DNA of 32,000 nt from Candidatus Thalassarchaeaceae archaeon (GTDB lineage: Archaea; Thermoplasmatota; Poseidoniia; Poseidoniales; Thalassarchaeaceae), in assembly GCA_045568075.1 (NCBI GenBank), contig JBJLBP010000001.1, positions 540,001-572,000 on the forward strand, written 5' to 3'. Below are positions 1 to 32,000 of this stretch, piece by piece. Every line of letters begins with the position of its first letter. Position 1 is the stretch's first letter. The notes beneath the pieces were generated by a model. The model saw only the letters and a list, made by a program, of their open reading frames with translations, did not search any database and was not told where the DNA came from. A program made the translations under genes and the position numbers.

Positions 1-107
1 GCATTCCGAACGCTCGGAATAATCACGCATACACTTGGCTCGGCCACACTCCGCCGTAGCCGACTCCCATTTCAACGGCTCTCACCAAATGTCACAGAGA
101 ATTGGTA

Positions 108-857
108 TCAAGGGTCGTTACTGACACGGGGCGCGAGGAAGTAAGTCCAAGCCGCGCCGCCATCGTTTGAGTTCCACGAAAGTCTCAGGGGATACCTGTC
201 TTGGAACTCGACCGTTACTTCCTCGGTCAGTCCACTCGCCAACTTGCGGCTAAGGGGGTCAAGGAATTGCAATGAATAGGTTGAATGTGTCGGTTTCGGT
301 GCAACCAATTCCGACATTTCTCCAGCGTCGAAGCGGACATTGACTCCTTCTCCAGCCTCCACGGTCACCGAGACAGTCATCTGATTCTTGTCGAGGCTAA
401 GATCGACCAGTTCTCCGACGAATTTCGCCGCTCGTAGTGCTCGTGACAACCTCTCAGAACTCAGAGTTGCCTTGCAATCGAAGTCGAGGTCAGGTTGGCG
501 CGGCTCATTGATCGAACCTGTGTCAAGCCCACGCAAAATGCGGTGAACTTCGCCGACTCGTACATTGATTGCGCCAGTCGCGCCATCGTAATCCAACTCG
601 ACCAAATCATTAGGACCGGCGAGGGTCAAAAGATCACGAAGCTTTCCGAGTTCGAGCCCGATTTCGACCGGCTCGACTTCGTAAGTCTCGAAGCAGGCAT
701 CTGCTACCGTCACCGATAGCAGTGCCACGTGGGAGCCGTCGACGACGGTCGTACTCAAGCCATTCTCACCCCAACTGAGTTTTGCTTCCTCGGTCAGCAC
801 CGAGAGCAGATCGACGATCTCTCGCATGAGTTGCTGTTTGGCAGTTACTCGAAGCAT
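108..857 (-). CDS. pcn: DNA polymerase sliding clamp (PCNA)
   Basis: ORF 108..899(-). From the internal ATG at 857 the product is 249 aa (MLRVTAKQQLMREIVDLLSVL...), typical archaeal PCNA length and N-terminus. AGGTG SD-like site lies about 6 nt upstream of 857. ATG 899 is an alternative, possibly leaderless, start with a TATA-like box about 27 nt upstream. Confidence 0.85.
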   Translation of the reverse strand: MLRVTAKQQLMREIVDLLSVLTEEAKLSWGENGLSTTVVDGSHVALLSVTVADACFETYEVEPVEIGLELGKLRDLLTLAGPNDLVELDYDGATGAINVRVGEVHRILRGLDTGSINEPRQPDLDFDCKATLSSERLSRALRAAKFVGELVDLSLDKNQMTVSVTVEAGEGVNVRFDAGEMSELVAPKPTHSTYSLQFLDPLSRKLASGLTEEVTVEFQDRYPLRLSWNSNDGGAAWTYFLAPRVSNDP

Positions 858-920
858 CGCAACACCTACTTTCCTTCCCTCCAACGGGGGGTTCTTCATG
901 CTTCTGTAATGAGTCTCCAG

Positions 921-930
921 ACTATATCAA
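921..930 (-). promoter_or_regulatory. TATA-like box (TTGATATAGT on minus strand) upstream of pcn
   Basis: AT-rich element centred about 27 nt upstream of ATG 899, in the 66-nt gap between tfs and pcn. Confidence 0.3.
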
Positions 931-965
931 TCCACTACGACCCACTTCGTGGGTCCATCAATGAT

Positions 966-1346
966 TCATTGATATTCGCGGAACTTGTGCCCACATCCTT
1001 CACATGTGCAAATCTTAGTCTCTGGCTCATCGCTCGACCGAGTCTGCATCAGTACGATGAAAATTCGATCCTCATCGCATTTCGGGCAGAGATAATCGCC
1101 GACCCAAAGGGTACCTTTGGCGACTTCTTCCTCAACAACCTCAGTCAAGTGTTTGAGCGAGGCTACCGAGGATTTTGCGGTGGTTTTGGAGAGGTCGATG
1201 GTCTCACCAGTCATTGGGTCGGTGAACTCTGCACCCTTCCCATCTGAGCCTGAAAGTGGGCCTTCGTAACCGCATTTGTAGTCGGTGCATCTGATATTGC
1301 CATCAGGTTGCATGAATCCAAGTGTACCACATTCTGGACAGAACAT
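966..1346 (-). CDS. tfs: Transcription factor S (TFS, TFIIS/RpoM-like cleavage factor)
   Basis: N-terminal zinc ribbon (FCPECG...CTDYKC). C-terminal TFIIS-type ribbon CPKC...QTRSSDEPET...CEGCGHKF keeps the acidic DE hairpin. GGAGGT SD lies 6 nt upstream of ATG 1346. Confidence 0.85.
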   Translation of the reverse strand: MFCPECGTLGFMQPDGNIRCTDYKCGYEGPLSGSDGKGAEFTDPMTGETIDLSKTTAKSSVASLKHLTEVVEEEVAKGTLWVGDYLCPKCDEDRIFIVLMQTRSSDEPETKICTCEGCGHKFREYQ

Positions 1347-1435
1347 ATGCTAACCTCCTAATGCTGTGTAGTACAGACCTTTCATCGCTGGACGAAGCGG
1401 TACTTCAAGGTTCTCAATTGCAGAATCTGCTTGAT

Positions 1436-1810
1436 TCAGCCAATTGTGGCCGTTGCGAGGCGCCAACCCACCCACGCTAATGCTACGCTTCCAAGGATTG
1501 TTGTCACGACCATGGTCGCAGTTGTTGATGGGCTTGATTCAGCTAGACGGATCGTGTCCACGGCGAAGGCTGACATCGTGGTGAAAGCCCCGAGCACGCC
1601 CGTTCCGAAGAGCAAGATCATTTCATCGCTCACTGCGGCTCCAGCTGCCGCGGCTCCGAGTAGAAGTCCTAGGAGGAGTGAACCCGCGAGATTCGCAGTC
1701 ATAGTCCCCCATGGCATGGTGTCTGCTGGTAACCACTGCTGGAGCGCGTAACGGGCGACTGCTCCGATGGCTCCGCCGGCTGCGACGATGGCTGCGAGCC
1801 TGAGGTCCAT
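1436..1810 (-). CDS. crcB: Fluoride ion channel CrcB/FEX family
   Basis: 125 aa from ATG 1810 (MDLRLAAIVAAGGAIGAVARY...GTMTANLAGSLLLG...GAFTTMSAF), about 4 TM segments, CrcB-like motifs. The 51-aa proline-rich N-terminal extension in the ORF track (to 1963) overlaps the nop5 start region and is probably not translated. Confidence 0.8.
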   Translation of the reverse strand: MDLRLAAIVAAGGAIGAVARYALQQWLPADTMPWGTMTANLAGSLLLGLLLGAAAAGAAVSDEMILLFGTGVLGAFTTMSAFAVDTIRLAESSPSTTATMVVTTILGSVALAWVGWRLATATIG

Positions 1811-1903
1811 ACTCGTGGGCGGGCTTGGTGGTTCTTGACCGCTTCCGAGAGGTGGGGGGTTAGTAGCGCGAGATTCAAGCGGAATGGGCTTCCCGGGATA
1901 ATT

Positions 1904-2908
1904 GTGAAACTGCATTACGACTGGCGTTTGGCTCGCGTCATCGATGGCGACGGTGTCGTCCACGATGAGGTGATATGGACGGGCAAGCGCTCGGCTGGAG
2001 CTATTGCTGACCGCTTGTGGGATTTACAACGCGGGCGTCTGAGCCCAGAGGCGAGGACATTAGCCGAGCGCTTCCCGGATGCGCTGGCCGATGGTCTGGG
2101 AGCGATGTCTGATGCAGACTGGCCTGCGCTTGATGATGAAGAATCAAAATTTTTCGAGGCGGCTGCACCTATTCTTGCCAAGCGAGGTGTCGCTGACGCG
2201 GCTGGTGATACCGACCGCCGCCTCGACATGCTCGTATCTGCCGCAGCAGAGTTGCGGGCAGCCTGGACTACGAGTGAGGCGCGCTGCGTCGAATGGACAG
2301 GATTATTCCTGTCTGAAGTCGATCTTGATGCGCAGCGCGACGATATTCCTGCAGCGGTAGCCGGAGCCGATTCAATCGAGTCTGCCGCTACCGCGCTTTC
2401 TGTGAATCCACCAGCCCACTCTCCCAGTGAGATCGAGTGGCAGGCGATTCGTGACCACGCTCGTGGCGTGGTGGAATTGACCGGTCGGTTAGCCGCTCAC
2501 GAGGACGCAATACGCGCTCTCGCGAATCAACACGTGCCGAGTCTTGCCGCACTAATCGGCCCGCTCGGAGCCGCTCGGTTGGTTACCCTCGCGGGCGGCC
2601 GCGAGCGCCTTGCCCGCATGCCATCTGGTTCTCTCCAAGTTCTCGGTGCGCATGCCGCAATGGCAGCGCACCGCCGTGGCGCAGCACCGCCCAAGCACGG
2701 ATCCATCTTATTCAGTATGCCACAGATTTCTCGCTCCCCGCGATGGGTGCGTGGTAAAATCGCTCGATTCCTCGCAGGCAAAGCCTCCATCGCGGTCCGC
2801 TGTGATCATTTCGGTGGAGAAAAATGGGACGAGGAGAAGGTTTCTGAAATCCACAAGGAAACTGAAGCAATCAAAGCCAGATTTCCAAGACCTCCCAAGC
2901 GCCGGTGA
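1904..2908 (+). CDS. nop5: Box C/D snoRNP core protein Nop5 (Nop56/58 homolog)
   Basis: NOP-domain signature LIGPLGAARLVTLAGGRERLARMPSGSLQVLGAHAAMAAHRRGAAPPKHGSILFSMPQI...RGKIARFLAGKASIAVRCDHF. Stop overlaps the fibrillarin start region. The start is uncertain because no ATG exists upstream of the conserved N-terminal domain; GTG 1904 or TTG 1835 are candidates. Confidence 0.8.
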   Translation: MKLHYDWRLARVIDGDGVVHDEVIWTGKRSAGAIADRLWDLQRGRLSPEARTLAERFPDALADGLGAMSDADWPALDDEESKFFEAAAPILAKRGVADAAGDTDRRLDMLVSAAAELRAAWTTSEARCVEWTGLFLSEVDLDAQRDDIPAAVAGADSIESAATALSVNPPAHSPSEIEWQAIRDHARGVVELTGRLAAHEDAIRALANQHVPSLAALIGPLGAARLVTLAGGRERLARMPSGSLQVLGAHAAMAAHRRGAAPPKHGSILFSMPQISRSPRWVRGKIARFLAGKASIAVRCDHFGGEKWDEEKVSEIHKETEAIKARFPRPPKRR

Positions 2909-2913
2909 ATGAG

Positions 2914-3618
2914 ATGCCTAAACCACTCAAACTCGCATGGGGAATCCGAAAAGAGGGCCGAAGCCTGTGGACTCGCAACGCTGTCAAAGGCGTCTCCGTT
3001 CGTGCTGAGAGACGCAAGAAGGATGGACGAAATGAGTGGCGCCGCTGGGATCCAAGTCGTTCGAAAGTTGCCGCGAGTTTACTCAAAACTCGTGGTTCAG
3101 CCTCGGCTCTATTACCCGAATCTGGTTCAACTTGCCTCTATCTTGGAGCTTCTTCTGGAGGCACAGTCAGCCATATCCATGACAATGTCTGTGGTGCTGG
3201 AAATCATCATGGAGGACAGGTTGTCGCAGTCGATATCTCTCCGAGAATGATGCGTGATTTGGTAAAACTCGCCGAGCGCCGGCCAGGACTTGTTCCGGTT
3301 CTAGGCGACGCTCGAAATCCATTGGTAATCGCTCCATATTTGCGAGGAAAAGCCGAGTGGCTACATCAGGATTTGAGTATTGGCGACCAAGCCGAGACCT
3401 TCGTCCGCATGACCTCCGCCTTCCTCGCCGATGACGGCACCGCTCTTCTCTCCTTGAAAGCCGCCAGTGAGCGGTGGATGGAAGGTGGCGATGACGCCAG
3501 ATATCAGCATACAAAAGGCCTCATCGAAAACTGCGAACACCTCGATTTAATCGAGGTCATCGATATCTCGGTATTCGAGGAACAACACGCGGTTTTCCAC
3601 TGCGTCAGAATTCCATAG
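2914..3618 (+). CDS. flpA: Fibrillarin-like rRNA/tRNA 2'-O-methyltransferase
   Basis: EWRRWDPSRSKVAASLL, CLYLGASSGGTVSHIHD (SAM-binding motif), AVDISPR and GDARNP motifs. GGTGA SD lies 5 nt upstream of ATG 2914. GTG 2905 is an alternative start that overlaps the nop5 stop. Confidence 0.9.
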   Translation: MPKPLKLAWGIRKEGRSLWTRNAVKGVSVRAERRKKDGRNEWRRWDPSRSKVAASLLKTRGSASALLPESGSTCLYLGASSGGTVSHIHDNVCGAGNHHGGQVVAVDISPRMMRDLVKLAERRPGLVPVLGDARNPLVIAPYLRGKAEWLHQDLSIGDQAETFVRMTSAFLADDGTALLSLKAASERWMEGGDDARYQHTKGLIENCEHLDLIEVIDISVFEEQHAVFHCVRIP

Positions 3619-3964
3619 CGATTCCAACAACCAATTGAAGCAAAATAAATACCAGAGACAAAGCTGACACTACTACGGTAACGAGTGCTAAGGTTTTGTC
3701 AGGGTGGCTTTGATAATTTGAGGTTTCACTCATTTTTACTGCACCCATGATTAGAGGAATTATCGCTAGTGGCTGGCAACAAATCAAAGAGATACTTGCA
3801 AAGACTAGTGCAATTATAATCATCGCTGAAGTGCTTTGGGGGACTGACATTGCCTGGCCTTGGCTGACGAAAATCTGCTGGGGGGCGGACGCTGGCGCAT
3901 TCGGAACTCCTTGCAGGTCTCCTCCCTCGCCCTGCCACCAAGGCTCATCAGAATCTTCAGTCAT
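3605..3964 (-). CDS. Small 2-TM membrane protein, divergent paralog 1 of a tandem trio (DUF4190-like architecture)
   Basis: Same layout as the two upstream genes: polar Q/P-rich N-terminus, TM helix ending in a CC motif, short polar loop (SHPDK), second TM helix. Its 3' end overlaps the fibrillarin 3' end convergently by 14 nt. Confidence 0.6.
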   Translation of the reverse strand: MTEDSDEPWWQGEGGDLQGVPNAPASAPQQIFVSQGQAMSVPQSTSAMIIIALVFASISLICCQPLAIIPLIMGAVKMSETSNYQSHPDKTLALVTVVVSALSLVFILLQLVVGIAMEF

Positions 3965-3982
3965 TCAGGTATGCTCCAAGGA

Positions 3983-4357
3983 TTAGGCAGACGCAGCAAC
4001 GGCGACGATGATTATGAACAGGTATAATCCGACGAATGCGATAGTCAGTCCGATAGAAATCCATCCAATAATCTTAGCAGCATTTGCCAATCCTTGATCT
4101 GGATGTCCGGGATTCTGCTTCGTTATTTCCAACGCTGAATTCGCCATGATTACTCCGGGGATCGCGGTGCAACAGGAGAATCCCATGAGGCCAACAATCG
4201 ACAGAACAAGAGCGATAGTCGCCTGTGTTTGAGGATACTGACCGACGTTCATCGGGTTGCTCATTCCTTGAACATAGAGAACTTCGGTTTGACTCTCTGG
4301 CTGTGCTTCACCAGAAGAGATTACATTCGTTGCCGGAGGAGCGTCTTCTTCAGCCAT
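3983..4357 (-). CDS. Small 2-TM membrane protein, paralog 2 (DUF4190-like)
   Basis: About two-thirds identical by eye to the 4419..4790 product (NVIS.GEAQP...YVQGM.NPMN.GQYPQTQA...PGVIMAN.AL..TKQ.PGHPDQGLA.AA.I.GWI.IGL). Confidence 0.7.
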   Translation of the reverse strand: MAEEDAPPATNVISSGEAQPESQTEVLYVQGMSNPMNVGQYPQTQATIALVLSIVGLMGFSCCTAIPGVIMANSALEITKQNPGHPDQGLANAAKIIGWISIGLTIAFVGLYLFIIIVAVAASA

Positions 4358-4418
4358 GACTATTCGTGGGATAGTCTTGGTTTAAGAGAATCTCCGTCGT
4401 TCCGGAACGCTCCGTCGC

Positions 4419-4790
4419 TCAGGCTTCTGCCGCGATGACTACGACGAACATCAACAAGTAGAACCCGATGATTACAATCCAGAGTCCGATAGTTATCCAT
4501 CCAACAATCTGAGCTGCCTTTGCCAATCCTTGATCTGGATGGCCGGGATACTGCTTGGTGGTTCCCAGTGCAGTATTTGCCATGATAACTCCGGGAACTG
4601 CGGTACAAAGGCCGCACATCATGAGGCCAACAACCGATAGAACAAGAGCGACAACCGCCTGTGTTTGAGGGTACTGACCGGCGTTCATCGGGTTGTTCAT
4701 TCCTTGAACATAAACAACATCGCCTTGACTCGCTGGCTGTGCTTCACCAGAGATTACATTCGTTTCAGGGGGCACACTCGCTTCGACCAT
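4419..4790 (-). CDS. Small 2-TM membrane protein, paralog 3 (DUF4190-like)
   Basis: Paralog of 3983..4357. TATA-like box lies 23-34 nt upstream of its ATG. Confidence 0.7.
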   Translation of the reverse strand: MVEASVPPETNVISGEAQPASQGDVVYVQGMNNPMNAGQYPQTQAVVALVLSVVGLMMCGLCTAVPGVIMANTALGTTKQYPGHPDQGLAKAAQIVGWITIGLWIVIIGFYLLMFVVVIAAEA

Positions 4791-4812
4791 GTTTTCTCGG
4801 TAGCAAAATTTG

Positions 4813-4824
4813 GTATAAATAAAT
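4813..4824 (-). promoter_or_regulatory. TATA-like box (ATTTATTTATAC on minus strand)
   Basis: Centred about 28 nt upstream of ATG 4790, consistent with a leaderless archaeal mRNA. Lies in the divergent gap shared with fpg. Confidence 0.35.
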
Positions 4825-4885
4825 CCCCCAAGCCGTCTAATTCTTCCAACGGCAATATGATGAGTCCTCTTACTTTGCCAGTCTT

Positions 4886-5734
4886 ATGCCCGAGATGCCA
4901 GAGGTAGAAACGGTCCGCCGTGGCCTAATTCCTCATTGGGTGGGTCGGCGGATTAGCTTCGTTGATTTGCGCCGTCCTGACTTGCGTTTCCCATTTCCCG
5001 ATGGCTTCGACGTGGGTTTGACTGGAGCTACGGTTGTGGGCATCGGGCGAGCCTCGAAGTATCTATTGATTCGGCTCGACAATGGTTTGACTTGGTTGAG
5101 TCATTTGGGAATGACTGGGGTTTGGACTATCGACGCAGATGGAGAAGGCAAGCATGACCACGTGTATGTTGAATTCGACGATGGTGCGCTGACTGCTACT
5201 TACACTGACCATCGTCGCTTCGGAATCATGGACCTCTTTGAGACGGCTGATGAGACCGACCACAAGTTACTGGCGGGGCTCGGTCCGGAACCACTGACAG
5301 AGGAATTCACGCCTGAGGCTCTCAAGGCGAGTTTACACGGCCGACGCAGCCCGATTAAGACCGTACTTCTCGATCAGCGTGTGGTTGCCGGATTAGGCAA
5401 TATCTACGTCAGCGAAATCCTCCATCGCGCTGGTATTTCTCCACTCAAAACTGCGGCACAAGTGGCCGGGAAGAGTGGGCGTATCGTTGTCGCAGTTGAG
5501 CGTATGTGGGAGCAAACGAACGAGGTAATTTTCGAAGCGATTGAAGCAGGTGGTTCTACGATTTCGGATTTCCGTGGGGTTGATGGTTCGGGTGATTTAG
5601 GTTACTTCCCTCACCAATTCACAGTCTTCAATCGTGAGGGTGAGGGATGCAAGCGTGAGGGCTGTGGCGGTACAGTTCGCCGCATCGTTCAGTCAGGCCG
5701 TTCGACCTTCTATTGCTCTCGCTGCCAGAATTGA
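4886..5734 (+). CDS. mutM: Formamidopyrimidine-DNA glycosylase (Fpg/MutM, Fpg/Nei family)
   Basis: N-terminal MPEMPEVETVRRGL (compare canonical PELPEVE with catalytic Pro2). H2TH region LLDQRVVAGLGNIYVSEILHRAGISP. C-terminal zinc finger CKREGCGGTVRRIVQSGRSTFYCSRCQ. Confidence 0.9.
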   Translation: MPEMPEVETVRRGLIPHWVGRRISFVDLRRPDLRFPFPDGFDVGLTGATVVGIGRASKYLLIRLDNGLTWLSHLGMTGVWTIDADGEGKHDHVYVEFDDGALTATYTDHRRFGIMDLFETADETDHKLLAGLGPEPLTEEFTPEALKASLHGRRSPIKTVLLDQRVVAGLGNIYVSEILHRAGISPLKTAAQVAGKSGRIVVAVERMWEQTNEVIFEAIEAGGSTISDFRGVDGSGDLGYFPHQFTVFNREGEGCKREGCGGTVRRIVQSGRSTFYCSRCQN

Positions 5735-5751
5735 ATCCGCGTCGTTTTTGC

Positions 5752-6528
5752 TTAGGACATCAACCAACTGACTACTGGGAGTTGCATCCTAACAGGGGTC
5801 ATTCTGACGAGCATCGGTAATCCCTTATTCATCCAACCCGGGATGACTTCACGGCGTCCCTTACGCATTGCTTTCACCGCTGCTTTTGCCACCTTGTCTG
5901 CTGGTACAGCACCGGTCAACTCCATGCTTCCAAGTTCCATGCCGGCGACCTTCTGGAATCCGGTAACAACGAACCCTGGGCAAAGCGCGGTGACTGTGAC
6001 TCCTGTTCTCTTCAATTCAGAGTGCAACGCGCGCGTGTACGAGAGCACGTAGGCCTTGGTTGCACAATATACTGCCATATTCGGGCCTGGCTGGTATCCT
6101 GCGATTGAGGCGACGTTGAGAATTCGGCCCGAGTCGCGCGCCTTCATCACAGCGGAGTAGTGGCGCGCGAGGTGAGTGAGTGCTCTGACATTGAGGTCGA
6201 TCATGTTGAGTTGGCCGGCTTGGTCGAGAGATACGTGCTTACCCACGAATCCAAAGCCGGCATTATTGACGAGAATGTCGATTTCACCGGACTCCTTGAT
6301 GACATTCTCAACGCCGACCTGATCAGTCAGGTCGGCAACGACCACCTTTACGTCGATTCCAAAGGCCTCTGTCAATTCATTTGCAAGGGCCTCAAGTTCG
6401 ACTCTTCTTCGTGCAGTAATTACTAGATTGCACCCTTGTGAAGCCAGCACTCGTGCAATCTCTCGACCTATACCACTCGAAGCGCCGGTGACCAATGCCT
6501 TCTCCTTCCCAGACGATAACATGGTCAT
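5752..6528 (-). CDS. Short-chain dehydrogenase/reductase (classical SDR)
   Basis: TGASSGIG cofactor motif, NNAG, catalytic S...YCATK (YxxxK). Confidence 0.85.
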   Translation of the reverse strand: MTMLSSGKEKALVTGASSGIGREIARVLASQGCNLVITARRRVELEALANELTEAFGIDVKVVVADLTDQVGVENVIKESGEIDILVNNAGFGFVGKHVSLDQAGQLNMIDLNVRALTHLARHYSAVMKARDSGRILNVASIAGYQPGPNMAVYCATKAYVLSYTRALHSELKRTGVTVTALCPGFVVTGFQKVAGMELGSMELTGAVPADKVAKAAVKAMRKGRREVIPGWMNKGLPMLVRMTPVRMQLPVVSWLMS

Positions 6529-6743
6529 CCCAAAGTGGTCATAGTAATCAACTGATTCTCAATTGAATGATCTTGAATCACTGATGATTTTTCACAACAA
6601 AACGAACTGTTGATATACCCTCAGTGCTACTGTATATTTTACCTCTGAGCGGTACCGGCAAGATGGGAAATTGACCTCAGCCCTAAAGGCTGAACGATTG
6701 CCCAATATGAGCCTAAACCGCTTGTTGGATTGACTAATTTGAG

Positions 6744-7355
6744 ATGAGAAATATGGGCACAAATACAATTGGCAGACAAAGCTGGACACTGACAGCGGTG
6801 CGCGACTTCAAGTCGGCACTGGACGAAGACATAGAGTGGGAGGAATTCTCCTACGGAAGAACATCAGATGAACTTGAAGAAGAAGACCGGAGAACTGCAT
6901 TTCTCCCATCCGGTATAGTATACCTACTTGTACGAGCGAATTTGGCATCCGAGGCATTAGAGTCGGGATTTGTTACGGAAATGTGCTCCTATCCTAAAAA
7001 TGGAGAAGAATGGGTTTGTTTCGAAAGGATAGTTCTCAGTTCGATACACCCTCCCTTTGGTCCTACTATTGCTCGCTATGCAGTTGAGGATGGAGAGGAT
7101 TCTGTTGAGATGATTCAACTAAGGTGTGGTGAGTCACTTCCGAAGAAACTTTGGCTTCGTGTGGTGGAATTGGATCCGAGTACAATGGCATGGTTGATTG
7201 ATTCCGACCTATCGCTTGGAAAGCACAAGGGCCAATCAACTCTGGATGATTGGTGCGAGATTGGAGAGGTTACAAGGAATGCACGAAACAAACCATGGAA
7301 GCGCAAGCAACTAGCTCTACCTGGACCTCCTAGTAAATCGTATAAATTCCGCTGA
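6744..7355 (+). CDS. Hypothetical acidic cytosolic protein (no recognisable family)
   Basis: 203-aa ORF after a 215-nt AT-rich gap. Ends 2 nt before the aquaporin ORF. No motif recognised. Confidence 0.5.
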   Translation: MRNMGTNTIGRQSWTLTAVRDFKSALDEDIEWEEFSYGRTSDELEEEDRRTAFLPSGIVYLLVRANLASEALESGFVTEMCSYPKNGEEWVCFERIVLSSIHPPFGPTIARYAVEDGEDSVEMIQLRCGESLPKKLWLRVVELDPSTMAWLIDSDLSLGKHKGQSTLDDWCEIGEVTRNARNKPWKRKQLALPGPPSKSYKFR

Positions 7356-7357
7356 GA

Positions 7358-8026
7358 ATGTTGATGGACGTTCGATTCTCGCCACAAGCCATGTCTGAGC
7401 ACACGCTCCAACACAAACTGATTGCCGAATTCATCGGGACATTCTTCCTAGCCCTGACGATTTGTACCGCCGCTGTGCATGGTTCAGCGGGAGAATATGC
7501 ACCATTTGCCATCGCCTCTACCCTCATGGTGATGATTTACGGACTTGGGCACGTCTCTGGGGCACACTTCAACCCGGCTGTAACTGTTGGAATTTGGCTG
7601 CGCGGTGCGTGTGAGAAGGATGAGGTCGCACCGTACATCGCGGTGCAGGTGATCGCCGGAGCCGCGGCTGCTCTTGCATCTGCTAACCTACTGATTGCTG
7701 ATCCGAGTGTCACTGCGCTTGAACTCGATATGACTCAAACGATTGGTGCAGAATTCCTCTACACCTTCGCGCTCGTCTTCGTGATTCTGAACGTTGCGAC
7801 GAGCGAGGCAACCGCTGGCAACGGATACTACGGTGCTGCGATTGCCTTCGTCGTACTCGCAGGTGCCTTGACCGTTGGCGGCATCTCAGGTGGTTCGTTC
7901 AATCCAGCTGTTACTGGCGCTCTATTCACCTCAGGTGTGATTGAGGCTGCCGATCTTTGGATGCATCTTGTGCCGCAATTCGCGGCTGGAATGTTGGCGG
8001 TTCAGGCATTCAAAGCTACTCAGTGA
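7358..8026 (+). CDS. MIP-family channel (aquaporin/aquaglyceroporin)
   Basis: Two NPA boxes (SGAHFNPAVT and SGGSFNPAVT) and about 6 TM segments. ATG 7391 (MSEHTLQHKLIAEFIGTF) is an alternative start. Confidence 0.85.
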   Translation: MLMDVRFSPQAMSEHTLQHKLIAEFIGTFFLALTICTAAVHGSAGEYAPFAIASTLMVMIYGLGHVSGAHFNPAVTVGIWLRGACEKDEVAPYIAVQVIAGAAAALASANLLIADPSVTALELDMTQTIGAEFLYTFALVFVILNVATSEATAGNGYYGAAIAFVVLAGALTVGGISGGSFNPAVTGALFTSGVIEAADLWMHLVPQFAAGMLAVQAFKATQ

Positions 8027-8031
8027 ATAGT

Positions 8032-11000
8032 TCACATATTGCGGCGGAACTTTCCACCGGTCTCAAACAAGGCCTGTGTGACTTGTCCAACACTGCAATA
8101 TTCGACGATATCCATCATCACTTCGAACAGGTTGCCGCCATCGCGAGCAACCTGTTTCAGCCGAGCAATTCCTTCCTCAGCCTTCGCCGCGTGCTCGGCC
8201 TTGAATGCCGCATTGCGCTCGATGACCATGCGCTTCTCTCCCTCATCCGAGCGTGTAACATCTACATCGAAAGCATCGGCTTCATCCGCCGATAGGCTTG
8301 CAGCATCTGGATTAATGAAAGTGTTCACGCCGACGATTGGCAGCTCTCCAGAGTGCTTTCGATGCTCGTAAACCATCGATTCATCCTGAATCCGGTTACG
8401 TTGGTAATTTACCTCCAAAGAGCCCAGCACTCCGCCGCGTCGATGCATTTCCTCGAAGACTCGCAGAATCTCCTCCTCGACGCGGTCGGTAAGCCAAGTT
8501 GACAGATGCGAGCCTTGCATCGGATTCTCATTAGCTAGCAATCCGTATTCCTTCGAGAGAATCATCTGGATTGCCATCGAATCGCGCACGGTCTCTTCGG
8601 TAGGAGTTCCAAAGGCCTCGTCACGCGAATTCGTATGCAGCGAGTTGGCATTGTCAGCCAGTGCGTAAAGCGCCTGCAGAGTGGTCCTGTAATCGTTGAA
8701 AGTGAATTCCTGAGCGTGCAGACTTCGCCCACTCGATTGAATGTGATATTTCAGTTGCTGACCGCGATGCCCAACACCGTAGATTTCTCTCATCGCAATT
8801 GACCAAATCCTCCGCGCGACCCGCCCGATTACAGCGTATTCAGGATCCATTCCATTCGAGAAGAACCAACTGAAATTGCGCAGGAATTTGTCGGGGTCGA
8901 GCCCACGGGCTCGGAACAATTCGACGTAAGTCAGGCCATTGCTCAGCGTCAGCGCAGCTTGTGTGATTGGGTTCGCTCCGGCTTCGGCGATGTGGTAGCC
9001 CGAGATAGATACGAAGTAGTGGTTACGAACATTGTTTTGAACATAGAATTCGGCGACATCACCCATCATTCTGAGAGCTGTATCGAGATTGAAGACCAGA
9101 GTGTTTTGTCCCATCGATTCCTTGAGTTGATCGGCTTGCACTGTGCCGCGTACCGTGCTCAACGCCTTCGCCTTAATCTCCGCCTTCTCCGCCTCATTTG
9201 GTGGCCGTCCGTTCTCGCTTTCGAATAAGCGGTTTTGCTGCCTTATCGCGACGTTGAAGAAAGCAGCCAAGTGCCACCAATAATTGCCATTGATGGTCTT
9301 CGATGTGGAAGTGTTCGGAGCACACAAATCAAAGCCTTCGAAGAGCATTTCCATCTCGTCAACCGTTGAAATGCTGACTCCTGATTCGCAGACCTTTCCG
9401 AAGATGTCGAGCCGGGTCTGCGGGTCTCTTCCATAGAGTGAAGGTGAGTCGAAGGCCGTGCTGAGTCGGTTGAATGGCTGGCCTTCGGAGAGGAAATGAA
9501 AGCGCTTATTGGTGCGCTCGGCGCTACCTTCACCAGCAAACATTCTGATCGGAGTTTCATCCTCGCGCTTGAATGGAAATACACCTGCTGTGAATGGGAA
9601 TGCACCGGGGACGTTTTCGGAACGAATCCACTCCATTTTTTCACCCCAATCTTGGGTGTCCGGGAGTGCTACTCTAGGCATGTCTAGACCGCTGAGCGTT
9701 TCGGTTGTGGTCTCCACTGGAATCTCTTTGCCTCGAACAGTGTACGATGCTTGTCCTGAGCGGTAGGCTTGGGCTCGCTCGTCGAACTCACTGAGAATTT
9801 CCCAAGCGCTCTCTGGGACTCGCTTGCGGATTTCTTCTGCTTCGGCTGTGAGGTCGGCTGCCGAGGTAAGTCGGTTGGATTTGCGCATTTGATTCGCTGC
9901 TGCTTCCAGTTGCTGGACGAGGCGCACATTGCGAGATGCTTCTTGCGTGCGGGAGTGATAATCTCTGACCGAGGCTGCAACTTCTGCGAGGTAGCCTTGG
10001 CGCTCAGGCGGGATTGGTGCTGATCGGTGGGGAAGACCGTCCACACCGAGGCGGGCCTCAGTTGCTTGGAAAGATTGGTCGTGATTATCGTTTAGGAGTG
10101 TTGCTAACTTCTGCCAAAGCTGGTCTACTCCCGCATCTGCGAATTGGCTTGCAATTGTCGGAATTACAGGGAGGTCCTCGTTCTTGGCGTCCCACATCTC
10201 TCGGTTGCGCTTGAATTGCTTGCGAATTTCTGTGAGTGCATCCTCGGCTCCGGGGCGGTCGAATTTGTTGAGGACTACGAGGTCTGCGAAGTCGAGGGCA
10301 GCTAATTTCTCGAGTTGAGATGGGGCTCCATACTCTCTTGTTGTGACATATATCGAGAGGTCTGCTACCTCGGTAATGGCATCGTTGCCTTGGCCTATGC
10401 CGCTGGTTTCTACGATAACCAGGTCGAAGCCAACCGCCTGGCAGGCTTCGATTGCGCGGTCGATGCAATTTGCGATCTCTCGACCGCTTGCTCGGCTTGC
10501 GAATGAACGCATGAACAGGTTTTCATCGGCTAGGCTGTTCATTCGGATTCTGTCGCCGAGTAGGGCTCCACCAGTTCTCTTGCGGGTTGGGTCGGTTGCG
10601 AGTAGAGCAACCTTTGCTCCGGGATTATCACGTTGGATTCTGAGCATCAGTTCGTCGGTTAGGCTTGACTTCCCTGCTCCGCCGGTTCCAGTCAATCCGA
10701 CAACAGGGCAACCCTCGCCTTCCTTGATTGTCCGAACGCGCTTGAGTGCGGCTCGGAATTTGTCATCTTCTGCGTTTTCGGCGAGGGTGAGTAACTTCGC
10801 TACCTCTCCGTGCTGGTTCGCTGAAATTGGTCCTGAGAGAGATTTGAAGCGAGCGGAATCGAGAAGGTCGATACCACTCGCTTCCTCTATGGCATCACCG
10901 ACCATTCCGGTCAAGCCCATCTCTCGCCCATCGTCGGGGGAGTAGATTCGGGCGATGCCTTCATCTCGAAGCTTCTTGATTTCCCATGGCAGTATTGTTC

Positions 11001-11337
11001 CACCACCACCGCCACAAAGGAAGATATGGTCGAATCCTGCCTCGTCGAGAATTTCCTTAGTGTGAGTGAACATCTCGACCGCTCCGCCCTGATATGACGT
11101 AATCGCAATGGCATGAGCATCCTCTTGAATCGCCGCTCGAGCCACCTCGTCGGCGCCTCGGTCGTGACCGAGGTGAATGACTTCACAACCCATCGATTGG
11201 AAGATTCGACGGAAGATTCCGATTGCCGCATCGTGACCGTCGAAGATCGCCGCTGCGGTAACCACACGCAGCGGCGTAGTGGACTTGGCTCCCGCCTTCT
11301 CCGAAGGCGAATCTCCGGCCTGAACCTCGCTCGCCAT
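8032..11337 (-). CDS. icmF: Fused B12-dependent acyl-CoA mutase with internal MeaB-like G-protein (IcmF-type isobutyryl-CoA mutase fused)
   Basis: Domain order: N-terminal B12-binding domain (FDGHDAAIG, DxHxxG); G-protein P-loop GLTGTGGAGKSSL plus NKFD; C-terminal mutase barrel (FPFTAGVFPFKR...RMFAGEG..ERTNKRFHFL...RLSTAFDSPSLYGRDP). ATG 11337 is preferred over TTG 11361. Confidence 0.85.
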   Translation of the reverse strand: MASEVQAGDSPSEKAGAKSTTPLRVVTAAAIFDGHDAAIGIFRRIFQSMGCEVIHLGHDRGADEVARAAIQEDAHAIAITSYQGGAVEMFTHTKEILDEAGFDHIFLCGGGGGTILPWEIKKLRDEGIARIYSPDDGREMGLTGMVGDAIEEASGIDLLDSARFKSLSGPISANQHGEVAKLLTLAENAEDDKFRAALKRVRTIKEGEGCPVVGLTGTGGAGKSSLTDELMLRIQRDNPGAKVALLATDPTRKRTGGALLGDRIRMNSLADENLFMRSFASRASGREIANCIDRAIEACQAVGFDLVIVETSGIGQGNDAITEVADLSIYVTTREYGAPSQLEKLAALDFADLVVLNKFDRPGAEDALTEIRKQFKRNREMWDAKNEDLPVIPTIASQFADAGVDQLWQKLATLLNDNHDQSFQATEARLGVDGLPHRSAPIPPERQGYLAEVAASVRDYHSRTQEASRNVRLVQQLEAAANQMRKSNRLTSAADLTAEAEEIRKRVPESAWEILSEFDERAQAYRSGQASYTVRGKEIPVETTTETLSGLDMPRVALPDTQDWGEKMEWIRSENVPGAFPFTAGVFPFKREDETPIRMFAGEGSAERTNKRFHFLSEGQPFNRLSTAFDSPSLYGRDPQTRLDIFGKVCESGVSISTVDEMEMLFEGFDLCAPNTSTSKTINGNYWWHLAAFFNVAIRQQNRLFESENGRPPNEAEKAEIKAKALSTVRGTVQADQLKESMGQNTLVFNLDTALRMMGDVAEFYVQNNVRNHYFVSISGYHIAEAGANPITQAALTLSNGLTYVELFRARGLDPDKFLRNFSWFFSNGMDPEYAVIGRVARRIWSIAMREIYGVGHRGQQLKYHIQSSGRSLHAQEFTFNDYRTTLQALYALADNANSLHTNSRDEAFGTPTEETVRDSMAIQMILSKEYGLLANENPMQGSHLSTWLTDRVEEEILRVFEEMHRRGGVLGSLEVNYQRNRIQDESMVYEHRKHSGELPIVGVNTFINPDAASLSADEADAFDVDVTRSDEGEKRMVIERNAAFKAEHAAKAEEGIARLKQVARDGGNLFEVMMDIVEYCSVGQVTQALFETGGKFRRNM

Positions 11338-11444
11338 ACAACTGCGACCCAAGAGTCGCAAATGAAGGCGACGACGCTATTCAATCTCTGATTATACCTC
11401 AATGACGGGTGAGTATTGAAGATAAGAGGCACACTCGGTAATCC

Positions 11445-11909
11445 ATGGCAGACACGAATGCGCCGCATTACTGCCCTCGTGATGGCTCTCTCCTCATACC
11501 CCCAGAAGCGTCTAACCGCTCGGCCTCCGCACGTCATGGGATGCACCATTGTGACACCTGTGCGGGTATGCTCCTCAACGCAGAAGCCGCGCAATCCACT
11601 TTCTGTGCAAATAAACTCGAGGAGATGCATAATGGATTCATCACCGAGGGAACTCCAGTTGACATTGATTGCCCATTCTGCGATGCCCAGATGCGTGTGA
11701 GAAATTTCTCTTTCCAGCGTATCGACGGCAGCCTAACTGATCCGATTGAAATCGACGGCTGTCCCAACTGCACTTCGTTTTGGTTAGATGCGGGCGAATT
11801 ACACAGACTGTCACCGCCCGAGAATGGCGGGCGAACTGCTCGCGTCGAAGCCAATACGCTCGCCGTGGTACTGGAGATTCTCTTCCAACTGCCAATTGTC
11901 TTACTCTGA
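11445..11909 (+). CDS. Double zinc-ribbon protein (two TFIIB-type/zf-TFIIB-like CxxC...CxxC modules)
   Basis: CPRDGSLL...CDTCAGMLL and CPFCDAQM...CPNCTSFWLDAGELHRL. Hydrophobic C-terminal tail. Confidence 0.6.
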   Translation: MADTNAPHYCPRDGSLLIPPEASNRSASARHGMHHCDTCAGMLLNAEAAQSTFCANKLEEMHNGFITEGTPVDIDCPFCDAQMRVRNFSFQRIDGSLTDPIEIDGCPNCTSFWLDAGELHRLSPPENGGRTARVEANTLAVVLEILFQLPIVLL

Positions 11910-11921
11910 CCGACCAAGGGT

Positions 11922-12548
11922 TCACAGAACGTCCATGGCAAGAAGTGCGGCGAAGAAGAACATCAGAAGCCCCATTGCTCCATCAATCAAATGAGCCCGA
12001 GCCCGCAACTTGTCGATTGCTCCAGTATCAGAAAGCACAGCAGCCACACTGACGTACCAAGTCCCATCGATTACCAATCCGAGCGCACCCATTCCAATCA
12101 ATGTCTGAGTGCTGGCACCTGGCTCAATGAAGGGCGCGTAAATCGCCATCATCCAAGCCAAAATCTTCGGATTGAACAATGCGATTAGAAATCCTTGCAC
12201 AAATCCAGCCCGGTCATTTTTCTCATGCTCGTCAGCCCCCATATTTTCGGTTGAAGGCCCGGCTCGAGCATGTCTCAGAAAAACTAACCCGAGATAGATC
12301 AACAATAGCATCCCTCCCCACCGAAGAACCTCCTCAGTAGCAGGGTGAGCAGCCAGCGCAATCGACAAGCCAGCAGCTGTTGAAAATGCGTAAATTCCGA
12401 AGCCAATCCCGTGACCAATCCCAGTAGCAATTCCCATCCGCTTGCCACCATTCATCGTATTTCGAATCACAACGGCAATCGATGGCCCGGGGGACATCGC
12501 CCCCAGAACTAGAACCGTAGCAAGACCCAACCACGCCTCAGGAGTCAA
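11922..12548 (-). CDS. LysE/RhtB-family amino-acid exporter
   Basis: N-terminal LGAMSPGPS motif and about 6 TM segments. TTG start, 33 nt downstream of the acyl-CoA synthetase stop. Confidence 0.75.
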   Translation of the reverse strand: MTPEAWLGLATVLVLGAMSPGPSIAVVIRNTMNGGKRMGIATGIGHGIGFGIYAFSTAAGLSIALAAHPATEEVLRWGGMLLLIYLGLVFLRHARAGPSTENMGADEHEKNDRAGFVQGFLIALFNPKILAWMMAIYAPFIEPGASTQTLIGMGALGLVIDGTWYVSVAAVLSDTGAIDKLRARAHLIDGAMGLLMFFFAALLAMDVL

Positions 12549-12581
12549 TTCGAGCCCCCCCGAGTACAGCCTTCCAAGCCC

Positions 12582-14381
12582 TCAAGCATCGGCATACATG
12601 TCTTCGATTTCGGACGCCCAGTTCTCGCGGATTTGCTTCCTGCGAATCTTCAGCGTCGGCGTCAATTCGCCATGGTCGACGCTGAGGTCACGGGGGAGCA
12701 CTGTGAACTTCTTGACCTGCTCGGGGTTGCTGAACTTCTGGTTCAACTGCGCCACTGCAGCAACGAGCTCGTTATGCGCGGCACTTCCAACAGAGGTGTA
12801 CTCGGAAAGGTCGTGGCCTAACTCGGCCAACTTGGCCAACTGCTCATTCGGGTCTTTGGGGACCTCGGTAGCCCCGTCGAGGCCATGGACGTCACGCAGA
12901 ATCGCTCCGACATCAAGGGTGAGCAGAGCGCTGCAGTACTTGCGGTTGTCACCGATCAGCATGCACTGCGAGACCATTGGGATACTCTTCATCGTCTCCT
13001 CGATTACCAAGGGCGCGATGTTCTTGCCGGCCGAGGAGACGTAGATCTCCTTGAGGCGGCCGGTGACATAGACGTAGCCGTCCGAATCAATCCTACCGAG
13101 GTCGCCGGACTTGAGCCAGCCGTCCTCAGTCATCGTTTCGGCGGTGGCCTCCGGGTCGCGGTAGTAGCCAGCCATGATGTGGCGCCCGTTGAACTGGATC
13201 TCACCATCCCCCTTCTCGTTAGGCTTCTCGATTCTGAGACCGCTTCCCTCGAAGGGCTTGCCTACACTACCAATCCTGTTGTTTTTGTCATAGTTTAGAG
13301 TCGCACCAGCTGTGGTCTCAGTCATACCGTAGCCCTCGAAGAGGGGCACGCCGAGCTTGTGGAACAGGTGCAGAATATCTTGGTTTATGGGAGCGGCACC
13401 TGTGATGGCGTACTTGACATTGGACATTCCAATCTTCGCCTTCGCCTTATTCTTGATGATACCACCAATGCCTGGGAGACTTAGCAAAAATGAGGGTGGG
13501 AGGCCGGCTACAAGGTTGCTGTACACCTTCTCGTAGATTCTAGGAACTCCAATGAACAGGTGAGGCTGAACCTCCTTGCAGTAGTCAATCGAGTGTAGAG
13601 GACTGTCGACTACGCGCATGTGGATTGCATCTCTAATCCACAGATGGTTATCAGCGACTTGGCCGAACACGTGCGCGCAGGGCAACCATGAGACGTACCC
13701 GTCGCCCTGGTCGTAAGAGGTAATCTTGTGTACGCACTCCAACTCGTAGTCGAAGTTGTCGTGGGTCAAGACCACGCCCTTCGGGTTACCGGTGGTGCCT
13801 GAGGTGTAGATTAGCGCGGCGGTGTCGGACGGCTTGATGCTCGCGATGCTCTCCGTCACAGCCGACTCGGGGATATCTGCACCCCTGGACATGAAGTCGG
13901 TCCAGGTCATGGCGCTCGGGTGATCGATAGCATCCATCCCGGCCATTGAGACTACCGCCTCGACCTTGTCGAGCGATCCCATCGTGGCTTGCAGCCTGTG
14001 AGAGCACATCTTGCTTGGGTCGCCACCGTCCATCGGATTGGTCCCGACGAACACTACCTTGGAGTCTGAGTTGCCTACGACCCACTCTACCTCTTCGGGT
14101 GAGCAGGTGTGGTAGACGCCGACGGCGGCACCGTTGCACATGTTGGCAGCCGCGTATGCAGCGTACCACTCCATGCGGTTGTATGAGTAGATACTCAGGT
14201 TGTCTCCGGCTTCGAATCCCATGGCCATCAGGGACTTGGCGACCCTCATGGTAGTATCACAGAATTCGGCCCAGGTCATGTTGACCCAGTTTCCATTCGC
14301 GTCCTTCCAGGATATCGCGTTCTCGTTGGCGTATTTCTCGGCGTTTGAAATCAGGTACTCGGGCGTGGTCATCGCTGACAT
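12582..14381 (-). CDS. Long-chain acyl-CoA synthetase (AMP-forming, ANL superfamily)
   Basis: AMP-binding motif LIYTSGTTGNPKGVVLTHDN, plus EGYGMTET and GWLKSGDLG motifs. Confidence 0.85.
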   Translation of the reverse strand: MSAMTTPEYLISNAEKYANENAISWKDANGNWVNMTWAEFCDTTMRVAKSLMAMGFEAGDNLSIYSYNRMEWYAAYAAANMCNGAAVGVYHTCSPEEVEWVVGNSDSKVVFVGTNPMDGGDPSKMCSHRLQATMGSLDKVEAVVSMAGMDAIDHPSAMTWTDFMSRGADIPESAVTESIASIKPSDTAALIYTSGTTGNPKGVVLTHDNFDYELECVHKITSYDQGDGYVSWLPCAHVFGQVADNHLWIRDAIHMRVVDSPLHSIDYCKEVQPHLFIGVPRIYEKVYSNLVAGLPPSFLLSLPGIGGIIKNKAKAKIGMSNVKYAITGAAPINQDILHLFHKLGVPLFEGYGMTETTAGATLNYDKNNRIGSVGKPFEGSGLRIEKPNEKGDGEIQFNGRHIMAGYYRDPEATAETMTEDGWLKSGDLGRIDSDGYVYVTGRLKEIYVSSAGKNIAPLVIEETMKSIPMVSQCMLIGDNRKYCSALLTLDVGAILRDVHGLDGATEVPKDPNEQLAKLAELGHDLSEYTSVGSAAHNELVAAVAQLNQKFSNPEQVKKFTVLPRDLSVDHGELTPTLKIRRKQIRENWASEIEDMYADA

Positions 14382-14420
14382 AACTATTCACAGAACGTCT
14401 GCCGGCTTAACTTTTTACTA

Positions 14421-14445
14421 GTCCAAAAGGGGCTATTTTTCGGAC
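14421..14445 (-). terminator. Hairpin (8-bp stem including one G-U) ending in a T-run, downstream of the SMUG-like gene
   Basis: Minus strand reads GTCCGAAAAatagccccTTTTGGAC. It is followed by AGTAAAAAGTTAA (14407-14419), a TATA-like box about 32 nt upstream of the acyl-CoA synthetase ATG. Confidence 0.3.
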
Positions 14446-14447
14446 TC

Positions 14448-15179
14448 TCAGGGTAGCACTGCTCGAACATTGGCCCGCCAGTCAGCGCCGCCATTGCGGT
14501 TGGCCAAAGGCGAGGCTGGTGACGGGTGCCAGCAGGTTGTGACTTCAACATCGGTTTCAGCGAGCGCCGCGGCGGCTCGCTTCTCAGAGAATCGGCCGAC
14601 GCCGATGACTCTCTCGATGCCGAGGATATCGACCACCTCGCGGAGGTGGTCGTCGCACCGTTCGAGCAGGGCGTGAGCAGTGGGTCCAGTGATTTTGTCG
14701 GGTGTGATATTTGTTGCACGTTCACCCGAGAAAAGCATCAGTGGGCAATGATTCACGATGAAGACGCGCTGGAAAATTGACTCGGCATCGCCATAGTGGT
14801 CTGCGAGAAGGCCCCAGAGGCGAGTGCCACTGACTTCCTCCTTTGGCCAATCCAGCCCGGTTACGGATCGCTTGGGATGCGGGTTCCGCGGCTGACCAAC
14901 AGGTAGGTCGCGAATCCCGAGAAGGTCTCGTACCACACTGGTCGCAGCAAATGGAATTCCCATTTGCCCCATCCCGTGCGGTCCGGGATTCATGCCTAGA
15001 AGCAGTGTTTTCGCACCGCCACCAGCCGCCATTTCGACAAAGGTGCGATGCGGTTCCCAAGCGTATGCGAGAGGATTGTACACAGCATCCACCGAACCTT
15101 CGGCGACGAGGGCGTCGGCGAAGTTTTCGACATCGTCGCGCAGGCGAGCCGAAGCCTCGACCATCTGCGTGACGACCAT
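14448..15179 (-). CDS. SMUG1-family (family 3) uracil-DNA glycosylase
   Basis: Collinear SMUG1 signatures: NPLAYAWEPHR, LLLGMNPGPHGMGQMGIPF, HPKR...EVSG.RLW, NHCPLMLF and WHPSPASP. Confidence 0.85.
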   Translation of the reverse strand: MVVTQMVEASARLRDDVENFADALVAEGSVDAVYNPLAYAWEPHRTFVEMAAGGGAKTLLLGMNPGPHGMGQMGIPFAATSVVRDLLGIRDLPVGQPRNPHPKRSVTGLDWPKEEVSGTRLWGLLADHYGDAESIFQRVFIVNHCPLMLFSGERATNITPDKITGPTAHALLERCDDHLREVVDILGIERVIGVGRFSEKRAAAALAETDVEVTTCWHPSPASPLANRNGGADWRANVRAVLP

Positions 15180-15187
15180 CCATTCAC

Positions 15188-15736
15188 CTACTGCTTCACA
15201 TCGCCAACCATCGCACCCGCGATGCGTTGCAATTCATCAGGTGCGATTGGAAATACGGTCTTCGCCGACCCACCTGCTCCCCAGACCGTTTCATACTGGA
15301 ATAGATCCTCATCCATGAGTACGGTGCAGGGTTTGAGGTGACCGAAGGGGGGTACCCCACCGGGAGAGTAGCCAGTACTCTCGAGAATGTAATCAGCATC
15401 GGTCATACTCGGTTTGTAACCCAAGAGCCGCTTCAATTTTCGCTTACGCTCCACTCGATTAGCTCCGCTGGTGATGACTACAATCGCGCCTTCTTGACCA
15501 GCGAAAACAATCGATTTGGCAATATGAGCAACCTCGCAACCGAGTTGGTCCGCAGCATCTTGGCTAGTCCGAGTACCATCTTCGTAGAGATGAGTATCGG
15601 GCTCATATCCTAGATTCTTGCACTGGGTAAGCCACAACTCGTGCCCATCCATAAAATCCGATGCCCGCCTTCTGACTTCATCATTGGGGAGTGGCATTGA
15701 AGCGGTCGAATCTGAATCAGAGGAGTGATGACGCAC
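15188..15736 (-). CDS. YbaK/ProX-type aminoacyl-tRNA trans-editing (deacylase) domain protein
   Basis: HIAKSIVFAG...VVITSGANRVERKRKLKRLLG...TGYSPGGVPPFGH...VLMDEDL pattern. Its stop lies 8 nt before the SMUG ATG, with a GGTGA SD in the gap. Confidence 0.7.
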   Translation of the reverse strand: MRHHSSDSDSTASMPLPNDEVRRRASDFMDGHELWLTQCKNLGYEPDTHLYEDGTRTSQDAADQLGCEVAHIAKSIVFAGQEGAIVVITSGANRVERKRKLKRLLGYKPSMTDADYILESTGYSPGGVPPFGHLKPCTVLMDEDLFQYETVWGAGGSAKTVFPIAPDELQRIAGAMVGDVKQ

Positions 15737-15794
15737 TGCATGCGTTACCTCTCTCCCGCATGATTCATCAGTAAATTGCCATCCAACTAGCCGT

Positions 15795-17252
15795 ATGGAG
15801 TGGCCACCCGGGCCGTATGAGTACGCGATGTTCGCGTTACTCGTGATGACAATCCCGATTCAGAGATTTCTAACTCGCGACGAGGTACACATGCGTGTCC
15901 CGCTACGTGGTTTACTTGATGAAATCCGAGACAAGGGATACTGGTGGCACATCGGATTGTATGGTGCCATGTTTCTCTACAAGGCATTAATAGATCATCA
16001 CAATGAACCTATGAAGGCACGAGTGGGGGGTTTTACTCATTGGATTCACGACATCGAAGGTGACTGGACTCTTTGGGTACAGGAGACCTTCTACAACGAC
16101 TTACTGACCGACCTTTTGAGCGCCCATTATCTGTTCATGTATCTCTTCATGATCTGGTTCTCTCCGATGTATTACATTCTATCTAGAGACGAGGTAATGG
16201 CGGACAAGGCGGCTCTGAATTACTTCGTGATTTATCTTCTAGCAGTACCTCTCTATTTGTTCTTCAATGTCGAAGTAACGAGTAGTTTCATCCCAGGAGT
16301 TGATGCGCTACTCTATCATGATGATTTCACTTTGAACTTCTTTACCACACATGACCCTATGGATAATGCTGTACCAAGTCTTCACATTGGTCTGCCAATT
16401 TCTTTGTTGATTCTGAATCGATTGCATTGTCGCAGTCAAGGCATAGATATCAGAGAATGGCGCCACCGAGAGTTTGACCTCTTCGTGATGGTTAATGTTG
16501 TAATTTACACATTTTCAATCCAGTATCTAGGAATCCATTGGATAGTTGATATTCTTCCAGGAATAGCTCTTGCAATTGTCTGTGCATCGTTCTGTCACGC
16601 AGTCCAGCCTGTGGTGCGATCAACATCTCTGCGAGATTGGCGAAAGTTACTACCAGATCGGAGCCAATCGATTTTCGCAGCTGTCTGTGTATTGTTGTTC
16701 AGCGGTGTGCTAGTAATCGGAGCAATCGACGGCCCTGGTGTCGATGAAGATGTTCCAAACTATCGCTTTGGGGTAGGGGATGTGAATGTAGAGACTGTCG
16801 AGGTTCATTCACTCTGGGATCCTGTGACGGTTGAGGTGTCTAATGTTGGCGACTCTACCGTTGAGGTTCTACTAATCAAACGGAAGTTTGTTGAGCCTCA
16901 TGCACAACAAGGTACTTTCGATTGGGATGCAATACTCGAGGATGGTACTCCAGATGTTGTTGTGCTTTTTCCCACTGGATATCCGGACCGTCGTAATTCA
17001 ACTGAATTTGAGGTCATGCCCGAAAGCCTCTTCGATGTACATCTTATTCTGATGCGAGTTCACGCCCAACAGGACCAACATAACACAAACACAGATCCTA
17101 GTGCTATTGGAGAGTTACGAATAACACCCCATTATGTTGATGATGAGTTGATGTGGAGCGCATTTTTGGCCAGTTGGCCGGCCTTCATTATCTTCGGTAT
17201 ATCTCTTGAAGGCCTCTTGTACCGGTCTAAGGATGCGACTGCAACTCTGTGA
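15795..17252 (+). CDS. Polytopic membrane protein: PAP2_3 (IPC-synthase/sphingomyelin-synthase-like phosphotransferase) domain fused to a beta-rich extracytoplasmic domain and a C-terminal TM anchor
   Basis: PAP2 C2/C3-like motifs AVPSLHIGLP and GIHWIVDILPG (HxxxD). After TM IFAAVCVLLFSGVLVIGAI comes a soluble segment of about 150 aa, then TM WPAFIIFGISLEGLLY. Confidence 0.6.
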   Translation: MEWPPGPYEYAMFALLVMTIPIQRFLTRDEVHMRVPLRGLLDEIRDKGYWWHIGLYGAMFLYKALIDHHNEPMKARVGGFTHWIHDIEGDWTLWVQETFYNDLLTDLLSAHYLFMYLFMIWFSPMYYILSRDEVMADKAALNYFVIYLLAVPLYLFFNVEVTSSFIPGVDALLYHDDFTLNFFTTHDPMDNAVPSLHIGLPISLLILNRLHCRSQGIDIREWRHREFDLFVMVNVVIYTFSIQYLGIHWIVDILPGIALAIVCASFCHAVQPVVRSTSLRDWRKLLPDRSQSIFAAVCVLLFSGVLVIGAIDGPGVDEDVPNYRFGVGDVNVETVEVHSLWDPVTVEVSNVGDSTVEVLLIKRKFVEPHAQQGTFDWDAILEDGTPDVVVLFPTGYPDRRNSTEFEVMPESLFDVHLILMRVHAQQDQHNTNTDPSAIGELRITPHYVDDELMWSAFLASWPAFIIFGISLEGLLYRSKDATATL

Positions 17253-17294
17253 TTCAACACAGAACAGAGTCCTCGAGAACACAGCCTGTATCTT

Positions 17295-17702
17295 TCACAG
17301 GAGATTGTGGGCGAGGATACCCCCGATGTAGAGCCCAGAGACCAAACCGAAACCAATCCACATTCCGACCCGGAAGGGCGGGTAATTTTGTTCCCAAATT
17401 GTCCGACTCTGCGCCAACCAGATGAGAATGACAGGCACGAACCAGACAAAGAATGCAATCTGCGGCAAGAAAGCCACGAGCATCCCGACCCAGATGCCGG
17501 CGATCATCTCAGCCTTACGACCGGAGCCGGCATCTGGGAAGAAAGCGAATTGCACTCCTGCCATCAGCGTCAGCAAGAAGGGCGCAAGCAACGAACCTTC
17601 GACGAGGTCAGGGTGCTCAACCAGATACGGCAGGACCGCGGCTGCGATTCCGAGGGCCAGCGGGCCAATCATCAGTGACATGGGCATGGACTCCCACTTC
17701 AT
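17295..17702 (-). CDS. Small 4-TM membrane protein, unknown function
   Basis: 135-aa hydrophobic ORF, divergent from the dioxygenase operon across an 82-nt gap. Confidence 0.55.
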   Translation of the reverse strand: MKWESMPMSLMIGPLALGIAAAVLPYLVEHPDLVEGSLLAPFLLTLMAGVQFAFFPDAGSGRKAEMIAGIWVGMLVAFLPQIAFFVWFVPVILIWLAQSRTIWEQNYPPFRVGMWIGFGLVSGLYIGGILAHNLL

Positions 17703-17755
17703 GGCACTGCGGCAAAACTCCTACCAATGAAGGCTACTAAACCGACCACAAGGTT

Positions 17756-17767
17756 TTCTTTAGATTT
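17756..17767 (+). promoter_or_regulatory. TATA-like box (TTCTTTAGATTT) for the dioxygenase operon
   Basis: Centred about 24 nt upstream of ATG 17785. No SD is present, suggesting a leaderless first gene. Confidence 0.3.
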
Positions 17768-17784
17768 CAAGACCTCATCATTTC

Positions 17785-18690
17785 ATGGCGAAGGGTCAGA
17801 TTGTCGCAGGATGCCTCGCACCGCACCCTCCTCACCTTGTTTACGCGGATAACCCGCCCCAAAACGAGGCGTACTCGGAAGGCGGTTGGGAAACTCTCCG
17901 ATGGGGCTACCAACGCCTCGCACGCAAACTGAAAAACATCGAGTACGATGCTATTGTCATCTTCACTCCACATTGGCAAACCTACATCGGAACTCACTTT
18001 CTTGGCTTACCTCAATTCAAATCGAAGTCTGTCGATCCGGTATTCCCCAACCTATTCCGCTACAATTACGACCTCACAGTCGACGTCGACCTCGCCCAAG
18101 CGATGCACGACGAGGCTCATGCGCAGGGTATTATCACCAAGATGATGACCAACCCGGATTTCCGAGTCGACTATGGCACGATTACCAGTTGTCACCTACT
18201 TAATCCAGAATGGGACAAGCCAATCGTGACGATTTCCAGTAATCGAAACACGCATTATTACTCGCCAGAAGTCATGGTTGAGCAGGCGACCGCGCTTGGC
18301 CGCGCCTGTGCAAAAGCCATCGAAGAGAGCGGCAAGCGCGTCGTGCTCGTGGCGAGCCATTCACTTTCTCACAGACACTTCGTGGAGGAAGCACCCCTGC
18401 CCGAGGACATGAGCCGTGAACATATCTACAACCATAGTCAGTACGTTTGGGACATGAAAATTATCGATATGATGCGCGAGGGTAAGAGTCGCGAAGTCAT
18501 CGATATCATGCCAGAATTCACCGAGCAAACAATGGCAGAAACCGAGGGCGGTGGCCTCATTTGGATGCTCGGAGCTATGGGTTATCCTAAATTTCCTGCT
18601 GAAATTTATGGCTATCAATCGGTCATCGGAACAGGCAATGTAGTCGCTTGCTGGGACCCGAATGACGAGACGCGGGAGCACGTCCTTTGA
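17785..18690 (+). CDS. LigB-family (class III) extradiol ring-cleavage dioxygenase, catalytic-type subunit (AmnB-like)
   Basis: LAPHPPHLV N-terminus, FTPHW, FRVDYGTIT and ASHSLSHRHF motifs. Histidines are present at the positions expected for the LigB-fold metal ligands and general base. Confidence 0.8.
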   Translation: MAKGQIVAGCLAPHPPHLVYADNPPQNEAYSEGGWETLRWGYQRLARKLKNIEYDAIVIFTPHWQTYIGTHFLGLPQFKSKSVDPVFPNLFRYNYDLTVDVDLAQAMHDEAHAQGIITKMMTNPDFRVDYGTITSCHLLNPEWDKPIVTISSNRNTHYYSPEVMVEQATALGRACAKAIEESGKRVVLVASHSLSHRHFVEEAPLPEDMSREHIYNHSQYVWDMKIIDMMREGKSREVIDIMPEFTEQTMAETEGGGLIWMLGAMGYPKFPAEIYGYQSVIGTGNVVACWDPNDETREHVL

Positions 18691-18699
18691 GGTGATCTG

Positions 18700-19635
18700 A
18701 TGAGTGAGACAAACGAACCTGAGATTATCTTCGGCGTTTACTGCCCTCCACACCCTCAACCACTTCTTTCTCCGGATGCAAACGCCGGGTATGCCAAATT
18801 GAGAGCTGCTTTCGATGAATGCCGCCGCCGTATCGAAGAAAGCGATGCAGACATCATTCTGGTTTATTCTACAACTTGGGCGAGCATCATTGGGCATCAA
18901 ATTCAGGCACTAGAGAATGCGGTTTGGACGCATGTTGACGATGATTTCCATTATCTAGGCAGTATGCCATACAATTTTGCGATTGATACTGAGTTCGCCC
19001 ACGCGATGAAGGAGAATTCCGAGAAGCGTGGGCTGGAAGCACGAACCGTCGAATACGAAGGATTCCCCATCGATACCGGTTCAGTGGTCGCTTTGCAGTT
19101 GTTGAATCCGGATAATCGGATCCCTTCTTGCATTCTCTCAAGCAATATGTACTCAAATCGTGCTGAGACTATTGTTCTGGGTAAGGCGGTACGTGACACT
19201 CTAGCGCAACAGGGCAAGAAAGCAGTAGTCGTGGTAGTTTCGAGTCTGTCGAATCGGATGTTTACAGAGCATATCGATCCGGCCGAGGATCGAATTCATT
19301 CACAGAAGGATGATGATTGGAATCGCAAGATCCTCGAATTCTTCGGAGATGGTCGACTTGAAGATTTGAGCCAGTTGAGTCGAGATATTCATGGCCAGAT
19401 TCGAGTTCAGAAAGTCGTTGCCTACAAACCGGCTTGGTGGCTAGCAGCAACGATGGGTCAGCACAATAATTACGACGGAGAAGTGCTGGCCTACGAAGCA
19501 CTTCACGGAAGCGGAGGAGCGGTCATCACACTGACGCCGGCGAGCGGTTCGGTAGGTGACAAGGAATTCGATGAGGACGACGTGGAGTTTTACCGCGGCG
19601 ACCGGAACGTGCTCGATAGAGGGATGTTGGAATGA
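18700..19635 (+). CDS. LigB-family paralog lacking the catalytic histidines (non-catalytic alpha-type subunit, AmnA-like)
   Basis: Aligns with the upstream protein: CPPHPQPLL versus APHPPHLV; YSTTW versus FTPHW; VSSLSNRMF versus ASHSLSHRHF. GAGGTGAT SD lies 3 nt upstream of ATG 18700. Confidence 0.75.
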   Translation: MSETNEPEIIFGVYCPPHPQPLLSPDANAGYAKLRAAFDECRRRIEESDADIILVYSTTWASIIGHQIQALENAVWTHVDDDFHYLGSMPYNFAIDTEFAHAMKENSEKRGLEARTVEYEGFPIDTGSVVALQLLNPDNRIPSCILSSNMYSNRAETIVLGKAVRDTLAQQGKKAVVVVVSSLSNRMFTEHIDPAEDRIHSQKDDDWNRKILEFFGDGRLEDLSQLSRDIHGQIRVQKVVAYKPAWWLAATMGQHNNYDGEVLAYEALHGSGGAVITLTPASGSVGDKEFDEDDVEFYRGDRNVLDRGMLE

Positions 19636-20318
19636 GTAAGGGCGATGCCGATTCTACAGTCGATTCGGATGTTGATTCCGAGGATGATGGCTCGGCCTTC
19701 ATGCACCGTCTTGAGATGATTCGCGACCTCATCGAGGCACCTGATGAAGCAATCGAAGCCCTCTACGATCAATATGGGAAATCGATGGTTTACACCGCAG
19801 GTGGAGCGATGGGTGCCGCCGCCGGAGTTGCTGTCGGTGGTCCCGTAGGCGGCCTAGTCGGCGGCGTTGTCGGCAAGAAGACGGCTGGAAAATTCACCAA
19901 TCAGGACGGTCCTATTTTTTCCGAGAATGCTCCAAGTGCCGTGGGAGCATATCCACACGCTCACCGAGTTGGAAATCTGATTTTTGTTAGTGGAATCGGA
20001 CCGCGTCAAGCGGTGACTGATGAAATTCCTGGCGGGCCGATTCGTGACGCGGATGGAAATCCACTGGATTATGACATCCGCGCTCAAACCCGAGCCGTCA
20101 TCGAGAATATCAAGACAATTCTCGAAGATGCCGGAACATCTCTCGACAAGGTTGTCGATTGCCTCTCATTCCTTGTCGATATGGATCGTGATTTCGCGGG
20201 ATATAACGAGGTCTACGCTGAGTATTTTTCAGACATCCAATGCGCCCGCACGACGGTAGCTGTGCGAGCCATGCCAACACCAATCGCTGTTGAGCTCAAG
20301 GTCATCGCCAAAATATGA
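19632..20318 (+). CDS. RidA/YjgF-family (Endoribonuclease L-PSP fold) enamine/imine deaminase with an N-terminal acidic plus glycine-zipper extension
   Basis: C-terminal 135 aa: APSAVGAYPHAHRVGNLIFVSG...IRAQTRAVIENIKTILEDAGTSLDKVV...ARTTVAV...VELKVIA. ATGA start/stop overlap with the upstream gene at 19632-19635. Confidence 0.8.
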   Translation: MSKGDADSTVDSDVDSEDDGSAFMHRLEMIRDLIEAPDEAIEALYDQYGKSMVYTAGGAMGAAAGVAVGGPVGGLVGGVVGKKTAGKFTNQDGPIFSENAPSAVGAYPHAHRVGNLIFVSGIGPRQAVTDEIPGGPIRDADGNPLDYDIRAQTRAVIENIKTILEDAGTSLDKVVDCLSFLVDMDRDFAGYNEVYAEYFSDIQCARTTVAVRAMPTPIAVELKVIAKI

Positions 20319-20336
20319 TGGCCACTCATTAGCGGC

Positions 20337-21356
20337 TCAGCCTAACGATTCCACGCGCTCAGCAGTACAACCTGGCGGTGCAGTGATGGGATTGCAAGCC
20401 ACTGTACCACCCGGCACTACGACCCAATAATCGATGCCATCGACAGGTGCCGGATAATCCGTCGAAATCGAATGGGCGCCAACAGCAAACGCAGCATCCC
20501 TCCGCGCCGTCTGATTATCATCAGCCTCTCCATCCTCGGCATTGTCCGCTCGAGACCTTACGATGTAACCCTCCTCAACCAGCCGCGTAATCTCGTCACC
20601 CATGCCGATAGGATCGGTCTCAGAGTAAATCGCTGCCGTCTCACTAGCCTCATCATTCATTGTGAACATCAGTGAGCCATTCAGTCCTGGAAATGCCTCC
20701 GTATAGGCATCTCTCACATCATCCTCTGCGAGCAGGATGAACATCGCTTTGCCACGAGATTCTTCCAAAAGAGGCCAGCCGATTGTGGTCACAGCCTCGC
20801 GTAACGTCGCAGCCTCACCACGAACATCGTCCGGTGCAATCGTCTTTTCTCGCGGCCACCATTCGGCTATTTCCTCCTCGATTTTTTCAAGCATTTCTTG
20901 TAACTCAAGGACTGCGTCACTATCGGTACTAGATCTCACCCATTCCTTTGGCTCCACCCAAATCATCAGAGGCACGTGTTCGGCATTTGCCTCCGACCAA
21001 GTGAGCAGGGTGGTCAGACATTCCTCAAAAGTGGCGCAATTACTACGGAAATCGTACTGATTATGGTAGACGTACAACTGCCCTCGCGGATCCCACCAGA
21101 CATCCAACTCAAACTGCCTTACTCCGAAACTCTCGGCCTGAACATCCAATGGCTCATGAGTGTAATCATAGGCTCGAATGGTCGGCCCGAACGGTTTGAT
21201 GTGGTAGGAATTGTGCGTGCCGAGGACTTGGACATGATTGATTCTGAGTGGTTCCGGCTCGCTTGAATTGTCACCACCACCGGGTAACATCTCGAAGCAG
21301 CCGGCGAGTGGTGTTGCCAGCATCAAGAAGCACAGGGCTAGTGCGGTCGACCTCAT
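20337..21356 (-). CDS. Secreted lipoprotein with PLC-like phosphodiesterase (PI-PLC X-domain-like TIM barrel) domain
   Basis: Signal peptide with lipobox LAGC (MRSTALALCFLMLATPLAGC). VLGTHNSYH catalytic-type motif. Confidence 0.6.
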   Translation of the reverse strand: MRSTALALCFLMLATPLAGCFEMLPGGGDNSSEPEPLRINHVQVLGTHNSYHIKPFGPTIRAYDYTHEPLDVQAESFGVRQFELDVWWDPRGQLYVYHNQYDFRSNCATFEECLTTLLTWSEANAEHVPLMIWVEPKEWVRSSTDSDAVLELQEMLEKIEEEIAEWWPREKTIAPDDVRGEAATLREAVTTIGWPLLEESRGKAMFILLAEDDVRDAYTEAFPGLNGSLMFTMNDEASETAAIYSETDPIGMGDEITRLVEEGYIVRSRADNAEDGEADDNQTARRDAAFAVGAHSISTDYPAPVDGIDYWVVVPGGTVACNPITAPPGCTAERVESLG

Positions 21357-21418
21357 CCTCGCTCGTTCCAGCCGAGGCGATGGCGATGAATCGTTCGCAA
21401 GAGAACCTGGATTCTGGC

Positions 21419-21910
21419 TCAGTGGTGGTGTCCGCCGGGGCCGTGGACGTGGCCGTGGGAAATCTCCTCGGCAACGGCGGCGCGGACATCGATGACTTCG
21501 ACGCTGAATCGTAGAGTCTTTCCAGCCATCTGATGGTTGAAATCCACAGTCACTATATCGTCTGAAATGTCTGTTATGGTAAACGGCATTTGTTGACCTT
21601 GCTCGGTCTGTGCTGCACCCATTACTCCAACCTCAAGAGGCATTTCTGGAGGAAATTGGTTTCGAGGAACTTGCTGGATTGCTCCGTCATCCTTCTCGCC
21701 GTATGCTCGATCTGGTGTTAGAGTAAATTCCCTCTTTTCACCAACTGCTGCTCCCATCATCTCTTCTTCGAATCCGGGTATCATTTGGTTGTGCCCAACT
21801 AGGAATACTAGAGGGTCCCTATCTTTGCTGCTGTCGAATACTTCTCCGTCGGGGAAGGTACCTGTGTAGTGCACCGCCGCGACCATGTCCTTGTCAATGA
21901 CTGCTGTCAT
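21419..21910 (-). CDS. slyD: SlyD-type FKBP peptidyl-prolyl isomerase with IF (insert-in-flap) domain and His-rich tail
   Basis: VHYTGTFPDGEVFDSS...LVFLVGHNQMIPGFEEEMMG...FNHQMAGKTLRFSVEVIDV, with C-terminal HGHVHGPGGHHH. Confidence 0.85.
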   Translation of the reverse strand: MTAVIDKDMVAAVHYTGTFPDGEVFDSSKDRDPLVFLVGHNQMIPGFEEEMMGAAVGEKREFTLTPDRAYGEKDDGAIQQVPRNQFPPEMPLEVGVMGAAQTEQGQQMPFTITDISDDIVTVDFNHQMAGKTLRFSVEVIDVRAAVAEEISHGHVHGPGGHHH

Positions 21911-22003
21911 GGCCGGTTCGCGGCGAGCGTCCCTTCTAATTGTGTGGGTTCGAATAGTTTCTCCATTCGGCCCATAGTCGGTCTTAATTCAAGTCAATGT
22001 TTC

Positions 22004-22014
22004 ACAAATTATCC
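22004..22014 (+). promoter_or_regulatory. TATA-like box (ACAAATTATCC) upstream of the permease gene
   Basis: Lies 24-34 nt upstream of ATG 22038, in the divergent gap shared with slyD. Confidence 0.25.
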
Positions 22015-22037
22015 GAGGTAATGTTCAACATCAACTA

Positions 22038-23729
22038 ATGAATCGAAGGCGCATGACAATTAGAGGACCGACGGAACTTGCGGGTATAGTCCTCAAGTCA
22101 GATGCCGGAATGGATGGGACTCTAGAACGGAAACTCAATCTCAGCGCAGTTGTGATTATCTCACTATCTGCAATGCTTGGTTCTGGTCTCTTTGTTCTAC
22201 CTGCTCTAGCTATGCTTCAGATGGGTGGTGGAGATCAGCCGGTAGGAGGCGTATGGTTAGCTTACCTAGTGGCTGCCGTAATCGTATTGCCTGCTGCTAT
22301 TTCGAAATCTGAGTTGGCAACTGCAATGCCTACTTCTGGAGGATCCTATGTTTACGTTCAGAGAACATTTGGTCCGATGTTCGGAACTATATCTGGACTC
22401 GGTTTATGGGCGAACTTCATGCTGAAGTCCGCATTTGCGTTGATTGGCTTCAAAGCATATTTGTGGGTGATTGAAGATATTATTGGAATTAACATAGATA
22501 TCGAGATTGCTGCACTTGTACTTTTGGCACTAATTGTAGGAATCAATATCCTCGGTGTTAAGAGAATCAAGAAAGTACAGACTCCAATTGTGCTAATTTC
22601 TGTAACATATTTGCTAATGCTTTGTGCATATGCCCTTGCTACCATGGAAATGAATTGGGATAATGTGTTTTCTTGGGAAGCCTTTGGAAGTGATTGGGAA
22701 GCAGTAGCATCAACCGCCGCCTTTGTTTTCGTTTCTTATGCAGGAGTTACTAAGATAGCCGCAATTGGCGGTGAAATCAAAGATCCAAGTAGAAATATTC
22801 CTAACGGAATTTTACTATCTCTGTTGATCAGCGCCACTCTTTACGTTGTTGTGACTTTAGTTATGGCAGCTTCCATGGATCCTGCGTTATTCATGGATGC
22901 AAATCATGCTGGTCATGCAAGAGAAGACCCTGTTTTCCTATTCGCTGACGGAGTCGGCGGTAAGGAAATTGGTATCATTGCAGCCTTACTCTCTGTTTTG
23001 ACAATGACTTCGATGTCATTGGCAGGTATCATGGCGGCCTCAAGGTTCCCTTATGCAATGGCCAAGGATAAGCTACTTCCTTCCTTCCTTGAGAAAGTAC
23101 ATGAGGAGTATCAAACTCCTCATTGGGCAATAATTGGCACTGGTTTGTCTATGGCTGCAGCCATCACCTTTCTTCCAGTTCATGATGTAGCAGAATTGGC
23201 TTCAGGCTTCAAAATCATGATTTTCATTATCATCAATGCATGTGTGATAGTTCTACGCAGTGCATCACGGTCCCATTCGTGGTATGCTCCTGAATGGAAG
23301 TCGCCGGTATATCCATTAATCCAGATATTTGGAATAATTGGCGGTTTTGTTCTCCTATTCTTAATGGGGTCAAAGGCGCTAATTGGTGGAACTGCAGCAG
23401 TTGTACTCGGATTCATCATCTACAAGGGATATGGTGAGAAACATGCTGATCTAGAAATAACTCCATGGGAGACCTTTGGGTTGCAGTATAGTGACCCTAA
23501 GGAAGTTGAACAACGTCGTCGTCTTACTGCTTTCTATGCCGCAGATATCGATGGTAATGGTGAGTTAAACGCGGATCAATATCTTTCAGCTATGGATGCA
23601 CTAGGGTATTCAGAGGATAAAGAGAGTGAATTGCTAGTATACTTTGACGAAGCCGATGTTGATAGCAATGGTATCATCGATATCGAGGAATTCTTAGCCA
23701 GTGTTGATAGGCACGAGTCCTCAGATTAG
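22038..23729 (+). CDS. APC-superfamily amino-acid permease fused to a C-terminal EF-hand pair
   Basis: SAMLGSGLFVLPA and about 12 TM segments. The tail carries DIDGNGELNADQ (23544-23579) and DVDSNGIIDIEE (23655-23690) calcium-loop motifs. The start could lie further downstream (MDGTLERK). Confidence 0.8.
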   Translation: MNRRRMTIRGPTELAGIVLKSDAGMDGTLERKLNLSAVVIISLSAMLGSGLFVLPALAMLQMGGGDQPVGGVWLAYLVAAVIVLPAAISKSELATAMPTSGGSYVYVQRTFGPMFGTISGLGLWANFMLKSAFALIGFKAYLWVIEDIIGINIDIEIAALVLLALIVGINILGVKRIKKVQTPIVLISVTYLLMLCAYALATMEMNWDNVFSWEAFGSDWEAVASTAAFVFVSYAGVTKIAAIGGEIKDPSRNIPNGILLSLLISATLYVVVTLVMAASMDPALFMDANHAGHAREDPVFLFADGVGGKEIGIIAALLSVLTMTSMSLAGIMAASRFPYAMAKDKLLPSFLEKVHEEYQTPHWAIIGTGLSMAAAITFLPVHDVAELASGFKIMIFIIINACVIVLRSASRSHSWYAPEWKSPVYPLIQIFGIIGGFVLLFLMGSKALIGGTAAVVLGFIIYKGYGEKHADLEITPWETFGLQYSDPKEVEQRRRLTAFYAADIDGNGELNADQYLSAMDALGYSEDKESELLVYFDEADVDSNGIIDIEEFLASVDRHESSD

Positions 23730-23803
23730 CCATTCTAGGCCGAATTCCGTCGTCGGTTGATTGAAGGCAGCGACCACGCTCCCAACCCCCGAGGAGGCAT
23801 CCA

Positions 23804-24619
23804 ATGGCAATCGCGAGTCGAGCGAAGAAGGTCACTACTCACACCCTTCAGGAGATGAAGGAGGCAGGAGAGAAGATCACCATGCTGACCTCTTATGACT
23901 ACTCATTAGCTCGTCTTGTCGACAACGCTGGAATCGACGTCATCCTCGTGGGCGACTCCGCATCAAACGTCATGGCGGGCAACGAAACCACTCTACCAAT
24001 CACCCTTGACCACATGATTTACCATGCTCAATCCGTGGTAAACGGAGTCGATCGAGCTCTAGTGGTAGTAGACCTGCCATTCGGCAGTTACCAAGGAGAC
24101 TCAAAGACTGCTCTCGATAGTGCAATTCGCATCATGAAGGAATCTGGTGGTCACGCAGTCAAGCTCGAGGGCGGCGCAGAAGTAGCAGAATCCATTGAGC
24201 GAATAGTCAGCGCCGGCATCCCAGTCCAAGGACATCTTGGACTGACTCCACAATCAATCTACAAATTCGGTACGTATTCCGTCCGCGCTAAGGAGGAGTC
24301 TGAAGCCTCCAAACTCCTTGAGGACGCGAAGGCAATCGAAGCCGCAGGTTGCTTCTCGATTGTCTTCGAAAAAATCCCAGCCGCCCTCGCAGCCGAGGTC
24401 AGCGCTCAACTAACAGTCCCAACAATCGGTATAGGAGCAGGCCCGGATTGTGACGGCCAAGTTCTCGTCCTACACGACATGTTGGGCATAACCAAAGATT
24501 TCAGTCCACGATTCCTGCGCCGATACGCAGATCTCGGGGAATCCATCGACGGCGCTGTTAAGCAGTACATCACTGATGTTCGTAGCAAAGATTTCCCGAG
24601 CGAAGAAGAGTCGTATTGA
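23804..24619 (+). CDS. panB: 3-methyl-2-oxobutanoate hydroxymethyltransferase (ketopantoate hydroxymethyltransferase)
   Basis: [46 protein letters not shown], and VKLEGG. GAGGAGG SD lies 6 nt upstream. Confidence 0.9.
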
Positions 24620-24682
24620 GTCCTACGCTCGCGCACGAGGGAACCTTCAAGGACACCCGACTCAGAATGCTGAGGGACGGCC

Positions 24683-25639
24683 ATGAGCGAGATGTGGGTT
24701 GAGCGACATCGCCCGAGGACTGTAGCTGACATCAAAGGTCAGAAAGCGGTGGTCGATAGGCTAAGAGCGTACGCTGAGAAACGCACCTTTCCTCACCTCC
24801 TATTTGCGGGGCCTCCTGGCACTGGGAAGACGACTGCAGCGCTTGCACTCACTCGCGATGTATTCGGCGAGAGTTACCGAATGAATCTGCTTGAAATGAA
24901 CGCGAGTGACGAGCGCAAGCTCGAGTCGATTCGAACTAAGGTCAAGGGATTCGCCAAGACAGCCCCGGTTCCCGGGACTTCATTCAAAGTGATTTTTCTC
25001 GACGAAGCCGACGCCTTGACACCGGACGCTCAAGGCGCGCTTCGTCGAATAATGGAACAAAATTCTCAGACTTGTCGATTCATTCTATCTTGCAATTATT
25101 CATCGAAAATAATCGAAGCGATTCAATCACGCTGCGCCGTTTTCAGATTTCGCCCACTTGCCGGAGACCAAGTGGGCGAGATGATCAACAGTGTGGCGGC
25201 CTCAGAAGATATCTCTCTTGAGAAAGAGGCGTCCGATGCAATCGTCCACGTCAGTTTGGGCGACCTGCGAAAAGCGATTACTGCGCTACAGGTTGCTGCC
25301 TCGCTATCGTCGACAGTAACTCGCGACCTCATCTACGAGACGACCGCGACAGCCCCTCCAGAGGAGCTCCACGGCTATCTCCTAGCCTGCCGAGAAGACG
25401 GATTCCAGCCTGCGCGGCGCAGGCTCAAGGGCCTTCTCGACAAGTATGGGCTGGCAGGCACGGACATGGTTAACCAACTGCATCGAGGATTGGGTGATGT
25501 TGCCTTCCTCGATGAGAAGCAGAAGTTGGCAGTTACCGAGGCCATGGCTGAGACTGATTTCCGAATGGTCGAGGGTGGCGGTGAAGCTCTGCAACTCGAC
25601 GCGATGACTGCAACAATTTGCTCACTTCTCAAGAGTTAA
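24683..25639 (+). CDS. rfcS: Replication factor C small subunit
   Basis: WVERHRPRTVADI, Walker A GPPGTGKTT, Walker B/DEAD-like IFLDEADAL, SRC motif QSRCAVFRF. Confidence 0.9.
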   Translation: MSEMWVERHRPRTVADIKGQKAVVDRLRAYAEKRTFPHLLFAGPPGTGKTTAALALTRDVFGESYRMNLLEMNASDERKLESIRTKVKGFAKTAPVPGTSFKVIFLDEADALTPDAQGALRRIMEQNSQTCRFILSCNYSSKIIEAIQSRCAVFRFRPLAGDQVGEMINSVAASEDISLEKEASDAIVHVSLGDLRKAITALQVAASLSSTVTRDLIYETTATAPPEELHGYLLACREDGFQPARRRLKGLLDKYGLAGTDMVNQLHRGLGDVAFLDEKQKLAVTEAMAETDFRMVEGGGEALQLDAMTATICSLLKS

Positions 25640-26372
25640 TCCATTCTCTTAGTTCTAGTAATTCATCCTCGCTCAGAATTTCATCAATTTTTCGAGGCTT
25701 ACTCGACCCAGGCGCTGGGACGAACAATATCCATCGGTGAGCCCCTGCATAATCCAGGTATCGATGTGAGATGTAGGACTCATCCAAGCCAAGAAATTCA
25801 CCTAGCATTTCTCCCGCATCTTCGCCTAAAACAAGCAGTACTTTAGCCGGAGATGATCGGATTATTCGTTCCAGCCATTGTTCAGCACATTTACTTGCAG
25901 CATCGCGAACTCCAATTCTACTTCGAGATTTACAGTGAACAATCTCTGTCAGTGTGTAATCGATTCCGGGTTTAGTTTCATGCCCGTAAATTCTATCCGA
26001 TTGTTTTCGAACCTCTGCCCAGTAACGAACTACCCTTTTTGCAAAATTAATACGATCTTTTTGAAGCACGTGAAGTCCTTTCTGAGTCCATCCATAATCT
26101 TCATCAAATCGGTTATTGAAGAAATCAATAATCCACGCGTCCTCCCATTCATCAGTAGGATAGGCCTCTGATTCATCGATAGATGGGTTTGACGCGATAA
26201 TCAATAATTTCGAATGACCTAAGTTTCCGGTCCAAGGTTCAGGGACTTGAAATTCATTTGAATTATTTTGAACAGATACAACAGAGTGGCAAGGATGATT
26301 TTTGTCTTGCATTGCAAATCTTACATTTGGACATTTACAAATATCGAGTAGGAGTTGCTCAACTTTGTCCAT
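25629..26372 (-). CDS. Hypothetical protein, possibly a divergent uracil-DNA-glycosylase-superfamily fold
   Basis: Visibly AT-richer than its neighbours. Candidate motifs: PEPWTGN..KLLIIASNPS (compare GINPG/GMNPGP motif 1), IVHCKSRS, and LFVPAPGSS near the C-terminus (compare HPSP/NPSG motif 2). N-terminal Cys/His cluster CKCPN...HPCH. ATG 26372 is preferred; GTG 26390 is the alternative. The functional call is weak. Confidence 0.45.
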   Translation of the reverse strand: MDKVEQLLLDICKCPNVRFAMQDKNHPCHSVVSVQNNSNEFQVPEPWTGNLGHSKLLIIASNPSIDESEAYPTDEWEDAWIIDFFNNRFDEDYGWTQKGLHVLQKDRINFAKRVVRYWAEVRKQSDRIYGHETKPGIDYTLTEIVHCKSRSRIGVRDAASKCAEQWLERIIRSSPAKVLLVLGEDAGEMLGEFLGLDESYISHRYLDYAGAHRWILFVPAPGSSKPRKIDEILSEDELLELREWINS

Positions 26373-26417
26373 GCCTTTTGCTATTCTCACGGCTCCAATG
26401 AAGTTTTGGTAACTAAA

Positions 26418-27302
26418 TCAAGCCGTTGCAACTTGGATGATGACGATCGTGTAGGTCCTCTCCCAGACATTCTGAGCCCAAGGGTCTCCTTCCTCTACCA
26501 GCTTGATCTTGATTTGATGTTCACCAGGCCCCATCGTTCCAAGGTCCCAAGCGACTCCGATGTCCTCAGAGTGGCCAATCACCTTCGGATTTCCACTCTT
26601 ATCCAGTCTTTCCCAAGCATCGACAGCGGCGAATGTAGCAATGTGATCAGTCTGCTCAGAGACCGTTCCATTAGCCAACTCCTCGACCATCGCCCCATGG
26701 AACCAATGACTCACAACGATGGTCGCACTAGCAGCATCCACATTGTCGCTAACAGCCATTCCAAGAGTCACATCTACTGTATTCTGATTCAATTCGATGG
26801 TGTAGGTGCCGCCTGTCCAAGCCACATCGACAACACCTTCAGTCTCAGCGATATCAATCCCGCCAGCCAGTGTCGGTGGAGCGATATCAGCTAGCGGCGG
26901 ATTAACCAGTAAGAAGGATACGGCGAGCCAGGTGAAAATATACAGAAAACTGGCTCGAAACCAATTACCTCTGTCATACCGGTCCGACCACTTGTCTGGA
27001 ATAATCAACCTGTGAAGTGTCGGCAGAAGTACCACGAGCATGAGAGGGAGGACCCAGAGAATCTTCTCGGGTTCAGTCAAGGTCGGCATCAAAACGTAAC
27101 GCATCAATAGTCCGACTGACAATCCAAGAGTAATCACCAACCACATCGAAAACGCGTCAGCCTTTTCCTTCTCAAGGGCGTCACCGGGCTGGAAAGGCTC
27201 GATTTTTCGGCTCTTCTTCTCTTCCTTATCATCGCCCGACCCACGCGCGCGCTTCTTGCCCGAATATGCGCTTGCGCGCAGAGCGGAATCGACGTCGACC
27301 AC
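26418..27302 (-). CDS. Membrane protein: basic N-terminus, 3 TM segments, beta-rich extracytoplasmic C-terminal domain; unknown function
   Basis: 294-aa ORF with a GTG start. KKRARGSGDDKEEKKSRK, then three hydrophobic helices, then about 170 aa of alternating beta-like sequence. Confidence 0.5.
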   Translation of the reverse strand: MVDVDSALRASAYSGKKRARGSGDDKEEKKSRKIEPFQPGDALEKEKADAFSMWLVITLGLSVGLLMRYVLMPTLTEPEKILWVLPLMLVVLLPTLHRLIIPDKWSDRYDRGNWFRASFLYIFTWLAVSFLLVNPPLADIAPPTLAGGIDIAETEGVVDVAWTGGTYTIELNQNTVDVTLGMAVSDNVDAASATIVVSHWFHGAMVEELANGTVSEQTDHIATFAAVDAWERLDKSGNPKVIGHSEDIGVAWDLGTMGPGEHQIKIKLVEEGDPWAQNVWERTYTIVIIQVATA

Positions 27303-27409
27303 GACTTGGCGACGCCCCGCCCCTCATCAAGGGTATGGGCGTCGTCGTACTCTATTCGCCACCGCGAGGACTGCAACGCTCAAATGGAGGCCGTCGGTGG
27401 CGCGGCATA

Positions 27410-27558
27410 GCCGGGGTGGCGTAGTTGGTAGCGCGTCGGACTCATAGGGTACAGTCGGCGGGGATTTTCCTGCCGATGCAATCGATGAGCGCACAAGCCT
27501 AACCGAAAATGTCTGAGACATCCGAAGGTCGCGGGTTCAAGTCCCGCTCCCGGCACCA
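27410..27558 (+). tRNA. Intron-containing tRNA with CAU anticodon (elongator Met, or Ile2 if C34 is agmatidinylated); CCA encoded
   Basis: Hand-folded cloverleaf. Acceptor GCCGGGG/TCCCGGC (one G-U). D arm GCGT-AGTTGGTA-GCGC. Anticodon stem TCGGA/TCCGA with loop CT-CAT-A|A. T arm GCGGG-TTCAAGT-CCCGC. Discriminator A plus CCA. G1:C72 and A31:U39 argue against an initiator. Confidence 0.9.
27447..27519 (+). other. 73-nt tRNA intron at canonical position 37/38 with hBHBh' splicing motif
   Basis: CTCA (nt 32-35) pairs with TGAG (27514-27517) to form the central 4-bp helix. It is flanked by 3-nt bulges TAg and aca. Internal 8-bp hairpin at 27455-27476. Confidence 0.75.
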
Positions 27559-27586
27559 AAATCTCAATCGATTCCAGTGGTAACAC

Positions 27587-28801
27587 TCAACTTTGGGCTA
27601 TGCCATTATTCGAGTTCAGCGCACTTCGTTTGGTCATCACCAACCAGAGAACCGAAGCACCAGCAATTAGCAAAGCGGGTATCATCGCATATTGCACATA
27701 TTCCCAACCGTAGGCGTGTAGTATTGCGCCTGAGCCGAAGGAAGCCACTGCTAACAAGCCAGACACAAAGAAATCGTTCAGACCTTGCACCTTCGCACGC
27801 TCCTCATCAGTGTGCGTTGTAGTCAACAGACTCGTCGCCCCGATGAACCCGAAATTCCATCCCAAACCAAGCGCGATTAGAGCCAGATAGAAATTCTCGA
27901 TTTCTGCACCGTTCGCCGCGATCGCACCAGCCAAAGCAATAATCACCAATCCGATACTTATCACCCGCACATGACCAATCCGCGCGATGATTGAACCGGT
28001 GAAGAAACTCGGAGCGAACATCGCTACAATGTGCCATCGAACCACGTCAGCAGCGATTGCCGTTGAGAAGTCATTCTGGGTCATGGCTAGGGTAGTCGAA
28101 GTCATCACGAGCGTCATCAAGGCGTAGGAAACCATTGCACAGATTACAGCTACGACGGTCGTTGGTTGCCGGAAAATATGCTTCAGTGGTCTACCTGTAT
28201 CACCGCCTTCCTCTTTCTGTGGGGGTTTCGGAATATCGAGGAAAAGCAATCCTAGTGAGCCCACGACATTGATCACCATCACTGTAAGGTAAGCTCCTGC
28301 ATAGGGTGTAGATCCGATTGCATCGGCCGTCTGTCGAACGATTTCAGGGCCGATGAAAGCACTGACTAATCCTCCAGCCAAAACCAGTGAAATTGCCTTT
28401 GGCTGGAACTCTTCAGAGGCTGTATCTGCTGCTGCGAATCGGTAGTATCCATGTGTTGATCTGAAGACTCCAGTGAATGCCGAACCGAGGAGCAGTACAT
28501 CGAACCGTCCGAGATATAGGGCGAGGGCGCTGAAGCCACCTCCAAGTAATCCCGCGCCCGCGCCAAGCAGAAATCCGCTTCGTCTCCCAAATCTTCCCAT
28601 AAACAGAGAAACCGGTCCGGCAAACAACATCGAGGTCACCATTGTGACTGTAATTGGTAATGTTGCCAGTGCTTTCGCACCAGCCAGAGCGAAGCCAGCA
28701 AGTCCTCCGAGGATTATGTTGACCGATCCTTGACTACCGAGTATCGCTTGAGCGTAGAATAGCACGATGACATTGCGCTTCGCCAGCTTGTCATCACTCA
28801 T
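27587..28801 (-). CDS. MFS transporter
   Basis: 404 aa, about 12 TM segments, MFS-like loop GRFGRRSGFLLG between TM2 and TM3. Confidence 0.8.
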   Translation of the reverse strand: MSDDKLAKRNVIVLFYAQAILGSQGSVNIILGGLAGFALAGAKALATLPITVTMVTSMLFAGPVSLFMGRFGRRSGFLLGAGAGLLGGGFSALALYLGRFDVLLLGSAFTGVFRSTHGYYRFAAADTASEEFQPKAISLVLAGGLVSAFIGPEIVRQTADAIGSTPYAGAYLTVMVINVVGSLGLLFLDIPKPPQKEEGGDTGRPLKHIFRQPTTVVAVICAMVSYALMTLVMTSTTLAMTQNDFSTAIAADVVRWHIVAMFAPSFFTGSIIARIGHVRVISIGLVIIALAGAIAANGAEIENFYLALIALGLGWNFGFIGATSLLTTTHTDEERAKVQGLNDFFVSGLLAVASFGSGAILHAYGWEYVQYAMIPALLIAGASVLWLVMTKRSALNSNNGIAQS

Positions 28802-28838
28802 TGATGACTCAGCGCAGGCTGAACCTCCATCAATGTGC

Positions 28839-28863
28839 TTCTCAAAATATCCGAATTTGAGAA
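28839..28863. repeat. Perfect 8-bp inverted repeat TTCTCAAA-n9-TTTGAGAA in the MFS/gatD divergent promoter region
   Basis: Read directly from the sequence. AT-rich and centred between two divergent genes. Confidence 0.4.
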
Positions 28864-28957
28864 AACTCTTCGACGCACATCCTAATCTCCAATCCTGCCC
28901 TGATTAACGGCTTCACTGTGCGTCGCATTCATGGAGTGAATCACATCCTGTCGCTTC

Positions 28958-30304
28958 ATGGGAGACTGGCCCAGCCCGTCGACGCCGGTTAAGGTGGTCG
29001 TCAAGACTTGGTCAGGGATGGTCGAACACGAAGGCCTGGCATTACCACCGGCGGGCCCGAAATTGGTGACGTTGAAGCTTGCAAATGGCTACAATGTGAG
29101 CTATCCCGAGTCTTACGTCGAATCGGTCGAAGTGCTCGATGATGTGCAGATTGCGGTCGCAGAAGAGGTCACCCACGAACCTCAGGACGATTCCCTCCCT
29201 CTCGTTCACCTAATCCACACTGGCGGGACAATCGCCAGCAAGGTGGATTATGCAACTGGAGCTGTAAGTGCTAGGTTCGAGCCACACGAGCTTCTCGATT
29301 CGGTACCTGAATTACGCTCAGTGGCTCGCCTTAGGGTGGTCAAGCTGGGCAATATGTGGTCTGATGATATTCGTCCGAGGCATTGGAATCGGATGTTACA
29401 GGCTACTGATGAGGCCTTTGCAGAGGGTGCTGTTGGCGTTGTGATTACTCATGGAACCGACACTTTGCATCTCAGTGCGGCGGCCATGGCCTATGGTTGG
29501 GCTGGGAATGGTGGACGACCACCGGGTCGAATCGTCGTGACAGGGTCACAGCGGTCACCTGACCGCGGTTCAAGCGATGCGGCTGAGAATCTAGTGGCTG
29601 CTGTTCATTGGGCGGCTCATGGGCCTGAACCTAACGGCTATCGGGATTCGAGTGTGGTTATTCTACACGCTGAATCCTCGGATGGGCGCTGTGCTGTTCT
29701 GCCCGGCGTTGCTTGCCGTAAGTACCACTCCTCGCGACGTGACGCGTTCAAGCCGATCAATCAGGGTCCACTGGCTTGGGTGAATAATGATGGTTCAGGA
29801 CCGAGCATCGAGATGGCTGAGCATGAACCAGCCGATGCTCGCGTTGAGGCGATTGCACCGATGCTTTTCGATGAGGATGTTCGAATCGCCCAATTCATCG
29901 CAGATGCTCATCTCCAACCAGAACTCGTGAAGGCAGGAATCGAGGGAGACTTCGATGCACTGCTCTTCCATGGAACCGGGCTCGGTCACCTACCTATTGC
30001 CGATCCACAGGAAGATTCCCAGGAGAATACGATACTTCGACTGATGCTCGAAGATTACTGTGCGAATGATGGCGTCGTGGTCGTAGTTGCACAAACGATT
30101 CATGGTGCGATGAACATGAATGTCTATGCCAAGGGACGCGAACAACAGGAGATGGGAATCATTGGTCACGGCTCGCTGTGTCCTCCGGGTTCTGCTCTAG
30201 TGAAGTTGCATCATCTGCTGAGCCGTGGCGATGGCCGTGAGGCTGTCGCCTCTGGTTGGATTCAGGATATCTGCGGCGAGAATCCGAACGACTCAATGGA
30301 GTAA
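28958..30304 (+). CDS. gatD: Glutamyl-tRNA(Gln) amidotransferase subunit D (archaeal GatD, asparaginase-like)
   Basis: N-terminal LKLANGYNVSYP domain and asparaginase motif HTGGTIASKVDYATGAV...ITHGTDTL. Confidence 0.9.
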   Translation: MGDWPSPSTPVKVVVKTWSGMVEHEGLALPPAGPKLVTLKLANGYNVSYPESYVESVEVLDDVQIAVAEEVTHEPQDDSLPLVHLIHTGGTIASKVDYATGAVSARFEPHELLDSVPELRSVARLRVVKLGNMWSDDIRPRHWNRMLQATDEAFAEGAVGVVITHGTDTLHLSAAAMAYGWAGNGGRPPGRIVVTGSQRSPDRGSSDAAENLVAAVHWAAHGPEPNGYRDSSVVILHAESSDGRCAVLPGVACRKYHSSRRDAFKPINQGPLAWVNNDGSGPSIEMAEHEPADARVEAIAPMLFDEDVRIAQFIADAHLQPELVKAGIEGDFDALLFHGTGLGHLPIADPQEDSQENTILRLMLEDYCANDGVVVVVAQTIHGAMNMNVYAKGREQQEMGIIGHGSLCPPGSALVKLHHLLSRGDGREAVASGWIQDICGENPNDSME

Positions 30305-30317
30305 TTGGAGGGTTCCG

Positions 30318-31406
30318 ATGGCCGGGCCTAACGATGTGTTTCGATTTTCACGTACGGATTCCGAGGTCCGCAACCGTGCGATTGTAGCGGCTATGACTAA
30401 CAAGCAGAGTCACGAAGATGGGTCACTTTCCGATGCCGAAATCGAGTGGTTGCGCAGGCGTGCCGAAGGCGGCTTCGGAATCGTCACCACGGCTGCTTCG
30501 CATGTGGTACGCGAGGGCCAAGGTTGGGACGGCGAGATGGGCGTTTGGGGAGACCACCAATTGCCTGGTCTGCGGCGGATGGCTGCCGGGATTCAGGCTC
30601 ATGGTGCGCTTTCTCTGGCGCAGATATTCCACGGTGGCATGCGCTGCCCACAACGCCTGACTGGGGTGCAGCCGGTTTCTGCGAGCGCGAATGAAACAAG
30701 CGACTCGGATTCGGGCACTACCCGCGAGTTGGAAGATGCTGAGGTGTCGGCACTCGTCGAGGCCTTTGCGGATGCCGCTGCGCGCTGCGAGAAGGCAGGC
30801 TTCGATGGTGTTGAGATTCACGGTGCCCACGGTTACCTCATCTGTCAATTCCTTGGCACCGGAACGAACCGGCGAACTGATCATTGGGGCGGTTCGTTGT
30901 CGAATCGCGCGCGCTTTCTGATGAAAATCATCGAGCGCGTACGAGATAAGACGGGCGAGGGCTTCCTCGTGGGAGTTCGAATCTCGCCCGAATATCGCAA
31001 GATTGGTGTGACTCTGGAAGATTCTCTCGACCTTACCGATATGCTTGCAGAGTCAGGGATTGACTTCCTTCACATCTCGTGTTGGGATTGCTTCGTTCCG
31101 TCTGCGCACTCCGAAGATCCTCGCATGCTCACCGAGATTTTCGCCGAGCGTCTTGCTAGGCGACTGCCTCTAATTTCGTGCGGTTCGGTCTGGTCAACAG
31201 CACAGGCGCAGGCGGTAATGGAACAGGGTGCGGACTTCGTCGCCGTAGCAAGATCTGCAATCGGTCATGCGGATTGGGCGAGTCATCTGGGTGATGCAGA
31301 TTACGACCCTCAGCGCCCGCCGTTCACTCCGGAGTATCTTGAATCTCAGGGCCTTAGTCCGAAGTTCGTAGATTACATGCGTGCGTGGCAAGGTTTTGTT
31401 GTCTGA
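30318..31406 (+). CDS. NADH:flavin oxidoreductase (Old Yellow Enzyme family)
   Basis: RRRAEGGFGIVTTAASHV...LAQIFHGGMR...GFDGVEIHGAHGYLICQFL...NRRTD.WGGS. GGAGG SD lies upstream of ATG 30318. The ORF-track start at 30225 overlaps gatD and is unlikely. Confidence 0.85.
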   Translation: MAGPNDVFRFSRTDSEVRNRAIVAAMTNKQSHEDGSLSDAEIEWLRRRAEGGFGIVTTAASHVVREGQGWDGEMGVWGDHQLPGLRRMAAGIQAHGALSLAQIFHGGMRCPQRLTGVQPVSASANETSDSDSGTTRELEDAEVSALVEAFADAAARCEKAGFDGVEIHGAHGYLICQFLGTGTNRRTDHWGGSLSNRARFLMKIIERVRDKTGEGFLVGVRISPEYRKIGVTLEDSLDLTDMLAESGIDFLHISCWDCFVPSAHSEDPRMLTEIFAERLARRLPLISCGSVWSTAQAQAVMEQGADFVAVARSAIGHADWASHLGDADYDPQRPPFTPEYLESQGLSPKFVDYMRAWQGFVV

Positions 31407-31467
31407 TTGACGATGAATCACTGATGCCGGCTCAATCTTTATCACCGGAGTGAGTCACTTCTCCAGT

Positions 31468-31908
31468 ATGGAAGTAGAAGGAACCCCTCAGATGACTGGC
31501 AGACCAACAGAACAGATTGGATTCGTTGATGCGGTAAAAAAGGCAGTGATTCACAACTATGCGAACTTCAACGGCCGAGCCTCTCGCTCCGAATACTGGT
31601 GGTGTCTATTGTTCGGTATTTGTATAGCCATTCCTGCAATGATTCTCGACGGGCTGACTGGAATCGTGCTCATTGACGCGGGCGCTGGTATCAGCTACGG
31701 CCCATTCTACGTACTCACCGGGCTGGGATTTTTGCTTCCTGGAATTTCTGTGATGGTTCGCAGGTTGCATGACTCAGGACGATCTGGATGGTGGTATTTC
31801 ATAGGGCTAGTTCCATGTGTTGGATTCATCATTTTGTTGGTATTTTTGGTACAAGATGGACAACCTCATCCTAACGATTACGGGGAAGTTCCCACAAATA
31901 CACTCTGA
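31468..31908 (+). CDS. DUF805-family inner-membrane protein
   Basis: NFNGRASRSEYWW...VRRLHDSGRSGWWYF signature and about 3-4 TM segments. The start is ATG 31468 or 31492. Confidence 0.75.
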   Translation: MEVEGTPQMTGRPTEQIGFVDAVKKAVIHNYANFNGRASRSEYWWCLLFGICIAIPAMILDGLTGIVLIDAGAGISYGPFYVLTGLGFLLPGISVMVRRLHDSGRSGWWYFIGLVPCVGFIILLVFLVQDGQPHPNDYGEVPTNTL

Positions 31909-32000
31909 GTATATTCAGCCGCTTCGATGAAAGACCGCGAGCGGTTTGGAGCGTATCATGGCTGGCGCATCGCACTCCGATGACTTGGATGCGATGCGCC

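What the first reader, a model, noticed from the sequence alone, without database searches (positions are those of the whole stretch)
17785..20318. Tightly coupled operon: catalytic LigB-type dioxygenase + histidine-less LigB paralog + RidA-family deaminase (AmnB/AmnA/AmnD-like trio) in an archaeon, without the rest of the pathway
Seen in sequence: three co-directional genes with a GAGGTGAT SD 3 nt before ATG 18700 and an ATGA stop/start overlap at 19632-19635, so they are almost certainly one translationally coupled unit. Proteins 1 and 2 are paralogs. Protein 1 keeps histidines in APHPPHLV, FTPHW and ASHSLSHRHF. Protein 2 has CPPHPQPLL, YSTTW and VSSLSNRMF at the aligned positions, so it has lost the residues that serve as Fe(II) ligand and general base in LigB-fold enzymes. 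Protein 3 ends in a complete RidA/YjgF domain, including the Arg of the ARTTV block. Established knowledge: the characterised LigB-family enzyme built from a catalytic beta subunit and a homologous inactive alpha subunit is 2-aminophenol 1,6-dioxygenase (amnB-amnA gene order). The 2-aminomuconate deaminase of that pathway (AmnD) belongs to the YjgF/RidA/RutC family. Inference: this could be a minimal module that cleaves an o-aminophenol-type or related aromatic ring and releases ammonia. However, no aminomuconic-semialdehyde dehydrogenase, decarboxylase, hydratase or aldolase lies nearby. The neighbours are instead membrane and lipid-headgroup enzymes plus a divergent 4-TM protein (17295-17702). 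Substrate and role in a marine archaeon are therefore open, and this may be a new pathway variant.
Basis: partly seen in the sequence, partly recalled or inferred. Interest (0 to 1): 0.72.

Follow-up and report, generated by a model that had tools for sequence, protein, structure and literature searches.

The report
Archaeal aminophenol ring-cleavage and deaminase module
A very abundant marine archaeon carries a two-subunit ring-opening dioxygenase coupled to an ammonia-releasing enzyme, and related genomes suggest the module belongs to an undescribed route for breaking down tryptophan-derived kynurenine.

Summary
Three co-directional, translationally coupled genes lie at 17785-20318 in a Marine Group II archaeon (Poseidoniales, Thalassarchaeaceae).

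- **P1** is a clear AmnB/CnbCb orthologue (E 6e-107, all iron ligands kept).
- **P2** is an AmnA-type subunit that has lost its catalytic residues (E 2e-41).
- **P3** is a RidA deaminase closest to the solved 2-aminomuconate deaminase and shares its long loop.

The AmnB/AmnA/AmnD reading is therefore supported. "Without the rest of the pathway" holds only for this locus.

- Across 185 related loci, P2 and P3 are often one fused protein. The N-terminal extension of P3 is the former fusion linker.
- In about 48 archaeal-type loci and in marine bacteria, the trio sits beside an AmnC-type semialdehyde dehydrogenase, a luciferase-like monooxygenase, an Asparaginase_II-family hydrolase and an SDR.
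- The bacterial loci add tryptophan 2,3-dioxygenase and arylformamidase.
- One MAG with the window's gene arrangement carries that block on a second contig.
- No classical lower meta-cleavage genes, kynureninase or KMO were seen.

I propose, by inference only, this route: kynurenine, Baeyer-Villiger oxygenation, hydrolysis to aspartate plus 2-aminophenol, ring cleavage, oxidation, deamination. No paper describing this was found. It is a new variant of a known kind.

The parts
17785..18690 (+). P1: catalytic beta subunit of a 2-aminophenol-type extradiol (LigB-fold) dioxygenase, AmnB/CnbCb-like, 301 aa
   Evidence: PDB phmmer hits: 3vsg_B 6.1e-107, 8ihg_A 2.1e-104, 7txy_B 1.4e-100. H14, H63, E252 and H196 are invariant in the alignment with AmnB sequences. 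[quoted passage not shown]
18689..18696 (+). Shine-Dalgarno-like GAGGTGAT, 3 nt upstream of the P2 start and overlapping the P1 stop codon
   Evidence: Sequence read. Complementarity to the 3' end of 16S rRNA is established knowledge and was not tested here.
18700..19635 (+). P2: non-catalytic alpha subunit, AmnA/CnbCa-like, 311 aa
   Evidence: PDB phmmer hits: 8ihg_B 2.2e-41, 3vsg_A 5.4e-40. T, Q/V and N replace the H63, E252 and H196 equivalents. P2 directly follows P1 in 149 of 155 loci with room.
19555..19614 (+). Conserved acidic C-terminal tail of P2 (GDKEFDEDDVEFYRGDRNVL). Absent from canonical AmnA and present in all archaeal and marine bacterial members of this clade.
   Evidence: Its function is unknown. 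Because it forms the start of the linker in the fusion proteins, a docking role is inferred.
19632..19635 (+). ATGA overlap of the P2 stop and the P3 start (translational coupling). It marks the fission point of an ancestral AmnA::RidA fusion.
19632..20318 (+). P3: AmnD-like RidA-family enamine/imine deaminase with a 94-aa N-terminal extension, 228 aa
19797..19874 (+). Glycine-rich hydrophobic segment of P3 (residues 56-81, AGGAMGAAAGVAVGGPVGGLVGGVVG). It could be a glycine-zipper membrane hairpin or a flexible linker.
   Evidence: Weak PF20721 C19orf12 match, E 3.8e-4, below cutoff. Best 19-residue Kyte-Doolittle window scores 1.67. The segment is present in split and in some fused forms and absent in others.
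19914..20315 (+). RidA domain of P3 (residues 95-228), with Arg206 in ARTTV and an AmnE-like long Lp2 loop
   Evidence: Best PDB hit is 6izh, 2-aminomuconate deaminase, 5.7e-24, aligned with only 3 gap positions. Generic RidA 2csl needs a 13-residue gap. AmnE residues were taken from PMC6742747.
17295..17702 (-). Divergently transcribed small multi-pass membrane protein (135 aa) of unknown function
   Evidence: No Pfam or NCBIfam match. It is the most frequent neighbour family, found in 110 of 172 clustered loci and always just upstream of P1 on the opposite strand in Poseidoniales. Hydrophobic peaks are shown.
17703..17784 (.). 82-bp divergent intergenic region that presumably holds the promoters of the trio and of the 4-TM gene. 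P1 has no SD, which suggests a short leader or none.
   Evidence: Sequence read. The promoter assignment is inference only.
22038..23729 (+). APC-family amino-acid permease with a C-terminal EF-hand pair. It is a candidate importer of the pathway substrate.
   Evidence: Pfam results and NCBIfam results. It lies immediately downstream of P3 in most Poseidoniales loci. In the window it is separated from P3 by the inserted PI-PLC and FKBP genes.

Best explanation
**What the three genes encode**
- An Fe(II) extradiol dioxygenase built from a catalytic AmnB-like subunit (P1) and a homologous inactive AmnA-like subunit (P2).
- A physically associated AmnD-like RidA deaminase (P3).
- P3 was once the C-terminal domain of P2 and was split off by gene fission. 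The ATGA overlap keeps the two in stoichiometric co-translation.

**Proposed chemistry**
1. P1/P2 open an o-aminophenol ring next to the hydroxyl, giving 2-aminomuconic 6-semialdehyde.
2. An AmnC-type dehydrogenase oxidises this to 2-aminomuconate. The dehydrogenase is adjacent in many relatives. In at least one genome with the window's gene arrangement it lies at a second locus.
3. P3 hydrolyses the enamine/imine to 2-oxohex-3-enedioate plus NH4+.

**Proposed pathway context**
The module is the back end of a dispersed pathway whose other conserved members are:
- a luciferase-like flavin monooxygenase;
- an Asparaginase_II-family hydrolase;
- an SDR;
- a formyl-group enzyme, which is arylformamidase in bacteria and a Formyl_trans_N protein in archaea;
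- tryptophan 2,3-dioxygenase, in bacteria only.

The most economical reading is a kynurenine route:
1. The monooxygenase performs a Baeyer-Villiger insertion on the aryl ketone of kynurenine.
2. The hydrolase releases L-aspartate plus 2-aminophenol.
3. The trio and the dehydrogenase then dispose of the 2-aminophenol and recover its nitrogen.

**Status of each layer**
- Shown: enzyme family identities, residue conservation, gene fusion, gene linkage.
- Inferred: complex formation, substrates, and every reaction.

**Rough confidence by layer**
- AmnB/AmnA/AmnD-type module: 0.9.
- Link to tryptophan/kynurenine catabolism: 0.6.
- Baeyer-Villiger plus hydrolase route to 2-aminophenol: 0.35.
For: **Identity of the three proteins**
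- The best solved relatives of P1 are the AmnB/CnbCb beta subunits, and those of P2 are the AmnA/CnbCa alpha subunits.
- The iron-ligand and base positions are kept in P1 and lost in P2.
- P3's best solved relative is 2-aminomuconate deaminase, with a shared loop. It is 40% identical to the AmnD-position gene and 26% to the AmnJ-type RidA.

**Linkage**
- P2 follows P1 in 149 of 155 loci, and the RidA follows in 134 of 143.
- AmnA::RidA fusions occur in bacteria (L087, L088), in deep Poseidoniales (L084-86) and in others. The linker is homologous to the P3 N-terminus (Pfam of the fusion).

**Partner genes**
- The adjacent ALDH's top 7 PDB hits are all 2-aminomuconate-6-semialdehyde dehydrogenases.
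- LLM-Asn2-ALDH lies next to amnBA in 48 archaeal-type loci and in most bacterial ones.
- L149 is one co-directional operon: TDO-SDR-LLM-Asn2-ALDH-AmnB-AmnA-RidA-Fmt.
- TDO is present in 10 of 38 non-archaeal-type loci.
- The cyclase scores as arylformamidase TIGR03035.
- Cyclase and Fmt-like never co-occur: 14 loci versus 35.
- A flavin reductase sits next to the block in L177 and L178.
- Asn2 keeps the catalytic-type motifs of the class-3 asparaginase.

**Second locus**
- MAG TMED280 has the window-type trio on NHLZ01000021.1 and Fmt-SDR-LLM-Asn2-ALDH on NHLZ01000025.1.

**Chemical precedent (own knowledge)**
- The hap pathway of Pseudomonas fluorescens ACB runs aryl ketone, BVMO, esterase, two-subunit Fe dioxygenase, semialdehyde dehydrogenase.
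- Type II BVMOs are luciferase-like.
Against: - No enzyme was assayed, and every substrate is inferred.
- The luciferase-like protein has no close characterised relative: phmmer against the PDB gave no hit at E <= 0.01, and the profile search gave only weak luciferase hits at E 2e-4. A hydroxylase role cannot be excluded.
- No TDO was seen in any of the 136 archaeal-type loci, so the archaea may not start from tryptophan itself.
- The second locus was shown for a relative whose P1 is 84% identical, in a binned MAG. It was not shown for the window's own species. The Asn2 hit lists never matched the long contigs that carry the window-type trio, but those lists were truncated.
- P3 scores almost as well against generic RidA (2csl, 8.9e-24) as against AmnE (5.7e-24). 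AmnE's hexamer residue Arg56 and cleft residue Glu88 are not conserved in P3, which has Asn and Asp there.
- Nothing downstream of 2-oxohex-3-enedioate was identified apart from a speculative role for the SDR.
Confidence: 0.6

Rival explanations
1. The LigB-type enzyme replaces 3-hydroxyanthranilate 3,4-dioxygenase in an otherwise classical kynurenine pathway. P1/P2 would cleave 3-hydroxyanthranilate (or 3-hydroxykynurenine). The luciferase-like enzyme would be a substitute kynurenine or anthranilate 3-hydroxylase. The dehydrogenase and RidA would then act as in the nba/kynurenine route.
For: - TDO, arylformamidase, an AMSDH-type ALDH and an aminomuconate-deaminase-like RidA are the first and last steps of the classical pathway.
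- AmnB-type cleavage has the same regiochemistry as HAO, next to the OH and distal to the NH2 (established knowledge).
Against: - No kynureninase, KMO, HAO or ACMSD-type gene turned up among the Pfam-annotated neighbours or the recurrent neighbour families. They were not searched for with dedicated queries.
- Without ACMSD the carboxylated product would not reach the AMSDH substrate.
- A Ser-Lys amidohydrolase cannot perform kynureninase's C-C cleavage. This reading leaves the Asparaginase_II protein, which is found in every bacterial genome locus L087-L092 and is the most frequent enzymatic partner, without a role.
- P1 is 50-55% identical to proven 2-aminophenol enzymes.
Confidence: 0.15
2. 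In genomes arranged like the window, the trio works alone as a nitrogen-scavenging or detoxification module. An imported o-aminophenol is cleaved, and the RidA domain hydrolyses the enamine of 2-aminomuconic semialdehyde directly. This releases NH4+ and pre-empts spontaneous cyclisation to picolinate, with no dehydrogenase needed. This is essentially the first reader's minimal-module idea.
For: - No ALDH lies within 32 kb here, nor within +/-10 kb in 64 archaeal-type loci.
- The trio is strongly conserved in those lineages, with P1 75-100% identical.
- A permease is nearby.
- 2-AMS cyclises to picolinate spontaneously (PMC3790839).
- A deaminase acting directly on an aminomuconic semialdehyde is known from Bordetella sp. 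10d (own knowledge).
Against: - A MAG with this arrangement has the AMSDH-type ALDH block on another contig.
- Intermediate arrangements (ALDH-PAP2-LonN-4TM-P1) show that the separation arose by insertion and rearrangement, not by loss.
- Unlinked LLM-Asn2-ALDH blocks are very abundant in Poseidoniales.
Confidence: 0.15
3. A remnant or horizontally acquired piece of the xenobiotic nitrobenzene / aminophenol (amn/cnb/nbz) degradation pathway, with no dedicated natural role.
For: - The closest characterised relatives all come from pollutant-degrading Pseudomonas, Comamonas and Burkholderia strains.
Against: - The trio is conserved across at least 74 species-level Poseidoniales genomes and in hundreds of metagenome contigs from open-ocean samples.
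- The marine clade is distinct: 66% identity within it against 50% to canonical AmnB.
- None of the amnJ, MarR, decarboxylase, hydratase, aldolase or acetaldehyde-dehydrogenase genes accompanies it.
Confidence: 0.03
4. P3 is a generic housekeeping RidA (2-aminoacrylate / iminopropionate deaminase) that merely happens to lie downstream of the dioxygenase.
For: - It scores almost as well against generic RidA (2csl, 8.9e-24) as against AmnE.
- NCBIfam's best match is the generic Rid family model TIGR00004, below its cutoff.
Against: - It is fused in frame to the AmnA-like subunit in many independent lineages of two domains.
- It follows P2 in 134 of 143 loci.
- It shares the AmnE-type long loop.
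Confidence: 0.03

Closest known systems
2-Aminophenol 1,6-dioxygenase AmnAB / 2-amino-5-chlorophenol 1,6-dioxygenase CnbCaCb (Pseudomonas sp. AP-3, Comamonas testosteroni CNB-1; PDB 8IHG, 3VSG-3VSJ)
   Same: - Two homologous LigB-fold subunits, catalytic beta and inactive alpha.
- Beta-then-alpha gene order.
- The 2-His-1-carboxylate ligands and the catalytic His are kept in beta and lost in alpha.
- P1 is 50-55% identical, and P2 matches at E 1e-40.
   Different: - The host is archaeal and marine.
- The alpha subunit carries a conserved acidic C-terminal tail and is often fused to a RidA domain.
- There is no amnJ, no MarR and no lower meta-cleavage genes.
- The gene partners are different: LLM, Asparaginase_II, SDR, TDO and formamidase.
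2-Aminomuconate deaminase AmnD/AmnE (RidA subfamily; PDB 6IZH, PMC6742747)
   Same: - RidA fold.
- Catalytic Arg (R117 in AmnE, R206 in P3) and Lys (K135, K223).
- An unusually long Lp2 loop.
- Genetic association with AmnBA and an AMSDH.
   Different: - P3 has a 94-aa N-terminal extension (acidic stretch, helix, glycine-rich hydrophobic segment) derived from a fusion linker.
- AmnE's hexamer residue R56 is Asn in P3, and cleft residue E88 is Asp.
- Identity is only about 40%.
ARO bacterial-microcompartment 2-aminophenol dioxygenase of Actinobacteria (Micromonospora rosaria, PDB 7TXY; PMC10470539)
   Same: - An AmnAB-type enzyme found outside pollutant degraders and coupled to a semialdehyde dehydrogenase.
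- The authors state that its natural upstream substrate is unknown.
   Different: - No microcompartment shell genes are present here.
- The lineage differs.
- Here the neighbours suggest what the upper pathway is.
hap pathway of Pseudomonas fluorescens ACB: 4-hydroxyacetophenone monooxygenase, aryl esterase, two-subunit Fe(II) hydroquinone dioxygenase HapCD, semialdehyde dehydrogenase (own knowledge, not checked here)
   Same: The proposed logic is the same: aryl ketone, Baeyer-Villiger ester, hydrolysis to a phenol, ring cleavage by a two-subunit Fe enzyme, aldehyde oxidation.
   Different: - The protein families are unrelated: a class B flavoprotein BVMO against a luciferase-like enzyme, and a different dioxygenase fold.
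- The resemblance is functional and hypothetical, not homology.
Classical bacterial kynurenine / nba pathway (TDO, KynB, KMO, KynU, HAO, ACMSD, AMSDH, NbaF deaminase)
   Same: [quoted passage not shown]
- It shares the last two: an AMSDH-type ALDH and a RidA-type aminomuconate deaminase.
   Different: The four middle enzymes were not seen. They appear to be replaced by the luciferase-like monooxygenase, the Asparaginase_II hydrolase and AmnBA.

Membership tests
2-aminophenol 1,6-dioxygenase (AmnAB/CnbC), LigB superfamily | Beta subunit with LigB fold and close sequence similarity to AmnB/CnbCb | tested here: met
   Pfam LigB 1.1e-29. PDB hits 3vsg_B 6.1e-107, 8ihg_A 2.1e-104 and 7txy_B 1.4e-100, full length.
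2-aminophenol 1,6-dioxygenase (AmnAB/CnbC), LigB superfamily | Fe(II) ligands (His13, His62, Glu251 in CnbCb numbering) and catalytic His195 in the beta subunit. The residue roles are recalled from Li et al. 2013 and were not re-read here. | tested here: met
   P1 H14, H63, E252 and H196 are invariant columns in alignments with CnbCb, P. veronii AmnB and AP-3 AmnB.
2-aminophenol 1,6-dioxygenase (AmnAB/CnbC), LigB superfamily | Homologous alpha subunit that has lost the metal ligands | tested here: met
   P2's best PDB hits are the AmnA/CnbCa alpha subunits (2.2e-41, 5.4e-40). T, Q/V and N occupy the H63, E252 and H196 positions. One His is retained in the first loop.
2-aminophenol 1,6-dioxygenase (AmnAB/CnbC), LigB superfamily | amnB-amnA adjacent, co-directional gene order | tested here: met
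   Seen in 149 of 155 related loci.
2-aminophenol 1,6-dioxygenase (AmnAB/CnbC), LigB superfamily | Alpha2-beta2 complex formation and ring cleavage of 2-aminophenol | not testable with these tools
   No multimer prediction or assay is available. These features are inferred from homology only.
2-aminomuconate deaminase (AmnD/AmnE type, RidA subfamily) | RidA fold with the catalytic arginine | tested here: met
   PF01042 2.4e-26. R206 in ARTTV aligns with AmnE R117.
2-aminomuconate deaminase (AmnD/AmnE type, RidA subfamily) | Extended Lp2 loop characteristic of AmnE | tested here: met
   P3 98-226 aligns to 6izh 13-138 with 3 gap positions. Generic RidA 2csl needs a 13-residue gap.
2-aminomuconate deaminase (AmnD/AmnE type, RidA subfamily) | Hexamer-forming Arg56 and cleft Glu88 of AmnE (PMC6742747) | tested here: not met
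   Asn and Asp occupy the aligned positions in P3. These residues define AmnE's quaternary structure rather than its activity, so this lowers the claim "is an AmnE orthologue" but not the claim "works like one".
2-aminomuconate deaminase (AmnD/AmnE type, RidA subfamily) | Genetic association with AmnBA and a 2-aminomuconate-semialdehyde dehydrogenase | tested here: inconclusive
   Association with AmnBA is met, including fusions. The dehydrogenase is absent from the window, adjacent in about 48 archaeal-type and 16 other loci, and at a second locus in MAG TMED280.
Classical amn/cnb meta-cleavage operon (amnRJBACDFEHG) | 4-oxalocrotonate decarboxylase, 2-oxopent-4-enoate hydratase, 4-hydroxy-2-oxovalerate aldolase and acetaldehyde dehydrogenase in the cluster | tested here: not met
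   tblastn with the pCNB1 and P. veronii enzymes found none in the window or in L001-L010 and L013-L092. No such family appears among the recurrent neighbours in 172 loci.
Classical amn/cnb meta-cleavage operon (amnRJBACDFEHG) | AmnJ-type RidA upstream of amnB, and a MarR regulator | tested here: not met
   The upstream gene is a 4-TM protein on the opposite strand. P3 is only 26-29% identical to AmnJ-type proteins.
Classical kynurenine pathway | TDO and kynurenine formamidase | tested here: inconclusive
   Absent from the window and from all 136 archaeal-type loci. TDO is present in 10 and the arylformamidase-like cyclase in 14 of 38 non-archaeal-type loci.
Classical kynurenine pathway | KMO, kynureninase, HAO, ACMSD | tested here: not met
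   None was found among the Pfam-annotated neighbours of L043, L057, L087, L108 and L149, or in the precomputed Pfam lists of L173-L185. No dedicated query sequences were used and whole genomes could not be searched.

The most novel reading that the evidence does not exclude
The trio is the terminal part of a previously undescribed, widespread marine pathway that catabolises kynurenine or N-formylkynurenine without kynureninase, KMO, HAO or ACMSD.

Proposed steps:
1. A two-component luciferase-like Baeyer-Villiger monooxygenase converts the aryl ketone into a beta-aspartyl 2-aminophenyl ester (or the rearranged anilide).
2. An Asparaginase_II-family hydrolase releases L-aspartate and 2-aminophenol.
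3. AmnBA, an AMSDH and the RidA domain convert 2-aminophenol to 2-oxohex-3-enedioate plus ammonium.

This would give 2-aminophenol dioxygenases a natural substrate source. In Marine Group II archaea, which show no TDO at these loci, it would point to scavenging of kynurenine residues from photo-oxidised protein through the adjacent amino-acid permease.
Probability: 0.35. Interest if true: 0.85.

Novelty: new variant of a known kind. Interest (0 to 1): 0.7.

Why it matters
**Ecological reach**
- Marine Group II archaea are among the most abundant heterotrophs in the surface ocean, and none has been cultured.
- This module is conserved in at least 74 of their species-level genomes.
- The three MGII genomics and transcription papers I checked do not mention it.
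- NCBI mislabels it as a tRNA-modification protein.

**An open biochemical question**
- 2-Aminophenol dioxygenases are known almost only from pollutant degraders.
- Their natural substrate source is an acknowledged open question (PMC10470539).
- The conserved partners found here turn that question into a concrete, testable hypothesis: a kynureninase-independent route from kynurenine to 2-aminophenol plus aspartate.

**If the hypothesis holds**
- It adds a new branch to tryptophan catabolism.
- It assigns a function to a divergent luciferase-like family and to a non-asparaginase member of the class-3 asparaginase family.
- It identifies a nitrogen- and carbon-recovery route for oxidised protein in sunlit seawater.

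**Independent of the pathway**
- The AmnA::RidA fusions are direct Rosetta-stone evidence that the deaminase works at the dioxygenase.
- That arrangement would limit loss of the unstable semialdehyde or enamine to picolinate.

Tried and rejected
**Searches that led nowhere**
1. I looked for the rest of the classical amn pathway near the trio, using tblastn with pCNB1 and P. veronii enzymes. Nothing was found except the ALDH.
2. I tried to show that the window's own species carries the LLM-Asn2-ALDH block.
   - I compared the longest-contig lengths of Asn2 homologues with those of P1 homologues. There were no matches, but the lists are cut at 120 of about 1600.
   - I compared NCBI accession ranges. 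This succeeded only for MAG TMED280, whose P1 is 84% identical to the window's.
3. I looked for a close characterised relative of the luciferase-like protein.
   - Single-sequence phmmer against the PDB gave nothing.
   - The profile search gave only weak luciferase alpha-chain hits.
   - NCBIfam gave one faint hit.
   - The Baeyer-Villiger assignment therefore stays an inference.
4. Ten literature searches found no description. They combined aminophenol, kynurenine, Baeyer-Villiger, luciferase-like, MGII and Poseidoniales. Two caveats apply: the library is incomplete, and enzyme names containing commas could not be searched exactly.

**Readings considered and rejected**
5. They are absent from the ALDH-linked loci and from bacteria, and intermediate arrangements show they are insertions.
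6. The glycine-rich segment as a classical transmembrane helix.
   - It also occurs inside AmnA::RidA fusion linkers, where one membrane pass would put two cytosolic-type domains on opposite sides.
   - It is absent from many orthologues.
   - A re-entrant hairpin or a flexible linker remains possible.

**Not attempted**
7. Structure prediction. Close solved homologues exist for P1, P2 and the RidA domain, and the tool does not accept the partner proteins or complexes.

Full report
**1. The observation**

- P1: 17785-18690, 301 aa.
- P2: 18700-19635, 311 aa.
- P3: 19632-20318, 228 aa.

All three are on the + strand.

The junctions are also as described. GAGGTGAT lies at 18689-18696, 3 nt before the P2 ATG, and overlaps the P1 stop codon. 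The P3 ATG overlaps the P2 TGA as ATGA at 19632-19635. Every quoted peptide motif is present.

Pfam assigns LigB to P1 (1.1e-29) and P2 (5.2e-16), and Ribonuc_L-PSP to P3 residues 98-227 (2.4e-26). P1 and P2 are paralogues at 24% identity, E 1e-25.

The window is archaeal. It encodes PCNA, Nop56/58, fibrillarin, the RFC small subunit and GatD. The identical P1 protein is deposited from Ca. Poseidoniales/Thalassarchaeaceae MAGs, that is, Marine Group II. It is listed in 386 blocks of the assembly collection.

Nothing else in the 32 kb resembles a meta-cleavage pathway enzyme.

**2. What the three proteins are**

*P1.* Searched against all solved structures, P1's best matches are the beta subunits of 2-amino-5-chlorophenol and 2-aminophenol 1,6-dioxygenase. 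These are 3vsg_B at 6.1e-107, 8ihg_A at 2.1e-104 and 7txy_B at 1.4e-100, each over the full length.

*P2.* Its best matches are the corresponding alpha subunits: 8ihg_B at 2.2e-41 and 3vsg_A at 5.4e-40.

*Catalytic residues.* In alignments with CnbCb and two Pseudomonas AmnB sequences, P1 keeps H14, H63, E252 and H196 as invariant columns. I recall these as the three Fe(II) ligands and the catalytic base of CnbCb (Li et al. 2013). I did not re-read that paper.

P2 has T, Q/V and N at the last three positions, as canonical AmnA does. It keeps one His in the first loop. Whether that His aligns with the ligand is ambiguous by one column.

*P3.* The RidA domain's best solved relative is the 2-aminomuconate deaminase AmnE (6izh, 5.7e-24). 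The two align with only three gap positions because both have an unusually long Lp2 loop. The next hit, a generic RidA (2csl, 8.9e-24), needs a 13-residue gap.

I compared P3 with the two RidA genes of bacterial amn clusters fetched from plasmids. It is 40% identical (5e-29) to the AmnD-position gene of the P. veronii cluster. It is 26-29% identical to the AmnJ-type genes upstream of amnB in the pCNB and P. veronii clusters.

The catalytic Arg (R206) is present. AmnE's hexamer residue R56 and cleft residue E88 are Asn and Asp in P3.

The AmnB/AmnA/AmnD-like reading is therefore well supported at the level of family identity.

JGI already labels P1 as a 2-aminophenol dioxygenase beta subunit. 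NCBI labels it, and the Pseudomonas amnB/amnA genes as well, [quoted passage not shown].

**3. Conservation and anatomy of the trio**

A scan of one genome per species found at least 552 species with a relative of P1. The best 80 were about 74 Poseidoniales species (99 to 65% identity), followed by six marine or sediment bacteria at about 66%. These were Myxococcota, Planctomycetota, Rhodobacterales, a deltaproteobacterium and Holophagae.

A metagenome scan and the contig look-ups brought the total to 185 loci.

Linkage across those loci:
- P2 directly follows P1 in 149 of 155 loci with room for it.
- The RidA follows P2 in 134 of 143.

The marine clade is distinct from the pollutant-degrader enzymes. 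The window's P1 is 66-67% identical to the marine bacterial proteins and 50% to CnbCb and AmnB.

The P2/P3 junction takes three forms:
- *Split, with a long P3 N-terminus.* The window and most of its relatives have overlapping stop and start codons. The P3 N-terminus runs 68-103 aa in cleanly called loci and consists of an acidic stretch, a helix with "APDE.IE.LYD.YGKS", and a glycine-rich hydrophobic segment.
- *Fused.* Many lineages have one ORF, AmnA::RidA, with or without the glycine-rich segment in the linker. These include the bacteria L087 and L088 and the most divergent Poseidoniales, L084-L086.
- *Split, with a short RidA.* Some lineages have a stand-alone RidA of 117-142 aa.

Pfam confirms both domains in the L087 fusion.

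The window's P3 N-terminus is recognisably homologous to the fusion linker (compare EALYDQYGKS...Gly-rich with DDLYDEYGS...Gly-rich). Because the outgroups are fused, the simplest history is fission of an ancestral fusion. That is an inference.

All P2 proteins of this clade carry a conserved acidic tail, GDKE[FY]DEDDVE.[FY].GDR.VL, which canonical AmnA lacks.

The fusions are Rosetta-stone evidence that the deaminase acts together with the dioxygenase.

**4. The neighbourhood, and the "missing" pathway**

Mapping homologues of the window's neighbours and of the bacterial amn enzymes onto all loci showed two main archaeal arrangements.

- *The window's arrangement:* UDG, tRNA-editing domain, PAP2-like, 4-TM (opposite strand) | P1-P2-P3 | PI-PLC, (FKBP), amino-acid permease, PanB.
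- *The other arrangement:* Formyl_trans_N protein, SDR, (TPR), luciferase-like monooxygenase (LLM), Asparaginase_II-family protein (Asn2), ALDH, 4-TM | P1-P2-P3 | permease, PanB.

Of 112 archaeal-type loci with enough upstream sequence, 48 have the ALDH block and 64 do not.

The ALDH's seven best solved relatives are all 2-aminomuconate-6-semialdehyde dehydrogenases, at 2e-137 to 1e-132. The next hit is at 3e-117. It is therefore AmnC/AMSDH-like.

Intermediate arrangements exist in L103, L109, L111 and L112: LLM-Asn2-ALDH-PAP2-LonN-like-4TM|P1. PAP2 and PI-PLC are thus insertions, not partners.

The 4-TM gene and the permease are the only constant archaeal neighbours. Among the recurrent neighbour families, the 4-TM gene is in 110 loci and the permease in 89.

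**5. Is the block elsewhere in genomes arranged like the window?**

Asn2 homologues were found independently of P1. They include an "unlinked" form: (flavin reductase)-Fmt-SDR-LLM-Asn2-ALDH-KASIII-like, with no amnBA within 7-9 kb (L173-175, L177-178, L182-185). One such Asn2 is listed in 448 blocks of the assembly collection.

Assembly GCA_002168355.1 (MAG TMED280) settles the point for one relative:
- Contig NHLZ01000021.1 carries the window-type arrangement (L181; P1 84% identical to the window's).
- Contig NHLZ01000025.1 carries Fmt-SDR-LLM-Asn2-ALDH (L185).

So at least one genome of this type has the dehydrogenase and its partners at a second locus. This carries the usual caveat of MAG binning.

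I could not show it for the window's own species.

**6. What pathway is this?**

The bacterial relatives are informative.

- L087 (Myxococcales) has TDO (divergent) | LLM-Asn2-ALDH-AmnB-AmnA::RidA-cyclase.
- L149 is one co-directional operon: TDO-SDR-LLM-Asn2-ALDH-AmnB-AmnA-RidA-Fmt-like.
- L108, L154 and L167 have SDR-SDR-LLM-Asn2-ALDH ... AmnB-AmnA::RidA-cyclase ... TDO.

TDO occurs in 10 of 38 non-archaeal-type loci and the cyclase in 14. The cyclase scores as arylformamidase (kynurenine formamidase, TIGR03035) at 200.5 bits against a cutoff of 223.

The cyclase and the Fmt-like protein never co-occur: 14 loci versus 35. That is the pattern expected if either one can supply an N-formylkynurenine-deformylating step. 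This is an inference.

The first two and the last two steps of the kynurenine pathway are therefore present. No kynureninase, KMO, HAO or ACMSD was seen among the annotated neighbours.

What stands in their place is LLM, Asn2 and AmnBA.
- All nine LLM proteins examined match PF00296. None has a close characterised relative.
- A flavin reductase sits next to LLM in L177 and L178.
- Asn2 is 71-77% identical between archaea and bacteria. It keeps motifs that align with what I recall as the Ser-Lys pairs and two of the three zinc ligands of the R. etli class-3 asparaginase.

**7. Proposed mechanism**

The steps below are inferred unless marked otherwise.

1. Kynurenine is an aryl ketone.
2. A luciferase-like (type II) Baeyer-Villiger monooxygenase would insert oxygen to give the 2-aminophenyl ester of aspartate's beta-carboxyl. 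This could rearrange to N4-(2-hydroxyphenyl)asparagine.
3. An asparaginase-like hydrolase would release L-aspartate and 2-aminophenol.
4. AmnBA (P1/P2) would cleave the ring to 2-aminomuconic semialdehyde.
5. The AMSDH would oxidise that to 2-aminomuconate.
6. The RidA domain (P3) would hydrolyse it to 2-oxohex-3-enedioate plus ammonium.
7. The enoyl-reductase-like SDR might reduce that product toward 2-oxoadipate.

Every conserved gene gets a role in this scheme. The logic copies the hap pathway for 4-hydroxyacetophenone (own knowledge).

Holding the deaminase on the dioxygenase, by fusion or by coupled translation, would limit escape of unstable intermediates. The semialdehyde cyclises spontaneously to picolinate (PMC3790839).

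In the archaea no TDO is linked, and an amino-acid permease is. The archaea may therefore import kynurenine or N-formylkynurenine. Photo-oxidised protein is one speculative source.

**8. Rivals**

- *A LigB-type substitute for 3-hydroxyanthranilate dioxygenase.* This leaves Asn2 without a role and lacks ACMSD.
- *A stand-alone nitrogen-scavenging module in window-type genomes.* The TMED280 second locus and the intermediate arrangements weaken this.
- *A xenobiotic-pathway remnant, or a merely adjacent housekeeping RidA.* Both are contradicted by the breadth of conservation and by the fusions.

**9. Novelty**

The protein families are known, and automated annotation (JGI) already names P1 correctly.

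The following appear in none of the papers I could search or read:
- the archaeal and marine distribution;
- the AmnA::RidA fusions and their fission;
- the acidic tail;
- the absence of the classical lower pathway;
- the constant association with an LLM, an Asparaginase_II protein, TDO and a formamidase.

This rests, and on three MGII genomics and transcription papers.

A 2023 study of an actinobacterial AmnAB states that the natural upper pathway feeding 2-aminophenol is unknown.

I rate the finding a new variant of a known kind. There is a substantial chance, about 0.35, that it marks a genuinely new kynurenine catabolic route.

Noticed in passing
window 17785-19635; L012 9001-10783: NCBI's pipeline names AmnB- and AmnA-like proteins [quoted passage not shown]. 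This applies to the archaeal MAGs and even to a Pseudomonas veronii amn cluster. It looks like a systematic mis-annotation, and JGI names the same protein correctly.
   Followed up: partly
window 22038-23729 (+): An APC-family amino-acid permease carries a C-terminal pair of EF-hand calcium-binding motifs (residues ~497-554), an unusual fusion for a prokaryotic transporter. It is conserved next to the trio across Poseidoniales.
   Followed up: partly
window 17295-17702 (-): A small multi-pass membrane protein with no family match is the most constant neighbour of P1 in Poseidoniales. It is found in 110 of 172 clustered loci, always divergent and immediately upstream, and is missing from the loci that lack the other archaeal markers. 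Its role is unknown.
   Followed up: partly
L043 3054-3830; L149 8619-9335; L087 12292-12921: A Formyl_trans_N-domain protein (about 240-280 aa) and a PF04199 arylformamidase-like cyclase are mutually exclusive across the related loci: 35 loci versus 14, never both. This suggests non-orthologous replacement of a deformylation step.
   Followed up: partly
window 3605-4790 (-): Three tandem paralogous small membrane proteins (119, 124 and 123 aa) each carry a DUF4190 domain.
   Followed up: no
window 8032-11361 (-): A 1109-aa fusion combines a B12-binding domain, a MeaB-like GTPase and a methylmalonyl-CoA-mutase domain, which is the architecture of IcmF-type fused isobutyryl-CoA mutases. An AMP-binding acyl-CoA ligase lies nearby at 12582-14381.
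   Followed up: no
window 15795-17252 (+) and 20337-21356 (-): A PAP2-superfamily-like membrane protein (weak, below the Pfam cutoff) and a Ca2+-dependent PI-PLC-like protein flank the trio. Comparison with related loci shows they are lineage-specific insertions into an older ALDH-4TM-amnBA-RidA-permease arrangement.
   Followed up: yes
L173 392-1816; L177 5475-6137: Near the unlinked LLM-Asn2-ALDH block, one locus has a Beta_elim_lyase (the tryptophanase / tyrosine phenol-lyase family) and others have a flavin reductase. A KASIII-like gene always follows the ALDH there.
   Followed up: no
L002 9494-9919 versus window 17295-17702: In a MAG whose P1 is identical to the window's, the divergent 4-TM gene is only 41% identical, while all other neighbours are 98-100% identical. 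This is a local hypervariable or replaced gene.
   Followed up: no
L087-L092 versus L042-L086: The whole cluster is unusually similar between Poseidoniales and marine Myxococcota or Planctomycetota: Asn2 71-77%, P1 65-67%, ALDH about 60% and LLM about 57%. This points to inter-domain transfer of the complete gene set.
   Followed up: partly
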